A stretch of DNA of 64,000 nucleotides from a virus: the IMG/VR virus record IMGVR_UViG_3300023276_001265. One strand, written 5' to 3'. The notes below the pieces were generated by a model that was not told the origin of the DNA, did not search any database, and saw only the letters and a list, made by a program, of their open reading frames with translations. This document shows, piece by piece, positions 1 to 64,000 of this stretch. Made by a program: the position numbers and the translations under genes. How positions within the stretch are numbered: position 1 is the first letter of the stretch; each line of letters starts with the position of its first letter.

Positions 1-59
1 GTCGAATTGAACAAGCGCACCGGTTTTAGTGGCATCAAGAATGGCTTCGTTGTCAGTCA

Positions 60-851
60 TTAGTAATCTCTCCTTGGCATTTTCCAGCCGTTAGTTTTCA
101 TATCGTTCTCAGCTTCGACCCGTCGCCTGCGCCTGCCAACGGAGACGTACCGACCAAAGTCAACAACATCCACGACACCGCCGAGGATATATCCTCTCTT
201 ACCTCCCTGTGCTAGCAGTGAGCACTGCTGGGCAAGATGTGCTGTGATTCCAGGGAGAAAGAAGTGGGAGTAAATGGTGAGGAGCGCGTCTGCCTCAGAG
301 AGGGCTTCGGCGAGCTTCATCAACCTCTCGTCAGTGAACCTACCTTCTCGTGAAACCACGATCCCGGTGATGGCGACAACCTCGATACGGTTGTCAAGGA
401 TCTTGGCTGCCATAGGGGCCATCTCATCAGCGACTTTGCCCCAGTCAGCGTTACGCTTGTCCTGGAGCTTCCAGACCTTCTTCACGTAGCGACGGATTCT
501 GCTCGGGAGCCCCAGTCCAAGGCTGTAAATACCTGAGCGAGACCACCCGTCGAGGTCCTTCTTAACCTTCTTGAGAAAGCCTGGGGCGTAGTTCCCTACG
601 ATATTGCCGTCGTCGTCGAACCTTACAGGGATAGCGCCAGGGTGAGCCTTCTGTTGCGCCTTGATGGTCGCGGGAACCTGCTGATCTTTGACGATCGGGT
701 CAACCCTCGCCATGCCACTAAGCTGACGACCCCTGCGCTTACCGAGTTTATCAAACTCAACCATCTTGGTACACTTCGGATCGCCGCAGTCACACGGCGC
801 CCCTCGACGGTTTCCACCTGGTCGTGGTGATCCTCTTCGCTTTTTGCTCAT
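60..851 (-). CDS. hypothetical protein
   Basis: ORF 60-989; ATG at 851 (MSKKRR) preferred because it follows the GGTAGAAG-N5-ATG motif; N-terminal CxCxxxxC. Confidence 0.6.
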   Translation of the reverse strand: MSKKRRGSPRPGGNRRGAPCDCGDPKCTKMVEFDKLGKRRGRQLSGMARVDPIVKDQQVPATIKAQQKAHPGAIPVRFDDDGNIVGNYAPGFLKKVKKDLDGWSRSGIYSLGLGLPSRIRRYVKKVWKLQDKRNADWGKVADEMAPMAAKILDNRIEVVAITGIVVSREGRFTDERLMKLAEALSEADALLTIYSHFFLPGITAHLAQQCSLLAQGGKRGYILGGVVDVVDFGRYVSVGRRRRRVEAENDMKTNGWKMPRRDY

Positions 852-912
852 GCAGTCTTCTACCCAACTCCTCTGACAATTAGTCGTCGGTATAAGACTG
901 CATGAGCAAAAA
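841..912. promoter_or_regulatory. 24-bp inverted repeat holding two divergent -10-like boxes and start codons
   Basis: 841-864 is the reverse complement of 889-912 at 23/24 positions: GGTA(G/T)AAGACTGCATGAGCAAAAA. Confidence 0.6.
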
Positions 913-1336
913 CCCCCCACACTACATTCAAGTAACTCTGACTCCAGAGCAGGCAGGAGTAGTTGTCGATGCTCTTGACCTTCTCTCACGAATTCACATA
1001 GGACAGTTCCACACGATCAGCGAGCAGTTCTTTGAGAAGCTACTAGACAGTGATGCCATCATCCGGATGGAAAACTGCCTGCTCGAAGCACGGCAGGAGG
1101 TCTTCCCAGAGCTAACCGGGCCTGGACACTCGCACAGTATGACTGGGGAGAAGGTAGCCGAGGCAGGCAAGGTCTCTTGGGACATACTTCAGGTGGTCCG
1201 CAACGCCAGCGCCTTCGCAGGTAATCCAGAAGGAGGTCACACGGTCGATTTCAACGACCCGATGTTCGTGTCTAAGTCTGTTCCCAGACCCGTCGCAAAT
1301 TCTGTGTCGATCCTAGATCGACTCGCTGATGCTTAG
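902..1336 (+). CDS. hypothetical protein
   Basis: 144-aa ORF with normal composition; ends ILDRLADA. Confidence 0.7.
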   Translation: MSKNPPHYIQVTLTPEQAGVVVDALDLLSRIHIGQFHTISEQFFEKLLDSDAIIRMENCLLEARQEVFPELTGPGHSHSMTGEKVAEAGKVSWDILQVVRNASAFAGNPEGGHTVDFNDPMFVSKSVPRPVANSVSILDRLADA

Positions 1337-1878
1337 GCCGTATCGTCATCAAGCAGTGCCTGCAACAGTAGGTCGAGCACGTTCGAGGTTGGAAGAAAGT
1401 CAACCACTGTTCTGACTACAACGGGAACACGGTCTTCCCACCCCTGCGTATCCGGTGTCCGATAGATTGGCCAATCGTCGTATCCCATCTCAGGATCGTC
1501 CATCCTATCTGGAGCAGTCCGGAGCGTTTGCTGGCCTATGAGGCGATCGATGTCTTTAGCGACCATTCGCATACAGCTAAAGCTGTCGTCAACGTAAATC
1601 CGTCCCAGGTCACTGGCGCTCTGGAGGTCGCTCTTCACGTATTCGATAAGCCTCCCACGATGAATCGGCAGGGTCTTGGGTACGCGCCGCACGATCATCA
1701 TCCGGAGAACATGCGCCCACTCGTAATTGGTAGCCGCCCTAGTTAGTGGCCATCCTACGGGCTCTTTATAGGTGTAGACGAGTCTAAGTCGCCTGTTCAC
1801 ACCTATCCTGCGGCGAATAGCTGCTCGCTTCCGACGATCCTTCTCGGCCCGGACGATGTGTTTGTTCGTGTAGTGCAT
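1333..1878 (-). CDS. hypothetical protein (IVRRVP paralog family)
   Basis: 181-aa ORF; shares the IVRRVP...L.E.(L/V)..D(L/I) segment with 25302-25697 and 25699-26058. Confidence 0.65.
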   Translation of the reverse strand: MHYTNKHIVRAEKDRRKRAAIRRRIGVNRRLRLVYTYKEPVGWPLTRAATNYEWAHVLRMMIVRRVPKTLPIHRGRLIEYVKSDLQSASDLGRIYVDDSFSCMRMVAKDIDRLIGQQTLRTAPDRMDDPEMGYDDWPIYRTPDTQGWEDRVPVVVRTVVDFLPTSNVLDLLLQALLDDDTA

Positions 1879-1919
1879 ATGTAGTGATACCCGAAACCCT
1901 GTAGGAGGTAAAAAAGATC

Positions 1920-3611
1920 ATGGACATGCTAGTAGGAACCAACGACGACGGAAGTGACTTCACGGTCAAAGCCAGTGATCTGCTGACGCACGGCGTCATT
2001 CTAGGCCGCACCGGATCTGGTAAGACCGGAGCCACGGTCACCACTGTCGAGAACGCCGTCATGAGCGGTGCGTCGGCGATTATCCTCGACCCCAAGGGCG
2101 ACCTGACTAACCTCGCTCTGGTATTCCCCGACCTCGCCGCTGAGGATTTCGCTCCTTGGTCTGAGGAAGGCTCGGACTCTGAGAAGATCGCCGAGAAGGC
2201 TCAGAAAGAGCTTGGTCACCTTGCCCCTAACGTCCGTGTCTGGAAAGACGCGGCTGATGTCACGATCTACGCCCCTGGCAAGACCCACGGAGGCGGTAAG
2301 CCCATCAACGTCCTCGCCTCCTTCGGCGCTCCAACTGGAACATTTAACGATCAGTCCCTCCGAGACCGTGCCTCGGCTGTCGTGTCCTCGGTCCTGAGCG
2401 CAGTCGGACACGGCGCTGACCCTCTCACCGATCCGGCCAATGTCTTCATGACTGATGTCATGGTCAATTCTTGGAAGAACGGTAAAGGATTCCCAATGGA
2501 GGAATGGGCGACGACGCTCACTGACCCTCCTGCCGAGTTCCAAGTCATTGATGGACTTCCGATCAACGATTTCTTCCCCAAGAAGGATCGCCTAAAGATC
2601 GCACGTGCGGTCGTCGGCTTTCGTCGCCAGGCCACCAAGTGGCTGGACGGTGAGGCTCTGTCCATTGAGAGCTACATCGGTATCAACAAGCCAAAGGTCT
2701 CAGTCTTCACCATGCGCCACCTCAACGAGGGTGAGCGTAAGTTCTTCGCAGCAATGCTCCTGTCGGCAATCGTGGACTACATGTTCCGCGCTCCGGCCAG
2801 CAACAAGCTGAAGCTACTGGTCGTCCTTGACGAGGCCCGTGGCTACCTGCCTCCATACCCGCTCAACCCTCCGACCAAGAAGCCGATCTGCACCCTCCTG
2901 GCGCAGGCCCGTGCCCACGGCATCGGTATTCTGATCGGGACGCAGAACCCAAACGACCTGGACTACAAAGCCCTCACTAACGTCGGCACCTGGTTCCTGG
3001 GCAAGCTGCGTGAGCGTGACTGCGCCCGTGACCTCAAGCGTGAGCTCTCGGTCCGCAATGTTGATCGGGACATTCTGTCCACGGTTCCGCAGCAACACTT
3101 CCTGGTGCTCAAGAAAGACGGCACCCACAGTCTGGCCAAGATCCGCTGGGCCTACAGCTACCTCCGTGGACCGTTGAGCGGTCAGGAGCTTCTCCGCCTG
3201 GAGGACTCTGTCCAGACCTCCTTCAAGCCTGTCCAGACCTCCGTCAAGCCCGTCAAGCCCTCCTACAAGGCGTCGTCTGCAGCCGCTCAGGTGTTTGAGG
3301 GCAGCGGTGACGTTCGCATCAACTTCGTCCTGACCGATCGCAAGTCAGGAGGGTCTACGGTAGTCGTAGAGCATTCCATCAATGGCGGCGATAGCTGGAG
3401 GTCGTCTCGTATCAAGAACAAGTCCAAGAGTTACGGGTCAACCCCTTTCGGTCAGAGACATACGGTGGTGTGGAACACGATCAAGGACGTGGGCCGCAAG
3501 AACGTGACAGCGCTGGTGCGCCTGAAGATCAACGGTCAAATCTCTCAGCACTACTCGGTGTTCAAGGTGAACAACACGAGGATTAGCCGCTTCTCGTCGC
3601 TGTTCTCCTAA
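1920..3611 (+). CDS. HerA/FtsK-superfamily (DUF87-like) P-loop ATPase with beta-rich C-terminal domain
   Basis: THGVILGRTGSGKT (Walker A), ILDPKGD, LVVLDEA (Walker B), QARAHGIGILIGTQNP. Confidence 0.85.
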   Translation: MDMLVGTNDDGSDFTVKASDLLTHGVILGRTGSGKTGATVTTVENAVMSGASAIILDPKGDLTNLALVFPDLAAEDFAPWSEEGSDSEKIAEKAQKELGHLAPNVRVWKDAADVTIYAPGKTHGGGKPINVLASFGAPTGTFNDQSLRDRASAVVSSVLSAVGHGADPLTDPANVFMTDVMVNSWKNGKGFPMEEWATTLTDPPAEFQVIDGLPINDFFPKKDRLKIARAVVGFRRQATKWLDGEALSIESYIGINKPKVSVFTMRHLNEGERKFFAAMLLSAIVDYMFRAPASNKLKLLVVLDEARGYLPPYPLNPPTKKPICTLLAQARAHGIGILIGTQNPNDLDYKALTNVGTWFLGKLRERDCARDLKRELSVRNVDRDILSTVPQQHFLVLKKDGTHSLAKIRWAYSYLRGPLSGQELLRLEDSVQTSFKPVQTSVKPVKPSYKASSAAAQVFEGSGDVRINFVLTDRKSGGSTVVVEHSINGGDSWRSSRIKNKSKSYGSTPFGQRHTVVWNTIKDVGRKNVTALVRLKINGQISQHYSVFKVNNTRISRFSSLFS

Positions 3612-3656
3612 TGTTCAACATCTAAGGTAAAAGGTTCTAGGTGATAGGAGGATCAA

Positions 3657-6600
3657 ATGTCAGACGCACGACTAAGGGACGCTGAGAGACGCTGGAGCGA
3701 GACCGGGGCGGACGATGATCTGTCAGTCCTCGTAATCGCCAGGAAACGTGCAGGACTTGAGATCCCTTATGGGATGCGAGTCCGCATGACGAAGCTGTTC
3801 TCAACCTTAGGTAAAAACAAGCGTGGCCTGGAAGAGTTCCGCCACAAGACCTCGGGAATGATCTTCGTGATGATTCCTGCTGGCGAGTTCATGATGGGCC
3901 GAAACGATGAGGACACTCCCCAGCAGAGGAGAGAGTTCGCTGTTGGAGTGCACCAAGTGCTGGATGTCGCGCCCCAGCAGAGGAGAGAGTTCGCTGAACC
4001 GTTCCTGGTCGCCAAGTATCCATGGACAGGGCGTGAGTGGTATCGGACCACAGGGGAGTTCCCCTCTCATTTCCCCACACGGGCGATGATGGACGAGTGG
4101 ATGCCAGTCGCAATCCCAGAAGACGCCACCTACGGCCCTGAAATCCGCATGGAGGCTATCGACAGCGATGGAAAGAGATGGGGAGACCACCCCGTCGAGT
4201 CCGTCTCGTGGGACCGTTGTCGCCAAGTCGAGGATCACATCAATAGGGTTGACTTCGTCCGTCAGTTCAATGCCCGATTCCTCCTCAAGAATGACCTAAA
4301 GGAACACGCATGGGTCAATTGGGTCGATTACACCCACGGACTCGCTTCAATCAATCTATCTCCAGCGAAGCTCAGACCTGATGGAGAGGTGGTGCTTCCA
4401 CACTTCGCAGGACTGGTCTTCACTGATGAGGTCGAGAGCCTCTACCAGGGCTGGCTCTGGAACGAGGACAACGAGCGTGCTGGCTTCCAGCTGCCGACCG
4501 AGTCGATGTGGGAATATGCGGCCCGTGCAGGGACAACAACTCGCTACCCCAACGGGGACACGGACGAGGACCTAGCGAAGATCGCCTGGTTCGGCGGTGA
4601 CTGGGATGATGGTCACAAGGCTGTCGGCCTGAAAGATGACAACAACTGGGGCCTCCACGATAACTGCGGCAACGTGTTCGAGTGGACTCGCTGCATGTGG
4701 CGTCAAACGGTCGAGGAAAACCCAGTGAACGGCTTCCTCGCAGTAGGGGAAGAATGCTCGGACCCTACGGTTACGGAATACCTCTGCGATTCATCGATCC
4801 AGGAACGTGTATCCGTACAATTAGCCGCTCCGCCCTTACCTCCTTCGAACGAGGATGGCAGTCAATCCAGCAACAACCCACAGACCTCGGAGTCCGACCC
4901 TGCTGGAGAGCAAAGTAGCCCGGACCCTACCCCAGTTTCACCCTCAGAGGGGGTGACTGGATCGTCGGAGCAGGGGTCCTCTGCATCAAGAGGCACACCG
5001 ACTACGCCCCTCACTACTACTGGGGAACCCGATCAGCCTGGAGGGGAAGGTGAACCTGGTTTTTTCGGCCAGACCCCTGCGGAGAGATCAAGCTCTCCGA
5101 CGGAGGGCTCTGCAACATCAGTAGTGCCCCAGGGGGCGGTCGATACTTCGACCAGATCTACGGGCGCTACGCAAGGTTCAGAATCCTCAAGTCCGTCTGC
5201 TGGACTCACAGCCTCAGCTGGAGAGAGCGGACCGCAAGTTTCAGGGACCTCCTCTGGAGAACCAGTCATCAGTCCCACGTCAGCACCCGACCAGTCTGGC
5301 GAGGACGATAGCTCGGATTTTACCCAGACAGCATCTTCGTCGGAAGCGATGGGTGGGCAGACCCAGCCTGCTCCGTCGACTTCAGTAGGGGATGCTACGA
5401 CCGAGACCAATACGACCCCAGCGGCGGGGTTAGGCCAACTTGGAGAGGACGGTAGCCCGGATTTTTCACAAACTTCGTCTATTCAGACGACCCCGACATC
5501 GCCTACTTCCAGAGAAACCTCCACAGGTCCCTCTTCGGACCAGTCCCAGACAGGTGGGTCACACGCGGAGGAGACTTCCACGACGCAGGACCCAACCGCC
5601 GGGGCGTCGAGCCTAGTAGTCGATGCTACGCAGGTGGACACCGACTCTCCTGGCGAGGACGATAGCTCGGACCCTACGCATGGCTCGGATACGTCCCTGA
5701 GTCGAGATTCTACTCCGCAGGAGTCGGAACTTACTACCAGCCCCCACGGGACGAATACCGATGCGGATGCAACGCCTGTAACCCAGGAGGACACCGGGCC
5801 GCAGGCACCAGGATCTTCTGGAGAGGGCGTTAGCTCGGATTTTCCTCAAGGTGGACAGTCCACCGAGATCCAACCTTCCCCCCAAACGAGTTCGCCCTCA
5901 GAGGGCGGCAAGGGTCTTCTTTCCTCGATTCAGGGTTCATCTACGCCTCCTACGTCCCACTTGAGGTCAGCGCGACCTACGCAGAAAACGGCCGATACAT
6001 CAAAGGAAACATCTGGGACACCTTGGAAGGAGAAGAGAACATCTTCTCCACAGGAGAACGATCTTCCAGACAGCGATACATCATCCTCGGCTCACAAGGA
6101 CTCCGACCGGCCTGGAGGTGCCGGTGACGCTGTCCCTTTAGCCTTAAGGAGCGTGTCGACCAGCTCCTCGGAACACTCACCATCGACAACAGCGCCTTCG
6201 AGGACAACTTCAAGTATCAAGCCAAGTATGGAGACGCCTTCCGGCAGGTCTACGCAGCAGACGACATCAGGCTCACCCAACAGTTCTACACCGACAACTG
6301 GATGGCCGAGGGAACAGTCATCATCAAGGGAGGACATTGGAACTCGTCCGCAAGTCAACTCACCATCGCCTGGGACGACCCAACCGACCCAGACGACTCC
6401 TACGGGGAGTGGGGACTCAGACCAGCCTGGAGAATTCGGTAGTGCTGTCCCTTTAGCCTTGCGGAGCGAGTCATTCCGCTCCTCAGAGACGGCTTCCTCC
6501 GAGAACGACTCGCCGAGGTCAACGACTATCTCACCGAGGTCAGGCACAGAGCTTTCTCCTCCCATGACACATCAAGAGTCATCGTCGTCCGAAGCTCGGG

Positions 6601-8255
6601 GCAACACATGCCGATCGCCGCAGGACCTTGCCCCAGACATCGATCCGGAGGTGCCAGGGCTGAATGCACCTCACCCAGAGCAGCCTGGCGGAGCCGTTAG
6701 CTCGGATTTTCCTCAAGGGTCGCAGCCATGTCCCAGCGCATCTTTGATCTCACAAGACGACAAGACGATAGCTGGCTCGTCGTCAGTCCAGAGATCGCAA
6801 GAGAGCTTAGACACGTCTACGACCACAGAGCCGACAGAATGCTCAGAGGAGGCTTCTTCAACTCCGACACCAGAGACCAGTTCGAGGATGGATGGGACAT
6901 CTGGTCTCTCGATCCCGATCTTCCCGACCGTATCGCTGGGCTCAGGCTCACCTGGCGAGCGAGGTGATTCGGATTTTCCCCCGTCGCCTTCATTGGAAGA
7001 GGGGGTGGAAAGACTGAGGTCCTCGGGCTTAACCTCTTCGCCTCCATCATTGATGTCGCAAATTTCGGATTCCCCAGACTCGACAAGGTCCTCAGAAACC
7101 ACGCCTGGTTCGACCTCCCAGAATTCAGCAGGTGGCGACAACACTCCTGCACAGATGGAGAGGACGACGGATTCAGAGCCTCCTGGAGAGGGCGGTGATT
7201 CGGATTTTCCGTTGACGACCCCCTCGCTCTCCTACGAGGAGGCGCCTGGGGCGCAGGATCCATCACCCCAATCGATGAACACCACCCATGGGTCGATGAC
7301 TGGGCGCTCGACCGGGATCTCCCAGACGAGACCGCAGGAGGGCGACCAGCCTGGAGAGGGAGGTGATTCGGATTTTCCCCAAGGGCCTTCCTCCACTACT
7401 ACGTTCCCCAGGACTCAGACACCTGGGAGGCCTGGGAGTGGACCGGCGGATCAGAGCTCATGTCAATCAGCCAACGAAGCAGAGTCCACATCAAGGGAGG
7501 AAGCTACTACTCCAACGCCGACACCACACCAAGCCCAACCGTCTGTAGCCGATCCTACGAATACACAGTCGCCACTGGAGCGGGGAGTTGGATCGGACTC
7601 CGATCAGCCTGGAGAGGGAGGTGATTCGGATTTTCCGTTGGGGAGTTCACTCGCTTCGACATCCCTTCCTTCAGTAACTTCTGGGCCACCACCGTCGCAT
7701 CCCGACTCCCCACTGGACCAACCATCATCGTCAGAGCCCCAAGCTGGCAGTGCGACACAGGAGACTGCCTTATCAGAGATCCTCGCTGGGCTGAGGAGCG
7801 AGATGACAACATCTCCCCAAGAGCGGCCTGGAGGTGCCGCAGACCCTGATACCTTTCCAGGTGGACTCGGACCGCATATTGATAAGTGGGCTCCTCTCCT
7901 CTCCGGCATTGATGAGACCTGGACCCGGACAGTCGCAGCAGCCATGCTCGAAAACGAATCAAGACATCTACAGCGTCTCCAGTCTGAGGTCGATGGAGAG
8001 GGCGTCGGCCCCTTTCTCCAATACGCCCTCCCTCTCATCAGACGGGCCAGTCCTCTCAACTTTCCCTACGTCCAGCCCATGCTCGGACCCATCGGAGGAA
8101 TGGCCTTCTACAGACCGGATCTCGCCCGTAGAAGAGACCCCATTGAGCGAGGAGGAAGTTGGTACGAGGACACCGGCGTTCTCGGACTTGATGAGAGAGG
8201 GGCTTCTGGTGCCATCAGCTCCAGAGGGCATCGACCTGCATGGCGCTCCCGGTAG
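3657..8255 (+). CDS. FGE-sulfatase (SUMF1/C-type-lectin fold) domain protein; zero-frame read-through product of a cassette array
   Basis: FVMIPAGEFMMG, HPVESVSW, FQLPTESMWEYAARAG, NNWGLHDNCGNVFEW; the closing RGGSW...GHRPAWR motif appears only about 1100 aa later; the intervening region is S/T/P/G-rich; GGAGG RBS. Confidence 0.9.
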   Translation: MSDARLRDAERRWSETGADDDLSVLVIARKRAGLEIPYGMRVRMTKLFSTLGKNKRGLEEFRHKTSGMIFVMIPAGEFMMGRNDEDTPQQRREFAVGVHQVLDVAPQQRREFAEPFLVAKYPWTGREWYRTTGEFPSHFPTRAMMDEWMPVAIPEDATYGPEIRMEAIDSDGKRWGDHPVESVSWDRCRQVEDHINRVDFVRQFNARFLLKNDLKEHAWVNWVDYTHGLASINLSPAKLRPDGEVVLPHFAGLVFTDEVESLYQGWLWNEDNERAGFQLPTESMWEYAARAGTTTRYPNGDTDEDLAKIAWFGGDWDDGHKAVGLKDDNNWGLHDNCGNVFEWTRCMWRQTVEENPVNGFLAVGEECSDPTVTEYLCDSSIQERVSVQLAAPPLPPSNEDGSQSSNNPQTSESDPAGEQSSPDPTPVSPSEGVTGSSEQGSSASRGTPTTPLTTTGEPDQPGGEGEPGFFGQTPAERSSSPTEGSATSVVPQGAVDTSTRSTGATQGSESSSPSAGLTASAGESGPQVSGTSSGEPVISPTSAPDQSGEDDSSDFTQTASSSEAMGGQTQPAPSTSVGDATTETNTTPAAGLGQLGEDGSPDFSQTSSIQTTPTSPTSRETSTGPSSDQSQTGGSHAEETSTTQDPTAGASSLVVDATQVDTDSPGEDDSSDPTHGSDTSLSRDSTPQESELTTSPHGTNTDADATPVTQEDTGPQAPGSSGEGVSSDFPQGGQSTEIQPSPQTSSPSEGGKGLLSSIQGSSTPPTSHLRSARPTQKTADTSKETSGTPWKEKRTSSPQENDLPDSDTSSSAHKDSDRPGGAGDAVPLALRSVSTSSSEHSPSTTAPSRTTSSIKPSMETPSGRSTQQTTSGSPNSSTPTTGWPREQSSSREDIGTRPQVNSPSPGTTQPTQTTPTGSGDSDQPGEFGSAVPLALRSESFRSSETASSENDSPRSTTISPRSGTELSPPMTHQESSSSEARGNTCRSPQDLAPDIDPEVPGLNAPHPEQPGGAVSSDFPQGSQPCPSASLISQDDKTIAGSSSVQRSQESLDTSTTTEPTECSEEASSTPTPETSSRMDGTSGLSIPIFPTVSLGSGSPGERGDSDFPPSPSLEEGVERLRSSGLTSSPPSLMSQISDSPDSTRSSETTPGSTSQNSAGGDNTPAQMERTTDSEPPGEGGDSDFPLTTPSLSYEEAPGAQDPSPQSMNTTHGSMTGRSTGISQTRPQEGDQPGEGGDSDFPQGPSSTTTFPRTQTPGRPGSGPADQSSCQSANEAESTSREEATTPTPTPHQAQPSVADPTNTQSPLERGVGSDSDQPGEGGDSDFPLGSSLASTSLPSVTSGPPPSHPDSPLDQPSSSEPQAGSATQETALSEILAGLRSEMTTSPQERPGGAADPDTFPGGLGPHIDKWAPLLSGIDETWTRTVAAAMLENESRHLQRLQSEVDGEGVGPFLQYALPLIRRASPLNFPYVQPMLGPIGGMAFYRPDLARRRDPIERGGSWYEDTGVLGLDERGASGAISSRGHRPAWRSR
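3918..3996 (+). repeat. 25-bp exact direct repeat (PQQRREFA x2)
   Basis: CCCCAGCAGAGGAGAGAGTTCGCTG at 3918-3942 and 3972-3996. Confidence 0.9.
4760..7849 (+). other. array of 14 alternative FGE C-terminal cassettes in the -1 frame
   Basis: Heptamer-to-stop coordinates: 4760-4918, 4922-5053, 5060-5311, 5315-5455, 5459-5665, 5669-5833, 5837-6127, 6134-6442, 6449-6700, 6704-6967, 6971-7198, 7202-7366, 7370-7624, 7628-7849. All end R-x-x-W-R-x-(R/K) (e.g. GLRPAWRIR*, GVRPTWRGR*, GFRASWRGR*); many have an RGGxW-like motif (LRGGDW, IKGGHW, LRGGAW, IKGGSY, TRGGDF, LRGGFF). Confidence 0.9.
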
Positions 8256-8565
8256 CATCGTCGTCAATGTACACGACGAGGTGCTTGTTGGACTTCCTGC
8301 GGACACCATGATCGGAGTTAGCATCAGTGGTCACATTCATCACCTCACCAATCAGTTCCGGCTAACCTCATTTGACTTCGTAGCTAGTCCTCCAGTGGCT
8401 GGGGCTTATCCCCGACTCGTCCCTCCCAGAACATCGCTACACACTTCATTAGGTGGAACCTGGTTTGAGGTCTTCCACAGAAGGTCAATTCCACGTTCTA
8501 GCTCTGGGGCTTTTCCAGTCTGTCGCAACCAATGGTCGACCCGGCCTTGCTGGCGTTCACGTTAA
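8254..8565 (+). other. 16th FGE C-terminal cassette, in the +1 frame
   Basis: 3' part of ORF 7834-8565: SLGGTWF...WSTRPCWRSR*, the same terminal signature as the other cassettes. Confidence 0.75.
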
Positions 8566-8596
8566 ATCTGATATCACGATGCGCCACAAAAAAGAC

Positions 8597-8624
8597 TTGC
8601 AATCCCCTCATGTCCCCCTAGACT
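8597..8624 (+). promoter_or_regulatory. sigma70-like promoter of the replication operon
   Basis: TTGCAA-N16-TAGACT, with an upstream A-tract, before 8688. Confidence 0.45.
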
Positions 8625-8687
8625 CACTCACCAGGCGAGACCATTTTAATCGCCTCACCCCACTAAGCATCACCTCCGAGGTTCACC

Positions 8688-8981
8688 ATGACACGCCGTG
8701 AGCAGGGATACCTCCGTGTCCCGAGACAACTTGTGAGCGACAAAAGCATGAAGTCCTCGGACCTCCGTGTATTCGCTGTGCTCATGGACATGTGCACTAC
8801 AGCTGACGAGATAGAAGATGGACTAGATGCCATCACTGAACACACTGGACTGACCAAGCGGACGGTCTGCGAGTGTTTGTCTAGGCTTGAAGGGCGTGGG
8901 TTCATTACGCGAGAGAGTCGTCGCGGACCTTACACTGGGCTCATCACCATTAGCGATGCGGCGGCAGACCTCAGTGCATAA
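8688..8981 (+). CDS. winged helix-turn-helix protein
   Basis: AITEHTGLTKRTVCECLSRLEGRGFITR; GAGG RBS. Confidence 0.8.
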   Translation: MTRREQGYLRVPRQLVSDKSMKSSDLRVFAVLMDMCTTADEIEDGLDAITEHTGLTKRTVCECLSRLEGRGFITRESRRGPYTGLITISDAAADLSA

Positions 8982-8991
8982 GCGTAAAAGC

Positions 8992-9312
8992 ATGCCTCAG
9001 GTAGTAGACCAGGTCGTTAAGGACGCAGACCTCAACGCATCTACGAAGATCATCTACCTCTACATCGCAGCCGCGTATCGTCTCAACTACTACACAAATC
9101 CCCACAACTGCGGCTCCTACGAAATCCTCGCAGAGGCTACCAACTTCAGCGTGGCTACCGTAAGGCGTGCCCTAAAGCAGCTAGTTGAAGTGGGACTACT
9201 CTCTATCGACTCAAGCTCCGACAAATTCGAGACGTGGCTCCCAGTGAAGATCCTTCACCTTGACGGTGGGCTGAACCTGCTACGGCAAATCGCCAACGCA
9301 GGTGGTGCGTGA
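8992..9312 (+). CDS. winged helix-turn-helix protein
   Basis: SYEILAEATNFSVATVRRALKQLVEVGLL; start uncertain (frame open from 8887). Confidence 0.75.
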   Translation: MPQVVDQVVKDADLNASTKIIYLYIAAAYRLNYYTNPHNCGSYEILAEATNFSVATVRRALKQLVEVGLLSIDSSSDKFETWLPVKILHLDGGLNLLRQIANAGGA

Positions 9313-10844
9313 GAAAGACCACGCGTCCGTTCACGATCATCTTAGATGACCTAATCCGCAGCCCTGACATCACCTCCACTGAGTTCCGACTCTACACACT
9401 GCTCCTCTCCTACTGTGCGAAGGCCGCTAACAAGGACAAGACGTGCCGCATTCCGAAGGTCGTCCTCGCAGGGGAGATCGGCATGTCGGTGACAGGGCTG
9501 ACCAAGGCGCTCCGCAAATTGGAGACGTTAAAGCTGGTCACGGTCAGCTACGACACGCCCCAGAAGCCAGCGTATACGATCAACACATCACCCCCAGAGA
9601 CGATCTGTCCCGACGAATTCAAGGGTCGGTTTTGGACGAAAGCCCTCGACTACATCAAAGCTAAAGGTGGGCTGAAGCTATTCCAGCGAAAGACCAACAA
9701 GCGCCCCACCAAGGAAGCGCGTCGGACTGGGTGGCCGAAGGGTCGGATTCCGGGACCACCTCCTACCTCCGATGTTCTCACCGATGAAGTGGGGGCACAA
9801 GTCCATCAACAGCAGAGTCTAACAGACTCAACCCATACACTGGAGTGTATGAGCTCGGACGCTGAAGGTGAGCCCAACCCACCAACTCCAGTTGGGGGTA
9901 CCCCCCACTCCAGTGGGGGACCCCCCTCACTCCAGTGTATGGGTTCAGGTCAAACCCCCCAACTGGAGTGTATCCCGTATAAGAGTAAGAAAGAGATTAC
10001 TGAAAGAATACCTTACGGTATGCCGCTTCACGGCGAGAGTCGTGCTCTCGCACGCCCGGAGGGCGCAACTCTCTGCGCTCGTTCTGCCCAAGAAGAAGAA
10101 CCAGAAAACTCCGCCATCGGAGCTGTACGCCGTTTTGATATCAGTATTTCTGAGGAGGCTCTAGTGCCTGAATCTGAGGAACAGCGTTTAGAGCGCAAAA
10201 GACGACAAAAAGAGCGGAAAACAGGTCAGCTCGACTTCAACATGGGACCTAAAGCCAAGCGCGACGGTGGTTCTGAGGTTGCGCCCAAGGGGAGAAAGAA
10301 GCACCAGCGTGGAGCTGGGCCACCTCCCACAGGGCCTAGGAGCAACCCTGATCACCGATCTACCCAGGAACACGCCGACGACATGACCAAGGGCCCTCAG
10401 GACGTCTCAGCCGTCCCTGGGGACGCGTGGGGGCTATACGCCCATTTCAGCAAGGCAGTCCGACAGAAATATCCGAATGCTCGACCTAGTAATGCGAACA
10501 AGAAGATATTAGGTCGATGTAAACAGCTGGGCCGGGATTACGACCCTGTCAGGCTCTACGAGATGATCCAGGTCCTTGTGATGGATTACGAGAATTTTGG
10601 AATCGCCAGGGTGTTCATGAAGTTCAGTGGAACCCCGGTTCCGACCTTCGATCAATTTCAGGCGAATGCTGAACTTCTTTCATCGTTCGTTGGAATTGGC
10701 GTGATCTCTCCTCCAGCTGTTCGTCGTAGCCATTACGCCGACGATTACGCCAAGAGGAAGGGAGGGAGTTCGTCTACCAAGGTAGAAGATTCTGGCGACC
10801 CGATTAAGGCGCTGCGCGACAAATACAACCCAACCAACAAATAG
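9309..10844 (+). CDS. replication initiator protein (N-terminal wHTH)
   Basis: LAGEIGMSVTGLTKALRKLETLKLV; internal iterons; directly upstream of DnaC- and DnaB-like genes. Confidence 0.7.
   Translation: MRKTTRPFTIILDDLIRSPDITSTEFRLYTLLLSYCAKAANKDKTCRIPKVVLAGEIGMSVTGLTKALRKLETLKLVTVSYDTPQKPAYTINTSPPETICPDEFKGRFWTKALDYIKAKGGLKLFQRKTNKRPTKEARRTGWPKGRIPGPPPTSDVLTDEVGAQVHQQQSLTDSTHTLECMSSDAEGEPNPPTPVGGTPHSSGGPPSLQCMGSGQTPQLECIPYKSKKEITERIPYGMPLHGESRALARPEGATLCARSAQEEEPENSAIGAVRRFDISISEEALVPESEEQRLERKRRQKERKTGQLDFNMGPKAKRDGGSEVAPKGRKKHQRGAGPPPTGPRSNPDHRSTQEHADDMTKGPQDVSAVPGDAWGLYAHFSKAVRQKYPNARPSNANKKILGRCKQLGRDYDPVRLYEMIQVLVMDYENFGIARVFMKFSGTPVPTFDQFQANAELLSSFVGIGVISPPAVRRSHYADDYAKRKGGSSSTKVEDSGDPIKALRDKYNPTNK
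9830..9973. repeat. iteron-like repeats, putative replication origin
   Basis: Five ACT(CC/GG)AGT cores; 18-bp perfect inverted repeat at 9830-9847 and 9928-9945; A-rich tract follows. Confidence 0.6.
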
Positions 10845-10850
10845 GTCGAA

Positions 10851-11501
10851 GTGTCGGACGACTGGAACATCAGCTTTTATTGTCCACCCCTATGGGCTGA
10901 GCCAAAGGACAAGCTGACCGAGGGTGCATTCGTTAATGCGATGGTCGGTCGGGAGTATTGGTTCGTTAGTGGATCAAAGATTCCATCACAATGTCGATAC
11001 AGATCAGAGATCGCCAAGATGGTTGCCTCTCTCCCTGAAGACGCTGCAGCAGGCAAGGGCGCAATCTTCTACGGAGGTTATGGTCACGGTAAATCGAGCG
11101 CGTCCGTAATCATGCTCAAGGCAGCCTACGTGCGAGGCGCTCAGATGTTTTTCCGTAAGGCGAACCTCATGAAGGATGCCTTTCTGAAGCAGTGGGCGTT
11201 TCTCTCACCCGAGGGCGTTCCAATCTGGTCAATGATGACGCGCTGCCAGTTTGCGGTTCTAGATGATCTCGGAGCAGAGCTGGTCTTAGCTGGCTACGAG
11301 AAGGGCGACATCCGGATCATGGAGTCTATCGTGCGAGATCGATACGACGCCAAGCTACCGACATACATCACAACCAACCTAGAGATGAAGGATCTGATGA
11401 CAGCCTATCCTTCCCTCAGTTCTATTTTCCTGGACTCCTCCAGGTATTACCTCGTAGAGGTAACGGGAAAGAACTGGCGAAACCCTGACGTGAGAGATTA
11501 G
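10851..11501 (+). CDS. DnaC/IstB-like helicase loader ATPase
   Basis: GGYGHGKS, VLDDLGAE, RY...PTYITTNL. Confidence 0.85.
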   Translation: MSDDWNISFYCPPLWAEPKDKLTEGAFVNAMVGREYWFVSGSKIPSQCRYRSEIAKMVASLPEDAAAGKGAIFYGGYGHGKSSASVIMLKAAYVRGAQMFFRKANLMKDAFLKQWAFLSPEGVPIWSMMTRCQFAVLDDLGAELVLAGYEKGDIRIMESIVRDRYDAKLPTYITTNLEMKDLMTAYPSLSSIFLDSSRYYLVEVTGKNWRNPDVRD

Positions 11502-12886
11502 TGGATACGACCCCAGACAGAGCCCTCATCTTTTCAATTATCCAGGGAGGGGTTCCAGCCTTCCAACACGCTAAGAGCATGGGGATTACGACTACCTCCA
11601 TCATCGACGCAGAGGACAGGATGATCTTCAGCGCGTGCGAGGATGTGTTCTTGCCGAAAGGTCGGATGCCATCGGTCTCTGATATTCGGCAGCACTACAA
11701 CATCGAGCTACCCACGCCCGACGTTACGTTTGACTATGAGCTGTGCGCTAAAGACATCATGACCCGCACTCTCATGACAAGGCTCAACCAGGGTCTAGGC
11801 CCCATCGAGGATCTGATTCCCACTGATCCTTATGCGGCCCGTGATGCTCTTGGGGAATTGGTCAAGTCCACCAACTGGACCCTGGGCAAGGTTGCCAGGA
11901 CAAACTCCCCTAGTGCAATCAACGAGGTCAGGAAGCGCTACCTAGAGGCTAAGGCAAGAGAGGGAGGGCTCCTTGGGTTCTCGTCTCCGTGGCCCTCTAG
12001 AGACAAGGCCAGTCTCGGTCTGCAGGGTGGTGAGGTCACCGTCCTTCTGGCCAAGCGCAAGACCGGAAAGACCTGGATTTTGCTCAAGTGGTTGGAGCAT
12101 ATCTGGACAGCAAAAAAGGAAGACGGCACACCTGAGCTCGGACCTGGTGAGTGCGTCCTGGTCGTATCGATGGAAATGCCGGTTTGGCAAGTGCTCAGGA
12201 GACTCTTCGCGATTCACAAGAAACTGGACTACGAGAAGTTCCGTGCCGGTGACCTAAGTGATGAGGAAGAGGGCCGGTTCCTGAACTGGTGCGACGATAT
12301 GGAGAAGCCTGACCCTCAGCGGTCTGAGGTAATCGTCGTCGCGTCTGACCGGTGCCGCACCGTAGATGACATCGTTGGGTTCGTCGCCCAGTATCGACCC
12401 AAGGCCGTGTTCATCGACTCGTTCTACATTCTTGACGCTCCGGGCCGTCTTCAGATGTGGGAGCGAATGATTCACAACATCAAGGCGATCAAGCTGGACA
12501 TTGCTGCTCAGTTCCTGATCCCGTGCGTCACTACGACCCAACTCAGTGGTCAGGTAAAGCGCGGTGACCTGAATGCTGAGGCTGATGCTGTGGCCTATGC
12601 CAAGGCTGTGGGTGATTACGCCGACTCCATCGACGGCATTTTCGGCAATGACAAGTTCAGGGATAGCAACCGGCGTATCCTGCGCGGCATGGAAGCGCGA
12701 GAGTTCAAGACAGTTGACCTTGAGATCGCGTTCAACCCTGGAACACACGAATACGGCGAGATTCGCGTCTTGGATAAAATCGAAGACGGAGACGGAAAGA
12801 GTCTGGACAGCACCGGGGACGAGGACTCAGACTCTGGTATGGGAGGGGACTCCTTCTACGATGAAGACACGATCCTGATTGAGTAG
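11501..12886 (+). CDS. dnaB: DnaB-like replicative helicase
   Basis: AKRKTGKT, VSMEM, VFIDS, TTQL; acidic tail. Confidence 0.85.
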   Translation: MDTTPDRALIFSIIQGGVPAFQHAKSMGITTTSIIDAEDRMIFSACEDVFLPKGRMPSVSDIRQHYNIELPTPDVTFDYELCAKDIMTRTLMTRLNQGLGPIEDLIPTDPYAARDALGELVKSTNWTLGKVARTNSPSAINEVRKRYLEAKAREGGLLGFSSPWPSRDKASLGLQGGEVTVLLAKRKTGKTWILLKWLEHIWTAKKEDGTPELGPGECVLVVSMEMPVWQVLRRLFAIHKKLDYEKFRAGDLSDEEEGRFLNWCDDMEKPDPQRSEVIVVASDRCRTVDDIVGFVAQYRPKAVFIDSFYILDAPGRLQMWERMIHNIKAIKLDIAAQFLIPCVTTTQLSGQVKRGDLNAEADAVAYAKAVGDYADSIDGIFGNDKFRDSNRRILRGMEAREFKTVDLEIAFNPGTHEYGEIRVLDKIEDGDGKSLDSTGDEDSDSGMGGDSFYDEDTILIE

Positions 12887-12889
12887 CTA

Positions 12890-14002
12890 GTGGACGCAGA
12901 CGGTATTGCGAAGATATGCGAGGCCCTGTTCCTCGACTATGGACTGGCCTACTCAGGTTCACGATCTCGCGGTCCGCACATGTCGATTTCATGTCCACTT
13001 GCGCTTAAGACGCACGGGGATGCCCACGATGGCAACCTGTCCTGCTCGGTGCAGATCGTTGATGACGGGCATAGCTTAGTTCGGTGTTGGAGTGGAAACT
13101 GTAGGTTCAAGGGAACGCTACTCCGACTCGTTAAAAAGGCTGTGGAGTATCGCGGGAACACGCCAGAGCTCTTAGAAGTCCTCAAGGAAGTTCAGGCGAT
13201 AGAGGGGATCACCCTCTCCTCAAAGCATTCCCGGTCTACCAAGGCCATCCAAAAGATCATCAATAGGAAGAAGACCTTCGCCCAGGATAGGGATGTGATC
13301 CCTGAGAGGTTCTTCGACCCGTTCGCCGGTAGCGTGCCGCAATATGCCGTTGATCGAGGAATCACCCTGGCGACTGCTAAGGCGTGGGGCCTGGGATACG
13401 ACAAAGAGAAAGGCTACCTCGTCTTCCCCGTTCGCCGTCGGGATCAAGCGCTCGTTGGACTGGTAGGTCGCGCATGCAGTAGTAAGGCGAAGCGAAAGCA
13501 CCAGAACTACATGGGGCTGGACAAGTCTAAGCACCTCTATGGTGCTCACATGCTGGAGACTGGTAAGTCGATCATTATCGTAGAGGCGTGTGTCGATGCC
13601 ATCATGACGTGGCAAGCACTCACAGGAAGAGCCGGGGTCGTGGCCTCTTTAGGTGAAGGATTTTCTGAGACTCACATCAAATTGATTAGCGCCATGCGTC
13701 CACCAGCCGTTTACATCTTCACTGATGGGGATAGTGCGGGCCGTCTAATGGCTAACAAAATCTTCTATGGGCTACGCGAGACCGCGCCAGTCAAGATCAT
13801 GGAGTGCCCGTGGGGCCCGGTCACTGGATACAAAGAGGTCACAAGAGGTAGGACGGTTATCAACAAAGCGATACGTCCTGGAGTAGATCCAGCCATCCTT
13901 CCGCCCGATTACATCAATCGCCTTTTCGATAATGCACCCCTCATCAGAGGGAAGATCAAGTGGACTAACCCTCCTACGGTCTTCGACCCGTCAGTAACCT
14001 AG
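12890..14002 (+). CDS. DNA primase (Zn-binding and TOPRIM domains)
   Basis: SCP..H..CWSGNC, IVEACVDA, FTDGDSAG. Confidence 0.85.
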   Translation: MDADGIAKICEALFLDYGLAYSGSRSRGPHMSISCPLALKTHGDAHDGNLSCSVQIVDDGHSLVRCWSGNCRFKGTLLRLVKKAVEYRGNTPELLEVLKEVQAIEGITLSSKHSRSTKAIQKIINRKKTFAQDRDVIPERFFDPFAGSVPQYAVDRGITLATAKAWGLGYDKEKGYLVFPVRRRDQALVGLVGRACSSKAKRKHQNYMGLDKSKHLYGAHMLETGKSIIIVEACVDAIMTWQALTGRAGVVASLGEGFSETHIKLISAMRPPAVYIFTDGDSAGRLMANKIFYGLRETAPVKIMECPWGPVTGYKEVTRGRTVINKAIRPGVDPAILPPDYINRLFDNAPLIRGKIKWTNPPTVFDPSVT

Positions 14003-14076
14003 TAGTTACACGCAAGTTATGGCCAAGCCCTCTGCTCGGGTAAAACAAGGGTGGAGATACGGAGTCTCTCCACAAC

Positions 14077-15570
14077 ATGCCTACATCGGACGATCCTGAC
14101 ATCTATAAGCTCAATGGCTATCTTGGAATCCTTGCCAAGAAGCTGAAGACATCTGTCCAGCTTGACATGCAGGAAAAGCTCACGCTCTACACCAAGGCCT
14201 GGGGAAATGCTGCACCGACAGAGGTCGAGGCATTCCACAAGGACAACGGTTACTTCTGGATACCTAGGTTCTTTTTCGAGAACTGTATATCGAAGAGAAT
14301 GGTGGGTAAGCACCCTATCAAGTTCGAGTGGGCCAACGGAGCACCTCAGAACCTTCCGCTCAATGCAGTGCTCGATTCAAAGCGCGGTCAGCCGTTGGCA
14401 GTTGACCGAATGGTGGCTCACCTACAGGAACACTCAGGGGGGATCCTCGTAGCTCCGACTGGGTGTGGAAAGACGATCCTCGGATACGCCATTGGTCAGC
14501 GACTGAATACATCAATCGGTGTGCTGGTGTATGCAGGCCACATGGTCGACAACTGGATAGAGACAGCGAAATGGCTGTTCGATCTAGGTGACGATGACAT
14601 TGGCCTTGTCCAACGAGACAGGTGCGACCTAGGCAAGCCGGTCACCATCATGATGGTCCAGAGCCTACTGACTGAGAAGCAGTATCCACAGGAGCTCTAC
14701 GACCAGTTCGGTGTGATCATTGCCGATGAGGTGAACAGGTTCGGCGCACCACAGTGGAACGAGGTCATGAAGCTCTTCCCTGCGAGATATCGAGTGGGCA
14801 TGTCCGCTGACCCTAAGAGAGACGATGGACTGGACCAGCTCGTCCAGTGGCACTTCGGCAAGATCGCCCACAAGGTTGTCATGTCTCGACCAAAGCCCGA
14901 CGTGATTCAGCTCCTCTACAAGAAGACCTATCACCAAAACAGCTACTCAGACGTTTGGAAGAGGACCCCTTCAGGGGATCCAATGCCGAACGCACTGAAA
15001 TACGACAAGCTGCTGGTCAAAGACGAAGCTCGCAATGAGTTCATCGTTGACGAGATGGTCAAGATGCGGAGCAAGGGCCGCAAGATCCTAGTCTTCGCCA
15101 AGCTCAAGGATCACCTCAAGCTGCTCAAGGCACAGTTTGAGCAGAAGTGGAACGTCCTCGACCGGATGGTGATTGCCCTAGAAGACGAGTCAGAGGAACT
15201 AGAGTTCGATGCAAACGAGACGAAGATCACCCTCCTAGTAGGGGGGCTCGAAAAGAGGAAGAAGGACAAGGGGAAGATGGCCGAGGCTATGGCCGGTGAT
15301 GTCATCTTCTGCACCTATGCGTTCGGTCGTGACGCGATGAACGTGCCGCACATCGATACCCTCATTCTGGCTAGTCCTGCGGGCAAGGTCCTACAGGTCA
15401 TTGGCCGACTACGAGACAAGGGACCTGCGGACCGTCGACCACTCCTCGCAATGGACATCTACGAGGACTGTGGCTACTCCAGACGTAAGGCCCAGAGGAG
15501 AGCAGATACCTACAACCAGCTGGGAATAAAGATCATCCACGCCACCAGAACTCCGAAGCCAATCGAATGA
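14077..15570 (+). CDS. superfamily 2 helicase (UvsW-like)
   Basis: APTGCGKT, IADEV, GMSA, QVIGRLRD. Confidence 0.85.
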   Translation: MPTSDDPDIYKLNGYLGILAKKLKTSVQLDMQEKLTLYTKAWGNAAPTEVEAFHKDNGYFWIPRFFFENCISKRMVGKHPIKFEWANGAPQNLPLNAVLDSKRGQPLAVDRMVAHLQEHSGGILVAPTGCGKTILGYAIGQRLNTSIGVLVYAGHMVDNWIETAKWLFDLGDDDIGLVQRDRCDLGKPVTIMMVQSLLTEKQYPQELYDQFGVIIADEVNRFGAPQWNEVMKLFPARYRVGMSADPKRDDGLDQLVQWHFGKIAHKVVMSRPKPDVIQLLYKKTYHQNSYSDVWKRTPSGDPMPNALKYDKLLVKDEARNEFIVDEMVKMRSKGRKILVFAKLKDHLKLLKAQFEQKWNVLDRMVIALEDESEELEFDANETKITLLVGGLEKRKKDKGKMAEAMAGDVIFCTYAFGRDAMNVPHIDTLILASPAGKVLQVIGRLRDKGPADRRPLLAMDIYEDCGYSRRKAQRRADTYNQLGIKIIHATRTPKPIE

Positions 15571-16091
15571 GCAACGAACACTTCACTAAGCTCGTCAAGA
15601 ACGCGACGTCGCGACGTCGATGGCGTGAAAGACGTGCAAAGGCCGAACGCACGCTCAAGAAACGTCGTAAGCGTTACGCCGATGACCCACTCTATGCAGA
15701 TAGCATCAAAGAGTCTGTAAAGCGACAAAGAGAAGCGAGGGGGCCGAGTGATCGTAAGCGATCATTCAATCGAGATAAGATCATCATACTGAATGGCGTT
15801 AGCGTCACTCTTTATAGCAGCGGGAAGGCCGCACATCTCGTCGGCGTATCGCCCCGCACTTTGGCAAATTGGGAAAAGAAGGGCCTTATTCCCATAAATA
15901 GAGCAAAGGACAGTTTAGGGCGTCGTTGGTATCCAGCTGGGTTTGTCGTGTTCTTAGCAGAGCAAGCTGCAAAAAGACCAAAAGGTCGACTAGATCGATG
16001 GGCAGACTGGGTAAAAGACTCTTGGACGAACCATCAACTAAGTGCTCACCCAATTCCAATCGTGGGTGATTACATCGAGAGCAACAAATGA
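15567..16091 (+). CDS. MerR-type HTH DNA-binding protein
   Basis: YSSGKAAHLVGVSPRTLANWEKKGLIP...GRRWY. Confidence 0.8.
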   Translation: MSNEHFTKLVKNATSRRRWRERRAKAERTLKKRRKRYADDPLYADSIKESVKRQREARGPSDRKRSFNRDKIIILNGVSVTLYSSGKAAHLVGVSPRTLANWEKKGLIPINRAKDSLGRRWYPAGFVVFLAEQAAKRPKGRLDRWADWVKDSWTNHQLSAHPIPIVGDYIESNK

Positions 16092-16477
16092 CCAAGCCTA
16101 CGCCCAAGCCTACGCCCAAGCCTACTCCCAAGACCGACCCTGCCGTCGCTGAGGCCTCTAGGGCTCCTGTAGTGGCCGAAACCAAGATCATTGTTCATAG
16201 GACAGTGAAGTTGGACGGAGTGGATCACGACTCTGCGTCGTCCGAAGAGACGATTGCGATCCATGCGTTTGCGACAACTCCAGCCATGGCCGTAGTGTCC
16301 GTTCCAGTCAAGCTCAGTCGTCAGTTCCAGAGCGTCGGTGTGGAAATAGGCGTCTACCTTCCCTGCTACAAGGAAGAGCTGCCCCAGGCCATCGAAGAGG
16401 CGTATCGTCTGGCCAAGGAGCGGGTTGCACGAGAGATACCCCTCATCAAGACCTCTCTCGAAGAGGTAACCGGGTAA
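16088..16477 (+). CDS. hypothetical protein
   Basis: Overlaps the upstream stop; N-terminal KPTP x3. Confidence 0.7.
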   Translation: MTKPTPKPTPKPTPKTDPAVAEASRAPVVAETKIIVHRTVKLDGVDHDSASSEETIAIHAFATTPAMAVVSVPVKLSRQFQSVGVEIGVYLPCYKEELPQAIEEAYRLAKERVAREIPLIKTSLEEVTG

Positions 16478-16504
16478 TCTGTCGTATACTCACGACAGGT
16501 CCAC

Positions 16505-17806
16505 ATGCCGAATAAAAAACCTACAAAGAAGGTCGCCCCACAGATGGCTACTGATGCTCCTGCCCCTCCAGAGAGTTCTGCCAAAAAGGTAGTTGCTAAG
16601 AAGAAGGCTATCAAGAAAAAGGCCACCAAGAAAAAGGCTACCAAGAAGAAAAAGGACGAAGTAGTCGATCCCTTTGAGGCCTTTGTTGCAGCGGCTAAGA
16701 CTCGGTGGCCCGGTTCTATCGAAAAGGCATCTGATCTTCCGGTTGACGGAACGCCGACGATGAGCACCGGGAATTTCGTACTGGATCGTATGACCTATGG
16801 TGGGCTGAGGCGTGGTCGCCTCTACCGTTTCTGGGGAATCCCTAAGAGCGCCAAGACGGGTTCAGCCCTGAACTGTGCGGAGGCCTTTACCAGCAATCAC
16901 TGCTCGAACTGCTTTGAGCACAGACTTAAGTGTGAGTGCAAGGGCGAGTTCAACTACGCCAAGTGTCTCTACGTGGACGTTGAGGGCCGTATCTCAGACA
17001 ACAGGCCATGGGCTGAAGCTCACGGCATTGCGACCGAACGGCTGCTCATGGTCTCCCCCAAGGGAGGAGAGCAGGTAGTCGATATTGCCGATGCTGCGTT
17101 GCGGTCAGATGCTGGAATTGGTCTGGTGATTATCGACTCCATCGCCCAGATGACTAGCACGGACGAGGTGACCAAGGCCGCAGAGAAGGGGAAGACCATC
17201 GGTCGCAACGCGATGTTGGTTAACTCTGCGCTCCGCAAGTGGGTTTGCTCAATCGTGAGTAAGGACATCACTAGCACGAATAAGCCGACGATCATTCTGA
17301 TCAACCAGCTTCGGAACAGGGTTGCCGCATTTGGTAACCCAGATGTCATGCCGGGTGGAATGGGCCAGGGCTACGCCAGTGCGTGTGACATCAAGTTCAC
17401 CAAGCGACAGAAGCACTACCTACTCCCAGACGGTAAGGGTGGGATCAAAGACCACGTCGTCAAGTTCGGGAGCAAGTTCAAGCCTGGCGAAGACGATACG
17501 GCAAACTTTGTTGAAATCGAGGCCAAGGTTACGGACTCAGGGATTTGCCCTCCTGGTCGTTATGGCACGTTCAACTACTGGATGCAGCCTGGTCACGGGC
17601 GACGATCAGGCGATACCGACAATACTCTCTGGCTGTGGGAATACGCCAAGAAGTATGAACTCCTCAAGAAGAAGGAGAAGGGGCAGGGCTACGTCCTCGG
17701 AAATCTGGAGGCCAGAACCCAAAAGGAGATGGAGAAGATATTCATCGAAGACCTGGACGCACAAGAGCAGGTCTGGCTCGACCTCATGGTGATCCTAGGT
17801 AAGTAG
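16505..17806 (+). CDS. recA: RecA/UvsX-like recombinase
   Basis: STGNFVLD..GG, GIPKSAKT, YVDVEG, IIDSIA, LINQLR, PGG; lysine-rich N-terminus; small CxxC..CxC insert. Confidence 0.9.
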   Translation: MPNKKPTKKVAPQMATDAPAPPESSAKKVVAKKKAIKKKATKKKATKKKKDEVVDPFEAFVAAAKTRWPGSIEKASDLPVDGTPTMSTGNFVLDRMTYGGLRRGRLYRFWGIPKSAKTGSALNCAEAFTSNHCSNCFEHRLKCECKGEFNYAKCLYVDVEGRISDNRPWAEAHGIATERLLMVSPKGGEQVVDIADAALRSDAGIGLVIIDSIAQMTSTDEVTKAAEKGKTIGRNAMLVNSALRKWVCSIVSKDITSTNKPTIILINQLRNRVAAFGNPDVMPGGMGQGYASACDIKFTKRQKHYLLPDGKGGIKDHVVKFGSKFKPGEDDTANFVEIEAKVTDSGICPPGRYGTFNYWMQPGHGRRSGDTDNTLWLWEYAKKYELLKKKEKGQGYVLGNLEARTQKEMEKIFIEDLDAQEQVWLDLMVILGK

Positions 17807-18028
17807 CTATGTCTCGTCTACGATCCGCAGAAGCGGATTCTCGTGTTGTAGGTCATCGGCGAGGTAGTCAAAGCGCGGCGGCACGGCCATGCGGCCGGTT
17901 TTTTTTGGGTCGCCACTGTCGTGACGAATCGTGATCCACTTCCCATTGATGCCGATGACCGTCCCCTCTCGACTGTGATTACGCTTCTCGGTGCGCCGGA
18001 GCAGAACCCGGTCGCCGATCTGAAACAC
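17807..18028 (-). CDS. small SH3/KOW-like hypothetical protein
   Basis: MFQIGDRVLL...GTVIG pattern. Confidence 0.6.
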   Translation of the reverse strand: MFQIGDRVLLRRTEKRNHSREGTVIGINGKWITIRHDSGDPKKTGRMAVPPRFDYLADDLQHENPLLRIVDET

Positions 18029-18585
18029 TAGTTCTTCTTCCGGCCAGCCTTTAGCTGGTGATCCTCGGGGTCGTGCTTACTCGTGGTCTCGATCAGCCTC
18101 TTCGGCTCTCCGTCCTTTTCATCCCCACTGTGTTTGTTTAGATACTCCTGCGGACTCATGGTGACTTTGCGGCTTGGTCGAGATTTGAGGCTGTCGAAGA
18201 AGCCTCTGGTGGACATTGGAAGATCCTCGATCATCCAGCCCATTTCCTCGGTCAGTTCGTCGTGGAACTCATCAGCCTTTGACCCACGAGAGAAGATGTC
18301 GTGCTCTTCCTCTTCCTCTACCGGCTCGCTCTTCACGCGGTTGATGAGCTGGTCCTCGGCCATTCCTGTAAGGAACTCCTCGACCTCGACTCCGACGTAG
18401 GAGTCGAAGTTGAACGTCGAGAACCTGCGAGCTATCTCGCTCATGTCCTGGACGATAGCTGTCTGGAGTTGGTGCTCAGAGAGCGAGTTCCCCTCGGCCA
18501 ATCGCCTGAGGAACATTCCCCGCATGAGCTTGGTGCGGTCGTCCCCATTGAGGACGATCATTTCTACGCCTAGTCGTTTCTTCAT
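18028..18585 (-). CDS. hypothetical protein
   Basis: 185-aa ORF preceded by GGTAGAAT-N5-ATG. Confidence 0.7.
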   Translation of the reverse strand: MKKRLGVEMIVLNGDDRTKLMRGMFLRRLAEGNSLSEHQLQTAIVQDMSEIARRFSTFNFDSYVGVEVEEFLTGMAEDQLINRVKSEPVEEEEEHDIFSRGSKADEFHDELTEEMGWMIEDLPMSTRGFFDSLKSRPSRKVTMSPQEYLNKHSGDEKDGEPKRLIETTSKHDPEDHQLKAGRKKN

Positions 18586-18622
18586 ATTCTATTCTACCCA
18601 GCCGTGTAGAAGAAATTGACGA

Positions 18623-18859
18623 CTACAGGCCGTAGAGCTTCTTTGCTTGGGCTTTAGCGATGTTCATGTAGGCCATGCACTCACCCTCAAGCCTGCCCGT
18701 AAAGTAGGCGTGCCTCGCCTTGATACGGTCCCAGACAGCTGTGTATTCGACCGTTGCGGGGCGGAGATTGCTCAACGCTTCCTGGTCCTCCAAAAGGGGT
18801 CCCATGTCGATGTCTACGTGGAAGGCGACACTGATACGCTCTGATTTGTGGTCACTCAT
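18623..18859 (-). CDS. hypothetical protein
   Basis: AGGAG RBS before MSDHKS. Confidence 0.6.
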   Translation of the reverse strand: MSDHKSERISVAFHVDIDMGPLLEDQEALSNLRPATVEYTAVWDRIKARHAYFTGRLEGECMAYMNIAKAQAKKLYGL

Positions 18860-18866
18860 TGGTCTC

Positions 18867-19199
18867 CTATATGGCGTCGGGAAAAGTGCAGACCACGCCT
18901 GCATCCATCAGAATAAACTTGATGGAAGATCCTACACCTTTAACGACAGGGCGAATGCCTGGGTGTCTAAACTCTTTGTAATCTTGGCGCCCCATGGGCT
19001 CGCGTAGGCGGAGCACACACATCAGTTCACCACCGGGAACCTCCTCGCCAAGGTTGAACCTCTTGAGCTTTCTACACTCCTCTCCATCCGGTGTTTCCCA
19101 CTTACCGATGAATACATCATGTATGGAACCGGCCAGGCGAAGAGAGTGTGAGCTGTATGCGAATTCACCGCGCTCTAGTTTCGGCTGGGTCTGACTCAT
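18867..19199 (-). CDS. hypothetical protein
   Basis: 110-aa ORF in a minus-strand gene run. Confidence 0.6.
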   Translation of the reverse strand: MSQTQPKLERGEFAYSSHSLRLAGSIHDVFIGKWETPDGEECRKLKRFNLGEEVPGGELMCVLRLREPMGRQDYKEFRHPGIRPVVKGVGSSIKFILMDAGVVCTFPDAI

Positions 19200-19292
19200 C
19201 TGTAACTCTCTTACTTGGTTCCGTCGACTGGACTTCTATCAGACTTGTACCCTGGGGGTGAGAACGGTAGTATGCGCAATAAGGAGGTGACC

Positions 19293-20180
19293 ATGACTAC
19301 GAGTTCATTCTACGTTGGCGATGTATCTGACGGGTGTCCTGAGATCAAGGACACGAGTTGCGACTTGATCGTGACCAGCCCACCTTACTTTAAGCGAAAT
19401 GGTTACTCGGACGACCTTATGTGTCGTCTTGGTGAAGTGTTCGCTCGGGTTTTGAAGCCTGGCGGCAGAGCTTACGTGATCATCGCCCAAATCAACGAAA
19501 AGCTGGACCGTCCTCTTGATGCTCAGCGCTGTATTATGGATGGAGGAGAGAAAAATCTCGCCCCAGGCCAGACGATCATCTGGACCAAATCGATTGCAGT
19601 CGGTGGTTGGGTTGAGAAGTGCCCGTCCTGTCAGACCAAGACTAGGACCGAGGTAGTATCACGCGGTCACTTCCAACCGATCAATTCAAAGAACCTTCTC
19701 AACTACTGTTGGGAATATGTTCTGAGTTTTGTCAAGAAGCCTGTGAAGGCTCTGCTCCCTCTAGACCGAAAGGGGATCGGCGTTGCCTACGCAGATAAGA
19801 CGAACATCACTCGATGGGCCAACGCGGCTGACGCGGTCCACTGCCCTGGGGATATCTGGTACATCCCCTATGAGACAACAGGTTCCTCTATTAAGAAGAC
19901 ACACCGACACGAGTTTCCGGTTGAGCTTGCACGCCGCCTAATCGTAGGCAGTGGGGTCTCTAAAGGCTCAACGGTGTTCGATCCTTTCCTTGGAGGGGGC
20001 ACAACCGTAATCACAGCTGCCCAGCTAGGAATGAACTCTCTTGGGTATGACATCAACGAAAACGCAGTGAACGCTCTCCGACATTCATGGTCTCTCGGCG
20101 ACACGGGTATAACCAAGTGTCCCGAAGATGAAACCAAACACAATGGAGGTCAAAATGAAGAAGAGTCTAAGCACCCGTAA
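19293..20180 (+). CDS. DNA N4-cytosine/N6-adenine methyltransferase (beta class)
   Basis: VTSPPY, DPFLGGGTT, CxxC insert; TAAGGAGGTG RBS before 19293. Confidence 0.9.
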   Translation: MTTSSFYVGDVSDGCPEIKDTSCDLIVTSPPYFKRNGYSDDLMCRLGEVFARVLKPGGRAYVIIAQINEKLDRPLDAQRCIMDGGEKNLAPGQTIIWTKSIAVGGWVEKCPSCQTKTRTEVVSRGHFQPINSKNLLNYCWEYVLSFVKKPVKALLPLDRKGIGVAYADKTNITRWANAADAVHCPGDIWYIPYETTGSSIKKTHRHEFPVELARRLIVGSGVSKGSTVFDPFLGGGTTVITAAQLGMNSLGYDINENAVNALRHSWSLGDTGITKCPEDETKHNGGQNEEESKHP

Positions 20181-20784
20181 CGTACTACTCAATGTTCGCC
20201 AGTTCGTAGCTGATGACAGTGAGCGCGGTCAACGGATCCAAGAATTGAACGATCAACTTTCCGCCGCGATCGCCACCAGGGCGAACGCTGCAACAGAGGC
20301 CCTCAACATTTTGAAGGACTACCTGTCGCACCAGTCGGAAGTTCACGGCTTCAACGCTGATCTAGTCGCCCCGGCTGTCGGCTTCAATCCCGTAGCATTG
20401 GCACAGCTAGGGGCCACCAAGAAGGTTACCAAGAAGACCAAGAAGAAAAAGAAGAAGGTCACCAAGAAGGTCACCAAGAAGCGGTCAACTCGCAGAAGCG
20501 GTCGAGCCGGTAAGACGTTTACGACGTCCGACGACGTCAAGATCAGGAACCTGTCTCCCAAGGAGTTGCAACTCGTAGAACTCTTGGACGACCGAGACCG
20601 CAAGTTCACCACAACCAAAATGCTGGTGGGTAAAGGCATCATCCCCAAGGAGAACCACGCTACGGCGAAGGTCAACGCCCTCCGTAAGAAGGGTGCCCCC
20701 ATCGAGAGCGCACGTCAGGCACGAGCCAACGACGATAGAGTCTCGAAGAAGGCACGCGGCTACCGTCTTATCTCTGTGGGCTAG
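20155..20784 (+). CDS. lysine-rich DNA-binding protein with C-terminal wHTH-like region
   Basis: GGAGG RBS; poly-K linker; VNALRKKGAPIES...GYRL. Confidence 0.65.
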   Translation: MKKSLSTRNVLLNVRQFVADDSERGQRIQELNDQLSAAIATRANAATEALNILKDYLSHQSEVHGFNADLVAPAVGFNPVALAQLGATKKVTKKTKKKKKKVTKKVTKKRSTRRSGRAGKTFTTSDDVKIRNLSPKELQLVELLDDRDRKFTTTKMLVGKGIIPKENHATAKVNALRKKGAPIESARQARANDDRVSKKARGYRLISVG

Positions 20785-20786
20785 CT

Positions 20787-21188
20787 ATGACGCTGCCTGA
20801 AGAGATCGCAGCTCTTGCGAAGCAACTTTACGAAGTCTGTGAGCGCTATAAGGTCGAGACAGTCGTGCTGACCCAACACATAGGTCAGCATGACGACTCA
20901 ATGAATCAATTCACTGTTGAAATTGAGCACAAACTAGGACTCATAGACATAGTCAAGGATCCGCCATACTTCTGCATGCCAGAAAATGGCGAGGAGATCG
21001 CCCCAGCCTTATCCGCTGGGATTGCCTGTTTAGTGGATCACAAAAAGCGTGCACTGCTGAACGCTCGCAGTGATTTATCCGAGGCAGAGAACGACCTGAT
21101 TACCTGCGAGGACAATCTCAGGACTGTGTCTCTACTTGACCCAGGCGTGCTCGATCAGATCGTCATGGCTATGGAAGAGTCAGACTAG
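20787..21188 (+). CDS. hypothetical protein
   Basis: 133-aa ORF; ends VLDQIVMAMEESD. Confidence 0.65.
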   Translation: MTLPEEIAALAKQLYEVCERYKVETVVLTQHIGQHDDSMNQFTVEIEHKLGLIDIVKDPPYFCMPENGEEIAPALSAGIACLVDHKKRALLNARSDLSEAENDLITCEDNLRTVSLLDPGVLDQIVMAMEESD

Positions 21189-21787
21189 ACCATTTGCCAA
21201 CGGCTGGCTGGATCGAGCTTCATCAGCTTGGTCCAGCAGTCTGGGCATACTGGTCTGTAGCTTTCTGCTCCGCCAACTTGTAGCTGACTATCTTTAAGCC
21301 CCTCTCCGATGTAGAGGCTCCTAGTAGCCGTTCCGTGTGTGTTGCAGGCGTCGCAGTCCGCCGAGAGCCAATGTACGTGGTCAGCTACGGCCAGTAACCT
21401 TGGAATAGAGTGCCCGAACGGGTCTAGTTCTGATGTCGCACCTAGACCGGATACGAGGACGATAGCCTTTTCGCGGATCCTACAAATGTAGGCGTAGAGG
21501 ACAGATTCATCTGGAAAATGGTTCGGCTCATCGATCCAGACCACATCAACATCAGCATCCTCTACGAACGTGGCCATATCAAATGCGTGCTCGAATTCGT
21601 GGCAGGGAAAGTCTTCCCCATTCTTCGTAGAGAGCGATGAGGGATCGTGCTCGTGATCTCTGCGGCTGATCGCGGGCCTTACTAGCAGAACCTTCTTTCC
21701 GTGACGGGCGTATCGACGGGCCGCGTCTAGTGCTCCCGTGGTTTTTGCGGCACACATCGGTCCGCACCACACACGGAGGAGCTTCAC
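21185..21787 (-). CDS. tdk: thymidine kinase
   Basis: GPMCAAKTT (variant P-loop), VWIDE, FG..PRLLAVAD, CxxC...VGGAESYRPVCxxC. Confidence 0.9.
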   Translation of the reverse strand: MKLLRVWCGPMCAAKTTGALDAARRYARHGKKVLLVRPAISRRDHEHDPSSLSTKNGEDFPCHEFEHAFDMATFVEDADVDVVWIDEPNHFPDESVLYAYICRIREKAIVLVSGLGATSELDPFGHSIPRLLAVADHVHWLSADCDACNTHGTATRSLYIGEGLKDSQLQVGGAESYRPVCPDCWTKLMKLDPASRWQMV

Positions 21788-22263
21788 GACATGCGTCCGT
21801 CGTCCTCGTAGGGAAGATCATCATATATGCTCTGGTGCCCAGGCCTACGCGCCTTAGGTTGTACCATTTTTGCCCGACTTTCCTCCTGCTCAGGAGGACG
21901 AGGGTCCATCGGCGGTACCATCTCTTCATTGATAGTAGGACTGATCACCTCGCAGTAGACACCACAACCGGGGCGTGCCTTACCTGCGAGTTTGGTGACG
22001 ATGAGCTCTGGACCACCGGCCCCCTGATCATCGCAGACATCGATTGCATAGTGGACGACATCGCTCTCACCAGCATCGATGATGTTCTGTTCCATGTCCC
22101 AGAAGCAGTCAAGCACGGTGTCGATGGCCCTATAGATAAGGGTGCCGAAGCCCTGTTTGAGGCCTACGAATCGTCGCTTCTTTTCGACCTTGGGTTCCGA
22201 CTTCACCCGTCGCTTGGCGATGATGATCGGGACGGCCTGGTCGCCTCTCATAAAGATGTTCAT
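21784..22263 (-). CDS. hypothetical protein
   Basis: Lies in an operon between the dNK and TK genes. Confidence 0.6.
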   Translation of the reverse strand: MNIFMRGDQAVPIIIAKRRVKSEPKVEKKRRFVGLKQGFGTLIYRAIDTVLDCFWDMEQNIIDAGESDVVHYAIDVCDDQGAGGPELIVTKLAGKARPGCGVYCEVISPTINEEMVPPMDPRPPEQEESRAKMVQPKARRPGHQSIYDDLPYEDDGRMS

Positions 22264-22266
22264 AGG

Positions 22267-22962
22267 CTACAACCTAGCGAAGTTTCGCATGAAGCGCACG
22301 TCTTCGTTCAGGACCTCATTGATCTGGCTGTTGGTGCCATCGATGTCGTCGTTGAACTCGTTCCAATCAAACACTACAACTCTGGTGAAGCGGCTCATGG
22401 CGTCCATCATTGCCTCGTGCTCGTCATGTAGGCGCTTCAAATAGCCCAGCGGCACTCCGGACTCCTCTTCACGCCCTCGGGTCTTGGTCCTCTCGTGGCA
22501 CACCTCAGGGTCTGCACGCAGGTAGACCATGACGTCTGGGTAGCGAAGGTATCGCTTGAGACTGCCGAACGTATCTGCGTAGATGTCCCACTCTTCCTGG
22601 GTCATGTTCCCGTCCATCGATACGAGTCGGCCGAAGCATCCATCGGCGTAGATACTTCTGTCCTGGACAGCCCCAATGCCGTTAGCAACTAGCTCGGCAG
22701 CTAGCGTGTGCTGCTTGAACCGCTCCTTGAGGGCATACATCTGAAAGGTGAACCCCCAGCGAGACGGGTCTTCGTAGAAGAGTCCCAGGAGAGTCCTAAA
22801 CGCTGGCTTGTCGACCGGCTCAGGAAAGAGCCTCGTTCTATCCGCCCCGCGAACCTCGGTCAGCTGGCTGCAGAAGGTCGACTTCCCCACTCCGATATTT
22901 CCCTCTACGGCGATGAACACTCCTTGGTCGTCGGTGTTCAGATGGCCTGCTGGTGGGATCAT
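22267..22962 (-). CDS. deoxynucleoside kinase (dNK family)
   Basis: IAVEGNIGVGKST, DRSIYAD, PDVMVYL, RGREEE. Confidence 0.92.
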   Translation of the reverse strand: MIPPAGHLNTDDQGVFIAVEGNIGVGKSTFCSQLTEVRGADRTRLFPEPVDKPAFRTLLGLFYEDPSRWGFTFQMYALKERFKQHTLAAELVANGIGAVQDRSIYADGCFGRLVSMDGNMTQEEWDIYADTFGSLKRYLRYPDVMVYLRADPEVCHERTKTRGREEESGVPLGYLKRLHDEHEAMMDAMSRFTRVVVFDWNEFNDDIDGTNSQINEVLNEDVRFMRNFARL

Positions 22963-23705
22963 GGGGTTCTCCTGGTAACCGTGGTCGCTTTTGCCAACTC
23001 CTCGACCGCGAGCTCGAAGTAGTCAGGTTTGTTTTCAAAACTGATGTGTCTTCGCCCAGTCGAGTGGGCTGCCCTGGCAGTGGTGCCGCTCCCAGCGAAC
23101 GGATCAAGCACGAGGTCGCCCTCATTGGAGAATATCTTGATGATGTCCTTGAATATCTTGTGGGGCTTCTTGTTGGGGTGGGCATGGCTCATAACCGGGT
23201 GGTGGAATTCGCCACGCTCGTAGCTGACATCTCTACGCTTGTGGAAAGTCCAACCTCCCTTGTTCTTATTTATCGGCTTCACCGCCCACAAGCAGCACTC
23301 GTCGCCCTGCACCGGAACGCGGTGCATGTTTCGAGGAATCGGGTTGTTCTTACGCCACCTCATTTGGCGCTTTACTACAACACCGAGCGTTTGTAGGTGG
23401 GCCGCAATAATACCGAGCAGCTTCCAGTCGTTCCAGATGACCAGTGACCCACCCTTCTTGAGGGACCTCACCGCGTCCTCAAGCCATCCAGTCTGATCGA
23501 ACTCGTGGTCCCATTCGCCGAAGTCGATGCTCCTCCGACCCATCGTATGTAAGTTATTGGTCTGACTTACATTGTAAGGAGGGTCACATAAAACTAGATC
23601 AACGCTTCCTGGAGTGACCAACTTCAACAGTTCAAAGGCATCGCCCAGATAGATTGCTGACTTATTGAGGAGGTGGGTTTGTTTTGGTGTCCACACGCCG
23701 CTCAC
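22959..23705 (-). CDS. DNA adenine methyltransferase (beta class)
   Basis: DPPYN, HPNKKP, DPFAGSGTT. Confidence 0.92.
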   Translation of the reverse strand: MSGVWTPKQTHLLNKSAIYLGDAFELLKLVTPGSVDLVLCDPPYNVSQTNNLHTMGRRSIDFGEWDHEFDQTGWLEDAVRSLKKGGSLVIWNDWKLLGIIAAHLQTLGVVVKRQMRWRKNNPIPRNMHRVPVQGDECCLWAVKPINKNKGGWTFHKRRDVSYERGEFHHPVMSHAHPNKKPHKIFKDIIKIFSNEGDLVLDPFAGSGTTARAAHSTGRRHISFENKPDYFELAVEELAKATTVTRRTP

Positions 23706-24228
23706 GCTCTCGACTCCCGTCGCAGGTTGTGCATACCCATTGCACGTTTAGATAGTTTGTTTTGTCGTAGCCCATGAAGTGGTCTGCCCGAATGAGACTC
23801 CGCCCATCTGCTGCCCGACCGGGAGTGCTGCCGCAGTCCTCGCATATTGACGGCCTTACCAGATCGCCACGTGCGATAGCGTGTTGCACGGCTACGCGGG
23901 CCCTCGCTCTTAGCTGAGCGTGCTCTCTCTTCCGATAGACTTGTTGGTAGGCCTGCTGCTTTCTCCTCGCCTCTGGCGTGCGCCTGGTGGCGTTCCTCTT
24001 TTCTTTGATGTCTTGTCTTCTTTTCCTCGCTCTCTGACGTTCGGCGTAAGCGGTGTTCTCTACCCGTTGCTCCTTCTTTCGTTCCCGGTCTTGCTTTCTG
24101 CATTTCGCCCTGTTGGCTTCCCTGTGCTTCCGCATGTAGGCAGCATTGAGCGCTCGGTGGCAGTTGAGGCAACGTCCGTTTTTGTGGATTGATGGTATTT
24201 GGCAGTCTCTGCAATTTGGGGTAGGCAT
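23662..24228 (-). CDS. HNH-like homing endonuclease
   Basis: CxxC motifs; AIARGDLVRPSICEDCG...ADH..Y...LNVQWVCTTC. Confidence 0.75.
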   Translation of the reverse strand: MPTPNCRDCQIPSIHKNGRCLNCHRALNAAYMRKHREANRAKCRKQDRERKKEQRVENTAYAERQRARKRRQDIKEKRNATRRTPEARRKQQAYQQVYRKREHAQLRARARVAVQHAIARGDLVRPSICEDCGSTPGRAADGRSLIRADHFMGYDKTNYLNVQWVCTTCDGSRERERRVDTKTNPPPQ

Positions 24229-24235
24229 CTATCCT

Positions 24236-24370
24236 CCGACCCAAATTGTAACATGGAGGGTCGGTCAGGACCAGGTCTACGGACTCTGGCCGAACGCTCT
24301 TTAGGAGCTGGAAAGCATCGCCAAGGTAGATGGCGGACTGTTCTGGTAAGTAGAGAGAATCGCCTGACAT
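24236..24370 (-). pseudogene. 5' fragment of a DNA methyltransferase
   Basis: SAIYLGDAFQLLKSVRPESVDLVLTDPP matches the N-terminus of 22959-23705, then similarity ends. Confidence 0.75.
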
Positions 24371-24385
24371 GGAATGGTGGTGATT

Positions 24386-25258
24386 CTACTCGTCTAAATT
24401 GAGATTGGAAGAAACTACCGGAGCTTCGGCAGTGATATCACGAGGCTCTGACTCGCGTTCTTCGTAATCTCCTTCTTTCCCATCTTCGGCCATAGTGAGA
24501 GCCGCATTTAGGATGTTGATCTTTTGTTTTGTCATTGATCGTGCGGACCTCAATTTAGCGCCCGACCCAATGATGGACTTCTGAGCAGCATCGGCTACAT
24601 CAAAGAGCTCATCTAGTGATGAGAGGTGGACAGTGAGCGCTCTAGCCACCCGAGCACTTCGCGCTTGGATGTCTTGGCTATGGCGTTCCAACTCCTCACG
24701 CTGTTTAGCAGCTGCGGCTCGGATCTCAGGTATGACTCTTTGCGCCGCAGCGTCTCGCTGCTTCAGCCGGTCTAGTTCATCCTGAGCTTGCTCAAACTTG
24801 AGCCTCTCCTTGCCGTAGTGCCTCTCTAGTGCCTCACGAGCAGTCCATTCACGGTTGTAGGCCTCGCGCCATGCGTTGTCGATGAACTCGTCTAGTTCGA
24901 CCTCTTCCGCCTCGTTGAGAGTCTCTGTGGTCTTCGCAGTCGCGATGTCATTGATGAACCATTCGACTCCGAGGTCTGCGGCCGACTTAAGGCTAGCAGA
25001 CCAGCCTCCGGGGGAGAGGATCATAGGGATGCTTAGCTTCTCAGCTAAGGCTCGTGCGTCGTAGAAGTGCTTGTGCCCTACCCACGAGCTAAGGACTACG
25101 ACAGCGTCGGGAACCTTGGTCGGGTCAGTCGTGCGGCCCCGAGTGTGGTCCTGCTCAAACTGTTCATAGTTGAAGGCGGCTGATAGCCACGGGGGGACGT
25201 TTTTTCCCTTCCCTCCAACGATGTAGATTCGACGCTTTGCTGGTTTGGACTCTGACAT
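24386..25258 (-). CDS. DUF2325-like domain with coiled coil
   Basis: IVGG...PDAVVVLSSWVGH...AEKLSIP; GGAGG RBS before MSESKP. Confidence 0.6.
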   Translation of the reverse strand: MSESKPAKRRIYIVGGKGKNVPPWLSAAFNYEQFEQDHTRGRTTDPTKVPDAVVVLSSWVGHKHFYDARALAEKLSIPMILSPGGWSASLKSAADLGVEWFINDIATAKTTETLNEAEEVELDEFIDNAWREAYNREWTAREALERHYGKERLKFEQAQDELDRLKQRDAAAQRVIPEIRAAAAKQREELERHSQDIQARSARVARALTVHLSSLDELFDVADAAQKSIIGSGAKLRSARSMTKQKINILNAALTMAEDGKEGDYEERESEPRDITAEAPVVSSNLNLDE

Positions 25259-25301
25259 CTTCACCTCCACGTGGTTATACCCGCGCGGTTGATGTGATGA
25301 T

Positions 25302-25697
25302 CTAGAGTAATCCGAGGAAATCGAGAACGCCGACATCTGACATGGACATGTCCTCAAGTGCTTCAGCTAATCGTGGTTCCAAGGAGTCGAGCATTCGTTG
25401 CCCCTTTTCGGTCCTACGATATTCGGGCAGGCTGATCATCTTTCCCATGCGCTTCGCCCAACCGCCCTCTATCCACTCCTCGACTACGCACACAGTGACC
25501 TCTCCTTGCATCCCGATGGTGAAGTTGTCATTGAGGTAGAGGTCTGGAGTTCTCTGTCTGACCAGTTCAAGGTCTGCCTCAAGCGCCTCCATCAATAGGG
25601 CTGGCTGAATGCGCGAGGATTGGCGGTGTGAGGGGACGCGGCGGACAATCATCGCCTGGAGGAGAAGTAGCCGTTCAGCGTAGTTGAAGCCGTTCAA
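25302..25697 (-). CDS. hypothetical protein (IVRRVP paralog family)
   Basis: MIVRRVP...LMEALEADL; ends VLDFLGLL. Confidence 0.6.
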   Translation of the reverse strand: MNGFNYAERLLLLQAMIVRRVPSHRQSSRIQPALLMEALEADLELVRQRTPDLYLNDNFTIGMQGEVTVCVVEEWIEGGWAKRMGKMISLPEYRRTEKGQRMLDSLEPRLAEALEDMSMSDVGVLDFLGLL

Positions 25698-25698
25698 C

Positions 25699-26058
25699 CT
25701 AGTCTCCAGCGCCAGCGAGCAGGATAAGTGGATCGCATACCGGCAATGTATCGATCAACCTAGTGACTTTCGGATTTAGCCTAGCGACGTAGCGCTTTGT
25801 CCTGTCGTTGCGGAAGATCAACCCGTTCTTCTCGCTTAAGAGATTGCGCTGAAGTAGAAATTTGAGAGTTCGGTCGGGGGTCGCTCGCCGTGAAAACTGA
25901 GTAAAGCAAAACCCAGTTGATGTAGTCGACCTCTCAATGTCCTCTTCAAGGTTCTTCAATAGATCGGCCTTCTTGATGGGCATTGAGTTGGGTACACGCC
26001 AGATCACGAACGCGTTTGCGACAGTTTGTTTGGGTAGGTTCTTCTTACTCATGATCAT
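25699..26058 (-). CDS. hypothetical protein (IVRRVP paralog family)
   Basis: VIWRVPNSMPI...LKNLEEDI. Confidence 0.6.
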   Translation of the reverse strand: MIMSKKNLPKQTVANAFVIWRVPNSMPIKKADLLKNLEEDIERSTTSTGFCFTQFSRRATPDRTLKFLLQRNLLSEKNGLIFRNDRTKRYVARLNPKVTRLIDTLPVCDPLILLAGAGD

Positions 26059-26074
26059 TCTTGTTTATACCCGA

Positions 26075-26755
26075 TTAGGGGTAAACCCATGGAAGGTGAT
26101 TGGTTCCGTCGATTACGAAGGCTCTTCTCATCCAATCTATTTTGATTGAATCGCTACCAGTTAAGCGAGGGTGTAGTCCAAGAAATCTTAGTAGTGACTC
26201 CATACTTCGGGCGGTAGACGGCAGCTTCGCGAAGCGTGTTACGCCTCCACGAGTGATGTTGAATACGAAGCCGGTCTTGATTTCAGAACCGACCAGACCC
26301 TCGACCCCAGCTACGAGCACACCGTCAGGCATACGCTTGAACCAGTTGAAATGTGGTGACGTTACCCTTGGACAGATTGGACCGATGAATCCCCACTTTG
26401 CTGGGTCACCGAACAGGTGCTGGCACACACGTTGAATTCTCCTGGTGCGCCCCACCTTTGAACCCATAGCTGTGGCTTTCCTGAGACGCTTACGCTCTGT
26501 AATTCGGATAGATCGAATCCTGAGCTGTCGTTCCATCTCAACAGCAATGTCAGCAACCACCGTATCGGCTGCAACCTGGTCGTCTGTCAGTAACTTCGAC
26601 AGGGTAAGTAGGGGGGAGTTTTCTGAATTCCAGTAGATTTGGGACAACAACATAGTTGCTGCAATGGCCGATACCCTGTCTTTATCCGGGAGTATTCCTA
26701 GTCTTACGGCGTCTAGGGCAGTCAATTCTACAGTTTGGCGTTGTCGCCTACTCAT
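26075..26755 (-). CDS. hypothetical protein
   Basis: 226-aa ORF. Confidence 0.65.
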   Translation of the reverse strand: MSRRQRQTVELTALDAVRLGILPDKDRVSAIAATMLLSQIYWNSENSPLLTLSKLLTDDQVAADTVVADIAVEMERQLRIRSIRITERKRLRKATAMGSKVGRTRRIQRVCQHLFGDPAKWGFIGPICPRVTSPHFNWFKRMPDGVLVAGVEGLVGSEIKTGFVFNITRGGVTRFAKLPSTARSMESLLRFLGLHPRLTGSDSIKIDWMRRAFVIDGTNHLPWVYP

Positions 26756-26828
26756 AGTTATGAGCGTAACTCTAGAACTTCACCACAGGTATAAGTAGTT
26801 GTGCTTGATGTGGCCCCGGAGAACGTAG

Positions 26829-28019
26829 ATGCCTAGAAAACGATCAGCAAAGGACTTGTTAGCAAAACTGAGCGTTGACTCAGATGGCCTAGCAGGACTC
26901 GTAGCTTCCCCGTTTGGGATGCTGAACGAACTGGTGAAGAAAAACGCCAAGTCCGTAATGGATCCAGGACACTGCGATGAGTTAGTTACGAAGTTACTTG
27001 GTAGTGGGAAGGTAGCCCTTCCAGTAGAAGACGCTATCAAACTCCTCTCTGTAGCAGACCTAGCTGGACTTGCTGTACATCCATACTTCATTCGGGCTGC
27101 CGCTCGTCAGGGTGTTTCGTTTTATGTAGCAGCAGATGGGTCGCTCAACAGGCAAACACATGCGGATGCGGCTCAGATCGTTCCAGTGCCGTTATCTGGT
27201 GAACCAGACCCCAACTTCTACATAGAGCCAGAGTGGTTTAGCTATCTCTCTGCTTTCGTAGACGGTGGGCTACCTGTAATGCTCATCGGCCCACCAGGCT
27301 CAGGAAAAACAACTGCAGTAGAGCGACTCTTCGTCAGAAGAGAGCAAACACTTCAGATCGTTTCGTGCACACCTTCGATGACTGCAGATGACTTTGAAGG
27401 AACCACTGACCTGCGCAACGGTGAAACCATCTTTACCCCGTCTGCCTGTGCTGTCGCCGTTAAGGAAGGCCACGGTCTGTTGTTAGATGAGGTGGATGCT
27501 GCCATGCCAGAGGCGTGCTACTCGCTCTACCGTGCGCTTGACGGGAAAGACATGCGTATTGCCCGACAGGGATATGAGAGTCGAATCGCGCCAGCTCCAT
27601 CATTCCGGGCTGTGGGAACCCAGAACACTGAAGGACGAGGTGACGATCGTGGTATCCACCACGGACGCTCATACCAGGATGAGGCTTTCCTAGATAGGTG
27701 GGCCAACTACATCCGCGTCGATTACCTACCGTTCGATACCGAAGTGATTGTCCTATGCAAGAGGACTGGACTCCCAAAAAAGAAGTCCAAGATGATTGTG
27801 AAGACTGCCACTGAACTGAGAAGGGCGTTCGAGACAGATCGAATAATGCTCTGCATGACTATGCGACGGACGTTGTCGGTTGCTGCTAACATCGCGGCTG
27901 GCCTGACACCGGCAGTAGCGTGGAGGTTTGCGGTCCAGAACCGAGCCACCAACGAGGACCGTCAGATCATTGATGACTTCGTGAACAGGATCTACGGGTC
28001 CGCAGCAGGTAAGCACTAG
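26829..28019 (+). CDS. MoxR-type AAA+ ATPase (CobS/CbbQ/NorQ-like)
   Basis: GPPGSGKT, LLDEVD, GTQNTEG, AFLDRW. Confidence 0.9.
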   Translation: MPRKRSAKDLLAKLSVDSDGLAGLVASPFGMLNELVKKNAKSVMDPGHCDELVTKLLGSGKVALPVEDAIKLLSVADLAGLAVHPYFIRAAARQGVSFYVAADGSLNRQTHADAAQIVPVPLSGEPDPNFYIEPEWFSYLSAFVDGGLPVMLIGPPGSGKTTAVERLFVRREQTLQIVSCTPSMTADDFEGTTDLRNGETIFTPSACAVAVKEGHGLLLDEVDAAMPEACYSLYRALDGKDMRIARQGYESRIAPAPSFRAVGTQNTEGRGDDRGIHHGRSYQDEAFLDRWANYIRVDYLPFDTEVIVLCKRTGLPKKKSKMIVKTATELRRAFETDRIMLCMTMRRTLSVAANIAAGLTPAVAWRFAVQNRATNEDRQIIDDFVNRIYGSAAGKH

Positions 28020-28543
28020 TGCCCGACGACACGACAAAGGACGATGAGTGGGAGATCCTCTCCTACCCAGACAAGAGGCTGAGGCTCGTATCCGAGCCGA
28101 TTACAGAGATCACCGACAAGATCCGGAGTAGGGGATTGGCCCTGATGGATCTAATGCACAAGGCAAGGGGGATTGGTCTTGCTGCTCCGCAGGTTGGGTG
28201 GCACGTGCAGATCCTAGCTATCAACCTGTCCGGTAAACGCCAGGATGGTCTGATCTTCCTGAACCCTAAGATCGTATCCTCATCAAAAGCCACCTTCTCT
28301 GCGACAGAGATGTGCCTGTCGGTGCCGGGGATTTCTGGGAAGGTCGAACGTCCCCGTGAGGTCACCATCACCTCCATGAACTTTGACGGCGAGCTAAACG
28401 AGTTCACGCTAGACGGGCTCTTAGGTAGGTGTTTCCTTCACGAGTTCGATCACCTACATGGGAAGCTGTTTATTGATCGCCTTAGTCCAGCTAAGAAGCT
28501 CTCAATTAAGAAGAAGCTCAAGCTGCTCGGCGGTCCTGAATGA
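28019..28543 (+). CDS. def: peptide deformylase
   Basis: GIGLAAPQVG, EMCLS, HEFDHLHG. Confidence 0.95.
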   Translation: MPDDTTKDDEWEILSYPDKRLRLVSEPITEITDKIRSRGLALMDLMHKARGIGLAAPQVGWHVQILAINLSGKRQDGLIFLNPKIVSSSKATFSATEMCLSVPGISGKVERPREVTITSMNFDGELNEFTLDGLLGRCFLHEFDHLHGKLFIDRLSPAKKLSIKKKLKLLGGPE

Positions 28544-29088
28544 TCCACCCGATGGTGGAGACCACCAGCATGAACGCGACTAAGCCCGCGCACACCAAGA
28601 AGTGGCTTAAGTATAGGACCGGTCGTCACATCGATGATAAGTCGATCTGGATGTTTATTGACGGTAGCTCTACCGGCTGGCACGCAGCGGTCATTCTCAA
28701 TCCGTTCACTAAGAAGATCACCAGAATTGCGAAGTTCAGAAAGCCCAACAAGAGCGCAAACGTCGGAGCGGAGCTCATGTCGCTGGTCATCGGCCTGCAG
28801 GCAGACGAAGCTGAGCCAGACAAGAGAATCATCGTAGTCCATGACTACATCGGTACAGGAGCGTGGTTGGTCAAGGCCTGGAAGATCAAGAGTCCCGAGG
28901 TGTTGGACATAGTTCAAGGGATCAACTACACCATCGACATGAAGGCGTTCACATCAGTCAGGTTCATCCACCATGGTGGACACCAGAAAGACGATACGGA
29001 TTTCACTCGCTGGAACAATGAAGTAGACCAGCTCTGTACCAACCAGCAGGAGGTACACGCAACGGTCTGTTGGAATCCAGAGTTCTAG
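28540..29088 (+). CDS. RNase H-like protein
   Basis: FIDGS, AELMS, VHD, GH...WNNEVDQL. Confidence 0.75.
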   Translation: MIHPMVETTSMNATKPAHTKKWLKYRTGRHIDDKSIWMFIDGSSTGWHAAVILNPFTKKITRIAKFRKPNKSANVGAELMSLVIGLQADEAEPDKRIIVVHDYIGTGAWLVKAWKIKSPEVLDIVQGINYTIDMKAFTSVRFIHHGGHQKDDTDFTRWNNEVDQLCTNQQEVHATVCWNPEF

Positions 29089-29091
29089 CTA

Positions 29092-30753
29092 ATGGAGAAG
29101 CGGTTAGACCCTCGTCACTTGATGACGGCCCAAGAGACAATTGCGGCTACCCTTGCAGGATCTGACGTTGCGGTCGTGTTTGACTCAGAGACCCCATGGA
29201 CCGATCTCAAGACCAAAACCATTCATCTAAGGCCAATCCCAGATCAGCTGGACCCAGAAGCCATTGAGGATCTTCGTGGAGACTGTGACCACGAGCTGGG
29301 GCACATAATCCACACTGACCCTGAGGCGATTGTGGGGATCAAGCGGCAACTCGTAAAGAGCATTGCCTTTTCTATCGAAGACGGTCGTGTTGAGCGTTTG
29401 ATCGGGGCTGAGTGGATCGGGTGTGGAGAGAACCTGGAAAGGTCCTCCAAACGAGCCGTGCTCCGCATTGGAGCTGAGGCTGAGGACGACGAGGCGAATC
29501 GGAGGGCCCGTGCCGTTTGTGGGTTGAGTCTGATCGCCTATGGATGGGATGCTCTTGCCGCTGTCGATGCCTTGGGCGCAGACATCGAACACTATTATGA
29601 AGACCTCGGTGTCCTCATTAACTTCCTCGGGGAGTGCGGATCCACCTCGGAGGTAGTCAGCCTGGCAGAGACGATCATCGATCGTTGGAAATGGGCCCCG
29701 ACTGGTAAGTCCAGAGCGAAGTCCAAGGGCGCGAAGGAGAACGCCGTCGCGAAGGAGATATCCTCCTTCTCTCTGAGCCCAGCTACCGACAGGAAGCAAC
29801 TGCTCAAGACGATTGGATCTACTGATGTGTGTGGGTCATATCGAGCAAAGACGGATCGTGACGTTGTCGAACCTATTCGTCCTCCATCACTTGACCTTGG
29901 AAGACTCTATGGGCTCTTCTTTGAGGGAGTAAGACAAACAGCGCCAATTCTTCGCAGACGACTGATGATGCAGTTCAGGTCCACAGGTCACCGAACTAAG
30001 TCTCTACAGAAGAAGGGTAAGCTGGACGAGAGGAACCTCTGGCGATCCGGCATAGGGGACGATCGGCTCTACAAGGTCCGTACTACGGCTCAGACCAACA
30101 GGTCTATAGTCACAATCATGGTTGATTGCTCTGCGTCTATGACACGGGCCGCACGCCCTCCAGCCTTTGAGGGGGAAGCGCTAGCCCTCAGAACACGCTT
30201 GTTTGTGGCAGCGCAGGCTGCTGCAGCCGTTAGTTCGTCGTTGGACGCGCTAGGGGTGCCAAATGAAGTATTGGCCTTCTCGACCGCTAAGAGAACGCCT
30301 GGAGCTCAATTAGAGTTCGATAGGGTGCGACCAATCCGACATCTCATCATTAAGCCGTTCCATAAGTCATTTCAGTCCTGTCGAAGTAAGTTCATGTGGC
30401 TAGCCTTCTTTGAGCACTGCTCTGAGAATATCGACGGAGAAGCGGTTCTGTGGGCCTCGCGGAGAATCCTATCGAGGCCTAATCGAGGAGACCGACCTGT
30501 GCTTATGGTGTTCTCAGACGGAGAACCGGCGTCTTCGCCAGAAAGTAACGCTGTCCTGGCCCAACATCTCAGGAAGTCCATTAAACGGGCTGAGGCATCG
30601 GGGATCACTATCTTTGGAATCGGAATCGGAAGTGATGCAGTTAGATCCTTTTACGACAACTCCGTTATCGTGTCCGACGTAAGCAATTTGCTTTCAACCT
30701 TCTATGACTTGATTAAAAAAGTTCTTCAAGAGCGTCGGACCAGTCGGGTATAA
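29092..30753 (+). CDS. CobT-like VWA protein with N-terminal HExxH domain
   Basis: DHELGH...EDGRVE; MIDAS DCSAS, NIDGEA, FSDGEP, GIGIG. Confidence 0.85.
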   Translation: MEKRLDPRHLMTAQETIAATLAGSDVAVVFDSETPWTDLKTKTIHLRPIPDQLDPEAIEDLRGDCDHELGHIIHTDPEAIVGIKRQLVKSIAFSIEDGRVERLIGAEWIGCGENLERSSKRAVLRIGAEAEDDEANRRARAVCGLSLIAYGWDALAAVDALGADIEHYYEDLGVLINFLGECGSTSEVVSLAETIIDRWKWAPTGKSRAKSKGAKENAVAKEISSFSLSPATDRKQLLKTIGSTDVCGSYRAKTDRDVVEPIRPPSLDLGRLYGLFFEGVRQTAPILRRRLMMQFRSTGHRTKSLQKKGKLDERNLWRSGIGDDRLYKVRTTAQTNRSIVTIMVDCSASMTRAARPPAFEGEALALRTRLFVAAQAAAAVSSSLDALGVPNEVLAFSTAKRTPGAQLEFDRVRPIRHLIIKPFHKSFQSCRSKFMWLAFFEHCSENIDGEAVLWASRRILSRPNRGDRPVLMVFSDGEPASSPESNAVLAQHLRKSIKRAEASGITIFGIGIGSDAVRSFYDNSVIVSDVSNLLSTFYDLIKKVLQERRTSRV

Positions 30754-30835
30754 CCCTTCAGACCCAGTGACTATTTGTTACTGGGCAATCGCCAATGTCC
30801 CAGAGGGACCAGGTAACACAAGAAGGCAGAAATCA

Positions 30836-31705
30836 ATGGCAAACCATCGCGGAGCAGGAGCTCCACCACCCAAGCGCGGAGGAGGCGGCGGCAATACCAA
30901 GCCCCTTTACTTCCTCAGCGAGACAGTAAACGGGACTGACGGCAAGCCGTTCGTCAAACTGGTCAAGGCTCTCAAGCTGCGGCCCGACACGAAGAATCAC
31001 CCGGTTCTTACTCTCGACGACTTCCAGAACATGGACGACGGCTACAGCGTCAACATCCATATGTTCGATCTCCGGGGAACCAAGGACAACATTGTTGTCT
31101 GCCCCAAAACGGCTGCGGACCCTCGTCCGTGCCCGATCTGTGAGGTCTTGAACAAGGACCCCACGTGGTATGTGGCTCTTACCGCCATCGACCGCAACAA
31201 GTACGAGTTCGATGACACGAAGAACCCTGGCAAGAAGCGCGTCTATCAAGACTTGAAGCGCGTCGTCCTCGTGACCAACACGTGGTGCCCCCGGATGACC
31301 GTGAACTGCGAGCGTGCTGGCGGTTGGCGTGGAAGCCACTTCGAGGTCAGTCGGTCCGCACCTACCAAGGTGATGCGGAACGGACGAGAGGTCACCTCTT
31401 ACAAGGACTCGCCCCGGATTGGCGACGTCTGGTACTTCACCGAGAAGTACGATGAGGAGAAGCTCAAGGCTGAGTTGGAGACGGCGGCAGCGACTTACGG
31501 CCTTCCGGTCGAGAAGTTCGTCCAGACCTTCGACTACGACGTCTTCTTCAAGAAGAAGAGTCACGCCCAACTGTCCGCAATCGCCAACGACATCAAGAAC
31601 GATGGTTCGGCGCTGAAGGACCCTGAGCCAGCAGCGGCAGCACCGGCGGCAGCACCGGCCACCGGCGCCTCTGATGAGAAGGCCGAAGCGGAACTCAACT
31701 ACTAA
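30836..31705 (+). CDS. single-stranded DNA-binding protein (gp32-like)
   Basis: H...CP...CPIC zinc motif; Ala/acidic tail ending in an aromatic residue; upstream of the polymerase. Confidence 0.65.
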   Translation: MANHRGAGAPPPKRGGGGGNTKPLYFLSETVNGTDGKPFVKLVKALKLRPDTKNHPVLTLDDFQNMDDGYSVNIHMFDLRGTKDNIVVCPKTAADPRPCPICEVLNKDPTWYVALTAIDRNKYEFDDTKNPGKKRVYQDLKRVVLVTNTWCPRMTVNCERAGGWRGSHFEVSRSAPTKVMRNGREVTSYKDSPRIGDVWYFTEKYDEEKLKAELETAAATYGLPVEKFVQTFDYDVFFKKKSHAQLSAIANDIKNDGSALKDPEPAAAAPAAAPATGASDEKAEAELNY

Positions 31706-31728
31706 AACTTCTTGACGTTCGCAAACGG

Positions 31729-31764
31729 AGACGGCGCAGCACCCCCGCTGCGCCGTCTTTGTTT
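31729..31764 (+). terminator. intrinsic terminator
   Basis: 12-bp stem AGACGGCGCAGC/GCTGCGCCGTCT followed by TTGTTT. Confidence 0.75.
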
Positions 31765-31820
31765 ATGGTCGGGCAAAAACGATATCAGCGGCAGCGGTAG
31801 AATGGTTGAGAGGAGGCCGG

Positions 31821-34800
31821 GTGGCAAAGAAGAAGAAGAAGCTGAAGCCGAAGTACAAGGATGAGCTATGGGATCCAACTGACCTTTGCGAGATCAGCCC
31901 AGAGGAGCTTATTGAAGCCGTAAAGGCTGAGGGTGCATATAGTTACGATCTTGAGACAACTGGGCTGTCCCCCCGCAAAGACCGAATAGACGGCATTGCC
32001 TTCTACGTCCCCAACGAGAAGAATCCAGAGCGTAAGCCGATCCGGGCGTGGTTCCCGTTCGCTGATGGAACAATGGACCACACTGTCGAAGGTGGCAAGG
32101 TAGTCGCGCTCCGGGCGACACTAGACCAGTTCGACACAATGACTCGCCTACGTCCAATTTGGGGACTCAAAGACGTAATCGCGATCCGGCACAACGGGAT
32201 CTTCGATGACGCATTCATCTACCTATCAAGCGGTCTCGATGAAAACATCATTGTCGAGAACATCATCGCCGACAGTATGCTCGCCGACTATGTCGCCGAC
32301 GAACGACGTAAGCGTTATGGATTGAAATTGCGGGTCGAACAGGTGTTCGGGCACAAGATGACCTCATATAAGGAGGCTGCGGCCGGACAGGCCTCGTTCG
32401 CGTTCGCCATGAAGAAGCCCCTTGGCGTCTACGCTTGTGACGATACGGCGTGGACCTACCGTCTCTGGCGCTGGGCCATGGAGTCGATCCGGAAACAGGA
32501 TCCTCCGCGAGAGCACAAGGATCAGTGGTGTTCTCCGCTAGACGATACGCCTGGAATCTACAGCGACCTGGAGAAGGTCTTCTGGAAGATTGAAATGAGA
32601 ATCCAGCGGATCCTCATGGAGATGGAGATCACTGGCTGCTTCATCGATTGGGAGTGGTTGGTCGTCGTCCAAGAACGGCTGCAGAAGCAGAAGAAGACAA
32701 TTGAGGAGGAGATCAAGGAGGAATACGGTTGGATGCCGAAGATTCGGTCGCCAAAGCAGACCTCAGACTTCCTCTACAACCCGGTCGACAAAGGTGGCAT
32801 CGGGCTCCCGACCCAAGGTGTCGATTACAACGCGGTCACGGACCAATACGCGACCGGTGACAAGGCGATTAAGCACAGGGCGAGGGAATTCCCCGTCGTT
32901 GCAAAGATCCTCAAATACAGGTCCCTAGGCGTTGTCGAGAGCTCGTTCTGTCAGAAGCTAATCGGACTGGCCCAGGCAGAGACCAGGATCTACGCACGCT
33001 TCAGGCAGACCGGCACGGTCATCGGTCGTCTGAGTTGTCTTTCCGGAATGTCAATGCTCTCTATACGCCTGAATGGGGCGAATCTAAGGCGTTTAGTCAA
33101 ACTCTCAGAACTTGGTCAGTTTATCGGATCTGATGTTAGGATCATCACTCATAAGGGTCGTGAGCGCCGCGTGTTGAATCTGTTCAACAAGGGGCCAGGC
33201 CTGATGTTTGAGGTGGTGGCGGATGACGGCAGCAAAATCAGATGCACAAGAGACCACAAATTTTTCACCAACTCCGGGTGGCGTGCTCTCAAGGACATCA
33301 AACGAGGGGACAGACTGCTTCGAGCCGAGGTATGTGAGGCTCAGGAAGCCGATAAGAGGCAGGCGGTGGGTGCTGGATCGACCGTCGTTCTTCAAGGTGT
33401 TCGTGGACGACAAGAGGCCGGTTTACAAGAAGTCGAAAATCTATGGTCTGACGGATGGGATTGCACTCACGTGCAAGGCGATCTACGGCTGGGAGATCGA
33501 TGTGTTCCGAGGCCGTTCGAGGCGACGTCCGGACTTAGACGAGATACTTCCACTTGCACCGACATGGGTGCGACGAGACAAGTGCAAAGGCTTCATACTC
33601 TCCAGGGAGTCGTTCAAGGAGATCTTCGTAGACAGCGACCTGACGCAGGAGAAGGCGAAGAAGACCTACGGGATATCTCACCAGGCCATGATCCGGGCCG
33701 TGAAGACTTACAAGGAGTTCCACGACCCACTGGCGATGAAGCACGGACGACTCCTGAGCGCGGCCAAACGGAAGGAGGAGGCGTTCTTTCCAAAGTCGGC
33801 TTTGGTGGAGGAGATGTCAGAGGGGAGATCCCCTCAAGAGATCGCGGCCAAGTTCGGCGTGGGGGAGTCGATTATTTTGATGGACATGTACCACCACGGA
33901 GTATCCGCGAACCCTCACGGAACCATGTCGTGGGTGAGCCGATTGACGGACAGCGAGTACTTGGCACTGGTCGCACTGAACCCACGAATAGGAGAGCTTC
34001 CAACGGACCCGAAGATGGCTTTCACCGAGCTGGTGGAGGCCTATCAGAGGCTGATGCAACTAGCCCACTCGGTCAAGCAGAGCGGATCGATCATGGGGGC
34101 GTTGATCGAGAGGGGGACGATCGAGAAGGATCATCTAACGTTCGCTTCAAATCGGGCGGAGATGAGGCTGTCCCGTGCGCTGACGGCGGTTGGAATCCAG
34201 CATCGGCGACTATTCCATTTCTACAAGAACTGGCAGGCCGACTTCGCCTGGATAGATCAGAAACTACTGGTCGAGGTAGATGGCGCGTGGCACCAGAAGT
34301 GTGCTGCTACCAAGGATCGGGATCAGAAGAAGACAAAGAAGGCGAAGGAGCTTGGTTACCGAGTAGTGAGGTTCACCACCAAGCAGGTCGACAAGAACCT
34401 TCCTACGGTGATTCGGGAGATCGCGTTCGAACTTGGACACGAGTTACCAGCATCACTCCAGTCAGCGTCGAAGATGTCTGGGACCTCACCGTAGAGGGGG
34501 ATCACAGTTATCTAGCTCACGGGTTTGTCAACAAAAACAGTGCGGACCCCGTCAACCTGATGAACCAGCCACGAGAAAAGGACCTGATCCGCAAGGCGTT
34601 CTGCGCTCACCTTGAAGATGACTACGACGATGATCGCAACGAGCTAACGCTGATCGATGCTGACTACGGGCAAATGGAACTGCGCATGGCAGCTCACCTC
34701 GCCCGTGAGAAGAACATGATCGAGGTCTTCTCGGCGGTTGATGGGTGTGAGGCTGGTCCCGACGGTGGTCCGTGCGAGCGATACACGTTCCACGAGTGCT

Positions 34801-36743
34801 TCGCCTGTCACACGTGCCAGCCTCCAATTGAGCTCCCTGACGGCACCATGTCCTGCATTAAGTGCGGGGCTACAGGAGGAGACATTGAACATCAGAAGCG
34901 GTGTCGTCACGTAGATCCTCACCAGCGAACGTCAGAGGACGTAGGCGTCCCTCGAAACCCTCTCGCTAAGTGTTTAGACGGGTCAACGCTGCTTCTGGGC
35001 ATGCAGCCCGGTAATGGCAAGTGTTGGATTCAACCAACGACGATTGAGGACTTGGTGGGCGATATCGAGCCCAACGAACATCGACACGTGCCTGTGACCA
35101 CCGTGACGACATCTGAGGGGCTGGCCACGGCTCACACTGCGCTCAAGCGTCACAACAAGCAGACGAAGATCATCATTACTAGACGCGCTATTGTGATTGC
35201 TACCGTCGATCATAGGTTCCAGGTGCTCGGAGAGCATGGAGCGTTAGACCCTAACACGCCGAGTTATGTGCACGTTCCTGGGCGCAGCCTTGTAGAGGCC
35301 CAAAACCTCGAAAAGGGTATGAAGCTCCCCTTCATCGATATGGGGCATGAACAATCGATGGACCCCATGTGGCACCAGACAGGTCGTCATGGTGCGCTGG
35401 AGATCAATCCGTTCACCAAGGAGGTCCAGGAGGGAGGACCGGCCACCATCGTCCTTGATGAGAAGTGGGCCTACTTTGCAGGAATCTTCGCCGGGGACGG
35501 CTGCGCGTCCGGAAACTCGTGTTCCATCTCTCACGGACATACGCCGGAATACAAGGAGTGGCGGGACACAGTTCGAGAGGCTTGTGATGCCGTAGGGCTT
35601 CCCACCTCAATGCGAGGGGACAAGCGTCAGACAGCGATCGGCTCACGCGTCGTTCGTCGCTACCTCTCTGGTCTGAGGATCTGTGAGGAACTCGGCAAGG
35701 GTGACCAGGGCGCGAAGATCATGCGTGTCCCGCCGTGGGTCCTCAGTGGCGGACCGAAGATGATGTGGTCCTACATCGCTGGCATCTTCGATACCGATGG
35801 AACGGTCGGTAAAAAGAAGGCTGGGACGGCCAGCTTCACTACGAAGTCCCCCGAATTCGCCGGTCAAATGGCCTTCATGCTTCGCTGGCTTGGGATGCCT
35901 GTCCTCTGCCAGCCAGGGTTCAACAAGACCTACGAGCGGTGGTACTACACGGTTCATGTTTTGGGAGAGGGTATTGAGCGGTTCGCTCGACACTGCCCAA
36001 TGCGGCTCAAGGAGAAGGTTGACCGGCTCCACGAGAGGGCCGCAACTATCAAGCGTAAGTGTGCACCTACTAACGATGAGGTGATTGCCGTCATTGATGG
36101 CGGCGAACGGACGGTCTACGACTTCCAGATCGACACGGAGGACCACCTCTACAATCAGGGCGGCTTGGTCGGTCACAATAATGCTAATTTCGGACTTTTG
36201 TACAGAATGGGTGCGCCAAAGTTCTGCGTGTATGCAGGGTTGTTTGATGAGGACGGCAAGCCCCGTGTCGGCTACGGACAAGAGTTGATCGAGAAGTGGC
36301 ACGCGGCTTACCCTGGCATCGCTGCTTGGCACGAGCGGGTTCTTCATCAGCTGTGCGTCGACAACTACATCGCCTACACCATTACGAGACGCAGACGTCG
36401 CCTCGACATTGAGTGGAAGAAGAACGATTACCGGGCAGGAACCCAGGCCATTCAGTTCAAGGTTTCAGGCAGCTGCCAGGACCTCATCAAGCTGGCCATG
36501 ATCAAGCTCTTCGAGGTGCGGAATCAAAAGGTCGCGAACACGCCTCCAGCTGAGTCGCGGCTCTGGAAGAAGTTCCGCTTCATGATCCAGGTCCACGACG
36601 AGTTGATCTTCGAAGGTCCGAAGGCGATGAAAGAGGAGCTCTGCCTCCTGGTCAAGGAGTGCATGGAGGGCGCAGCCAAGGGCATGCGTATTCCCTTCGT
36701 CGCTGATGCGCGGGCCGGGAGGACCTGGGATGAGCTACACTAG
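31821..36743 (+). CDS. polA: family A DNA polymerase with 3'-5' exonuclease and two inteins
   Basis: DLETTG, HNGIFD, YACDD; GTVIGRLS|S, motif A DADYGQMELR, motif B AK|NANFGLLY, motif C QVHDE; AGGAGG RBS before GTG at 31821. Confidence 0.95.
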   Translation: MAKKKKKLKPKYKDELWDPTDLCEISPEELIEAVKAEGAYSYDLETTGLSPRKDRIDGIAFYVPNEKNPERKPIRAWFPFADGTMDHTVEGGKVVALRATLDQFDTMTRLRPIWGLKDVIAIRHNGIFDDAFIYLSSGLDENIIVENIIADSMLADYVADERRKRYGLKLRVEQVFGHKMTSYKEAAAGQASFAFAMKKPLGVYACDDTAWTYRLWRWAMESIRKQDPPREHKDQWCSPLDDTPGIYSDLEKVFWKIEMRIQRILMEMEITGCFIDWEWLVVVQERLQKQKKTIEEEIKEEYGWMPKIRSPKQTSDFLYNPVDKGGIGLPTQGVDYNAVTDQYATGDKAIKHRAREFPVVAKILKYRSLGVVESSFCQKLIGLAQAETRIYARFRQTGTVIGRLSCLSGMSMLSIRLNGANLRRLVKLSELGQFIGSDVRIITHKGRERRVLNLFNKGPGLMFEVVADDGSKIRCTRDHKFFTNSGWRALKDIKRGDRLLRAEVCEAQEADKRQAVGAGSTVVLQGVRGRQEAGLQEVENLWSDGWDCTHVQGDLRLGDRCVPRPFEATSGLRRDTSTCTDMGATRQVQRLHTLQGVVQGDLRRQRPDAGEGEEDLRDISPGHDPGREDLQGVPRPTGDEARTTPERGQTEGGGVLSKVGFGGGDVRGEIPSRDRGQVRRGGVDYFDGHVPPRSIREPSRNHVVGEPIDGQRVLGTGRTEPTNRRASNGPEDGFHRAGGGLSEADATSPLGQAERIDHGGVDREGDDREGSSNVRFKSGGDEAVPCADGGWNPASATIPFLQELAGRLRLDRSETTGRGRWRVAPEVCCYQGSGSEEDKEGEGAWLPSSEVHHQAGRQEPSYGDSGDRVRTWTRVTSITPVSVEDVWDLTVEGDHSYLAHGFVNKNSADPVNLMNQPREKDLIRKAFCAHLEDDYDDDRNELTLIDADYGQMELRMAAHLAREKNMIEVFSAVDGCEAGPDGGPCERYTFHECFACHTCQPPIELPDGTMSCIKCGATGGDIEHQKRCRHVDPHQRTSEDVGVPRNPLAKCLDGSTLLLGMQPGNGKCWIQPTTIEDLVGDIEPNEHRHVPVTTVTTSEGLATAHTALKRHNKQTKIIITRRAIVIATVDHRFQVLGEHGALDPNTPSYVHVPGRSLVEAQNLEKGMKLPFIDMGHEQSMDPMWHQTGRHGALEINPFTKEVQEGGPATIVLDEKWAYFAGIFAGDGCASGNSCSISHGHTPEYKEWRDTVREACDAVGLPTSMRGDKRQTAIGSRVVRRYLSGLRICEELGKGDQGAKIMRVPPWVLSGGPKMMWSYIAGIFDTDGTVGKKKAGTASFTTKSPEFAGQMAFMLRWLGMPVLCQPGFNKTYERWYYTVHVLGEGIERFARHCPMRLKEKVDRLHERAATIKRKCAPTNDEVIAVIDGGERTVYDFQIDTEDHLYNQGGLVGHNNANFGLLYRMGAPKFCVYAGLFDEDGKPRVGYGQELIEKWHAAYPGIAAWHERVLHQLCVDNYIAYTITRRRRRLDIEWKKNDYRAGTQAIQFKVSGSCQDLIKLAMIKLFEVRNQKVANTPPAESRLWKKFRFMIQVHDELIFEGPKAMKEELCLLVKECMEGAAKGMRIPFVADARAGRTWDELH
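33036..34538 (+). mobile_element. intein 1 in polymerase (501 aa)
   Basis: Begins CLSG after GRLS; block B CTRDHKF; ends VWDLTVEGDHSYLAHGFVNKN|S (Lys at the penultimate position). Confidence 0.9.
33334..34494 (+). CDS. DUF559/Vsr-like endonuclease nested in the +1 frame of intein 1
   Basis: SNRAEMRL...ADFAWIDQKLLVEVDGAWH...DQKK..KAKELGYRVVRF, HTH-like segments upstream; frame open from 33208, start uncertain. Confidence 0.8.
   Translation: MRLRKPIRGRRWVLDRPSFFKVFVDDKRPVYKKSKIYGLTDGIALTCKAIYGWEIDVFRGRSRRRPDLDEILPLAPTWVRRDKCKGFILSRESFKEIFVDSDLTQEKAKKTYGISHQAMIRAVKTYKEFHDPLAMKHGRLLSAAKRKEEAFFPKSALVEEMSEGRSPQEIAAKFGVGESIILMDMYHHGVSANPHGTMSWVSRLTDSEYLALVALNPRIGELPTDPKMAFTELVEAYQRLMQLAHSVKQSGSIMGALIERGTIEKDHLTFASNRAEMRLSRALTAVGIQHRRLFHFYKNWQADFAWIDQKLLVEVDGAWHQKCAATKDRDQKKTKKAKELGYRVVRFTTKQVDKNLPTVIREIAFELGHELPASLQSASKMSGTSP
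34971..36179 (+). mobile_element. intein 2 in polymerase with LAGLIDADG endonuclease (403 aa)
   Basis: CLDG..., ATVDHRF, FAGIFAGDG and IAGIFDTDG, VYDFQI...GLVGHN. Confidence 0.9.
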
Positions 36744-36842
36744 ATAAGGACTTACGTTAAAAGGACATACGGAGATCCTCAAATCAGGACCTTGATGTTG
36801 CAAACTACGACTGGTATCGTCTTCATTGATAGGAGACGACTG

Positions 36843-37541
36843 ATGGGTAGGAAACCAGGAACGTGGGTTACAGCAAAGGGCTACAGCATCCTCAACGCAG
36901 ATCGTGAGGAGATCATTCGACGGGTGCTGACGAGAGAGACGCTGGAATCAATCGCGTCGGACTACGACACGTCCTACACCAACCTCTACCGATGGCTCGG
37001 CAAGGAGACTGACGTATTTGAGCGCGAGCTCACGTGCGTATTAGTCGAGTGCGACAACACGTTTCCATTCAAGGGGCGTCAACTCGCTTGTTGCAGAAAG
37101 CACATCAAACGATACTGCGCCAGGGGAGGTCCTGGTGAGTTTCGTCCGTGCTCTTTCCCTGAGTGCGATGAACCTGTGCTAGTCCCGACGCCAAACCCAG
37201 ATCGTCTCTGGTGGTGTGGAAAGCGGCACAGTGATATTCACCACCAGCGTGCAGCTAATGGCTTCTACGAGCGTCTACTGGGCGCTACACAACAGTGTGT
37301 TGGGAGACTGATCTCCGGAAAGCGCTGCTCCGAGCACATGTGTATCGATGTGCACCACACGGTCTTCACCAAGAAGGGCAGCGACAAGTCGAGCCCCGAG
37401 ATCTTTCTCTGTCCGACGCACCACCAGGCCATTCACCGGGGAATGGCGGTATACAAGGATGGAGAATATCGGTGGATCGTCGGAGAGATCCTCGAAGGAT
37501 TGCGGTCTAAGCACCCGGTGTTGGTAGAGGAGCTTCACTAA
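36843..37541 (+). CDS. HNH endonuclease with HTH and Zn-finger repeats
   Basis: LESIASDYDTSYTNLYRW; IDVHH...LCPTHHQAIH; AGGAG RBS before 36843. Confidence 0.75.
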   Translation: MGRKPGTWVTAKGYSILNADREEIIRRVLTRETLESIASDYDTSYTNLYRWLGKETDVFERELTCVLVECDNTFPFKGRQLACCRKHIKRYCARGGPGEFRPCSFPECDEPVLVPTPNPDRLWWCGKRHSDIHHQRAANGFYERLLGATQQCVGRLISGKRCSEHMCIDVHHTVFTKKGSDKSSPEIFLCPTHHQAIHRGMAVYKDGEYRWIVGEILEGLRSKHPVLVEELH

Positions 37542-37745
37542 ATGACGCCAGAAGAATCAAATCGCCTACACCTTGACTGGTGGGGGCAGTGTCGAACCTG
37601 CAAGCATTGGCAGGCGCCCGAAGAGAGGCCAAATCTCGGAAGTTGGGCCTGCGGGAACGAGAAGTCTCCGCTCCACCAAAATCTGACGCAGTCGGGTGGT
37701 CAGTGCGAGGAGTGGGAATCGTTTGACGGGGAGGACCTGGGATGA
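37542..37745 (+). CDS. small Cys-rich protein
   Basis: CRTCKHW...C...CEEW. Confidence 0.6.
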   Translation: MTPEESNRLHLDWWGQCRTCKHWQAPEERPNLGSWACGNEKSPLHQNLTQSGGQCEEWESFDGEDLG

Positions 37746-37789
37746 GCTACACTAAGTGCTTATAGCGCAGAGACATACAGGAGTTTGAG

Positions 37790-38011
37790 ATGAAACAAGA
37801 GTTCTACAGGCAATGCAAGTTCAAGTCGGGCGACTCGGAGACCGTAGCCTGGGTCGACGAAAAGGGAGTTGAGGTCGGCGGCAAGGTGGCCTTCAAGGCC
37901 CAACCTGATAAGTGGTGGGAGGTCTTGTCGATGGGAGAGCACCGGATCACCAAGCAGCAGGCCAAGAACCTGGAACGAAGGAACGTGCAGTTCCAAGTGT
38001 CCATCAAGTAG
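37790..38011 (+). CDS. hypothetical protein
   Basis: AGGAG RBS; 73 aa. Confidence 0.65.
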   Translation: MKQEFYRQCKFKSGDSETVAWVDEKGVEVGGKVAFKAQPDKWWEVLSMGEHRITKQQAKNLERRNVQFQVSIK

Positions 38012-38015
38012 TCCG

Positions 38016-38192
38016 ATGCGTCTTAAGTTCAAGGAAGTCCGAGTTATTGTCGATGGGTGCGATCACTACAAGCACGGCATCGAGCCCATTCCGGGGAAGA
38101 TTGAGTTGGACGGGATCTATCGCTGTAAGCGATGCAAAGCCGTCTGTCTGAACTACTGGGCACTACACGACGACATCATGAAACGAGGATAG
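38016..38192 (+). CDS. small putative Zn-binding protein
   Basis: MRLKFK...CDH...CKRC. Confidence 0.5.
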   Translation: MRLKFKEVRVIVDGCDHYKHGIEPIPGKIELDGIYRCKRCKAVCLNYWALHDDIMKRG

Positions 38193-38193
38193 C

Positions 38194-38400
38194 GTGACGA
38201 TCGATGAGGGGCTGGACGATCCGCATATTATGCGTTTAGTCTATGCCGCCCACGCTGCGTGGTGCAAAGAGCTCAGGCAGCAGGGTAGAAAGGTGTCCTC
38301 TCATTACGAGAGTATTCCTGCCCATCCAAGAGAGTGCTTGCGACTAAACGTCGCATCCGTTCTCGCGGTCCTAAACTTGGAGACGAGCCCTGATGCGTAA
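38194..38400 (+). CDS. hypothetical protein
   Basis: Packed small-ORF run; GAGG RBS. Confidence 0.5.
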   Translation: MTIDEGLDDPHIMRLVYAAHAAWCKELRQQGRKVSSHYESIPAHPRECLRLNVASVLAVLNLETSPDA

Positions 38401-38578
38401 AAAACCACTCTTTGTCCTCCTGTCGTGTCAGCTGTTGATACTAGTCACGGTCCTGGCGGCAAACTCCTCGGCCAAACGGATCGAACCTGTCTACACTCCA
38501 TCCAAAGAGCACTGCCCTTTGGATCCGTTTGATACCGATGAAGACTGGGAGAATGATGGCCAACCTGAACATCGCTGA
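38393..38578 (+). CDS. small protein with N-terminal hydrophobic segment
   Basis: MRKKPLFVLLSCQLLILVTVLAA. Confidence 0.5.
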   Translation: MRKKPLFVLLSCQLLILVTVLAANSSAKRIEPVYTPSKEHCPLDPFDTDEDWENDGQPEHR

Positions 38579-38762
38579 TATGCGGACCAAGAACGTCCAG
38601 AACAGGTTCCGCGCTCTCAAGCGCAAGCGGACCAACTGCACAAGCTGTGGTCGGAGGACCATGGTCTCTGTGCGGCTGAAGATATGTCAGACCTGCTTCC
38701 ACGGTGAGGTCTTGAGCGCCAAAGAGGACATACACGCTTTGTGGGGATATGACCTCGATTAA
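38553..38762 (+). CDS. small Zn-ribbon protein
   Basis: CTSC...CQTC. Confidence 0.55.
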   Translation: MMANLNIADMRTKNVQNRFRALKRKRTNCTSCGRRTMVSVRLKICQTCFHGEVLSAKEDIHALWGYDLD

Positions 38763-38855
38763 CCCCATTGCAAAAGCTGACACCTTCGTTCTCTGGATGA
38801 AGACACTAGACCAGGAAACCAGGACTCGCGTGCTGAACACGATCAACAGCACTTT

Positions 38856-39083
38856 TTGCGCCTACTGTGCGAGAGTCAGGGACAACTGTTGCTGTGGGAG
38901 GGCATAGCCATGGTCGAAAAGGCCATCGCCGACTACATCAAAGCGCGACACGGTATTGATGTCAGCATTCACCGCTCATCAGGTAACGGAGTCATTGAGT
39001 TTGTGGCTCAGGCTTTCAAGGCTGGGATCGAGTGGCAACGGGGCCAAAACCAGGTAAAAGAGAGTATAGAGGAACCTAAATGA
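38856..39083 (+). CDS. hypothetical protein
   Basis: Abuts the HU gene; start uncertain. Confidence 0.45.
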   Translation: MRLLCESQGQLLLWEGIAMVEKAIADYIKARHGIDVSIHRSSGNGVIEFVAQAFKAGIEWQRGQNQVKESIEEPK

Positions 39084-39388
39084 AGACTATGACGAAGCGT
39101 GATCTGATTGACCGTATCTGCGAGAGGCGCCCTGAGCTTCGCAAGACAGATGTGACCAACACTATCACCACATTCTTGGACACCATCGGGACTAGCCTCA
39201 CGCAGGACATGCGTGTTGAGCTACGAGATTTCGGCGTGTTCACCCCTAAGGATCGCAAGGCTCGTGTGGCCCGCAATCCCAAGACTGGAGCCCCAGTCGA
39301 GGTCAAGGCCACCAAGGTCTGCGGCTTCAAGGTGGGCAAGGCCCTCAAGACCCGCCTGGCAGAGTCCTACAAGCCATCAGCCGAGTGA
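39080..39388 (+). CDS. HU/IHF family DNA-binding protein
   Basis: MTKRDLI...VELRDFGVF...ARVARNPKTG...FKVGKALK. Confidence 0.95.
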   Translation: MKTMTKRDLIDRICERRPELRKTDVTNTITTFLDTIGTSLTQDMRVELRDFGVFTPKDRKARVARNPKTGAPVEVKATKVCGFKVGKALKTRLAESYKPSAE

Positions 39389-39624
39389 GTCACACCTTCG
39401 CCTGTGGGCATGAGATGAAGTCCGGTGACTTTGGAATGACCGGACACTTCGGCTGCGTCATCGACACGAGACGGGAGTGCCCTGACTGCCTCGGCTGGGA
39501 ACGCGGTGACCGCGTAGCCATGCTGAAGGAGCGGATCAAACGCCTGGAGGATCACAAGTCTGGTGGCGAAGAGGACGAGACTGAGGCAGTAGAGGACTGG
39601 GAAGAGGAGCAGGAGGAGGACTAG
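39385..39624 (+). CDS. hypothetical protein
   Basis: CGH...CPDC; acidic tail. Confidence 0.55.
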   Translation: MSHTFACGHEMKSGDFGMTGHFGCVIDTRRECPDCLGWERGDRVAMLKERIKRLEDHKSGGEEDETEAVEDWEEEQEED

Positions 39625-40163
39625 ACTGCGACTCCGCCGATGTCTCCATCTCCATCCAGGTCCTTGCCGAGCAGTTTCTCCATCATGTCCAGGCGGGCCG
39701 CGCCCTTTGCGATCTCAGTGTCTCGCTTACCATCGCTCTTAGCTGAGAACACCTGCTTGGTCAGGTAGCCACCGATCGTGGTGATGAGCAGGCCGATCGT
39801 CGCCTTCAGCCACGTCCAGAAGTCCTGAACGTCCCCCTTGAGGCCAGCCTCTTCGTCTCGGGTGACCAAGTCCTCGGTGGCTTTCTCCCACTCCTTCCGC
39901 TGCTTCTCCGCCCAAGCGTTGGCTAGGTCACCGGCCGCGAGCTTCGCAGTCTCCCGGACCTCGGCCATGTCGACCTTGCCATCGTTGTTGAGGTCGGCGA
40001 CCTTTACGAGCTTCTCGCGAGACAGTCCTCGGCGCTCCAGCTTCAGGTCAACCGCCTCGGCGATGTGGTCTACGACCGCTTCGGTGACGAACTCTCCAGT
40101 GCTTTCCTTGAAAGCACCGCAGCCGGTTGTAAGAAGCACGATTGTCAGAAGGATATGTCGCAT
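39621..40163 (-). CDS. putative lipoprotein with EF-hand-like loops
   Basis: Lipobox LTTGC; DLNNDGKVD and DLDGDGDI; second hydrophobic helix. Confidence 0.65.
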   Translation of the reverse strand: MRHILLTIVLLTTGCGAFKESTGEFVTEAVVDHIAEAVDLKLERRGLSREKLVKVADLNNDGKVDMAEVRETAKLAAGDLANAWAEKQRKEWEKATEDLVTRDEEAGLKGDVQDFWTWLKATIGLLITTIGGYLTKQVFSAKSDGKRDTEIAKGAARLDMMEKLLGKDLDGDGDIGGVAV

Positions 40164-40217
40164 GATGGCACTACCGCATCACTAGGTTAACTAGTTAAGA
40201 TACCTACAAGGACATCA

Positions 40218-40565
40218 ATGACTGGTTACTGTGTCGTCGAACATTGCGAGCGTTTGGGTTATGCACGCGGGTATTGTAAACGCCACTACATGCAGATTTT
40301 GAGGCACGGACACCTGACGCTGGAATCAGAGCGGGGTGGACCTAAGGAATGCGATGCCACTGGCTGCACTTCAGGGCAGGCCAGCGGAGGTCACTGCAGA
40401 AAGCACGCCCGACAGATCAAACTCTACGGGGAACTGCGGCCAGATCGTGAATACATGACCGGTAAGAAGCTGTGCGCAGAGCTAGATTGCGATACGAAGG
40501 TTAGAGCTCGTGGTCTGTGCGCGAAGCACTACACGAAGCACCGTAGGGCCGGGACTCTCCCTTAG
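40218..40565 (+). CDS. protein with three CxxxxC...GxCxxH repeats
   Basis: Repeat type often found N-terminal to phage HNH nucleases. Confidence 0.6.
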   Translation: MTGYCVVEHCERLGYARGYCKRHYMQILRHGHLTLESERGGPKECDATGCTSGQASGGHCRKHARQIKLYGELRPDREYMTGKKLCAELDCDTKVRARGLCAKHYTKHRRAGTLP

Positions 40566-41419
40566 AGGAAGAGATAGCAGGCGATGCCGATCGCCGACCC
40601 GATGACTGACGAGGCGACCATCATGAGGCCCACTCGGAGCTTCTTGGGCTCGACTACTGGCCGTTCTGCCCAGTGCAGGGCAAGGTCTGCCAGAGGAATG
40701 CTGATGTGCTTACCTTTGTCGGTCCGCACGATCCCACAGAACACATCGTGCTCCGAGCCATCATCCAGCTTGATCTTCTTCCTGGCGTAGTCCACGAGGG
40801 TGTATGGGCCCTCGTTGGTGGCCAGTGAGTAGACTAGGTCGCTAATGGCCGGGGGCTGGCGGTCGGAGAGCTTCACGTCCTCCATTTGTTCTGGGTTCTC
40901 AGCGTGGTCCGCATCGATTTCATCATCTGTAAGGCCGAACACGGCCTTTTTGATGTATCTGTCGGAGACGAATGGCCGGATCTTTTCTGCGAAGTCCTGT
41001 CTCATCTTCTCGGCAATATCGCCCTCGATGGCGGTGTGGCCTCCGGTCGTCACCGTCACAGCGCCGGTCGAAGCATCGTAGAGCACGTTGTTGGTTCCGG
41101 CGGCGAGCGCCTGGATGGCTGGAAAGGTGGACTGGCCGACCTTGAAGGCAGCCTTGATGTCACGGCCGAATCCACTGAACACTGCGGTGCAGCCACAGCG
41201 GCACCCGTATTTGTATCGTTCGTCGTCATCTAGCGAATCAAGGCAGTTCTTTGTCGAACCGTCTGCAGCCTTGTAGTTCACTTGACCGTTTGCGAATGTC
41301 TCCGTTCCCATATCCTTGTATACCCGAAACGACGGAGTTCCGCTTGAGGTCGTAGAAGTTACGGGAGAGATAAGGTGCCCTGAAGCGCCATTCTCTGTAG
41401 AATGATCCTGATGCTCCAT
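40562..41419 (-). CDS. hypothetical protein with C-terminal membrane anchor
   Basis: 285 aa; hydrophobic C-terminus. Confidence 0.65.
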   Translation of the reverse strand: MEHQDHSTENGASGHLISPVTSTTSSGTPSFRVYKDMGTETFANGQVNYKAADGSTKNCLDSLDDDERYKYGCRCGCTAVFSGFGRDIKAAFKVGQSTFPAIQALAAGTNNVLYDASTGAVTVTTGGHTAIEGDIAEKMRQDFAEKIRPFVSDRYIKKAVFGLTDDEIDADHAENPEQMEDVKLSDRQPPAISDLVYSLATNEGPYTLVDYARKKIKLDDGSEHDVFCGIVRTDKGKHISIPLADLALHWAERPVVEPKKLRVGLMMVASSVIGSAIGIACYLFL

Positions 41420-41442
41420 CTGACACCCCTCTGGAGGACATA

Positions 41443-41643
41443 ATGAATCGCGTCGTGAGTGTAGACAAGTCTCTTTCTTCTGGAGGCAAGGTTACTTGGT
41501 TCGTAACGCTTGAAGGCGGCGGCGGTTCCAGGACCAGAATCGAGGTTGGCGAGGCTGAAGCTCAGCGGTTTGAGCAGGCACTAAACGCCCAAACCTCTGA
41601 TGGCGGAAGTCGTCTGCTGACCGAAACCATGCCTCTCTCTTAA
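41443..41643 (+). CDS. hypothetical protein
   Basis: GGAGG RBS. Confidence 0.6.
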   Translation: MNRVVSVDKSLSSGGKVTWFVTLEGGGGSRTRIEVGEAEAQRFEQALNAQTSDGGSRLLTETMPLS

Positions 41644-41652
41644 GGGGTTAAT

Positions 41653-41934
41653 GTGACTAGGAAGAACCCTGAAGAAGACTTGGACCTTAATACGACTAAC
41701 GAGGAGTCCGGTTCAGGACCCTCGTGGGGCGTCGAGGTAGAGCCAACGGGACCTGGGAACAGTGTGTTCTACTCGGCCCGCAGAGTTGTCCTAGGAGATG
41801 ATTACGTCGAAATTCAGCTCCTAGATGGCAAATACATGACGTTGGCTACCGGGCAGGTGCGCAAGGTCTTATCGATGCGTGCGAATGGGGCATCGGGCTA
41901 TACTGGCAAGACTCCTTCGGACGAGATTTATTAG
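41653..41934 (+). CDS. hypothetical protein
   Basis: 93 aa, within a + strand operon. Confidence 0.55.
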   Translation: MTRKNPEEDLDLNTTNEESGSGPSWGVEVEPTGPGNSVFYSARRVVLGDDYVEIQLLDGKYMTLATGQVRKVLSMRANGASGYTGKTPSDEIY

Positions 41935-43227
41935 GTGGACCGTCTTATCTCCGGTTTTCGACTGCTCCCCTCAGGGACAAGAACAGCAAATGGGCCCCTA
42001 AAGCCTAGCGCTGATGATGATGTATGCCCTGAGGCTGTTGCTGAGTTTTTTGATTCAGTTTATATAGCAACCGAGAAGCTGAGATCGTTCGGGCTCTCTG
42101 ATAAGGACTTTGGCGGTCCAATCAAACTTGTCGCCAGAAAAGGCGATGAGAAGGCGAATGGTCGCTACACGCCGGGCACCGACTCAACAGTCATCTTCCA
42201 CCCACCGGTCAGAAGCGCCCCAGATGTGCTGTGGGTAATTATCCACGAGACGTTGCACCGCATCTGGGCGAAGCAGCTCACCAAAGAGTCACATAAAATT
42301 TGGGGCTTAATCTGCAATTCGATTGGTAAGCCGATCGATGGAGATATGGCCGATGCTCTGACCAGGACCGTCAAATCCAATCCTGAGCGTTCTAGTCTCT
42401 GGTTCTTCTTTCAGAAGCACTTTGGGGATGACTTAGGGGTGTTTCGCAACTGGCTCACGACCAAAAAGATGAGCGATTCGTTCCCTAGTGACTACTCCAA
42501 CGCAAACCCGTCTGAGGCGTTCGCTGAAGTAGGAGCGGACATAATCCTTGGGCGAGGTCGAGCTGGCCGAGAGATTCGCCGGTCTGGGTCTATGGTCAAG
42601 AAAGTGTTCTTGTCCCTGGTTCAGAACCTTCGCCATGAAGAGATGTCCGAGGACATAGCACTGGTTCGACACGTTCCCGGCCCCGGAGAAGCTCGATCAG
42701 ATCCGAATTTTCTCCAGCTGCAGGTGGACTTCTACTACTTGCGTTGGAAATTAGGCGATTGGGTCCGCAAGCGCCTGTCTAGTAGTGATGTAATCAAGTT
42801 AGAGGAGCGACCTCACGCGACACTTTATTACGGGGCCGATAGGCGAGACCTAGCTCAGATCCAAAAGATCATCGGAGGGCATGGTCGGTCATTAAGGATG
42901 ATGCTTGGGTCGCTCAACGTATTCGAGCACGAGGATAAGGACATCCTCTATTTTGAGCTGATCGGCGATCCTCTGCCAACTCTACACGCGCAGATCAAAA
43001 AACTCCCAAATACTAGACCGCCGACGCACCCAGATTACGTGCCGCATTTGACTGTGGCCTATATGAAAAAGGGTTCAGCTAGGAAATTCATCGGATCAAA
43101 TCCTTTGCGGATGATCATTAGTGCACGTCGAGTAACGGTAATAGATTCGGTTGGAATCGAATCAATGATCCGCACCACCCAAGCTGAAGAACTTGTCCGG
43201 GAGCCACTACTGCTTGCTGGACGGTAG
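41935..43227 (+). CDS. zincin-like metallopeptidase fused to a 2H phosphoesterase (gp57B/Acb1-like)
   Basis: IIHETLH...YSNANPSEAFAE; PHATLYYG and YVPHLTVAY. Confidence 0.75.
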   Translation: MDRLISGFRLLPSGTRTANGPLKPSADDDVCPEAVAEFFDSVYIATEKLRSFGLSDKDFGGPIKLVARKGDEKANGRYTPGTDSTVIFHPPVRSAPDVLWVIIHETLHRIWAKQLTKESHKIWGLICNSIGKPIDGDMADALTRTVKSNPERSSLWFFFQKHFGDDLGVFRNWLTTKKMSDSFPSDYSNANPSEAFAEVGADIILGRGRAGREIRRSGSMVKKVFLSLVQNLRHEEMSEDIALVRHVPGPGEARSDPNFLQLQVDFYYLRWKLGDWVRKRLSSSDVIKLEERPHATLYYGADRRDLAQIQKIIGGHGRSLRMMLGSLNVFEHEDKDILYFELIGDPLPTLHAQIKKLPNTRPPTHPDYVPHLTVAYMKKGSARKFIGSNPLRMIISARRVTVIDSVGIESMIRTTQAEELVREPLLLAGR

Positions 43228-43235
43228 GTAGGAAC

Positions 43236-43964
43236 ATGGGCCTTCTCTCTGAGATGCAGATCGAAACAGCCTCTGGACCGGTCCAAATCGGCGTTTTAGC
43301 CAATAAGACTGTCCTAAACCCAGATTTTTCTGTGGTGGTGCTGACGTGGACTGGTTCACGCCTCTTCGTAACTGAGGCGTTTGACTTCCGGTCAATCGGC
43401 GAACAACAGATTTTCGATGTTGAACTTGATGATGGCTCACTCGTTAAAGTGTCCCCCTCCTCACAGTTCATTCTCAAAAATGGCTCCACGAAGATGCCCC
43501 CGGAGCTGAGTCCTGGGGATTCGCTTCTGCCGCTTTACTTAGCCAAAAACGCGAACGGCTATCCGACCTATCAGATCCCAGGACACGCTGTAAAAAAGAA
43601 AATATCTAGACTTATGGCGGAATGGGTGCTTGGCCATGCCCTAGAAAAGGGCACCTACGTTGAGCACATCGATGGGAACAGAGAAAACTATCACCCAGAT
43701 AATCTCCGGATATACTTCGACGCACAGAAGGCCAAGAGGTCCCACAAGAACATCGCTGTCAAGACGGTAGGCGCAGCGGACGCGCTCTTCAACGAGTGTG
43801 CTGCTGCCAGCCCATTGATGGCTGAAATCGTCAAACCAAAGAAGAAGACCAACCACAAGGTGGTGCGATCTACGCCTGGTCGGCTAGACGAAGTTTTTAC
43901 CGCATCTGTCCGAACTATGGGCTCGTTGTCCATATCCGGTGTGTTCCTGGACCTCCCGGCCTGA
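43236..43964 (+). CDS. free-standing degenerate HINT (intein-like) protein with HNH insert
   Basis: Intein-like layout (IETASGPVQI, VELDDGSLVKV...F, LSPGDSL, NHKVV) around EHIDGNRENYHPDNL; no Cys1 or terminal HN. Confidence 0.7.
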   Translation: MGLLSEMQIETASGPVQIGVLANKTVLNPDFSVVVLTWTGSRLFVTEAFDFRSIGEQQIFDVELDDGSLVKVSPSSQFILKNGSTKMPPELSPGDSLLPLYLAKNANGYPTYQIPGHAVKKKISRLMAEWVLGHALEKGTYVEHIDGNRENYHPDNLRIYFDAQKAKRSHKNIAVKTVGAADALFNECAAASPLMAEIVKPKKKTNHKVVRSTPGRLDEVFTASVRTMGSLSISGVFLDLPA

Positions 43965-44005
43965 TAGAGTAGGATCGAGCTAACTGTTGAAACCATGGGA
44001 CTAAG

Positions 44006-46285
44006 ATGGCACTTCGCGACGATGCGCTAAACTACCTGCGCCAGGTATTCGGCCGTGAACGCGCCGAGCGTGATCGGGCTGAATCTCCCTCGGCCGAGGC
44101 CGAGAAGCACATCCCGTCATCCATCTTCTCGGTATGGGGCCGAGAAGACGTCGGCGGACTACTCAGCGTCTCGCAGAACCTGATGGACAGGTATGCAGAT
44201 TATGAGCAGATGGATGATTATCCGGACATCAACTGTCTCACTGCAGATACTACGATTTACGTGGTTGAAGACTCCATTATCAAGCCCACTAGGATCCACG
44301 ACCTAGCTGCTCACGGCGGTGGCCCCAAGATCCTGGCCTACGACACAGAGAAGGACAAGCTCGTCGTAGTGGCGTCTGAGAATCCTCGCATTTCTGGCGA
44401 TAAGCAGGAGGTGGTTGAGGTCGGGTTTAGCAATGGTGAGAAAATCAAGTGCACCCCTGGGCACAAGTTCCTCACGGTCGAGCACGATTACATCAATGCC
44501 TCTGATCTAGTCGAGGGAACGGTTGTGGTCTCTTGTTGGTCTGGGTTTGACCCAACAGGAATGACCGCCTTTCTGCACTCAACATCAGGCCGATTGAAGG
44601 TGACCCAGGCCGCGATTCCGGCTGGGGTCGAAGACGTCTACGACGTCACAACTAAGACCCACAACTTCATCGCTAATGGGATTGTTGTCCATAACAGCGC
44701 CCACCACTACTTCACAAACGATGCGACCCAGCCGGATATTGACACCGGAAAAACCGTTTGGGTCCATTCTAGCGACGAAGCTATCAAGAGCATGTCGGAC
44801 GTGCTGCTCAACAAGCGGCTACGAATTGAAGACGATATCTGGTCCATGGTCTACACGACCGTGAAGATGGGCAATAACTACGAGGAGGTGCTGATCACTG
44901 ATAACGGCGTTGTCGGCCTCAACTCTCTTCCCTGCCCCACCATGCGCCGTGTCGAGCAGTCCAATGGCTCGATCATTGGTTACGTCCAGGACATCACTGG
45001 GAAGTTCACGCAGGACGCCTCGGACCTTCGCGGGATGCTGGCCGGTCAGGCTAAGGTCCCGGACCACGTCGCCCTGTTCGAGGAGTGGCAAGTCCTACAT
45101 ACGCGCCTTCGTGGCACGGCCCGCAGAACTCCATACGGGTTCGGTGTGGCTGATGGAGCTCGCTGGATCTGGAAGAGACTGGTTCTTCTCGAAGACTCGA
45201 TGCTCATCTACAAGCTGACCCGAGCTCCAGCCCGGTTCGCCTTCTACATCGACGTCACCGATATTCCATCTGACAAGGTGGAGTCCTTCCTACGCAAAGC
45301 CAAGCAAGACCTGCGGAAGCAGAAACTTGTTAACCCGAGGACCCAGCGCCTCGACATGCGTATGAATCCGATGGACAACCTTCAGGACTTCTTCATCGCG
45401 GTCCGCGAAAATCGCGAGCTAGCCCGTGTAGAGGTTCTCCAAGGCCCTGACTATCAGGCGACCGAGGATGTGGAGTACTTCCAGCGGAAGCTACACGGCG
45501 TCCTGAAGATCCCCAGGAACTATCTAGGGCAAGACGACGGCATCCCAGCCCGATCGATCCTCTCTTACGAGGATGTGCGGTCCGCACGCGTCACGATGGG
45601 AATCCAGCGCGAGGTCAGGAACAGCATTCGTCGTCTGATTCAGATCGATCTTGCGGCCCGAGGGATCAACCCCTTCAGGCAAGACCTTCAGGTGATGATG
45701 ACGGTCCCGTCCGGGATCTATGAGCTGGCGCACAACGAGATCAAGAACGCGAGAGCTGACTTCGCAACGCGAGTCCAGCCGTTTGTCTCAATGCGCTATA
45801 TCCAGGAGAAGATTCTCAAACTGACCGGCGATCAGATAGAGCGGATCGAGAAGGAGCGGGAAGAGGATCAAAAGAAGGAAGCTGCTCAGCAACAGGCTAT
45901 GGGCGGAGGTGATGATGGCGGTGGTGGCGGCGCTCCTGCTGCTGATGGTTCTCCGCCAGATGACGCTCCAATGCACCCAGGAAACGCTGAGATCGGCCCA
46001 CCACCGGGCTCTGGGGGTCGACCAGACAGTAAGTCGGAGTGGAAGTCTTACGATAGGGCGCGGCGCATTGAGGAAAAACGTGATCGCATGTCCCGGCAGC
46101 GTGATCAAGAGATTCAAGACACAATGCACAAGGTCATTGTCGGTAATAAGCAGATGGCCGCACAGCTCGCCCATCAACAGCAATTCTTCCGCGAGTTCAA
46201 GCACGCCGCATTCTCCCGGAACGGGAACGGCGGTCTGATCTCAGCCCCTCAGGGCGGCGGTCATCGACGACGTCGCATTAAGTGA
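44006..46285 (+). CDS. portal protein (T4 gp20-like) with mini-intein
   Basis: YADYEQMDDYPDI, LLEDSMLIYKLTRAPARFAFYIDV, DFFI, EDVEYFQRKLHGVLKIP. Confidence 0.92.
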   Translation: MALRDDALNYLRQVFGRERAERDRAESPSAEAEKHIPSSIFSVWGREDVGGLLSVSQNLMDRYADYEQMDDYPDINCLTADTTIYVVEDSIIKPTRIHDLAAHGGGPKILAYDTEKDKLVVVASENPRISGDKQEVVEVGFSNGEKIKCTPGHKFLTVEHDYINASDLVEGTVVVSCWSGFDPTGMTAFLHSTSGRLKVTQAAIPAGVEDVYDVTTKTHNFIANGIVVHNSAHHYFTNDATQPDIDTGKTVWVHSSDEAIKSMSDVLLNKRLRIEDDIWSMVYTTVKMGNNYEEVLITDNGVVGLNSLPCPTMRRVEQSNGSIIGYVQDITGKFTQDASDLRGMLAGQAKVPDHVALFEEWQVLHTRLRGTARRTPYGFGVADGARWIWKRLVLLEDSMLIYKLTRAPARFAFYIDVTDIPSDKVESFLRKAKQDLRKQKLVNPRTQRLDMRMNPMDNLQDFFIAVRENRELARVEVLQGPDYQATEDVEYFQRKLHGVLKIPRNYLGQDDGIPARSILSYEDVRSARVTMGIQREVRNSIRRLIQIDLAARGINPFRQDLQVMMTVPSGIYELAHNEIKNARADFATRVQPFVSMRYIQEKILKLTGDQIERIEKEREEDQKKEAAQQQAMGGGDDGGGGGAPAADGSPPDDAPMHPGNAEIGPPPGSGGRPDSKSEWKSYDRARRIEEKRDRMSRQRDQEIQDTMHKVIVGNKQMAAQLAHQQQFFREFKHAAFSRNGNGGLISAPQGGGHRRRRIK
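44234..44695 (+). mobile_element. mini-intein in portal (154 aa)
   Basis: CLTADT..., CTPGHKF, VYDVTTKTHNFIANGIVVHN|S. Confidence 0.92.
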
Positions 46286-46974
46286 AATTCTTCGTCGATG
46301 ACGAAGAGCTTCGCAAGAGCATCGAAAACTTGAAGACGAGCATTCCTGCGGCTGCTAAAGAGGCAGGGCGGAACTCTCTTAGAGAGCTGGCTGAAAAAAC
46401 GGCACAACGTGTTAGGGATATGATCCCTAATGATGGCGGTTGGTACGACATCTACCGAGACAGCATCCAGTTGGATGAGATTAGCCCAGATGAGTATGAT
46501 GTAGTAGCGAAGATCATCGAACTGAACTACGGCGATCTCGAAGCCGACACTACTTTATTGTGGCTCACCGGTGGTGATGATGTGGCGCTGCTAATGGCCA
46601 CAGAGAACCCGTGGACCGTTGACACGCTCCCGTCAGTAAAAGATGGAATCACTACAGAGTTGATCGTTAGACCAGCTTCTGAGTCCGAGACTGATTTCCA
46701 CCGAAGACGACATCGATCGAATGCGACCGAGCTAAAGACGGCGTTGAGCAGGCTTAGGAGGCCTATCCAGCCGAATGAACTAGCCGTCATAAACGGCCGC
46801 ACATTGGCGGATGTCCCGTTTTTAGCCCTCCGAATGGAGTATGGCCTCGGAGGGTTCCCACGTCTGCCAATCTGGAACCGACTCGAAACAGAGGGAGACA
46901 GAATTATGAACTCCTCTGGATTCGGTAAAGAGGCGCTTGAACTGTTTGCCAAGAACTTTGACAAGCAGCAATAG
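46282..46974 (+). CDS. putative neck/tail-completion protein
   Basis: Lies after the portal; FLALRMEYG...P.W resembles HK97 gp10-like proteins. Confidence 0.5.
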   Translation: MKFFVDDEELRKSIENLKTSIPAAAKEAGRNSLRELAEKTAQRVRDMIPNDGGWYDIYRDSIQLDEISPDEYDVVAKIIELNYGDLEADTTLLWLTGGDDVALLMATENPWTVDTLPSVKDGITTELIVRPASESETDFHRRRHRSNATELKTALSRLRRPIQPNELAVINGRTLADVPFLALRMEYGLGGFPRLPIWNRLETEGDRIMNSSGFGKEALELFAKNFDKQQ

Positions 46975-47100
46975 GGAAAAATAGCTTTTAGTCAACTGCG
47001 GCCAAAACCGCTTGCCCGATGACGAGCTTCAAGGCCGGTTAACAGCAGCCCACGGCCTGGTGACCGTAAATTTGTTCCTGACATTGAGCGCGGCATTCTT
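46971..47100 (-). ncRNA. putative omegaRNA with guide
   Basis: IS605-like right end (GCAAGC...CAGTTGAC, ending at 46991) downstream of tnpB; the guide would be about 46990-46971. Confidence 0.4.
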
Positions 47101-48144
47101 GCTCATCGGACTTTCGTTGCCACACGAATCGCAGAGGAAGGTGTGTTTTGTGATGCTCCCAGAAGCTCCACAAAGCGAGCACCTCTTCTCGTTACCGGAT
47201 ACGTTCACGTAATAAACCGGTATCGCCGCAGCCGCAGCCTTCTCTTCAATCCTACGACGAAGCACTTCATAGAAGTGCGGCCTCATCGATGGCTTGCTTC
47301 TTTTCCTCTTCGAAGGTGGAGGGATGCGAAGGTCCTCGATGACGAGGATTGATCCGCTTCCAACCCACTCAACGAGTCGGTTAGCTGCTGCGTGGCAAAA
47401 AGTCCTAGTTCGCATGTGACGCCGTCTGCTTAGCCGTTTGAGGACTCGACGCACAGAACGCGTCTCAAGTCCATCTGCCTTACGCACAGCCAGTCGCCGC
47501 TCAAGTCTTCTCTTTGTTTTTCGGCTTGTCTCCTCCATTACATTCTGAGCAACGGTGACGATTCGGAGAGATTTCCCCTCGGCGCTTACCGCTGCTACTT
47601 CATTCTTACTCCCTACTGCAACGCCAGCAGGAAGGGTTCCTTCTCGTTTTGATTCTTTAAGAGTCACGGACACGGTCGCTACGAGTCGTCCCCTTTTAAG
47701 GGAGACCGCGAGTGTGTCGAAGGACTTCACGTTTTTATAGTCAGCCTCGAACCGGGCTGGAATGCTGCAAGGTATGTCCTTACGGCCCGCAATTGTCCAA
47801 ATTCTGATCGTCTCTTTACGGGGTGGGCAGGCATCGCGCTTTGCCTTGCCGATCAAGAATAGGGCGCGTGGCTTACTGAAGTGAATCGGCCCATATATCC
47901 TCCGGTTTCTCCTCCGAGCGCGTGAGTATTCAGATGCCACCGATCGAATAGCAGTGCATGTGAGCTGAGATTTCAGAGAGCCTTTCACTTTTGCGTAGCT
48001 GAGCTGATGCATATCTACTGCGGAAAGCGCGGTTCCGTCTTCAAACGCAATCTCAGACACGCGCTCTTGGATGAGTCTGAATGACTCAATTGTTGCCATA
48101 AGATCAGCGTCGTTGGCAATCCTAAGTGGAAGCACTTTCTGCAT
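47029..48144 (-). CDS. tnpB: TnpB-family protein, predicted nuclease-dead
   Basis: TnpB layout with VIEDL and CxxC..CxxC; RuvC-I reads GVAVG (no Asp) and RuvC-III reads MSKNAA (no Asp); no tnpA nearby. Confidence 0.85.
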   Translation of the reverse strand: MQKVLPLRIANDADLMATIESFRLIQERVSEIAFEDGTALSAVDMHQLSYAKVKGSLKSQLTCTAIRSVASEYSRARRRNRRIYGPIHFSKPRALFLIGKAKRDACPPRKETIRIWTIAGRKDIPCSIPARFEADYKNVKSFDTLAVSLKRGRLVATVSVTLKESKREGTLPAGVAVGSKNEVAAVSAEGKSLRIVTVAQNVMEETSRKTKRRLERRLAVRKADGLETRSVRRVLKRLSRRRHMRTRTFCHAAANRLVEWVGSGSILVIEDLRIPPPSKRKRSKPSMRPHFYEVLRRRIEEKAAAAAIPVYYVNVSGNEKRCSLCGASGSITKHTFLCDSCGNESPMSKNAALNVRNKFTVTRPWAAVNRP

Positions 48145-48287
48145 CAGACCAGTCTACGCACTCGTTGCTGACAGGGTCAACCTCTAGTGCGCATCAATTG
48201 CTTTGTTAGCACCTAATAGTGCTGTGGACCCTCGACTAGCTCTAAGGTCAACAGTTATCATTACGACCTGATGCGATAGGGGAGTTT

Positions 48288-49151
48288 GTGGCTGGGTTAG
48301 AGTTTGGTGAGCGTACTGGAAACGTAGACTTCTACGATTTCGATGAGGCCCTGGTCAGGGGACTCGGGGCGCTACCGGACACTGCAAAGAACCAATACTA
48401 CCTACCGCTTGAAGGTATCTTCGTTCGCATCGATGGGCGCCAGGAGCCTATTGACCGGGCTTTGGTCGTCTACAAGAGGCCTGAACCGACGCAGATCAGT
48501 GCGACAGTCCCAATGATCGCAATCATTCGTGACTCTACGACACCGTCCGAAGAGCGACTTCTCACTCCTGTAGTCTCTTACCGCCTCCCCTGCGAGGGCG
48601 CACAGCAGGTCTCTGCTGGCGGTTGTCTAGGGTGGACCTCCTACGAGCAGAAGGACAAAGAGCAGCCATACGACTTTTTCTACACCATTGAATGCTGGGC
48701 CCGGTTTCGCACCGTTGCACAAATCCTGCTGCAAATGATGATGAAGCGATTTCCCCACCGGGGGACTGTGACCGTCGTCGACGGCATCAATAATCCTCGC
48801 GTCTATGCCACATTCCAACAGGGCGTTGACGACCTTACTGATGTAAGCTCTCTGGTGGAGCGTATCCCAGGGTACTCTCTATCTGTAAAGGTCGAAGCGG
48901 AGCTGACGTTGGACAAAGAGCCTATCTGTATACCAGCCTTCACCGGCACGGTTACTGATCAACCCCTTCCTGGGGTTGGTGGACCGGGCTACCAGCTCGT
49001 TCCAGGGCCTGGCGGCTACGGCCTTGTTCCTGCTGATGCTAATGGGATCCCGCTTTGCCCTGGTGGTGAACGTGATCCTGATCCTGGTGTTGGCGGAAGC
49101 TACGGCACAGGCAAACCAATCGTCCGATCGGGCGTTTACGGGAGTCAATAA
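48288..49151 (+). CDS. putative tail terminator/sheath stabiliser
   Basis: Upstream of the sheath; P.IAIIR...PYDFFYTIECW pattern. Confidence 0.55.
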   Translation: MAGLEFGERTGNVDFYDFDEALVRGLGALPDTAKNQYYLPLEGIFVRIDGRQEPIDRALVVYKRPEPTQISATVPMIAIIRDSTTPSEERLLTPVVSYRLPCEGAQQVSAGGCLGWTSYEQKDKEQPYDFFYTIECWARFRTVAQILLQMMMKRFPHRGTVTVVDGINNPRVYATFQQGVDDLTDVSSLVERIPGYSLSVKVEAELTLDKEPICIPAFTGTVTDQPLPGVGGPGYQLVPGPGGYGLVPADANGIPLCPGGERDPDPGVGGSYGTGKPIVRSGVYGSQ

Positions 49152-49453
49152 TGAAACGCGATCAGACTTATCAAGTGGTGTCACGAAACGCTGTCACGGT
49201 GGAATTCGCGAACGGTAACGTCGTGAGCTACCCAGCAGGGTTCATGTTCACCTCGCACCCAACCAACGCATCAGTTGCCCGCCTCTTGCGAAACAACTCG
49301 ATCCGCAAGGTCACTGATCGAGAGATCCCGACCTTTGCCAAGAAGATCGACGTAGCGTCATCGTCTCAGCCAGCTAAGGCAGCTCCAACTCCTGCCGTGG
49401 CCAAGAAGTCCAAGAAGTCAACCAAAAAGCAGCCTTCGGGCGGCGGGGAGTAA
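49151..49453 (+). CDS. small virion-associated protein
   Basis: Shares an N-terminal module with 53299 and 54789. Confidence 0.65.
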   Translation: MKRDQTYQVVSRNAVTVEFANGNVVSYPAGFMFTSHPTNASVARLLRNNSIRKVTDREIPTFAKKIDVASSSQPAKAAPTPAVAKKSKKSTKKQPSGGGE

Positions 49454-49456
49454 GTC

Positions 49457-52390
49457 ATGCCGATTATTCAATATCGGTCAGCAGGTGTTTACGGCCAGGA
49501 GAAGGCTCCAGCACGTGCCCCTGATCAGTTCTCGCCCGCAAAAATGGGCATCGTCGGTTGGACCCAGAAGGGCCCCACCAACTTCCCAATCGAGATCCGC
49601 TCGGTTGAGGACTTTACTCGTGTGTTCGGTCCGTCCAACACACGCGGTGTAGTTCCTCAGGAGATTCGTGGGTTCTTCGGAACTGGTGGAGAGCGAGCAT
49701 GGGTTAACCGCATCGCACCCGCCGACTCGACCTTCGCGTCGGTGGCCATCGATGACACTCCCGGACCGGAGAAGTGGACCTTTACGGCCAACGGCCAGGG
49801 TCTCTGGGGCAACGACCTGAAAATCCGTGTAAGCGGAAACAGGAACTTCCTCAACTTCACCACGAATTCGTGGGACAAGTACGATCTCCAGATCCTCGCC
49901 CCCGCCGACTTCAACCCGGCGTTCGATGATGCTGTGGAAACCTACGAGGCAATTCAGTTCGATGATCCGGCTGCTCCGGACTATCTTCTGAACGTGATTG
50001 CGGACCCCCGCCGTCCGAGTCTCCTGGTCACCACGACCATTGGCGTAGGTGGCGTACCTTCAGGGATGCTCCCTGTCACCGTACTAGCCGAGTCAGTGGG
50101 CACTGGTGGTGGGGCTCCTCTTGCCTCCCAATTCACAACGACTATCCAGAACGTACCTGTTCTGGAGAACACGTTGAAGTTGATTGCGGTGTCCGGGACG
50201 ACTAAGTTCCTGGCCCACACTCCTACGACCGGAACGATTAACGGCACGGATACAGCTTTCACGCTCCAGCTTACTAACCTTCCAGTGGTTGAGGGCTCAG
50301 CCCGCGTCTTCTACCAGAAGCAGCTTCTCACCAACGAGGTGCTTCCTGCTAGCGCTGGTCTCGTAGACGGCGTCAACAAGGTCTTCACCTTCAACGCTGG
50401 TGTTGTGGACAACCCGGTCCACCAGGAAATTACCAGCTTCAGCCTGAAGTATGCTGGCTCTGCGGCCGTGACTCAGACGCTGTCGACCACTGGTGGTGTG
50501 GCCGCAGTCTATGACTTGTCAGGCGTGGCCTTGTCGTCCACAGAAGTTCACCCAGGAACGCTCGCCATTTCGGTGAATGTTGATGGCGTTGGCCTGGCGA
50601 CTATCACCGATGACGGTGCTGGTAATCTGACCGGCGGCAGTGGCTCCCTCCCACTCGGTGGGACCGTTGATTACGCTTCTGGTTTGATGACCGGTATCAC
50701 GGCGCCGCTCGTAGCGCTTTCCGATGTCGACGCTAACCACGCCGTCTCCAACCTCATCACTAAGGACGCCGTCGAGACCCTTGAGGTCAGTGGCCTTGGT
50801 GGCACCAACATCGTTGGTAACGTCGTCTCTCAGGGTGGTGTAACAGGAACGATCCTGTCCATTTTGGGAAGTGTATGGAAGGTGGGCGGTGTCACAGGTG
50901 GCCCGTTCATCGCAGGCGCTTTCACGACCGATGGGCCTGGAACTGGAACGGTCGATCTGGCTTACGCCAGTGAAGTGGAACAGGATGTCCCTCTCCTCGG
51001 ATCTATCGATGGCGCTGGAATTAACCTGATCGACCTGACCGACAGCGCAACCAACCTTTCAGTTGGCTCTGGGCTGATCGAGGTCACGACTCTCGTGGCT
51101 CCTCTGGCGGGGACGTTCTTCTTCCTCGACTACGTCTGCCTCGGTAACGTCTGGTCGAACACGACTGGAAACCTGCTCGGCGACGTGACGGCTACGTCCA
51201 CGATCAACGCTGATACTGGTGCCGTCTCGATGACGACAGTGTTCGCGCCCCTCACGGGCTCGACTATCAATTCCTGGTATCAGACTGGTCAGTATGCCGA
51301 GGACAACGGCCTGGGCGCGATTGTTGGTGATGTTGATGCCACTGGCACGAACACAATCAACTACGCTACTGGAGCCTTGGACTTCACCTGGGTTTCGCCG
51401 CCACCGGCTGCGACACCGATCACGGCGTCATACACCAAGCTGTCGTCCGCAATTCAGTTCCAGATGACTGGTGGAACTGATGGAACGGTTATCTCGCGGA
51501 ACGAGATATCGAACCCGACGCTGGATGGGACCAAGACGGGTATTTACGCCCTGGATCTCGTTGAGGAACCTCTTAACGTGGTGGTGCCAGACTTCGAGGG
51601 CTCAGCGTTCGTACAGGCAGACATCGTAGACTTCTGCGATGCCCGTCAAGATAGGTTCGCGCTCTTCGCGCTAGCTAACGGCACTACGGTGCCCGAGGCG
51701 ATCCAGTATGTGCTGGTGACCCAGGCCTTCAACACGAAGAACGCGGCTATCTACTACCCGAACGTCTACTTCATCAACGACTCGACCGACCTGCCCGAGC
51801 TCATTCCCGCCAGTGGCTTTGCCGCAGGCGTGATCGCGAAGACGGCTCGGAACAAGAACATCGGCAAGTCACCTGCCGGTGTCGTCGATGGAGCGCTGGA
51901 CGCTGCTGGAACGGTCGGACCTGAGTTCAAGCTCACTCGCTTGGACCAGGACAACCTCTACCAGTCTAGGGTCAACCCGCTGCCGTCTACTGCGGCTACG
52001 GGGTTCATCATCAACGGTGCTCGTTCTCTGTCGAAGGAGCCGCGCTGGCGCTACGTCAATGCTCGCCTCCTCAACAACTTCCTGATGTACACCACGTCGT
52101 TGCAGCTTCAGTGGACCGTGTTCGAGAACAACGGACCGGCACTCTGGCAGAAGATCGAAACGGCTCTCCGGGGCTACTACAGCTCGCTCTTCCGTTTGGG
52201 CTACTTCTTCGGGAACACTCAGGAAGAAGCGTTCTTCATCAAGTGCAACGCGAACAACAACAGCTCGGTGACGATCGACCAGGGCAAGGTCCTGATCGAC
52301 ATTGGCTTCTCGCCGAACAAGCCAGCTGAGTTCGTGATCTTCACGCTGTCTCAGCCAGCTGGCACTGCTAGTTCGCAGGCGTCGGTCTAA
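49457..52390 (+). CDS. contractile tail sheath protein
   Basis: SAGVYGQE, GWTQKGP, KSPAG, RVNP, RYVNARLL, VFENN, PNKPAEFV; large beta-rich insertion. Confidence 0.95.
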   Translation: MPIIQYRSAGVYGQEKAPARAPDQFSPAKMGIVGWTQKGPTNFPIEIRSVEDFTRVFGPSNTRGVVPQEIRGFFGTGGERAWVNRIAPADSTFASVAIDDTPGPEKWTFTANGQGLWGNDLKIRVSGNRNFLNFTTNSWDKYDLQILAPADFNPAFDDAVETYEAIQFDDPAAPDYLLNVIADPRRPSLLVTTTIGVGGVPSGMLPVTVLAESVGTGGGAPLASQFTTTIQNVPVLENTLKLIAVSGTTKFLAHTPTTGTINGTDTAFTLQLTNLPVVEGSARVFYQKQLLTNEVLPASAGLVDGVNKVFTFNAGVVDNPVHQEITSFSLKYAGSAAVTQTLSTTGGVAAVYDLSGVALSSTEVHPGTLAISVNVDGVGLATITDDGAGNLTGGSGSLPLGGTVDYASGLMTGITAPLVALSDVDANHAVSNLITKDAVETLEVSGLGGTNIVGNVVSQGGVTGTILSILGSVWKVGGVTGGPFIAGAFTTDGPGTGTVDLAYASEVEQDVPLLGSIDGAGINLIDLTDSATNLSVGSGLIEVTTLVAPLAGTFFFLDYVCLGNVWSNTTGNLLGDVTATSTINADTGAVSMTTVFAPLTGSTINSWYQTGQYAEDNGLGAIVGDVDATGTNTINYATGALDFTWVSPPPAATPITASYTKLSSAIQFQMTGGTDGTVISRNEISNPTLDGTKTGIYALDLVEEPLNVVVPDFEGSAFVQADIVDFCDARQDRFALFALANGTTVPEAIQYVLVTQAFNTKNAAIYYPNVYFINDSTDLPELIPASGFAAGVIAKTARNKNIGKSPAGVVDGALDAAGTVGPEFKLTRLDQDNLYQSRVNPLPSTAATGFIINGARSLSKEPRWRYVNARLLNNFLMYTTSLQLQWTVFENNGPALWQKIETALRGYYSSLFRLGYFFGNTQEEAFFIKCNANNNSSVTIDQGKVLIDIGFSPNKPAEFVIFTLSQPAGTASSQASV

Positions 52391-52414
52391 GGCCCGGTCA
52401 CTCGGCCTCTGTCG

Positions 52415-52444
52415 AAACCCCCCGTCTTAGACGGGGGTTTCTTC
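52415..52444 (+). terminator. intrinsic terminator
   Basis: CCCCCGTC-TTA-GACGGGGG followed by TTTCTT. Confidence 0.75.
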
Positions 52445-52686
52445 ATGTACGGATACCTAACCAATCTGTTCCAGTCTCTTCCTTAGCCGCACTGAGATGG
52501 TAGCTTTCTAATTCGACAAGCCTGTGCGGGGGCCTAGTATCCGCAACTAAGTCATGCGAATTCCACGAACTGCAATCCGAATCGACGCCGGGCGTCACAG
52601 GAGCTTTCACCAGCCCTCCTAGTTGAATTACGGGCCCAGGGTACGTACCAACGGACCCCTAAATCCCGTAATCCTAGGAGGATGCA

Positions 52687-52917
52687 ATGTTTGTGGTACC
52701 AAAACACGACCGAGAATGGGTCGCGTGGATCAAGGAGGAGGTCGCCCACAGGCGTCTCCCCTGTATGGCCGGGTGTGGAACCAAGGCCACCAAGATCAAG
52801 CTAGTAGGGAAGAGATCAGGCGCCTTCTGCGGCTCTTGCTACGGCGAAATCTACTATGGGAACATTCCCAAGCTCGACCGACCGAAGGGTCTTAAGCGGG
52901 CCCGCAGGCGTCACTAG
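52687..52917 (+). CDS. small Cys-rich protein
   Basis: AGGAGG RBS; CxxxC...CxxC. Confidence 0.6.
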   Translation: MFVVPKHDREWVAWIKEEVAHRRLPCMAGCGTKATKIKLVGKRSGAFCGSCYGEIYYGNIPKLDRPKGLKRARRRH

Positions 52918-53159
52918 ACACTAGCCAGCAAGTCCAACACGGTTGCCGTCGTGATTAACCGTCGAGGCGCCCAGATAATGCAGTCTGGGTCTGTCTGTCG
53001 GTATACCTTCACGTTTGATGCGCCCCAGTCGTCGCGATCCCTGTTCTCGAACTCCACGACCCAGAGGCACTGTCGCTGACTTGGCGTCCAGCCGTCACCT
53101 ATGAACCTTACAGTTTCGCCGTGCTTGAACATTTTGAGCTCTGAATTCTGCTGATCCAT
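52914..53159 (-). CDS. small SH3-like hypothetical protein
   Basis: FKHGETVRF; ends VLDLLASV. Confidence 0.6.
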   Translation of the reverse strand: MDQQNSELKMFKHGETVRFIGDGWTPSQRQCLWVVEFENRDRDDWGASNVKVYRQTDPDCIIWAPRRLITTATVLDLLASV

Positions 53160-53252
53160 CCCTACACCTCCAGTCGTTGATTACTTCTACCCTTCTCGGC
53201 CTCTGCGGACGAGCAGGATACTCGACCTGCCTGGGACTTATCGCTAGTCGCC

Positions 53253-53268
53253 GGTGTATACTGATGCT
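53253..53268 (+). promoter_or_regulatory. repeated promoter-like 16-mer (second copy at 54744-54759)
   Basis: GGTGTATACTGATGCT occurs exactly upstream of both fibre-like genes and contains TATACT. Confidence 0.6.
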
Positions 53269-53298
53269 TCAGTCCCTTATCTGGGGAGGGCATCACCT

Positions 53299-54738
53299 AT
53301 GGCATGGATTGTCAAGACTTACGTCGTCATCTCTCAGACCCCAATCGTGGTCGAGGACTTGGCGCTTGGGACTACTACAAGCTACGAGGCGGGAGAGTTT
53401 TTCACTGCTAGTGAGAACAACCCATCTGTAGTTCGGCTGCTCGCAGCGCAGCATATTGTTGAGTCGTTCGGCCCCTCCCCTTCTGGGTTCGTAATTGACA
53501 ACACCACCGGCATTAACAGCCTCCAGGCTGTACTGGGTGTAGGAAATATCACCGGTGGTAACCCGATCATCATGTCCAATGGGGACAACCTCATTGGTGC
53601 CACTGACGGTGGATGGAGTATTGGCCAACCTGGAGCTAGACGGCCCGCAAATATCTACGTTGGAACGCAGATCGTGGTTGGGAACACGATCACCATCGAT
53701 ACCAACTCCATTGTGGGAAGCGGCGCTTTGGCGCTGTCCTCGACTGGTGCGACCTCTGATCTGACCCTCACCGGGCGAGGGACCGCAATCGCCTTAAATG
53801 AGGCTACGGAGCTGACGCTCGACACGACAAACCAGACAATCGTCGGATCTATCAACGAGCTTGATGCGGCCATTGCAGCGATCTCAATTGATTTGCCTGC
53901 GGTTCTCGTTGCGGGAAACACCACAGGGCCGACTAGCATCGTCATCACTAGTGGCCAGCAAATCGGCGGCGGACGCGCAAACTTCGGGAGCGCAACTTCT
54001 GCGGCTGCAGATGGCGATCTATCCGCAGGTGATGGCACCAATGAGATGTCCTGGGACGCGAGCGCAAAACTGCTTCGTGTTGGTGATGCGCTTTATGGCG
54101 CAGCGACACCGCTTTCTGTAACGGCTACTGGTGCTGGCGGGTTTGACCACTACCGCATATCAGCGAACACTGCTGGCGGCACCTTCAGGGGGTTGAAGGC
54201 TCGCGGCACACCAGGCTCTCCTACGGTCTACCTTAATGGCGATACCGCTCTCTCCGTGTCCGGCTTTGGCTACCACCCAAGCGCTGGTGGTGACGGCATG
54301 ATGCAGCTTGGTGCCATCCGAGTTATCGCGGACGGTGTCCCTGGTGCTACTTCGGCACCAGGAAAGCTCCAGTTTGGGACTACGCCTACGGGCGCCCAAT
54401 TCAGCACCAGCCGCTGGGAGATGTTGAGCGCGGGACACTTCGTTGCGGTTGCCGACAACGCCTACGACATTGGTGCCTCTGGTACTACTCGTCCTCGCAC
54501 AGGCTACTTCGGAACGAGCGTCGTCACGCCTACGCTCTCGGTCAGTAGCGGTATCACGAACTCGACCGGTATTGCTTACGCCGGAGCTTCTCCTGTGTTC
54601 ACGGCAGAATTGGCTCTTTTGACCGCAGTGGGCGATAGCGCCTATTTCACCAAGGCTGCGGCCAATACCTACCTGGCCTTCCGCCACTCCACAGGTGGGG
54701 GTGACATTACCGATTTTCACATGGTGATGCTCAGCTAG
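53299..54738 (+). CDS. fibre-like virion protein
   Basis: G/T/A-rich; DN.YDIGAS..TRPRT and VGSINEL motifs; paralog of 54789-56681. Confidence 0.75.
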   Translation: MAWIVKTYVVISQTPIVVEDLALGTTTSYEAGEFFTASENNPSVVRLLAAQHIVESFGPSPSGFVIDNTTGINSLQAVLGVGNITGGNPIIMSNGDNLIGATDGGWSIGQPGARRPANIYVGTQIVVGNTITIDTNSIVGSGALALSSTGATSDLTLTGRGTAIALNEATELTLDTTNQTIVGSINELDAAIAAISIDLPAVLVAGNTTGPTSIVITSGQQIGGGRANFGSATSAAADGDLSAGDGTNEMSWDASAKLLRVGDALYGAATPLSVTATGAGGFDHYRISANTAGGTFRGLKARGTPGSPTVYLNGDTALSVSGFGYHPSAGGDGMMQLGAIRVIADGVPGATSAPGKLQFGTTPTGAQFSTSRWEMLSAGHFVAVADNAYDIGASGTTRPRTGYFGTSVVTPTLSVSSGITNSTGIAYAGASPVFTAELALLTAVGDSAYFTKAAANTYLAFRHSTGGGDITDFHMVMLS

Positions 54739-54788
54739 CAGCTGGTGTATACTGATGCTGTAACTGCAGCTTCCCCGGCGGAGTAGCC

Positions 54789-56681
54789 ATGTCAGCGTCC
54801 ACCAAGACTTATCTTGTAGTCTCTGCTCTACCAGTAGTGGTAGAGGACGGGGGCATCTCGATCAGCTACCAGCCGGGGGCTGTTTTCGAGGCTCTAACCT
54901 CGAACCCTTCTGTTGTAAGACTGCTCGGGATTGAGCAAATCATCGAGACGACAGGGCCTTCATCGACCGGAACAACGGTAATTCAAGGGCCCATTGGCCC
55001 TATCGGGCCTGTTGGTCCCATCGGCCCCATTGGTCCGAATGGGGGGCTCCTAGTCGCGCTCGTGATCGATCCCACAACCGGCGGGAACGACATCGAGATG
55101 ACCGATGCTGACAACATCATCGGCCAGTCTGATGGTGGTTGGGGAATCGGGACACCGGACGCGGGGGCGACTCTGCTCCGACCCGATACGATTTATGTAA
55201 AGACCAGCATCATCATCGGGGACACGGTCACAGTCAACACTGGAGCGGTCACCGGCAGCGCCGCTCTATTAGTGATCTCCGGAGCGGCAACTGACCTGAG
55301 CCTCTCTGGGGGCGATGCTGTAGCGCTCTCCAACGATAATGGTGGAGCTGTCGTCCTTACCGCTGGAGCAAAGAACGGTATAGGAACAGACGGCAAGATC
55401 GAGTTCCGTGGAAACTACGCGAACCCCCTTGTCATGGACGTTGATGGAGCCGTCAACCTCTACGATACGTCTGCAAATAAGGTCATTGAGCTCCTTGCAG
55501 ACCCAGGGGCTCTTAGGGTGGGCCGCAATACCGCACTGACCGCAGCCGAGGGTGACTTCATCTTTGGCAACGACGCTACGCTGACCGGAGTTCAGACAGG
55601 GATCCTATTCTGGGATGCGAGCACCTCGGAGCTGGTGCTCAGGGACAATACCGCCAACCGGATGATGCTTATTGGAGGGGCCTCAAATGAGCTCGCCATC
55701 TACGGCTCTACCGGCATTCGAGGGCTAAAGGCCACTGTAAACGGCGGAACGGCCGAGTTTAGAGCTGAAGACGCTGCGGACCGAACTGGAGTGGACGCGG
55801 TCCTATCTGTTCTCCTCCGTGGTGGAAATGCCGATGGGGTTGAGAACGGCGGTGTCCTCACACTGGAGGCGGGTCGCGCCCTTGGCTCAGGAACTGATGG
55901 CGAGCTACGCCTCCGAACCGGAAACACCGATAGGTGGATCGTCGGTCCGACCGGCCACCTCGTGGCCGGAGTCGATAACACCTATGACATCGGCGCATCG
56001 GCGGCGACTCGCCCAAGAACCGTCTTCATCGGAACTAGCGGTGTAGTCGCGGAGGGAGGAACGAGCGCTGTCACGATCGGTGATGGCGCGATCACAGCCA
56101 CCGTCGGGCTGGGACTCACGGCCGGGGCGGCAGGCGACCTAGACCTAGCTGCGCGTGGCAGCACCGCTATCCCATTTAACGAAGTCGGCCACCTGGCCTT
56201 TACCGGCACAGTGGCCGGGTTCTCGGTGGTTCGCGCCGTCAACACGATTGAGACGGCTGGCACACCAGACCTGGCCACCGTTCTTGGACTTGGAAACACC
56301 ACCGGCGCCAACGATATCCTGATTGCAGCAGGCCAGGAACTGACGGCCGCGCCGGGCGATTCGCTCTCAATCTCCTGCACCGACCCCGCAGGAGACACGG
56401 TTCCTGGAACCGTGACCATTTCCGCTGGTAACGCCAACGGTCCGACGAACAACGACGGTGGGGACGTCACGCTTCTGCCTGGTAATGAGAATGGTGCAGG
56501 GAATCCTGGCCGTATTCTCCTCACGTCTAGTGGCACATCCTATCCGCTTACGGACGCAACGACCTCTGGGCCCGCGCTGACCACGACGGCACAGACCCTT
56601 GTCGAGGCCATCAATGAACTTGATGTGGCCACTGCTACTGACTCGGACAACCACATTATCGCCAACCAGGTCTTTAGGTAG
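54789..56681 (+). CDS. fibre-like virion protein with short collagen-like stretch
   Basis: GPIGPIGPVGPIGPIGP; DNTYDIGASAATRPRT; LVEAINEL. Confidence 0.8.
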   Translation: MSASTKTYLVVSALPVVVEDGGISISYQPGAVFEALTSNPSVVRLLGIEQIIETTGPSSTGTTVIQGPIGPIGPVGPIGPIGPNGGLLVALVIDPTTGGNDIEMTDADNIIGQSDGGWGIGTPDAGATLLRPDTIYVKTSIIIGDTVTVNTGAVTGSAALLVISGAATDLSLSGGDAVALSNDNGGAVVLTAGAKNGIGTDGKIEFRGNYANPLVMDVDGAVNLYDTSANKVIELLADPGALRVGRNTALTAAEGDFIFGNDATLTGVQTGILFWDASTSELVLRDNTANRMMLIGGASNELAIYGSTGIRGLKATVNGGTAEFRAEDAADRTGVDAVLSVLLRGGNADGVENGGVLTLEAGRALGSGTDGELRLRTGNTDRWIVGPTGHLVAGVDNTYDIGASAATRPRTVFIGTSGVVAEGGTSAVTIGDGAITATVGLGLTAGAAGDLDLAARGSTAIPFNEVGHLAFTGTVAGFSVVRAVNTIETAGTPDLATVLGLGNTTGANDILIAAGQELTAAPGDSLSISCTDPAGDTVPGTVTISAGNANGPTNNDGGDVTLLPGNENGAGNPGRILLTSSGTSYPLTDATTSGPALTTTAQTLVEAINELDVATATDSDNHIIANQVFR

Positions 56682-56689
56682 GGACGCCA

Positions 56690-57031
56690 ATGGCTACATT
56701 TTCAAAGGTAATTCTCTCAGGCAGTACTGATGGACGCCCCGTTTCTGTGGTGCAAACAGCCACCGCTGGTGATCTCTTACACACCGCTGATGCCTCGGCG
56801 ATCGATGAGGTATGGCTCTACGCGCTAAACCGGCATACGGGCGATGTCGTACTCACTATCGAGCTTGGCGGCGTAACCGCTGGTGATCTGATCACCGTTA
56901 CCCTCACCGCTGATGGTGGGCCGGTGCTGATTGTTCCTGGCACGCCCATGACCAACAGCCTCGTAGTCCGAGCTTTTGCTGATACGACCGCTGTCGTATC
57001 AGTGTTCGGTTGGGTGAACAGGATCTCCTAA
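56690..57031 (+). CDS. small virion structural protein
   Basis: 113-aa beta-rich ORF in the fibre operon. Confidence 0.7.
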   Translation: MATFSKVILSGSTDGRPVSVVQTATAGDLLHTADASAIDEVWLYALNRHTGDVVLTIELGGVTAGDLITVTLTADGGPVLIVPGTPMTNSLVVRAFADTTAVVSVFGWVNRIS

Positions 57032-57210
57032 TGGCTGTAACATTTGATTTAGGTAACGGCACTAGTGCCCATGTTGAGGATAACGCACACCTAATCGATG
57101 TGCTTGGTAAGGGTATGGTCGAGGCGCAAAACGTCGTGCAGGGTGACAAAATCTGCAATGTTGCAGGCCAGCCTCATAACGAAGTCCTGTCTGCTCCGGT
57201 GGTCGTCTAA
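57031..57210 (+). CDS. hypothetical protein
   Basis: TAATG coupling on both sides. Confidence 0.6.
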   Translation: MAVTFDLGNGTSAHVEDNAHLIDVLGKGMVEAQNVVQGDKICNVAGQPHNEVLSAPVVV

Positions 57211-59420
57211 TGGCTAACACGCCAGCAGCACAGATAGTCGTACTTATCGAAGGCGCGGCTCCGATTGTGTCCGTTCTCTTGGGCGGCGCTAGTCTTGGCG
57301 CTCAGGACGGGGCTGATTTGGGCACGGGCGGCGCTGCCGTGGCACAGGCAGAGGCCGCAGCACACGCGGGAACTATCGCCTTCAACCGCGCCGTGGAATT
57401 CAGGGACGACCGCTACGCGCTCACCGCCTCAACAGCCGGGGGCTTGAATCAGTCTGGCTGCTACCGGAGAGGTCAAGGTGGGGTTGAACAGTGGGGCCTA
57501 GTTTCTGAGGCTGGTGACGAGGCTCTACAGGTTGGCGCGACCAGTGGACTGTTTGTTCTTCACCCGAATGGCGTCCCAACGCTCTGCTATCTCAAGAACA
57601 CTACCGGCAACAGGATCATGGCGTTTAGTACGACAGACGGCGTCAGCGGATCGAACTGGATCTCGACGGGCGTGATTGCTGCAACGGGGGCGACCGTTCT
57701 CCAGGCGGGTCAGGCTATTGCCTTCAAGAGTTCAATCGTTTGGTCGCATATCCGTCATTCTGATTCTGCGGGCAACGGCTGTATCACCCAGTTCGATTTC
57801 AGTACGGGGCTGCTCACGCGCTACGACCCTGTAGCTCTCTTCGACGCGGTCAACCCAGGCTGCTCTTACGGGCTGCACGTTCACGACAGCGTCTTGTTCG
57901 TGTTCGGCTGGACACCAGGGACGGCAGGCTACAGCGTGGCTAAACTCGCTGGTTCGTTCGCAGCCGTCCAGACCGCTACGAATCAGTTTGGCGAAGCTGC
58001 CGCTGGTAACACGGGAGCCTACGGTCACTCGGCCATGTTCACTGACCCGGCCACTGGAGACCTGATCGTCTTCATGTCTGGCGACACGAACGGTGGTGGC
58101 GGTATCCCCGGTGTCCGTGTCGGACGCATTCAAAACGCAACCGGCGGTTCCCCTTCGTTCTCGGAGATCCAAGCGACAGTCTTGGGTGCTGTCGAAGGGG
58201 CAGATAAATACGCAGCCGGTGGCGGGGCCGCGAGCGAGATTCGCCGCTTCTCTGTTTTCGTAGACATCGTCACTGCCCCTGGCACTGTTCGCACGTTCAT
58301 TTACACCTGGCTCCCTGGCGGCACTACCGAGTGCTGGGAGTGGAAGGGTATCGGAGCAGAGATCGAGTCGGTCGGTGCGGGTGCTGGGATTTCCGACAAC
58401 TACGCGATCCCCTACGTGACGGCGGGTGGGGGACACCGTACACCCAGCACGGCGCGAATCTCAATCGGCGACATCGCGAATCCACCCGCTGAAGTCTCGG
58501 GTGGCACTCAGATATTCTTCCGCGCAGCAGGAGCAGATACAGCCAAGACTCTCCAGTTCAGAGGCTCCGACAACCAAGGCGCACCGACCACTATCGTTCC
58601 TATCGTTGCTGCGTCTCTCACGTTAACCAAGCCATTGCTCGACCTTGACCTGGAGGTCTACTACAAATTCAACGACAACGGTGACGACTCCTCCCCCAAC
58701 CTTCGGCACCTCACCTACTCAGGCGCTGAAGCCTACGCGACCGGGAGGTTTGGGAACGGTTACTCGCTAGCGGGCGTGGACGGCGTCCACGCCGAAACGA
58801 GCCCTACTGATCTCACCGCTCTTGAGTTGGTCGGCCACTACACGATCTCCGCGTGGATCAATCTCACGTCGCTGGCCACGCGCTCCGTGATCTGCGAGAA
58901 ATATAGCAACCCTGGAGGCTGGACTCTCTACGTCGAACCCACAGGAGAAGTTGAGTTCGTCTACAACGGCACAGGCATAGTCCTCACACCTACGGGGGAC
59001 ATTACCGCTGCGACCCTCCAGCACGTCATGGTGGTCGCAGACGGAGATACGATCAAGATTTTCGTAGACGGGGTCGAGCGTGCGTCCACTGCATTCGTAG
59101 CCAATGCAGCCACCGCTACTCCGTTCTGGATCGGAGACTCGGTGAGTCAAGTCGCGCCATTCAACGGAGTGATTGACGAGCTTGCAATTTGGACACGAGC
59201 CTTGGGCGCAACTGAGCGCGGGTACGTCTACAATTCAGGCGCAGGCTTTGAGCTAGAGGGGCTCACTCCCTACGCGGCGGGTCAGCCGTCGATCAGTGCG
59301 AACACTGTTATCAATCTGACCCCAGACGGCGGTAGGACGCTCTACAGCGTGATCCTCGACACGGCGAGCGCGGGCATTGACGAGGGCGACACGGGCCTCT
59401 TGATCGCAGAACTGGCATAG
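57210..59420 (+). CDS. virion protein with LamG/concanavalin A-like domain
   Basis: YYKFND, YTISAWI, FNGVIDELAIWTRAL. Confidence 0.85.
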   Translation: MANTPAAQIVVLIEGAAPIVSVLLGGASLGAQDGADLGTGGAAVAQAEAAAHAGTIAFNRAVEFRDDRYALTASTAGGLNQSGCYRRGQGGVEQWGLVSEAGDEALQVGATSGLFVLHPNGVPTLCYLKNTTGNRIMAFSTTDGVSGSNWISTGVIAATGATVLQAGQAIAFKSSIVWSHIRHSDSAGNGCITQFDFSTGLLTRYDPVALFDAVNPGCSYGLHVHDSVLFVFGWTPGTAGYSVAKLAGSFAAVQTATNQFGEAAAGNTGAYGHSAMFTDPATGDLIVFMSGDTNGGGGIPGVRVGRIQNATGGSPSFSEIQATVLGAVEGADKYAAGGGAASEIRRFSVFVDIVTAPGTVRTFIYTWLPGGTTECWEWKGIGAEIESVGAGAGISDNYAIPYVTAGGGHRTPSTARISIGDIANPPAEVSGGTQIFFRAAGADTAKTLQFRGSDNQGAPTTIVPIVAASLTLTKPLLDLDLEVYYKFNDNGDDSSPNLRHLTYSGAEAYATGRFGNGYSLAGVDGVHAETSPTDLTALELVGHYTISAWINLTSLATRSVICEKYSNPGGWTLYVEPTGEVEFVYNGTGIVLTPTGDITAATLQHVMVVADGDTIKIFVDGVERASTAFVANAATATPFWIGDSVSQVAPFNGVIDELAIWTRALGATERGYVYNSGAGFELEGLTPYAAGQPSISANTVINLTPDGGRTLYSVILDTASAGIDEGDTGLLIAELA

Positions 59421-59424
59421 TTCT

Positions 59425-59652
59425 GTGGCCGAATTAAGCGCACCATTCCTCTGGACGAAAGGGGCAGCACAAACACCACGCCCTAGTGCTCCATTCCTCT
59501 GGACGAAGGGGGCGGCTCAGACTCCGCGCCCCAGTGCGCCTTTCCGATGGCTGAAGGGCGCCCCAGTGCTTCCCTCCCTGGTGACTACAGGGCTGAAGCC
59601 TAGATTCTTCCCTAGAAATAGAAGATTCGATCTTCCGGGGCCGATTTCGTAG
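59425..59652 (+). CDS. small protein with 16-aa tandem repeats
   Basis: SAPFLWTKGAAQTPRP x2 plus a partial third copy, with synonymous divergence. Confidence 0.65.
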   Translation: MAELSAPFLWTKGAAQTPRPSAPFLWTKGAAQTPRPSAPFRWLKGAPVLPSLVTTGLKPRFFPRNRRFDLPGPIS

Positions 59653-59729
59653 TCATCGCATCAGCTGATGACATTTAGGTCATTCTCTGGTACGCTCCAT
59701 CAATCCCCGGTAAGTGCAGGAGAATACAC

Positions 59730-60056
59730 ATGACAGACCCCATTACGTCACTCCCACAAGAGATCGTGCCGCAAACCGAGAAACCAGCTGTCGCGCCGCC
59801 GCCTGTCCCAGTGCAGGTCGAACGGGTCGTATTCCTGGCGGCTCGGCTTCGCGAGCTCCTCGCCACAGAGGCAAACCTTAGGACTCTAGTGGCCGAGCTA
59901 CAATCCGAGAATGCCCTTTTCCGGGCTAAGCAGTCGCAGTCTGAGATTGATGGACTTGAGGCGGAGTTCGATGTAGGAGAGGGCACGGTCCTCCAGAAGC
60001 GACCTGATGGGAGTGTTTGGCGAATCCCACCAGAGCTTCTGCAGAAGCAGGGCTAG
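59730..60056 (+). CDS. coiled-coil protein
   Basis: AGGAG RBS; heptad pattern. Confidence 0.65.
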   Translation: MTDPITSLPQEIVPQTEKPAVAPPPVPVQVERVVFLAARLRELLATEANLRTLVAELQSENALFRAKQSQSEIDGLEAEFDVGEGTVLQKRPDGSVWRIPPELLQKQG

Positions 60057-60400
60057 TCGATCTCAGCTGATTTACGGGCCGCAAGGCAGGCGAACTCGCT
60101 CGGAATGAACTCCCTACAAGCATCAGGACGTGCATCGTAGATTGAACAAGAGCACTGCTTTCCTACAGACCCACGAAGCGATATGCAGGTCACGAGCCCC
60201 TGAACGTTCGTCTTGGTTCGCACCCCTATCTCGAAGGGGTCGTTTATCTTGCTGACGAGGCGTCTGACCGTCTTCTCGGTATACGCCAGTCGGAGACGAC
60301 GAACATCGCCATCCCCGACATAGACGTAGGTATCAGCCTTGTTGGAGGAGATACAGCATGCCCCGCAGGACTTGCAGTCAATGCCCTCCGGGTCGACCAA
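60053..60400 (-). CDS. YkgJ-family CxxCxxCC cysteine-cluster protein
   Basis: DCKSCGACC...CSIYDARPDACREF. Confidence 0.85.
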   Translation of the reverse strand: MVDPEGIDCKSCGACCISSNKADTYVYVGDGDVRRLRLAYTEKTVRRLVSKINDPFEIGVRTKTNVQGLVTCISLRGSVGKQCSCSIYDARPDACREFIPSEFACLAARKSAEID

Positions 60401-60727
60401 CTACATGTCCCCGATTAGGGTTAGCGCGTTCCGCAAATTAGCGCGAGCCTCGTCTATCTCACCGTTACCAAGAGCCTCTTCTGCGGTATGAATACAGCCG
60501 AGGGCGGTTAGACGATCGAGGGGTCCTGGGTCAGTGAAGACCCTAGCTCCGCATTCACGCAACTTCATGGCGAGTGCTTGGGTCATGGCCGGGTTCAAGT
60601 CCGGAAGAACGACCGGAGCCATGTCCATCCATTGTTTGGAGGTCTTGAGGTCGAACCCGTAGGCGGACCTGATCTCCTTAATCACTGCGATCTTCTTCTG
60701 CCCTGCGTTCTCCAGTTTAATGGCCAT
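60401..60727 (-). CDS. ribosomal protein bL12 C-terminal-domain protein
   Basis: AGQKKIAVIKEIRSAYGFDLKTSKQWMDMAPVVL...KLRECGARV. Confidence 0.8.
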   Translation of the reverse strand: MAIKLENAGQKKIAVIKEIRSAYGFDLKTSKQWMDMAPVVLPDLNPAMTQALAMKLRECGARVFTDPGPLDRLTALGCIHTAEEALGNGEIDEARANLRNALTLIGDM

Positions 60728-60754
60728 TAGGACCTCCCTTCTCTCTGATACTTT

Positions 60755-61273
60755 CTACCCGATCTGCTCGGGCTTCTTGGAGAGCCTACCACCGCCGCAT
60801 GCTGGGCATTTAGCTTCACTGGTTTGGTAGGAGTCGTTGCTTGTAGTGAATGGCAGGGTGCATGTGAGGCATAGAACGCCAATGTTCGCTGGTCCGTCGG
60901 TGATGGTTGCCGGGCCCCCATCACCGCGCTTGAACATCTGAGTAGGAGCACGTCTGTGCGCTGCCCTATCGGCAGCAACTGCAGCTTCCGCGCAGGGGTC
61001 GCAGTATTCCGCGTGATTGTCGACCCCGTGCTCGCAGAGGTCCACACCAGCCGGTAAGAGCTTCGTAGTGTCTGGGTGAGATCGTATGTGGATATCAAGT
61101 AGGTCCTCAATCGATGCCCAGACGGCGAAGGAGTCCTTTCCGGTCATCCACCTTGTGACGGCAGAGCCGTCCTCGAAAACGGCTACCTGTGCAACGCGAC
61201 CTGTTCCGGAAACACCGGTCTGATCTGTAATGCGGATCATGTTGTAGAGGCCAGGAGGGTATGAAGTAGTCAT
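60755..61273 (-). CDS. hypothetical phage protein with C-terminal Zn ribbon
   Basis: DQTGVSGTGRVAQVAVFEDG; CxxC pairs. Confidence 0.65.
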   Translation of the reverse strand: MTTSYPPGLYNMIRITDQTGVSGTGRVAQVAVFEDGSAVTRWMTGKDSFAVWASIEDLLDIHIRSHPDTTKLLPAGVDLCEHGVDNHAEYCDPCAEAAVAADRAAHRRAPTQMFKRGDGGPATITDGPANIGVLCLTCTLPFTTSNDSYQTSEAKCPACGGGRLSKKPEQIG

Positions 61274-61553
61274 GCCCTCTCATACTAGAACCAAGGTCTA
61301 TTTCATAGAAAATACTGAGACGGGCCGCATCAAAGTGGGGTTCACGACAAGCTCGGTTAACGCTCGCGTAGTTGCGCTTCAGACGGGATCTGATTGCCAG
61401 TTACGACTTCTTGGTTCCGTTATCGCGGATCAAGCGGCGGGGACAACAGAGCTCCAGCTTCACAGGCTGTTCAGTAGGTGGCACCACCGTGGCGAGTGGT
61501 TTACTAGAGAGATCCTCCCGATGGTCGTGGAACTGCTTTCGGAACCAACTTAA
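61272..61553 (+). CDS. GIY-YIG (T5orf172-like) domain protein
   Basis: VYFI...IKVGFT...RVVALQTG...ELQLHRLF...GEWF. Confidence 0.85.
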   Translation: MPSHTRTKVYFIENTETGRIKVGFTTSSVNARVVALQTGSDCQLRLLGSVIADQAAGTTELQLHRLFSRWHHRGEWFTREILPMVVELLSEPT

Positions 61554-62055
61554 CGTATACGCTCCGCTTCGACCGGCGAATGGTGACTATCTTTGCGTCC
61601 ACCAATCTGTATACGAGCCACTCCACTACATCATGTGGAACGCGTAGATCCCTAGAGAGCGCCGGGATTGATGACTGATTAAGTTGGATCGCACCGAGTA
61701 GGTCTTGGGCTACATAACCGTCGATAGGAGGTGTCGTAGTTATGATCTCCTCCTCGCGTGCTTCCTCCCGACGTTGTATCTTGGCTGCATAGGGCATCAT
61801 TACTACATGATCGAGACAGTAAGGTTTGTTTCCGACGGTGCGGCCCGTGCAATCTGGAATCTCACATGGGGGACCATAGCAACGAGCAGACCCGCGACGA
61901 CGCCTCGCCGGTTTGTTAGACGATCTGCGAAGAGCTTCGATGAACAAAAGTCGCCTGTCTGTTGCCAACGCCCTTGGCCCCCTGCTCGCGGTACTTACCT
62001 CTGATGCGCCCTTTAATACCTTACAGCCATAGTCCATAAACCGCATGAATCTCAT
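61504..62055 (-). CDS. hypothetical protein with CxxxxC..CxxH and wHTH-like region
   Basis: SIPALSRDLRVPHDVVEWLVYRL; start uncertain. Confidence 0.5.
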   Translation of the reverse strand: MRFMRFMDYGCKVLKGASEVSTASRGPRALATDRRLLFIEALRRSSNKPARRRRGSARCYGPPCEIPDCTGRTVGNKPYCLDHVVMMPYAAKIQRREEAREEEIITTTPPIDGYVAQDLLGAIQLNQSSIPALSRDLRVPHDVVEWLVYRLVDAKIVTIRRSKRSVYVKLVPKAVPRPSGGSL

Positions 62056-62569
62056 TTACACGCATAGGTCTGGTGGTCGTATTTGGCAGGGGGATAAGAA
62101 CGACGTTAAAGCCCTCCTTCAGCGCCCTAATAAAGAAGTTGATCTAATCGGTCTATTTGCGCAGGAGTTTCAGCCGACTGATCCAAATAATCATTACGAA
62201 CTACTTAGGGGCGGGTACGACGATAATGACGCTGCAAATGATGATGAGTTGAAAAAAGTTGGAGAATTAGCCAGTCATTTCTCGGATAGATTCGCGGTTG
62301 CTCTACGCGAGGGGAAAGGGTGCGTGTCGTCGTGCAACATGGGCCTCAATCGCTCTGGGTTGGTGACGGCTCTTACGTTGATGAAAGCGACCCACATGGG
62401 ACCTGAAGAGGCGATCAGTCTTGTGAGGCGGAATAGGACTCCCCAACAAGGGTTGAGCGCCCTCTGCAACAGAAAATTCGTGGAAATGATCCGCAAACTT
62501 GGCGCTACAAGCGGGTCTAAGTCGACCTGGACCAAGTGGAACAGGGAATCTCCGAAAGCGCGGCGGTAA
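62045..62569 (+). CDS. dual-specificity/tyrosine phosphatase-like protein
   Basis: CX5R loop CNMGLNRS; AISLVRRNR. Confidence 0.85.
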   Translation: MNLIYTHRSGGRIWQGDKNDVKALLQRPNKEVDLIGLFAQEFQPTDPNNHYELLRGGYDDNDAANDDELKKVGELASHFSDRFAVALREGKGCVSSCNMGLNRSGLVTALTLMKATHMGPEEAISLVRRNRTPQQGLSALCNRKFVEMIRKLGATSGSKSTWTKWNRESPKARR

Positions 62570-62645
62570 TATGGACCGACGCATCCGATTCTGTTAGACT
62601 CAGTTGTGGTGATGCACAACACGAGCATCTGTCACAGGAGACGAC

Positions 62646-63479
62646 ATGGCCAGAGCAGTTGAGAAGCAGCGCAAGCGGCGCCGCAGCTTGGATTCCAAGC
62701 AGCGGACCGAAGCGGTGCGTCTCTATGAGCTCGGCCTATCTGGTCCTAAAATCGCTCTGCAGTTTGATGTAGGAGTTGACCAGGTCTACAAGGTACTCCA
62801 TACCGCAGGCGTGTGCCGCGATGTGACTGGCTGTCGAAACCGGCGATGGACGGACGATCAAGAAGACCAGATCATTGATGCTTACCTGGAGGGCGAGACT
62901 CAGGTCGGATTAGCCCGAACCTGGAATACAAGCCAGTCAGCGATCTCCTCGATCCTGAAAAGGACGGGAACCCAAACGCGCTACAAAAAGCGAGAGCTTT
63001 CTGCGACTGAGCTGCAGAGCGTTAAGAATCGGTATGAGGCCGGAGAGACGGCAGGCGCTATTGCTGAAGACTTTGACGTCTTCCACAAGCGCATTCTCGT
63101 CGAGCTCAGGCGTATGGGAGCGAAGATTAGGAAACGCCCTGGCTTCCACACGTGGACTGATGACTGCGGTCGCGCCTTCACATTCAAGTCTCTCTGGGAG
63201 CTACGAGTTGCCCAGCATTTGGACCTGCTTGGGAAGTCTTGGGACTACGAAAAAGCTAAATACACAGTCATCGTAGATGATGGTGTCGCCACCTACACGC
63301 CAGACTTTTGGATCTACGCAACGTGCGGAGAGCTGGAGGCTGTTGTGGACGTCAAGGGCCGATGGTGGCCCACTGGGCAGCAGGAGAAAATCGAACTCTT
63401 CTGCCAACAGTATCCCCACATTCCGTTCGAGATTTGGGACGCTCGCGTCCTAAAGGGATCAGGCGTTCGCCTTTTTTAA
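62646..63479 (+). CDS. HTH-repeat PD-(D/E)XK (TnsA-N-like) endonuclease
   Basis: Three HTH repeats; FKSLWE...WDYE...YTPDF...VDVKG. Confidence 0.8.
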   Translation: MARAVEKQRKRRRSLDSKQRTEAVRLYELGLSGPKIALQFDVGVDQVYKVLHTAGVCRDVTGCRNRRWTDDQEDQIIDAYLEGETQVGLARTWNTSQSAISSILKRTGTQTRYKKRELSATELQSVKNRYEAGETAGAIAEDFDVFHKRILVELRRMGAKIRKRPGFHTWTDDCGRAFTFKSLWELRVAQHLDLLGKSWDYEKAKYTVIVDDGVATYTPDFWIYATCGELEAVVDVKGRWWPTGQQEKIELFCQQYPHIPFEIWDARVLKGSGVRLF

Positions 63480-63504
63480 GGTATGAACAGGAGCATAAAC
63501 CCTT

Positions 63505-63987
63505 ATGGCTAGAGCAGTTGACACAGACCTCTATCACAACTTCCGGTTTCACGTTGTCGACCCGGCGGGTCAGAACCTGGACCCAGTTGCAGGCTTCCGG
63601 ACCGCCAGCATCCCCGACCTCACCGTCGACATGGCGGAGTACCGTGAGGGCGTGTTCAAGTACACCCGAAAGTATCCTGGCATTCCGAAGGTCGGTGATT
63701 GCTCCCTGAGCAAGGGCGTGGTCAAGAAGGACTCCGACTTCCTCCTCTGGATCTTCAAGTGCATCAACGGCGGTGAGACCTACCGTTCTGACATCACGAT
63801 CCAGGAATACCACATTGCCGACGAATGGGGCATTGACGGTAGTCCCTCGAAGGTCATTCAGCTCAAGGAGGTCTTCCCGACCTCTGTCAAGCCGACCGGT
63901 GACAAGGACGCTTCGAGCTCCGACGTCGCCATCCAGGAGATCACCCTCGCTGTCGAGGAGATAGTCGTGGAACTCGTTGTCAACTAG
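63505..63987 (+). CDS. tail tube protein (T4 gp19-like)
   Basis: FRFHV, AGF, EYREG, KYPG, LSKG, DASSSDVAIQEITLAVE. Confidence 0.95.
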   Translation: MARAVDTDLYHNFRFHVVDPAGQNLDPVAGFRTASIPDLTVDMAEYREGVFKYTRKYPGIPKVGDCSLSKGVVKKDSDFLLWIFKCINGGETYRSDITIQEYHIADEWGIDGSPSKVIQLKEVFPTSVKPTGDKDASSSDVAIQEITLAVEEIVVELVVN

Positions 63988-64000
63988 AGACTTAGGTTTC

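Follow-up and report, generated by a model that had tools for sequence, protein, structure and literature searches.

A single phage gene probably yields a whole set of proteins that share one N-terminal body and end in different C-terminal modules. Our preferred reading, which we hold at a probability of about 0.8, is that ribosomes leave its zero frame by serial, mutually exclusive −1 frameshifts, an inference made without RNA, ribosome-profiling or peptide data. The analysis establishes the anatomy of the gene, selection on two overlapping frames, the junction motifs and their phase, the conservation of the array and the presence of head-protein fragments in its cassettes. The window, meaning the whole 64-kb stretch of viral DNA analysed here (the contig is 157 kb), contains a 1532-aa ORF at 3657–8255 on the plus strand that we confirmed as genuine. 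It encodes an FGE/C-type-lectin body and then a ~1030-codon open frame with 14 stop-ended cassettes beneath it in the −1 frame; the zero frame closes with a 15th cassette, and a 16th occupies the +1 frame. The source of the phage is marine.

In the proposed mechanism, ribosomes on one mRNA with one start would translate the FGE/C-type-lectin body and then, still in the zero frame, a disordered and acidic linker. Each of the 14 junctions would present an internal Shine-Dalgarno (SD)-like tract and then a shift-prone motif, at which some ribosomes would slip −1, translate the cassette and terminate where it stops. Those that slip at none of the junctions would finish in cassette 15, and cassette 16 would probably be entered by a +1 slip at UUU-C. 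Each cassette would provide the missing last strand or strands, completing the fold across an ever longer linker (a step that rests on a model only), and the outcome would be up to 16 isoforms of 420–1635 aa.

Gene layout and shared N-terminal body

1920..3611, plus strand: HerA/DUF87-like ATPase gene, a conserved upstream neighbour also found in L014, L015, L017, L019, L020, L021 and L023
3657..4759, plus strand: N-terminal body common to the isoforms (368 aa), an FGE/C-type-lectin fold without its C-terminal strands

The Pfam FGE-sulfatase family PF03781 matches residues 70–358 of the ORF (E = 5e-19; 69.5 bits against a cut-off of 23.3). Because this alignment spans profile positions 5–203 of 255, the final ~50 positions are absent from the body, bearing out the original prediction that the FGE domain ends before its terminal strands. 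The best PDB match of the family is TvpA, by sequence and also, weakly, by fold (Foldseek E = 0.013). The other two frames of the body contain 18 and 14 stops and show no signal. The array gene is located among replication genes, outside the head module, with ATPase and HTH genes as its neighbours; scans for promoters and terminators gave chance-level results only.

An array of cassettes in the −1 frame

Exactly 14 stops interrupt the −1 frame, from 4916 to 7847, each behind a W-R-x-R-type end. The predicted run of 14 back-to-back peptides at 4760–7849 is correct in number; its lengths of 43–102 aa become 42–101 aa when counted from the slip site (44–104 aa from stop to stop). As also predicted, the 14 entries share one phase and have no start codon. 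The expectation of about 16 C-termini in a −1 array holds for the number, but cassette 16 lies in the +1 frame.

4760..4918, plus strand: cassette 1, −1 frame; entry GGACCCT; predicted product 420 aa
4922..5053, plus strand: cassette 2; entry GGACCCT; predicted 465 aa; matches an ordinary FGE C-terminus
5057..5311, plus strand: cassette 3; entry within a T6 run; predicted 551 aa
5315..5455, plus strand: cassette 4; entry GGATTTT; predicted 599 aa
5459..5665, plus strand: cassette 5; entry GGATTTT; predicted 669 aa; short, weakly portal-like segment
5669..5833, plus strand: cassette 6; entry GGACCCT; predicted 725 aa; orthologs 65–94% identical
5837..6127, plus strand: cassette 7; entry GGATTTT; predicted 823 aa; C-terminal fragment of a T4-type major capsid protein
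6134..6442, plus strand: cassette 8; entry CCCTTTA; predicted 928 aa; strongest FGE C-terminus match
6449..6700, plus strand: cassette 9; entry CCCTTTA; predicted 1014 aa; ortholog 81% identical
6704..6967, plus strand: cassette 10; entry GGATTTT; predicted 1103 aa; FGE C-terminus match
6971..7198, plus strand: cassette 11; entry GGATTTT; predicted 1180 aa
7202..7366, plus strand: cassette 12; entry GGATTTT; predicted 1236 aa; FGE C-terminus match
7370..7624, plus strand: cassette 13; entry GGATTTT behind a near-perfect SD tract (dG −16.9); predicted 1322 aa
7628..7849, plus strand: cassette 14; entry GGATTTT behind a near-perfect SD tract (dG −16.9); predicted 1397 aa
7851..8255, plus strand: cassette 15, zero frame, the default end (1532 aa); N-terminal fragment of a T4-type major capsid protein plus an FGE end

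Default ends of the cassette 15 type are common to seven related loci. Cassette 1 is missing or broken in several relatives, in which the zero frame is still open.

Graded, probable frameshift signals at the junctions

A C_CCY or U_UUY motif in zero-frame phase, no more than 21 nt from the stop, is present at 98 of 101 junctions; the interior expectation is 6%, and the other two phases give counts of 36 and 15 at junctions. Junctions descend from one another, so these counts are not independent. The 100 entry heptamers include 33 GGACCCT, 26 GGATTTT and 32 CCCTTTN, types that encode different dipeptides and all permit cognate re-pairing. The four shift-prone tetramers of E. coli include U_UU.Y and C_CC.Y; these tetramers are ~10-fold weaker than the best heptamers and require a strong stimulator, and SD tracts 6–17 nt upstream stimulate shifting (PMC4066793). 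The motif classes at the junctions agree with the E. coli hierarchy, and the upstream SD rule of 6–17 nt is satisfied at 93 of 98 sites against a background of 26%. Anti-SD pairing upstream of the sites reaches −10.6 kcal/mol versus −6.6 ± 0.3 kcal/mol under synonymous resampling: the SD-like tracts exceed what the encoded peptides require. Both signals rise 5′ to 3′ along the array (SD strength, rho −0.51; motif class, rho +0.58; within-array permutation 0/2000), the SD gradient being seen in 8 of 9 arrays, and a graded series is what serial branch points would be expected to produce.

RNA structure is modest downstream of the sites (mean z −0.6 to −0.9, with 24–32% of sites below −1.5) and has a z of −0.07 upstream; a downstream hairpin or pseudoknot is not obligatory for bacterial −1 frameshifting. 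The sequence G_GAU_UUU is a known −1 site of an umbravirus (PMC5009743). GGA as the XXX triplet has a documented precedent in a plant virus but none on record in bacteria, and G_GAC_CCU is without test data. The motif of the first junction is absent in five relatives; this counts against the frameshift model, as do the need of the E. coli tetramers for a strong stimulator, the modest downstream structure and the unknown host. The original prediction that ribosomes exit the zero frame at single junctions nonetheless gains support from the in-phase motifs, SD tracts, gradient, dual-frame selection and recurrence in 16 loci, its products remaining unproven. The head-protein fragments, the inferred DGR-type origin (DGR, diversity-generating retroelement) and the probable +1 step for cassette 16 go beyond that prediction.

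The same isoforms would arise from a mixed mRNA pool if RNA polymerase slipped and inserted one base per junction. Short C/T runs occur in all entry motifs, and an open zero frame and conserved cassettes would be needed equally. The junction runs are only 3–6 nt, versus the ~9 A/T required in bacteria, and the T5C5 case, which has an upstream hairpin, deletes rather than inserts (PMC5009743). Polymerase slippage requires neither codon phase nor an SD tract, both of which are strongly conserved here, and we regard it as improbable.

The zero frame is kept open and selected in composition

4760..7849, plus strand: zero-frame linker, dual-coded with cassettes 1–14; acidic, S/T/P/G-rich and predicted to be disordered

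No stop occurs in the 1029 codons of the linker, whereas synonymous resampling predicts 19.2 ± 3.7 (minimum 8 in 2000); the predicted opening of about 1030 codons leading into a 15th cassette is thus found as described. In 11 other genes of the window the +1 frame stays open for 163 codons at most. D, E, P, Q and S are enriched in the linker (z 7–9.5) and L, V and R depleted (z −5 to −7), and the predicted fold of a homolog's linker has a pLDDT of ~30. The zero frame is kept open and its hydrophilic composition is selected. Over 1132 aligned codons, dN/dS is 0.98 in the zero frame and 0.39 in the −1 frame; with the homologous arrays, the latter value indicates that coding potential in the shifted frame is conserved.

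Many cassettes combine FGE ends with head-protein fragments

All cassettes keep the last FGE strand, and about half have an RGGxW-like motif. Scored against a profile of ordinary FGE C-termini, 6 of the 16 window cassettes (43 of 120 overall) exceed the 95th percentile of shuffled sequences. The claim that each cassette ends like an FGE domain, for which such a profile comparison had been proposed as a check, stands for the last strand only; the other 10 of 16 do not score individually, which counts against the frameshift model. The segment had also been taken for the ligand-binding variable region. The cassettes do correspond to the C-terminus of TvpA (46 residues, 248–293), but they are not just variable regions, as many hold phage-protein fragments.

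Matches to related-phage ORFs at E < 0.01 were obtained for 34 of 119 cassettes, against 1 with a reversed database; the head-protein references are a relative's capsid and protease genes, not those of the window phage. Judged by sequence similarity, many cassettes hold conserved pieces derived from T4-type major capsid protein and from prohead protease, with weaker cases for portal and ribonucleotide reductase (RNR). Cassette 7 matches the relative's capsid protein at E = 4e-9 (family profile, E = 4e-19), cassette 15 matches its residues 28–138 at E = 2e-20, and the cassette 10 family holds a mid-capsid segment, its orthologs matching capsid residues ~342–374 at E 0.001–0.005. The capsid fragments are 30–65% identical to the relative's own capsid protein. 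For cassette 5, the top two matches of the family profile are portals of the same phage and a related phage (E = 0.008–0.009), and an ortholog matches Portal_T4 at E = 0.032. Cassette 3 has an NPCxEIxL motif weakly resembling the RNR active-site loop, and its family profile scores best against a related phage's RNR (E = 0.086). Single cassettes searched against Pfam and PHROGs gave nothing above cut-off. A portal likeness of cassette 8, noticed by eye, was unconfirmed in profile comparison, as was a baseplate-wedge likeness of two relatives' cassettes. Related phages also have shortened capsid paralogs.

The cassettes could be decaying duplicates of a diversity-generating retroelement (DGR) variable region, with only the zero-frame 1532-aa protein mattering and NNC codons passively keeping the frame open. 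NNC-rich DGR copies do leave an overlapping frame without stops, and some cassettes are degenerate in relatives. Such decay is hard to square with the −1-frame dN/dS, with cassette orthologs 60–94% identical in most pairs, with capsid motifs retained over ten phages or with graded junction signals, and we give it very little weight.

The array recurs in related phages

Homologous loci, whose search had been suggested as a check, exist: the array layout recurs in 16 related loci on phage-like contigs. Zero-frame stops in homologs would have refuted the original prediction, as would in-frame fusions of single cassettes; the frames are open, except in the close copy L006 (an indel and a stop in the N-terminal body), and none of the complete homologs has the form of a compact single-cassette fusion. 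Contigs from three further studies carry this sequence too and run gap-free through the phase change near 7850; the idea that this change is an assembly error was rejected. Population variants carry compensated indels that preserve phase. The family was not found in any cellular genome or cultured phage, and DNA pattern scans of viral contigs returned no further arrays. One candidate array (P0012/L022) turned out to be an ordinary multi-FGE gene and was used as a negative control.

Cassette number and order vary among relatives and within populations, so recombination does edit the array. A low-depth joint 5678–6685 in run X3, with 30 letters on its short side, is probably another strain's junction. 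Junctions carry a ~30-nt direct repeat, with a copy at the first site, and the longest repeat within 3400–9000 (75 nt at 77%) is located at junctions. Repeats and editing alike would suit a silent reservoir from which DNA recombination joins single cassettes to the body. Because all 14 sites share one phase, however, an in-register deletion leaves the cassette in the −1 frame. Nor does a reservoir explain why the zero frame stays open and hydrophilic for 1030 codons, and it sits poorly with the absence of compact fusions. No tyrosine recombinase (PF00589) was found in three related records (89, 74 and 23% complete), serine recombinases lying outside the search, and no matching set of inverted recombination sites was found, the junction repeats being direct. 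We consider this reading highly improbable.

Structure models

An alignment-based fold of the L001 product modelled the body well and the terminal cassette with low confidence; a single-sequence fold of L023 reached a pLDDT of only 35. In a complex model of the N-terminal body with cassette 8, the last 43 cassette residues are predicted to dock with a score of 0.84 (best control 0.44); among 80 solved complexes, 58 attain the mark set for such scores, and among 110 mismatched pairs 2 do so. Model runs share at least 83% of contacts, with a partner pLDDT of at least 53. This pass may stem from likeness to solved FGE/TvpA structures, and fold completion is inferred from the model alone. That a free cassette docks in this model, under the same controls and caveat, and that a strong SD-like tract directly precedes each cassette would fit separate re-initiation of cassettes that complete the body in trans, a possibility we hold to be highly improbable: the junctions offer no ATG, GTG or TTG in the cassette frame that is spaced suitably from the SD, and the slippery motifs and open zero frame are left unexplained.

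Cassette 16 and a candidate +1 step

7807..8565, plus strand: +1 frame, a second linker above cassette 15 and then cassette 16 (~8257–8565); predicted product 1635 aa
7854..7857, plus strand: TTT-C, candidate +1 shift site into the cassette 16 frame

Cassette 16 holds a C-terminal fragment of prohead protease (S77; family profile against a relative's protease, E = 3e-8). The +1 frame at the array end is open in 6 loci; its codon use is ordinary in cassette 16 and shows the linker-type bias over cassette 15. All 6 loci whose +1 tail is intact carry TTT-C, though the following residue varies, and it is missing in the tail-less L016. The candidate site has an SD 18–21 nt upstream, unlike the RF2 +1 case, in which the SD is 3 nt away. 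We give even odds to the inference that cassette 16 is reached by a +1 slip at UUU-C. A GTG at 7834 is unlikely as a +1-frame start; it is itself part of the SD tract, and no separate SD serves it.

Possible functions and origin

Tentatively, the isoforms may be cytoplasmic, early-made scaffolds that display conserved capsid, protease and portal pieces as decoys for host immune sensors, a suggestion resting on gene context and analogy only, with binding unproven. The fuller proposal, that 14–15 graded frameshift sites act as translational alternative last exons for a 16-member lectin-fold library with head-protein fragments as sensor decoys, is doubtful as a whole. Given frameshifting, the fragments might instead poison or hijack the assembly of co-infecting phages, tag the scaffold to the head of the same phage, or be no more than raw material for varied binding loops, alternatives whose joint chance we place slightly short of even. 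Assembly interference is favoured by the derivation of the fragments from self-associating assembly proteins, at the identities given above, and by the shortened capsid paralogs; present data do not separate competitor-blocking from decoy action. A virion role fits less well, as location among replication genes rather than in the head module better suits early cytoplasmic action, and retained family motifs speak against the raw-material reading.

A second clade (L005, L012, L018, L041 and L042) shows clear DGR-type NNC-codon variability, not recognisable in the window cassettes, and points to a likely origin of the array. We infer with fair confidence that it began when a DGR variable region was copied in tandem and out of frame, its NNC codons keeping the overlap stop-free, and that it was later filled with phage-gene pieces. 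No reverse transcriptase was recognised among the ORFs of the window or in the three related records, and no template/variable repeat pair differing only at adenines was found in 3400–9000.

Comparison with known systems

The original prediction knew of no described system of this kind, and our literature search likewise found no description of a serial-frameshift array with alternative ends. If true, it would be a new viral way to diversify a recognition protein, with all variants made simultaneously and without reverse transcriptase, recombinase or splicing. It would also provide a natural series of more than 100 bacterial frameshift signals, graded in strength and belonging to types that have been little studied, along with a 1000-codon dual-coding region and a plausible path from DGR target to translational switch. 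Since annotation pipelines report just the low-complexity protein of the zero frame and none of the cassettes, other arrays of this kind may have gone unnoticed. Should the fragments be decoys, the array would list the phage motifs seen by host immune sensors.

Programmed −1 frameshifting is known from dnaX, IS3/IS911, lambda G/GT, T3/T7 gene 10 and the capsid and tail extensions of Listeria A118 and PSA (PMC5009743, PMC4066793). The array resembles these in its SD-like tract, its Z_ZZN or X_XXY_YYZ motif and its shared N-terminus with alternative C-terminus; in each of those genes a single site gives two products, whereas here 14 serial sites would act as mutually exclusive exits, the signals are graded and the zero frame is a selected 1000-residue spacer. 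Several recoding sites per coding sequence also occur in Euplotes genes, Perkinsus cox1 (10 shifts), a mitochondrial gene (12) and two-shift retroviruses (PMC5009743). There the shifts are cumulative and lead to a single product or to a nested set of two to three, whereas here each shift would lead to a different terminal module.

DGR targets of the FGE/CLec class include Treponema TvpA (PDB 2y3c) and Bordetella phage Mtd (PMC5758913). They have the same fold, and the NNC variation of the second clade resembles their adenine-mutagenized variable regions. Unlike them, the array has no reverse transcriptase or template repeat that we could find, and its window cassettes are of unequal length and contain foreign fragments; one gene holds many ends, which would be chosen at translation, so that one genome would make all variants simultaneously. 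Shufflons and invertible tail-fibre cassettes (R64 pilV, Mu G, P1 C and p15B Min) likewise join a constant N-terminus to an array of alternative C-termini with short repeats between, but they use inverted sites and a recombinase to give one end per genome, whereas the repeats here are direct, in register and out of frame. The mutually exclusive exon arrays and alternative terminal exons of eukaryotes, exemplified by Dscam, also draw a set of recognition-protein isoforms from one gene; here splicing signals are absent, and it is the ribosome that appears to choose.

Anatomy of the array

The open reading frame at 3657-8255 (+) encodes a product of 1532 aa. Its FGE-sulfatase domain falls within residues 1-368 and ends at position 203 of the 255-position profile. 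Translation of the -1 frame across 4760-7849 yields 14 stop-terminated peptides (cassettes 1-14), each closed by a W-R-x-R-type motif; together with independent contigs, this confirms the 14 peptides that the original prediction placed on a single gene. Two further features follow:

7851-8255, + strand: cassette 15, entered by the zero frame after the -1 array
7807-8565, + strand: +1 open frame, terminating in cassette 16

The same stretch, with its phase change near 7850, is recovered in contigs from three further studies, and strain variants carry three single-base deletions adding up to one codon, as well as a compensated -1/+1 pair. The array is real and conserved. Indels among seawater alleles are likewise phase-compensated. 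Independent seawater assemblies branch or break at junctions between cassettes (5018, 6098-6287, 6460-6538 and 6685), with alternative alleles and loose ends that suggest strain-level cassette variation. A 34-nt direct repeat (3909-3942 and 3963-3996) gives the shared N-terminal part (N-body) an in-frame 18-residue insertion that is not in relatives.

Junction signals

The motif C_CCY or U_UUY stands in zero-frame phase no more than 21 nt from the cassette stop at 98 of 101 junctions, whereas cassette interiors predict 6%; of the remaining three, two are phase-change junctions and the third is a decayed spacer. In Escherichia coli, U_UU.Y and C_CC.Y are among four shift-prone tetramers, and Shine-Dalgarno-like (SD) tracts 6-17 nt upstream are proven frameshift stimulators (PMC4066793). 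This spacing rule is satisfied at 93 of the 98 sites (background 26%), and anti-SD pairing exceeds that of the same peptides with resampled synonymous codons by 4 kcal/mol. The -1 stop codon is frequently embedded in the SD tract, downstream structure is weak, and the entry heptamers are of several types, coding for different dipeptides. Moving 3′, SD strength rises in eight of nine longer arrays, and C_CCY sites come early and U_UUN sites late (permutation 0 of 2000). Graded signals are what a chain of exits needs, because late modules must still be made. As junctions share descent, these counts overstate independence.

RNA polymerase slippage at the junctions could also change frame, but it requires longer runs (PMC5009743) and would have no need of codon phase or SD tracts; we consider it improbable. 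The proposal of serial -1 frameshifting gains support from the in-phase motifs, the SD tracts, their 5′-to-3′ grading and the dual-frame selection described below. We infer, without RNA or protein data, that the gene is a serial ribosomal frameshift array (probability about 0.8), in which ribosomes would slip -1 at any one junction, read that cassette and stop, making the exits serial and mutually exclusive.

Selection on both frames

When cassette peptides were held fixed and synonymous codons resampled with the codon usage of other window genes (2000 runs), 19.2±3.7 zero-frame stops were expected (minimum 8), against none observed. Codons of the form xTA and xTG are nearly absent from cassettes, and codon choice gives a zero frame enriched in acidic and S/T/P residues (z +7 to +9.5) and depleted in L, V and R. 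A comparison of orthologous cassettes put dN/dS at 0.39 for the -1 frame and 0.98 for the zero frame. These patterns show both frames to be under selection: in the cassettes it is the sequence itself that counts, and in the zero frame the openness and the composition, which fits a disordered spacer. A homolog structure model has pLDDT mostly 80-90 in the body and ~30 in the linker, the zero-frame stretch overlying the cassettes. That the cassettes are decaying remnants is ruled out, as nearly as we can judge, by the same stop-free zero frame and constrained -1 frame.

Related loci

Searches found 16 other distinct loci (N-body identity 48-69%, 2-16 cassettes each), all with in-phase -1 cassettes under an open zero frame, so that the layout is conserved. 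An exhaustive profile search gave 13 clusters (50% identity) spanning the N-body; among the complete members seen, the linker is present in every one and no compact single-cassette fusion occurs. The number and order of cassettes differ between loci, from which we infer that recombination is editing the array over time. In decayed cassettes or spacers (L014 5817-5892, L015 5034-5256, L007 149-329, L018 1540-2300) the -1 frame is broken and the zero frame open, showing that the chain survives the loss of single cassettes.

Expression through recombination, with deletions between junction repeats fusing single cassettes to the N-body, is very unlikely: because all sites share one phase, a repeat-to-repeat deletion keeps the cassette out of frame, and three related records yielded no recombinase of the integrase family. 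Separate translation of cassettes by re-initiation is equally hard to sustain, as start codons are absent.

Possible fold completion

The terminal cassette of one family member aligns with residues 248-293 of Treponema TvpA, the C-terminal end of a protein diversified by a diversity-generating retroelement (DGR) (PMC5758913). Modelled as a complex, the N-body and cassette 8 scored 0.84 (best control 0.44), passing a mark met by 58 of 80 solved complexes and 2 of 110 mismatched pairs, with contact agreement of at least 83% and partner pLDDT of at least 53. In the model only the last 43 residues contact the N-body, leaving the cassette front free; the pass may mirror resemblance to solved FGE structures. 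The original prediction held that each cassette ends like an FGE domain: all retain the last strand, but only 6 of the 16 in the window score like the C-terminus of an ordinary FGE protein and the others keep that strand alone. To judge from these scores, the same binding site need not be rebuilt in every isoform.

Head-protein fragments

With the window's ORFs and those of a related 203-kb phage as the database, matches at E<0.01 came from 34 of 119 cassettes (reversed database, 1); almost every one was to the major capsid protein or S77 prohead protease.

Cassette matches in the window
Cassette 15: capsid residues ~28-138, E=2e-20
Cassette 7: capsid residues ~405-449, E=4e-9
Cassette 16: protease C-terminal segment, family E=3e-8
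Cassette 10: mid-capsid segment, matched through its family
Cassette 5: portal, weak, yet top match
Cassette 3: RNR, weak, yet top match

The cassette 7 capsid motif is retained in ten phages. By eye only, and unconfirmed, a short aromatic motif like tail-fibre repeat segments appears at L014 7095, L016 3611 and L017 5721; a resemblance to a baseplate wedge motif (L017 6393, L018 4654) is also not confirmed. Related phages encode shortened major capsid paralogs (~330-340 aa; L026 in genome G001, L025 and L027 in G002), the two in G002 being adjacent.

Capsid proteins and prohead proteases trigger bacterial defence (PMC12409349), and the gene sits among replication genes; on these grounds we tentatively favour a decoy role by analogy. 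That the fragments block competitor phages, tag a scaffold to the head or give plain loop diversity is not excluded.

The protease cassette terminates the zero frame in L020, L021 and L023. The window and five relatives carry a one-base offset, by which the zero frame ends by default in the capsid cassette; the former linker and the protease cassette survive in the +1 frame and are mostly hydrophilic. That frame is stop-free in all six loci (chance per locus 0.005-0.14), which have TTT-C in common; L016 has no tail, stops in its +1 frame and no TTT-C. A +1 slip at UUU-C would be the simplest route to cassette 16, though unexplained, and we hold the odds to be even.

Genomic setting

The window belongs to a 157,525-bp contig of a large T4-like myophage from seawater metagenomes, assigned by its portal (PF07230), tail sheath and intein-bearing DNA polymerase A. 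The neighbourhood is mostly conserved among related loci, with a HerA-like ATPase upstream and HTH and replication genes downstream. Elsewhere the window carries:

23662-24370, - strand: DNA methyltransferase gene, overlapped and interrupted by an HNH-like ORF
31806-36743: DNA polymerase A, apparently carrying two inteins, one LAGLIDADG-type, the other with a long alternative-frame ORF (33208-34494)
44006-46285: portal gene with a mini-intein
47029-48144, - strand: TnpB/Cas12f-like gene, inserted amid structural genes

The related phage has inteins in the prohead protease (L030, G001), DnaB helicase (L001) and RNR (L033).

Comparison with known systems

The arrays of one well-supported clade (L004, L005, L012, P0108-P0111) are short, and many of their cassettes are canonical ends of the variable-region type; the root of the tree relative to this clade is not established. 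The clade's variable codons differ at positions 1-2 and keep a third-position C, as adenine mutagenesis of AAC codons in DGRs would leave them. Codons of this NNC type keep stops out of the overlapping frame and make it rich in S/T/P/A, so the array layout would readily arise when a DGR end is duplicated out of frame. Although cassettes of this clade vary as DGR variable regions do, no reverse transcriptase was found in three related records, and we do not class the system as a DGR. A frameshift array remains the most likely reading, its function unproven. The literature searched held no description of serial, mutually exclusive frameshift exits. Phage genes that yield two products through a single -1 shift are common, and multi-shift genes use their shifts cumulatively (PMC5009743), whereas the array here would offer mutually exclusive exits.

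Follow-up and report, generated by a model that had tools for sequence, protein, structure and literature searches.

The window, by which we mean the whole stretch of 64,000 nucleotides of viral DNA analyzed here, belongs to a large tailed phage as judged by its gene content (portal, tail sheath, DnaB, and primase), and the contig from which it derives measures 157.5 kb. It carries one long open reading frame, hereafter the zero frame, in which a constant FGE/C-type-lectin (FGE/CLec) part is followed by a long linker and a terminal cassette (Table 1). Over the linker, the -1 frame is divided into 14 segments of 44 to 104 codons each, all of which finish with an Arg-x-x-Trp-Arg motif and a stop codon; the same terminal motif also closes the zero frame. 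Judging from the sequences, each heptamer-opened -1 cassette would supply the last strands that the FGE/C-type-lectin domain of the constant region is missing, and a frame change is required even for cassette 1. Two further endings, the zero-frame cassette 15 and the +1-frame cassette 16, lie outside the span covered by the initial annotation. The array is neighbored by HerA-like, HTH, and DnaB genes with no recombinase adjacent, and scans for promoters and terminators returned nothing exceeding chance. Stop-codon reassignment was rejected, since TAG and TGA both close cassettes at the same motif.

Table 1. Positions of the cassette array, its candidate shift sites, and the upstream gene, numbered along the window
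Feature	Position	Strand	Remarks
HerA-like ATPase gene, upstream	1920..3611	+	context only; synteny restricted to T4-like lineage
Zero-frame ORF, 1532 aa	3657..8255	+	constant FGE/CLec N-part, Ser/Thr/Pro/Gly-rich read-through linker of ~1025 aa, terminal cassette 15
Constant region	3657..4766	+	FGE-sulfatase PF03781, E 5.6e-19, model positions 5-208 of 255; without C-terminal strands
Site 1 G_GAC_CCT and -1 cassette 1	4760..4918	+	predicted isoform of about 420 aa; SD-consensus run absent
Site 2 G_GAC_CCT and -1 cassette 2	4922..5053	+	
Site 3 T_TTT_TTC and -1 cassette 3	5060..5311	+	ribonucleotide-reductase-like fragment (weak)
Site 4 G_GAT_TTT and -1 cassette 4	5315..5455	+	
Site 5 G_GAT_TTT and -1 cassette 5	5459..5665	+	portal-like fragment (weak); additional in-phase G_GAC_CCA at 5588
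Site 6 G_GAC_CCT and -1 cassette 6	5669..5833	+	
Site 7 G_GAT_TTT and -1 cassette 7	5837..6127	+	T4-like major capsid protein, C-terminal-region fragment; E 1.7e-9 to G001 capsid protein
Site 8 C_CCT_TTA and -1 cassette 8	6134..6442	+	
Site 9 C_CCT_TTA and -1 cassette 9	6449..6700	+	
Site 10 G_GAT_TTT and -1 cassette 10	6704..6967	+	internal major-capsid-protein fragment; family profile iE 5e-7
Site 11 G_GAT_TTT and -1 cassette 11	6971..7198	+	family match to G001 ORF, putative terminase large subunit, iE 2e-5
Site 12 G_GAT_TTT and -1 cassette 12	7202..7366	+	
Example SD-like tract over Trp-Arg-Gly-Arg-stop codons	7353..7366	+	cores ~12 and ~6 nt before site 13
Site 13 G_GAT_TTT and -1 cassette 13	7370..7624	+	
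Site 14 G_GAT_TTT and -1 cassette 14	7628..7849	+	
Open +1 frame across cassette 15, ending in cassette 16	7807..8565	+	prohead-protease fragment (E 1.4e-4; family iE 1.5e-8) and terminal motif
Candidate +1 shift site TTT_C, zero-frame Phe codon	7854..7857	+	
Cassette 15, frame 0, default ending	7884..8255	+	major capsid protein N-terminal fragment (E 3e-23, 41% over 111 aa), then FGE-type terminal motif

Homology searches recovered 18 further distinct loci that share this design, with 2 to 16 cassettes and in at least three gene neighborhoods. Cassette number and order differ among the loci, and in none of them was a heptamer-led cassette fused in frame straight to the constant region. The HerA-like gene is missing beside four of them (L013, L014, L110, and L111), and decay of the array was seen in L111, in L117, and at the end of L003. 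In the simplest loci (L013, L014, L111, and L112), what the -1 cassettes encode is the textbook C-terminus of an FGE protein, in every case preceded by G_GAC_CCN. DGRs mutate that same C-terminal segment of their FGE/CLec targets (PMC5758913), and the cassettes of the simplest relatives thus identify the cassettes in general as alternative versions of the segment varied by DGRs. A motif scan of 143 further FGE loci, drawn from genomes and metagenomes, revealed no such array; three scan hits among these share one Accumulibacter-type layout, and the two inspected were ordinary DGRs.

We then considered the sites at which the cassettes begin. The initial annotation had placed a slippery heptamer in zero-frame phase at the head of every -1 cassette, and all 14 were indeed present in the X_XXY_YYZ phase of the zero frame; likewise, the spacing from the preceding -1 stop to each of the 13 internal heptamers is 3 nt in 10 cases and 6 nt in the other 3. 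Heptamers of these classes occur 15 times in phase in the array (~1,040 codons), the 15th being G_GAC_CCA at 5588, and never out of phase, compared with an even spread of 12/12/13 over the three phases of control genes (10,288 codons). Since the 14 junctions of the window are homologous repeats, they do not amount to 14 independent observations, and the comparison across the family is the real test. Among the 141 sites of the family (G_GAC_CCT, 64; C_CCT_TTH, 38; G_GAT_TTT, 28; others, 11), CC comes after GAC and TT after GAT with almost no exceptions. If GGA is accepted as XXX, the junction pairs (Gly-Phe, Gly-Pro, Pro-Phe, or Phe-Phe) are encoded by slip-compatible codons in 89 of 90 cases; within cassettes, 2 of 43 Gly-Phe pairs end in TTT, and none of 15 Pro-Phe pairs reads CCC-TTT. 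The heptamer type differs between homologous cassettes, and the capsid C-terminal family alone uses five different heptamers. The proposal that slipperiness, not a single DNA sequence, is conserved is therefore upheld by the codon rule over 141 sites and by the swaps of type between homologous cassettes. Crossover in register between junction repeats leaves cassettes out of frame.

Two of the heptamers need qualification. G_GAC_CCU, set apart in the initial annotation as a noncanonical site, was not found in the consulted passages of the main frameshifting review, but it is no outlier here, being the ancestral and commonest site of the family. Re-pairing of tRNA-Asp on GGA is imperfect, which weighs against slippage at this heptamer. 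G_GAU_UUU is a known -1 site as had been stated, but from a plant virus and not from bacterial ribosomes. Along the gene, sites whose second codon is CCC come toward the 5' end (mean rank 0.26) and those of TTT type toward the 3' end (0.66), an order beyond all 5,000 permutations. This order fits a weak-early, strong-late tuning of the sites, and with it the earlier suggestion that site strength could set isoform ratios, but it also fits a simple order of age, and the loci share ancestry.

If ribosomes are to reach the later sites, the zero frame has to stay open, and when the cassettes of the window were recoded synonymously with the codon usage of the window, 17.5 zero-frame stops were expected in the array and 0 were observed (P about 2.5e-8). 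Over 13 loci, the corresponding numbers were 0 observed and about 131 expected, counts that overstate independence because the loci share ancestry and nine were selected for the length of their protein; seven loci, L001 among them, were picked up by length-blind motif scans and are likewise open. The third frame stood at expectation, with 182 stops versus 186.5. When the cassettes' own codon usage was applied, the expectation for the window dropped to 3.3 stops (P 0.04), and this usage is itself skewed off stop-making codons (Leu CTC 81% vs 33%). In pairs of homologous cassettes, identity was 0.68 in the -1 frame versus 0.57 in frame 0, and changes were most frequent at -1-frame third positions (0.33 vs 0.25 and 0.21). 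The better-conserved -1 frame, together with its third-position changes, suggests that frame 0 acts as a linker that needs only to be open. An overlapping -1 ORF under coding selection and a zero frame open up to the site were thus both found.

The initial annotation had also drawn attention to SD-like tracts upstream of the heptamers. Anti-SD pairing upstream of sites averaged -9.6 kcal/mol, versus -5.0 in the array and -6.7 upon synonymous recoding, with the tracts of the window varying in strength from -5.8 to -14.7 kcal/mol. An SD run 8 to 15 nt upstream was present at 84% of junctions with a 3-nt spacer and 71% of those with a 9-nt spacer, against a background of 19%; the figures for the internal-site classes were 84%, 100%, and 71%. 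At first and long-spacer sites, the run was seen in 24%, near background, and the site at 4760 has no 4-nt SD-consensus run in the 30 nt upstream. The spacing at 3-nt-spacer junctions peaked at 12 nt, with further maxima at 6 and 10; at 9-nt-spacer junctions it peaked at 12 to 13 nt, the run being supplied by other codons. For comparison, the SD distance known to stimulate -1 shifting is 9 to 14 nt (PMC5009743). The SD-like tracts therefore hold for most internal sites, in the form of a GGAG run 12 to 13 nt upstream, but not for first and long-spacer sites, where no enrichment was seen. The GGAGGTG tract pointed out earlier is present, but it touches the stop ~6 nt from the site, outside the known range, and is probably not the working element; the GGAG run fits that range. 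Folding of the sequence downstream, suggested as a check, gave a modest enrichment (mean z -0.76 to -0.87, control -0.10), with z below -2 at only 16 to 17% of sites and several window sites without stable 3' structure.

The last cassette appears to call for a different shift. A TTT_C is kept in 7/7 loci whose last cassette follows a capsid-fragment cassette and is intact in the +1 frame. In six of these, it is a zero-frame TTT_C 5 to 11 nt past the last -1 stop, with 0 stops versus 18.4 expected; L113 is the seventh. In L003, by comparison, the sequence reads TTT_T, a stop blocks the frame, and the end has decayed; L004 has neither the TTT_C site nor the last cassette. UUU_Y is among the sites known to be prone to +1 shifts (PMC5009743). 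In L112, a 10-nt duplication shifted a -1 cassette into frame 0 and the last cassette to +1, with no evident site, and this duplication can illustrate a possible origin of the +1 offset. A second -1 shift in cassette 14 was discarded as the +1 entry, there being no conserved site for such a shift, unlike TTT_C.

We also asked what structure prediction says of such products. In the AlphaFold model of one zero-frame product (P0126), residues 332-431 are disordered and the terminal segment has pLDDT above 90; residues 58-478 of this model superimpose on TvpA with a Z of 29.7 (rmsd 2.8, 247 aligned). In a second (P0011), the last motif reaches pLDDT 88 past ~500 disordered residues, the insert being of low confidence. 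When the constant part of the window and cassette 7 were predicted as two chains, the score was 0.56 versus 0.01 for the best control, which weakly suggests association; at or below 0.60, the mark was reached by 7/80 solved complexes and by both passing mismatches of 110. The two-chain runs agree in at least 0% of contacts, which are thus not reproducible, the pLDDT of the partner is ~30 (at least 27), and the score may stem from likeness to solved FGE structures.

These observations lead us to propose, with a probability of roughly three in four, that serial programmed -1 ribosomal frameshifting selects one ending per ribosome. This reading would explain why the frame is open, and with it the codon-level signal, the distance of the SD, and the fold. 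A single mRNA would encode the constant FGE/C-type-lectin N-part and then a row of interchangeable C-terminal segments, with the zero frame as the reading frame of the ribosome. At each heptamer, a fraction of ribosomes would slip by -1, aided at most internal sites by the SD-like run 12 to 13 nt upstream and, to a modest degree, by a hairpin on the 3' side. A slipped ribosome would translate that single cassette and stop; unslipped ribosomes would continue through a disordered Ser/Thr/Pro linker to the following site, and those that never slip would finish in cassette 15. Cassette 16 would be reached by slipping +1 at TTT_C (7854). The outcome would be ~16 proteins of ~420 to ~1,640 aa, with a common scaffold and a different DGR-type variable segment in each. 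The geometry and its conservation, the selection for an open frame, and the homology that links cassettes with the C-termini of FGE proteins and with capsid and protease proteins are established; from these sequence features we infer the frameshift itself, its ribosomal level, the isoform ratios, and folding over long linkers. Synthesis of as many as 1,000 linker residues for a single isoform would be expensive, which weighs against frameshifting. DNA recombination and indels clearly remodel arrays over time as well, such that both processes would coexist. Ribosome hopping between GGA codons was rejected, as it leaves the open zero frame and the CCC- and TTT-type sites unexplained.

The same isoforms would arise if RNA polymerase added one base at each site, since transcriptional slippage also predicts that the zero frame is open and that the sites are in phase. 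Runs of T4-T6 or of T4C4 type do occur at some sites, and a phage or host polymerase could follow unusual slippage rules. Programmed transcriptional slippage, however, needs a long homopolymer run for realignment of the RNA-DNA hybrid, and the runs here are 3 to 6 nt at most, with 3 nt at G_GAC_CCT and C_CCT_TTA. Moreover, conservation ends exactly at the two-codon geometry, and an SD at 12 to 13 nt is a ribosome signal. We therefore regard slippage by the polymerase as highly improbable.

We give just as little credence to switching at the DNA level, whereby the cassettes would be silent donors brought into use by indels, gene conversion, or recombination between junction repeats, as in shufflons and antigenic-variation arrays. 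The variable number (2-16) and order of the cassettes, the L112 duplication of 10 nt that changed the frames of two cassettes, the direct repeats at the junctions, and the genuine DGR template repeats located out of frame downstream of FGE genes in control loci are all in line with it. Yet crossover in register never brings cassettes into frame, and silent donors require no open zero frame, no synonymous selection for slip codons, and no SD. In addition, a search of the relative G001 (89% complete) gave no reverse transcriptase, the cassettes are not adenine-rich templates, and no recombinase is adjacent.

Even more improbable is that the long zero-frame protein alone matters, for example as a flexible stalk, and that tandem duplication left the -1 cassettes behind as relics. 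In favor of this, the zero-frame ORF is complete and has a terminal cassette of its own, and its kind of product can be folded by AlphaFold; nevertheless, the -1 frame outconserves frame 0 in homologous cassettes, retains the terminal motif and stop, and holds recognizable protein fragments, and the heptamers are under selection at synonymous positions. Least probable is re-initiation, by which an SD at each stop would yield separate small cassette peptides that complete the domain in trans, as the strong SD core ~6 nt ahead of each cassette start and the two-chain score of 0.56 might suggest; the junctions lack a start codon in the cassette frame, the residue there varying among Leu, Phe, Pro, Arg, and others, and the heptamers and open zero frame would go unexplained.

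Under serial frameshifting, the origin of the cassettes bears on what the isoforms would do. As a stand-in for the window phage's own proteins, those of G001 were compared with the cassettes. Several regions of the T4-like major capsid protein were matched (cassettes 15 and 7 and the cassette 10 family), as were two regions of the prohead protease at family level (iE 4e-9 and 1.5e-8). Weaker matches were to portal (0.03), ribonucleotide reductase (0.05; PHROG 0.013), and the putative terminase (2e-5), an identity of the G001 ORF unsupported by Pfam, PHROG, or PDB. No source was found for cassettes 1, 2, 4, 6, 8, 9, 12, 13, and 14, and since conserved motifs are the easiest to detect, the list of fragments is biased. 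The fragments are old and diverged: the terminal cassette of G001 is 29% identical to the G001 capsid protein.

Capsid and prohead-protease proteins trigger CapRel, Lit, Thoeris, and CBASS (PMC11312562), and FGE domains have been proposed as sensors in multicellular bacteria (PMC10907252). Together, these make it plausible that the displayed fragments serve as decoys for host sensors of phage proteins, a speculative role that we hold only tentatively, at somewhat worse than even odds. Alternatively, the fragments may interfere with the assembly of competing phages or may be mere captures of local DNA as variable loops. The most complete version of the idea is that 14 successive -1 shifts, the majority of them at sites of a new class, G_GAC_CCU, and growing stronger along the gene, together with one +1 shift would produce ~16 lectin-fold isoforms per infection. 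These would display fragments captured from capsid, protease, portal, terminase, and RNR proteins and recoded, and so form a library of decoys for host sensors of phage proteins; as a whole, this version must be considered doubtful.

If frameshifting does select the endings, the array would add a third way of varying lectin-fold proteins to retroelement mutagenesis and DNA inversion, and all variants would be made simultaneously from one mRNA. The 141 natural sites form a test set for heptamers, SD distances, and hairpins on bacterial ribosomes, and they include G_GAC_CCU, a site that standard frameshift scans would skip. Since annotation pipelines report the zero-frame "low-complexity" protein alone, many arrays of this kind may go unnoticed. 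The fragments of capsid and protease, in turn, offer a testable link to how phages handle immune sensing of structural proteins.

Bacterial -1 heptamers are of an A-rich type, to which the G_GAC_CCU, G_GAU_UUU, and C_CCU_UUH of the array do not belong. With the SD-stimulated -1 frameshifting of Escherichia coli dnaX and of IS elements such as IS911 (PMC5009743), the array shares the in-phase X_XXY_YYZ, the SD-like run 9 to 14 nt upstream at most internal sites, and the predicted alternative C-terminus, and the 3' hairpin often present in those cases compares with a modest enrichment of 3' folding here; those cases have one site and two products, whereas the array has 14 serial sites that are mutually alternative. 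Many frame changes per gene are also known from Euplotes and from mitochondrial genes (10 to 12 shifts), in which all shifts act in series to give one protein (PMC5009743), whereas each shift in the array would end in a different variant. The TTT_C at 7854 matches the tetranucleotide of the +1 shifts at UUU_Y described for influenza PA-X (UCC_UUU_CGU) and Yersinia YopN-TyeA (PMC5009743); unlike these, it would skip one cassette within a gene otherwise run by -1 shifts, and an SD at 3-nt distance was not noted.

With DGRs that have FGE/CLec targets (TvpA and Mtd; PMC5758913), the array shares the fold (TvpA Z 29.7) and the varied C-terminal segment, and the cassettes of its simple relatives resemble CLec variable regions. 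A DGR writes variants into DNA, whereas the array stores them side by side and would leave the choice to translation. No PF00078 match to a DGR reverse transcriptase was found in G001 (89% complete), and neither the window nor eight loci contained an RT motif; the window has no Asn-rich template motif and no avd gene, and its cassettes are mutually divergent and variable in length. A genuine VR-avd-TR layout was found in the control loci L034 and L125 only. A literature search, in which subscription papers were thinly covered, returned no description of a frameshift-selected cassette array ("alternative splicing by frameshift").

A constant N-terminus joined to one of many variable segments is the principle of shufflons, of the invertible cassettes of phage tail fibers, and of Dscam exons, and this layout of interchangeable segments is shared by the array. 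Shufflon hallmarks were not found, neither inverted sites nor a recombinase, and all cassettes lie on one strand, head to tail, with direct repeats at the junctions. Compared with Dscam, the array has no splicing, and bypassed cassettes would be translated out of frame as linker. The kind of signal is already known; the architecture, as a design for diversification, was not found described in the literature searched.

Cassette content in the array can differ between close relatives. The sister genes at L112 and at L116 and L014, three of the loci compared with the window's array, are nearly identical, yet their cassettes are not the same, and in L112 a 10-nt duplication shifted one cassette from the -1 frame to frame 0.

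Duplications were also seen within the constant FGE region. In locus L005, the end of this region is apparently duplicated in frame, and as a result the first cassette lies some 260 codons farther downstream. In the window, a direct repeat with 34-nt copies that lie 54 nt apart and share 88% identity creates a short in-frame duplication, which was absent from relatives.

Coordinates of the features described
Feature	Locus	Position	Strand
Sister-gene difference in cassettes	L112	7470-7830	
Apparent duplication, constant-region end	L005	1522-2330	
34-nt direct repeat	window	3909-3996	
polA (encloses the next ORF)	window	31806-36743	
ORF, nuclease-like motifs	window	33208-34494	+
TnpB-like ORF	window	47029-48144	+
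Shortened major-capsid-protein paralogue	L011 (G001, about 174 kb)	1420-2430	-
Capsid-like fragment	L110	7457-7739	

Within polA, the +1 frame of the intein region holds an ORF of 428 aa with nuclease-like motifs; among control genes, a long open +1 frame (429 codons) was seen only in this region. Elsewhere in the window, an ORF judged by eye to be TnpB-like lies amid virion genes.

The relative phage genome G001 has a second major-capsid-protein paralogue, which is shortened to 336 aa and distant from the head genes. A further capsid-like fragment, judged by eye, lies in the terminal cassette of L110, a locus from a phage in which the gene neighbourhood differs.

As a control, we used the diversity-generating retroelement (DGR) layouts of FGE loci L034 and L125, on Accumulibacter-type contigs. 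In both, a variable repeat, an avd-like gene and an Asn-rich template repeat lie 3' of the FGE gene, which is the ordinary DGR layout.

Follow-up and report, generated by a model that had tools for sequence, protein, structure and literature searches.

Candidate serial -1 frameshifting from an open zero frame into alternative C-terminal cassettes of a phage lectin-fold gene

A phage gene with an out-of-frame cassette array

Why would a phage gene keep its own reading frame open over a thousand codons while the protein-like sequence lies in the frame beside it? The question is raised by an approximately 3.1-kb stretch (positions 4760-7849) of a large phage gene, in which two reading frames are constrained. 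This gene is located in the window, that is, the whole 64,000-nucleotide stretch of DNA which was analysed. The stretch 4760-7849 is the variable part of one gene of a large, metagenome-derived T4-like myovirus, with genes encoding a HerA-like ATPase and replication proteins on its flanks. The zero frame runs from stop to stop over positions 3648-8255 and contains an open reading frame (ORF) at 3657-8255. The constant N-terminal part (3657-4766, + strand) encodes, in the zero frame, approximately the first four-fifths of an FGE-sulfatase/C-type-lectin-fold domain. It is followed by a zero-frame spacer (4767-7849, + strand), which extends over cassettes 0-13 and is open and rich in Ser, Thr, Pro, Gly, Glu and Asp, and by a terminal zero-frame cassette (7850-8255, + strand). 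The boundaries given in a preliminary description, 4760-7849, are accurate, as the array extends from junction 0, with its slip tetramer at 4763-4766, to the end of the last -1 cassette at 7849. The same layout is found in eight related phage loci, with the constant domains sharing 51-69% identity across the nine loci including the window; the closest relatives are P0005 (69% identical) and P0008. A published description of a gene layout of this kind was not found.

Codon choice in the two frames

The zero frame is free of stops over the 1029-1030 codons of 4760-7849, and the +1 frame of the same stretch contains 28 stops, with no depletion. The -1 frame contains fourteen (7 TAG and 7 TGA), thirteen of which occupy the same spot of a repeated junction (..AWRGR-stop-LGF/LGPY..), while the fourteenth closes the final cassette (..AAWRCRRP-stop). 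This frame is a row of fourteen stop-terminated modules and not one continuous ORF. The preliminary description had postulated selection against zero-frame stops, and had raised the objection that codon bias alone might often leave the frame open. When synonymous codons were drawn for the fixed -1 peptide from the usage of 19 ordinary genes of the window (2000 draws), the zero frame acquired 18.0±3.6 stops (minimum 5) and was open in 0/2000 draws. Shuffling of the region's own synonymous codons gave 2.6±1.2 zero-frame stops, with 3.5% of the draws open. An open zero frame is therefore not a frequent outcome of codon bias alone, and the few stops left by the own-codon shuffle indicate that stop avoidance is achieved mainly by a global and very unusual codon choice. 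In the reverse test, where the zero-frame peptide was fixed, the -1 frame was expected to contain 51±6 stops with the usage of the window or 44±5 with the region's own codons, versus the 13-14 seen. Both frames are open far beyond chance, as they are in the larger arrays of L002, L003 and L082.

In the -1 frame, CTC accounts for 82% of the Leu codons (33% in ordinary genes), GTC for 91% of the Val codons (40%) and ATC for 87% of the Ile codons (65%). Heavy use of these three codons had been pointed out earlier together with that of TTC, which at 78% of the Phe codons is, however, used to the same extent as in ordinary genes. The reported avoidance of NTA-R and NTG-A junctions is borne out by counts of 2 NTA and 7 NTG codons, versus 25.9 and 65.2 expected, and 72% of the third bases of -1 codons are C or A. 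Likewise, the -1 frame is aromatic-rich (14.0%; zero frame: 1.7%; ordinary proteins: 7.4%) and the zero frame is rich in Ser (20%), Thr (13%) and Pro (12%), both as previously described. Shadow frames, which had been said to close within about 250 codons, extend to at most 163 codons in the 19 ordinary genes, but a single run of 429 codons, situated inside the PolA intein region, exceeds this bound.

Selection on the -1 frame and the zero frame

Selection was assessed as pN/pS from orthologous pairs between relatives. Values of 0.41 and 0.26 were obtained for the -1 frame of cassettes 7 and 8, respectively, versus 1.78 and 1.08 for their zero frame, while the constant-domain control gave 0.33 in the zero frame. 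Cassette 0 is ambiguous (1.05 for the -1 and 0.66 for the zero frame), and clear -1 purifying selection was not seen in it. Mismatches between relatives in the constant domain show the classic wobble pattern (357/283/904 by codon position), and the zero-frame wobble excess is absent in the cassettes (94/116/119). Pooling of all nucleotide-conserved blocks, which mixes the constant-domain end, ordinary cassettes and hypervariable canonical cassettes, was uninformative, with pN/pS values of 0.67 (-1 frame) and 0.85 (zero frame). Selection acts on both frames, its kind differing between them.

The zero frame is open in 9/9 loci examined, over 871-1661 codons. In the four larger arrays tested, 5-15 zero-frame stops were expected and none was seen, the two-cassette array of L001 being too short to inform on openness. 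Hydrophobic residues make up 11.2% of the zero frame, versus 26.4±1.3% expected (minimum 22.6% in 500 draws), and 83% of its residues are S, T, P, G, E, D, Q, A or N, versus 60% expected; the -1 peptide is 31.7% hydrophobic, similar to ordinary proteins (31.1%). Furthermore, L002 contains an inserted ORF of 211 codons in a different frame, across which its zero frame remains open, with 0 stops versus 13.9±3.2 expected. This inserted ORF appears HNH-like by eye and has no Pfam match. The zero frame is kept open and hydrophilic as a spacer, which is probably disordered, while its amino acid sequence is free (pN/pS of at least 1). The dual coding over some 3.1 kb that was first described thus stands in so far as both frames are constrained, but it is asymmetric, as the zero-frame sequence is not conserved.

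Homology of the constant part and the cassettes

Amino acids 70-363 of the constant part match positions 5-208 of 255 in PF03781 (E-value: 5.6e-19; Bitscore: 69.2; cut-off: 23.3). The closest solved relative is TvpA (PDB 2Y3C), and PvdO and FGE are also among the PDB relatives. The C-terminal strands of PF03781 (RVxRGGSW ... GFR, positions ~209-255) are absent from the zero frame beside the domain, while canonical -1 cassettes of relatives match positions 213-254 of 255 (best E-value: 3.5e-6; Bitscore: 27.3). As the strands lie in the -1 frame, they are contiguous with the domain only if a frameshift occurs, and the constant domain does not share its frame even with the first cassette. Ten window cassettes tested singly showed no significant match to the Pfam FGE-sulfatase family, and a weak, non-significant Pfam match among them was to Gp23 (cassette 6; E-value: 0.076). 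Cassette profile A3, which includes window cassette 1, matches residues 253-293 of 294 in TvpA (E-value: 3.9e-6), corresponding to the C-terminal end of this protein. The predicted complex of the constant part with cassette 1 attained an ipSAE of 0.87, versus 0.00 for the best of three controls, with runs agreeing in at least 92% of contacts and a partner pLDDT of at least 76; the score was reached by 58/80 solved complexes and 2/110 mismatched pairs, counts which apply only roughly, as own alignments were used. Since FGE-fold structures have already been solved, this prediction shows the likeness to a split fold and not binding. The -1 modules are thus predicted to represent the missing C-terminal piece of the FGE/C-type-lectin fold, with fourteen putative versions of this piece in the -1 frame, several of which appear to carry a fragment of the major capsid protein. 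Binding is more likely than catalysis as the role of the domain, because its nearest relatives, TvpA and PvdO, are non-FGE members of the fold.

The cassettes, all on the + strand, end in ..xWRxR-stop, except for the last one with ..AAWRCRRP-stop. The closing stop codons of 68 cassettes vary (TGA 43, TAG 19 and TAA 6), suggesting that the conserved thing is a stop as such. Cassette 0 (4763-4918; PYGYGIPLRF...VRPCWRAK-stop) has orthologues in L084 and L001, and cassette 1 (4919-5053; ..FTLRGGDW...GTRSAWRGR-stop) is a minimal FGE end-piece. Cassette 2 (5054-5311) is entered at the canonical heptamer T_TTT_TTC, while the slip motif of cassette 3 (5312-5455) is T_TTT. By eye, and without an alignment score, cassette 4 (5456-5665; ..VTRGGDF..HRLSWRGR-stop) resembles positions 3508-3768 of L002 (..DIAYFQRNLHRSL.. 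versus ..DVAYFLRNMHRAL..), cassette 5 (5666-5833; slip motif C_CCT) resembles positions 3193-3351 of L002, and cassette 10 (6968-7198), through the motif ..EVLGLNLF.., resembles 4939-5190 of L002 and 3759-3983 of L085. Cassette 6 (5834-6127) consists of a capsid-protein C-terminal fragment and then an FGE end-piece. Cassettes 7 (6128-6442; ..IIKGGHW...WGLRPAWRIR-stop) and 8 (6443-6700) share the entry heptamer C_CCT_TTA, each with a gapless orthologue in L084, and cassette 9 (6701-6967; ..MLRGGFF..AGLRLTWRAR-stop) includes a capsid-like segment. The slip motif T_TTT is found behind GGCGGTGAT in cassette 11 (7199-7366; ..LLRGGAW...GGRPAWRGR-stop) and behind GGAGGTGAT, a perfect tract (-15.9 kcal/mol), in cassette 12 (7367-7624). 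The latter has its own WEWT..RVHIKGGSYY..SWIGLRSAWRGR-stop and therefore spans the whole C-terminal third of the fold. Cassette 13 (7625-7849), the last in the -1 frame, has orthologues in L001, L082 and L084 and no -1 slip motif after it. The terminal zero-frame cassette, a capsid-protein N-terminal fragment and then ..RGGSWYEDTG..GHRPAWRSR-stop, is the default ending of the gene when no shift takes place.

BlastP comparison against the Gp23-type capsid protein of G001, the record containing L001, matched cassette 6 to amino acids 405-449 (39% identity; E-value: 7e-11) and the terminal cassette to amino acids 28-138 (41% over 111 amino acids; E-value: 4e-25). The L082 orthologue of cassette 9 matches capsid amino acids 344-415 (E-value: 5e-4), and the match of the window copy is weak (E-value: 0.11). 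The zero-frame tail and the +1 ORFs have no match in Pfam or PHROGs; the capsid homology of the tail is seen only against the relative's own capsid protein. A likeness of window cassettes 4 and 7 to the portal protein, previously suggested, was not significant against the window's portal at an E-value of 0.05 or below. Portal fragments are significant in L002 and L082, where the zero frame encodes a portal-like fragment immediately upstream of a slip site and the -1 frame an FGE end-piece after it, so that the module is split across the slip site.

Junction signals

Junction 0 (4746-4769, + strand) comprises the end of the constant domain (..GEECSD-P) and an in-phase C_CCT at 4763-4766, without a -1 stop. 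It repeats, in phase, the junction at 5657-5678, and all five loci tested share its zero-frame motif GExC(S/P)D(P/L). Across the nine loci, an in-phase Z_ZZN motif is found at most 18 nt after the -1 stop in 55 of 56 internal junctions (C_CCT 35, T_TTT 17, G_GGT 2 and T_TTC 1), with a background rate of 4.6% per codon. Canonical X_XXY_YYZ heptamers make up 23 of these 55 and plain tetramers 32, following the rules described for both types of slip site (PMC4066793). In the window, junction 0 and all thirteen internal junctions have a slip motif. The residue encoded at the motif varies (Pro, Phe or Gly), while slipperiness is retained. In the initial set of five loci, a motif is lacking at no WRxR-type junction other than the terminal ..AAWRCRx-stop of the window, L001 and L082. 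No -1 cassette is situated beyond these motif-free junctions. Both U_UUU and C_CCU belong to the six tetramers that shift in E. coli, where tetramer shifting amounts to 0.26-5.6% even with a strong downstream stimulator (PMC4066793).

A Shine-Dalgarno (SD)-like tract upstream of the junctions has a mean predicted pairing energy of -9.6 kcal/mol (36 junctions, five loci) versus approximately -5 kcal/mol elsewhere. The pairing becomes stronger towards the 3′ end of the array (window: rho -0.57, p 0.04; L002: rho -0.86, p 0.003), a gradient which is what later cassettes need to obtain a share of the ribosomes. The tract overlaps the conserved -1 codons W-R-G-R-stop, and its conservation is therefore inseparable from protein-level conservation of that end. 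This end is also kept at the two terminal cassettes, where slipping is not needed. Conserved structure was not found downstream of the junctions (MFE: -12.3 versus -9.9±4.2), and Rfam gave no match. Overall, the putative junction signals are conserved.

Serial frameshifting and its alternatives

We consider serial candidate programmed -1 frameshifting from a translated zero-frame "conveyor" to be the best reading of the array, and moderately probable. Ribosomes would traverse the array in the zero frame, which would have been shaped into an open, hydrophilic spacer via the third bases of the -1 codons. At each junction, where an SD-like tract (..TGGAGAGGGAGGTGA..) is positioned a few bases upstream of an in-phase C_CCT, T_TTT, C_CCT_TTA or T_TTT_TTC, some of the ribosomes would move back by one base, translate the next cassette and terminate at its stop. 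Those which never slip would end in the sixteenth-position zero-frame cassette (7850-8255), and a further cassette may be reachable in the +1 frame, to position 8565. A single mRNA would yield a ladder of ~16 proteins with a common body and differing spacer lengths and binding ends.

The preliminary description had argued that read-through of the zero frame is required and had favoured a translational mechanism over a silent archive. This argument is upheld by the openness and composition of the zero frame, the L002 insert, the terminal cassette, the slip motifs, the missing starts and the out-of-frame position of the first cassette. A silent archive is disfavoured because it explains neither the openness in nine loci, nor the selection on composition, nor the L002 insert. 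The terminal zero-frame cassette is genuine, and unshifted ribosomes must therefore cross the array; by the same token, an open zero frame is needed anyway to reach this cassette, and openness alone is no proof of internal shifting. To the fuller picture we assign roughly even chances: a candidate translation-level diversity generator, in which graded SD stimulators and serial low-efficiency -1 (one +1) frameshifts would give rise to ~16 lectin-fold proteins with an inert spacer, many of them displaying capsid or portal fragments. A role in phage-host or phage-phage conflict for the display of these fragments is a guess, with the products as decoys or baits that could act against host sensors or rival phages. 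Late-cassette products would hold up to ~1000 spacer residues inside the domain, an unusual structure. A model of translational bypassing, with ribosomes jumping from junction 0 to a later one, was rejected, as a bypassed stretch need not be open or hydrophilic, as were transcriptional slippage and phase variation, the homopolymer runs being only 3-6 nt long.

An unlikely alternative, and the one which fares best, is a recombination archive with a single expression site. Here, only junction 0 shifts, the downstream cassettes form a reserve from which the ~35-47-nt junction repeats, recombining homologously within one genome or between co-infecting ones, bring cassettes next to the constant part, and the zero frame is open only to reach the terminal cassette, which indeed provides an independent reason for its openness. 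In-phase junction repeats with 60-90% similarity and a RecA/UvsX-like recombinase encoded by the phage accord with this archive. Relatives also differ in cassette number (2 to 14), with orthologous cassettes at different ranks, indicating that gain, loss and exchange at the junctions clearly occur. Since cassette number varies to this extent, the make-up of the array very likely owes something to recombination at these repeats as well. However, recombination between direct repeats only deletes cassettes, and a consumable reserve is a poor archive. The slip motif and -1 stop kept at 55/56 internal junctions and the rise of SD-like pairing along the array would both be needless, while hydrophobic residues are purged from the zero frame along its whole length. 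No near-identical cassette copies suggestive of recent conversion were found, and the array is not a tandem repeat.

It is far less probable that the cassettes are expressed as separate small peptides, from internal starts behind the SD-like tract, which complete the constant body in trans. An SD-like tract overlapping the previous stop does resemble an operon gene junction, and a two-chain assembly is predicted for the constant part with cassette 1. The -1 frame of the array, however, is nearly devoid of starts (5 ATG, 0 GTG and ~1 TTG in 1030 codons), with an ATG, GTG or TTG in the first 12 codons of only 9/68 cassettes. Separate peptides would also leave the open, hydrophilic zero frame without a reason, and do not accord with the modules of L002 and L082 that change from the zero to the -1 frame at the slip site.

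Equally improbable is a diversity-generating retroelement (DGR) target, with the cassettes being variable or template repeats rewritten by a reverse transcriptase. The closest solved relative, TvpA, is a DGR variable protein to whose C-terminal end the cassettes align, and the canonical cassettes of L002 and L003 share a near-identical scaffold, with differences almost only at NNC codons and a -1-frame pN/pS of 3.7-6.1. The invariant third-base C is, however, equally demanded by the two-frame constraint, and most cassettes differ in length and content, beyond adenine-templated sites. No match to PF00078 was found in the 203-kb, 89%-complete L001 record (G001) or in that of L082 (G002), no reverse transcriptase among the ~38 window ORFs scanned and no template-like copy in the loci examined.

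Finally, expression of the zero frame alone, as a long disordered Ser/Thr/Pro-rich protein with the -1 modules as relics of ancient 3′-end duplications, accords with the near-equal pooled pN/pS values and with the zero-frame ORF being predicted by gene callers in 11 unnamed family members, but is strongly disfavoured and barely credible, as relics would gather ~44-51 stops where 13-14 are present, nearly all at one conserved position, purifying selection in the best orthologous pairs is confined to the -1 frame, the FGE and capsid homology sits in the -1 frame, the cassettes are without the zero-frame wobble pattern, and the layout is kept in nine loci despite constant domains just 51-69% identical.

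Comparison with known systems

Programmed -1 frameshifting is known from E. coli dnaX (tau/gamma), IS3/IS911 orfAB and B. subtilis cdd. The array shares with these systems an in-phase slippery motif that is preceded, at a distance of a few bases, by an internal SD-like tract, and, under serial frameshifting, products with a common N-terminus. However, dnaX-type genes have one site and two products, whereas at least 13 serial candidate sites occur in one ORF here, each of which would give access to its own folded module. The frame without a shift is an overprinted spacer, and a downstream stem-loop was not found. The lambda G/GT shift is conserved across tailed phages, with a fixed fraction of ribosomes shifting -1 and adding a different C-terminal part. 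A -1 shift in a phage gene giving a different C-terminal part would be common to both, but G/GT has a single site, its shifted product extends the protein and completes no fold, and it has neither a cassette array nor a long two-frame overlap. This tail-assembly-chaperone frameshift of phage lambda is mentioned in PMC13581612.

The DGR proteins TvpA of Treponema denticola (PDB 2Y3C) and Mtd of a Bordetella phage have the same fold and the same varying C-terminal segment, and under the frameshift reading the array would similarly derive many binding variants from one gene. In contrast to these, the variation is hard-wired in 14-16 cassettes that would be chosen at translation rather than through reverse transcription, and a reverse transcriptase and template repeat were not found in the window ORFs scanned, G001, G002 and the loci examined. 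In shufflons and invertible segments (R64 pilV/Rci, the Mu G segment/Gin and the P1 C segment), a constant N-terminal part is joined to alternative C-terminal cassettes. One of several cassettes would similarly be joined to a constant N-terminal part in the array; in those systems, however, a dedicated recombinase inverts DNA at inverted repeats, whereas the cassettes here are all on the + strand and frame-shifted relative to the body. The array has only one 17-nt imperfect inverted pair, an invertible architecture is absent, and no site-specific recombinase was found adjacent to it, the neighbours being the HerA-like ATPase and replication proteins. Known overprinted genes usually encode two proteins with separate functions and overlap over tens to a few hundred codons. 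As in overprinted viral genes, two frames of one DNA are constrained and the codon usage of one is distorted, but ~1030 codons are common to both frames here, and the constraint on one of them concerns nothing but openness and hydrophilicity.

Should the ribosomes indeed shift, no other gene would come close in the number of frameshift sites put to productive use, and the array would be a third phage route to binding-protein diversity beside DGR hypermutation and DNA inversion, one that requires neither an enzyme nor a change in the DNA. A frame selected only for being open and non-sticky would, if true, be a natural case with a bearing on the evolution of overprinted genes and disordered linkers, and the junctions would provide SD-plus-slip-site elements in a naturally graded series. 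The display of capsid and portal fragments by a lectin scaffold that is encoded in a replication-gene region would similarly point to an unexplored layer of phage-host or phage-phage conflict. As the loci are annotated as one giant low-complexity protein (the 11 unnamed family members), the real products would be invisible in databases.

A further cassette in the +1 frame

A +1-frame ORF (7807-8565, + strand) is open across the terminal zero-frame cassette and continues into one additional cassette (8256-8565; ..GGTWF...RPCWRSR-stop). The same arrangement is present in L001, L002 and L082, with 0 stops in the +1 frame versus 1.8-3.2 expected in each of the four loci. A TTT_C motif after the last junction is conserved.

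The incomplete FGE-sulfatase domain and the cassette array

A single long ORF (3657-8255, +) spans the array and codes for a protein of 1,532 amino acids, P0001, the frame of which is taken here as the zero frame. Its first 370 residues match the Pfam FGE-sulfatase family (PF03781) only over positions 5-208 of the 255-position profile, the last part of the domain being missing, while residues ~370-1400 are rich in Ser (20%), Thr (13%), Pro (12%) and Gly (10%). Between positions 4760 and 7849 the zero frame contains no stops in 1,029 codons, whereas 28 stops occur in the +1 frame and 14 (seven TAG and seven TGA) in the -1 frame. When the -1 frame is split at its stops, thirteen of the 14 fall at the same position of a repeated junction, which in the -1 frame reads ..AWRGR-stop-LGFS.. 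or ..-stop-LGPY.. and, in the zero frame, ..DQPGEGGDSDFP..; the final cassette is ended by the last of the stops (..AAWRCRRP-stop). The intervening modules are 44-104 codons long and free of internal stops, while 5' of position 4664 a -1-frame stop occurs about every 15 codons. The preliminary description of some 3.1 kb of dual coding with selection against zero-frame stops is thus borne out, except that the -1 frame forms a row of stop-ended modules (cassettes 0-13, 4763-7849) and not one ORF.

Stop avoidance and constraint in the two frames

Synonymous codons were redrawn 2,000 times with the -1 peptide kept, using the codon usage of 19 ordinary genes of the window. This yielded 18.0±3.6 zero-frame stops (minimum 5), with the zero frame open in 0/2000 draws, while shuffling of the array's own synonymous codons gave 2.6±1.2 stops and an open frame in 3.5% of draws. 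The simulations show that zero-frame stop avoidance is real, and the own-codon shuffling that it is reached chiefly through a wholesale shift in codon choice. The reverse test, with the zero-frame peptide kept, is as strong, with 44-51 -1 stops expected against 13-14 observed. The features first remarked on by inspection also hold when counted: CTC, GTC and ATC make up 82%, 91% and 87% of the Leu, Val and Ile codons in the -1 frame, compared to 33%, 40% and 65% in ordinary window genes, NTA (2 vs 26 expected) and NTG (7 vs 65) codons are avoided, and the -1 peptide is rich in aromatic residues, at 14.0%, compared to 7.4% for ordinary proteins and 1.7% for the zero frame. Met codons are scarce as well (5 vs 19 expected). 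Among ordinary genes, shadow frames, said to close within about 250 codons, do so within at most 163 codons, save for one run of 429 codons within the DNA polymerase intein region.

Hydrophobic residues constitute 11.2% of the zero frame, against 26.4±1.3% expected from the -1 peptide (minimum 22.6% in 500 draws), and the residues STPGEDQAN 83% against 60% expected. The zero frame is hydrophilic because the -1 third bases, 72% of which are C or A, form its second bases; it is selected for composition besides openness. The -1 peptide is 31.7% hydrophobic, and ordinary proteins 31.1%. Within nucleotide-conserved blocks shared with relatives, mismatches across the three zero-frame codon positions number 357/283/904 in the constant domain (3657-4766), a classic wobble pattern, and 94/116/119 in the cassettes. 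Orthologous cassettes that align without gaps between the window and L084, a related phage locus, gave pN/pS values of 0.41 in the -1 frame and 1.78 in the zero frame for cassette 7 (6128-6442), and 0.26 and 1.08, respectively, for cassette 8 (6443-6700), with 0.33 in the zero frame of the constant-domain control, to which a -1 frame is not applicable. For cassette 0 (4763-4918) pN/pS was ambiguous between the frames, and an estimate pooled over blocks was uninformative. The mismatch pattern and pN/pS therefore indicate that the -1 frame codes in the normal way, with its sequence under constraint, and that the zero frame is constrained for openness and hydrophilicity only. Selection acts on both frames.

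Identity of the -1-frame modules

Many modules finish in (R/K)GGx(W/F/Y) ... G(L/F)RxxWRxR-stop. The simplest, 49-residue modules of relatives match PF03781 positions 213-254 of 255 (E 3.5e-6; 27.3 bits), which is precisely the stretch of the profile absent from the constant domain. A module profile which includes cassette 1 (4919-5053) matches residues 253-293 of 294 of Treponema TvpA (PDB 2Y3C; E 3.9e-6), while a constant-part profile matches TvpA residues 132-236. The C-terminal segment of TvpA matched by the cassettes is the region diversified by its DGR. Two-chain structure prediction of the constant part with cassette 1 scored 0.87 (best of three controls: 0.00), a mark reached by 58/80 solved complexes and 2/110 mismatched pairs, although these counts are rough as author-made alignments were used. 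Runs agreed in at least 92% of contacts, with a partner pLDDT of at least 76. As FGE-fold structures have already been solved, the model shows that cassette 1 resembles the missing fold piece and is not proof of binding.

Several modules furthermore contain pieces of the major capsid protein, as compared to the Gp23-type capsid protein of a relative (G001). The zero-frame tail of the window (7851-8252) aligns to G001 capsid residues 28-138 (41% identity; E 4e-25) and cassette 6 (5834-6127) to residues 405-449 (E 7e-11), while matches to residues 82-133, 343-415 and 423-469 come from cassettes at other loci. Diverged capsid fragments are observed at 5834-6127, 6701-6967 (a weak match) and 7850-8255 and in cassettes of L084-L087, and each precedes an FGE end-piece. 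From their order in the sequence, the fragments are placed as if shown on the lectin scaffold. In two related loci, L002 (2777-2920) and L082 (9531-9680), a zero-frame portal-like fragment (..RYADYxxMDxY..) matching residues 52-76 of the window portal protein (E 1e-4 and 2e-8) lies directly 5' of a slip site and is followed by an FGE end-piece in the -1 frame; the two would be joinable only via a frameshift.

Near-identical canonical cassettes, the simplest FGE end-pieces, occur in different phages (L002:3043-3192, L003:6371-6520 and L003:6860-7009; window 4919-5053). They differ mainly at -1-frame NNC codons, with pN/pS values of 3.7-6.1, resembling a DGR variable region.

Signals at the junctions

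Just 3' of the -1 stop, 55 of the 56 internal junctions of nine loci carry a homopolymeric tetramer in phase with the zero frame (C_CCT, 35; T_TTT, 17; G_GGT, 2; T_TTC, 1), against a background slip-motif rate of 4.6% per codon, and 23 junctions are canonical X_XXY_YYZ heptamers such as C_CCT_TTA, T_TTT_TTC and G_GGT_TTC. The residue at the slip spot varies (Pro, Phe or Gly), while slipperiness is maintained. U_UUU and C_CCU belong to the six tetramers at which -1 shifting occurs in E. coli (PMC4066793). In the initial set of five loci, WRxR-type junctions lack a motif only at the terminal ..AAWRCRx-stop of the window, L001 and L082, 3' of which there is no -1 module. A conserved TTT_C is found 3' of the last junction.

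A purine-rich tract, in the best case a perfect GGAGGTGAT, is located 3-15 nt upstream of the slip motif. Its pairing with the 16S 3' end averages -9.6 kcal/mol over 36 junctions of five loci (elsewhere about -5), and the Shine-Dalgarno (SD)-like tract gains in strength along the array from 5' to 3' (window: rho -0.57, p 0.04; L002: rho -0.86, p 0.003). In dnaX and IS911, too, a slip site is combined with an internal Shine-Dalgarno tract, and the array junctions are arranged alike. Along the window junctions from 4916 to 7622, pairing runs from about -6 kcal/mol (5') to -16 (3'), with a like trend in three relatives. The module-end stops are TGA, TAG and TAA in 43, 19 and 6 cases, so that stop function is what is kept.

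Conservation of the layout in related phages

Eleven family members, none of them named, were identified in public data, with zero-frame ORFs of 871-1,733 amino acids. Eight loci were read besides the window (L001, L002, L003, L082 and L084-L087), and all nine share a common plan of a zero-frame constant domain, 2-14 -1 modules (68 in total) and a zero-frame terminal module; in four, the window included, a +1-frame module lies past the zero-frame stop. Where called flanking genes have family hits, synteny is kept: a gene upstream codes for a HerA-like ATPase and one downstream for an HTH replication protein. In none of the nine loci is the zero frame interrupted by a stop, 5-15 stops being expected in the larger arrays tested; the two-cassette array of L001 is too short to inform on this. 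A natural experiment on openness is provided by L002, where an extra 211-codon ORF (1632-2267) in the +1 frame is flanked by a duplicated constant-domain end: the zero frame through the inserted ORF contains no stops, against 13.9±3.2 expected. By eye this ORF is HNH-nuclease-like, while a Pfam search of it gave no match.

A serial frameshift model and its alternatives

The best-supported model is one of serial -1 frameshifting. Ribosomes would traverse the array in the zero frame, producing a disordered spacer, and at each junction some would slip -1 and append the module of that junction. Those that never shift would end with the zero-frame module, at 8255, while the conserved TTT_C may permit a +1 shift into the final module ending at 8565. 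Selection on both frames, what the modules are and conservation of the signals have been demonstrated; the ribosomal shift itself we infer. Tetramers, weak as slip sites in E. coli, make up the majority, and neither conserved downstream RNA structure nor an Rfam match was found. The SD-like tract is inseparable from the conserved W-R-G-R-stop codons, which are kept at both terminal modules too. In the late products, as many as about 1,000 spacer residues would lie inside a domain, and the zero frame must stay open regardless to reach its own terminal module.

The main rival is a recombination archive serving a single expression site, with which the in-phase junction repeats and varying cassette numbers agree, but which leaves unexplained why every junction has a slip motif, why the SD-like tract is graded and why the zero frame is hydrophilic. 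The NNC-type differences between canonical cassettes of L002 and L003 suggest a DGR target; against this, no reverse transcriptase was found in G001, G002 (a second relative) or the window ORFs scanned and no template repeat in the loci examined, and a fixed third-base C is demanded by two-frame coding anyway. The scarcity of start codons, a canonical one occurring within the first 12 codons of only 9/68 modules, contradicts synthesis of the cassettes as separate mini-peptides, and stop depletion, pN/pS and -1-frame homology contradict their being relics of old duplications. An inversion system is disfavoured as well: apart from a single imperfect 17-nt pair, inverted repeats were not found. 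The literature searched includes programmed frameshifting at a single site in each gene, DGRs acting on this fold and overprinting in viruses, and no description of a serial frameshift cassette array was found; overprinting, -1 frameshift signals and the variable end of the C-type lectin are known parts, while their assembly is undescribed.

Genomic setting

The window belongs to the genome of a large T4-like myovirus (source contig: 157,525 bp) and includes genes for a Gp20-type portal protein with an intein (44006-46285), a tail sheath protein, a RecA/UvsX-like protein and a DnaB/primase/helicase replication module. A TnpB/Cas12f-like ORF with a Cas12f1-like TNB domain (47029-48144, -) is encoded on the opposite strand, in the interval that separates the portal gene from that of the tail sheath. 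A family-A DNA polymerase with intein and LAGLIDADG domains is encoded at 31806-36743. An ORF of 428 codons (33208-34494, +), in the +1 frame within the latter gene, overlaps the polymerase intein region; no other long ORF was seen in the shadow frames of the ordinary genes checked, and it may represent an endonuclease gene in another frame.
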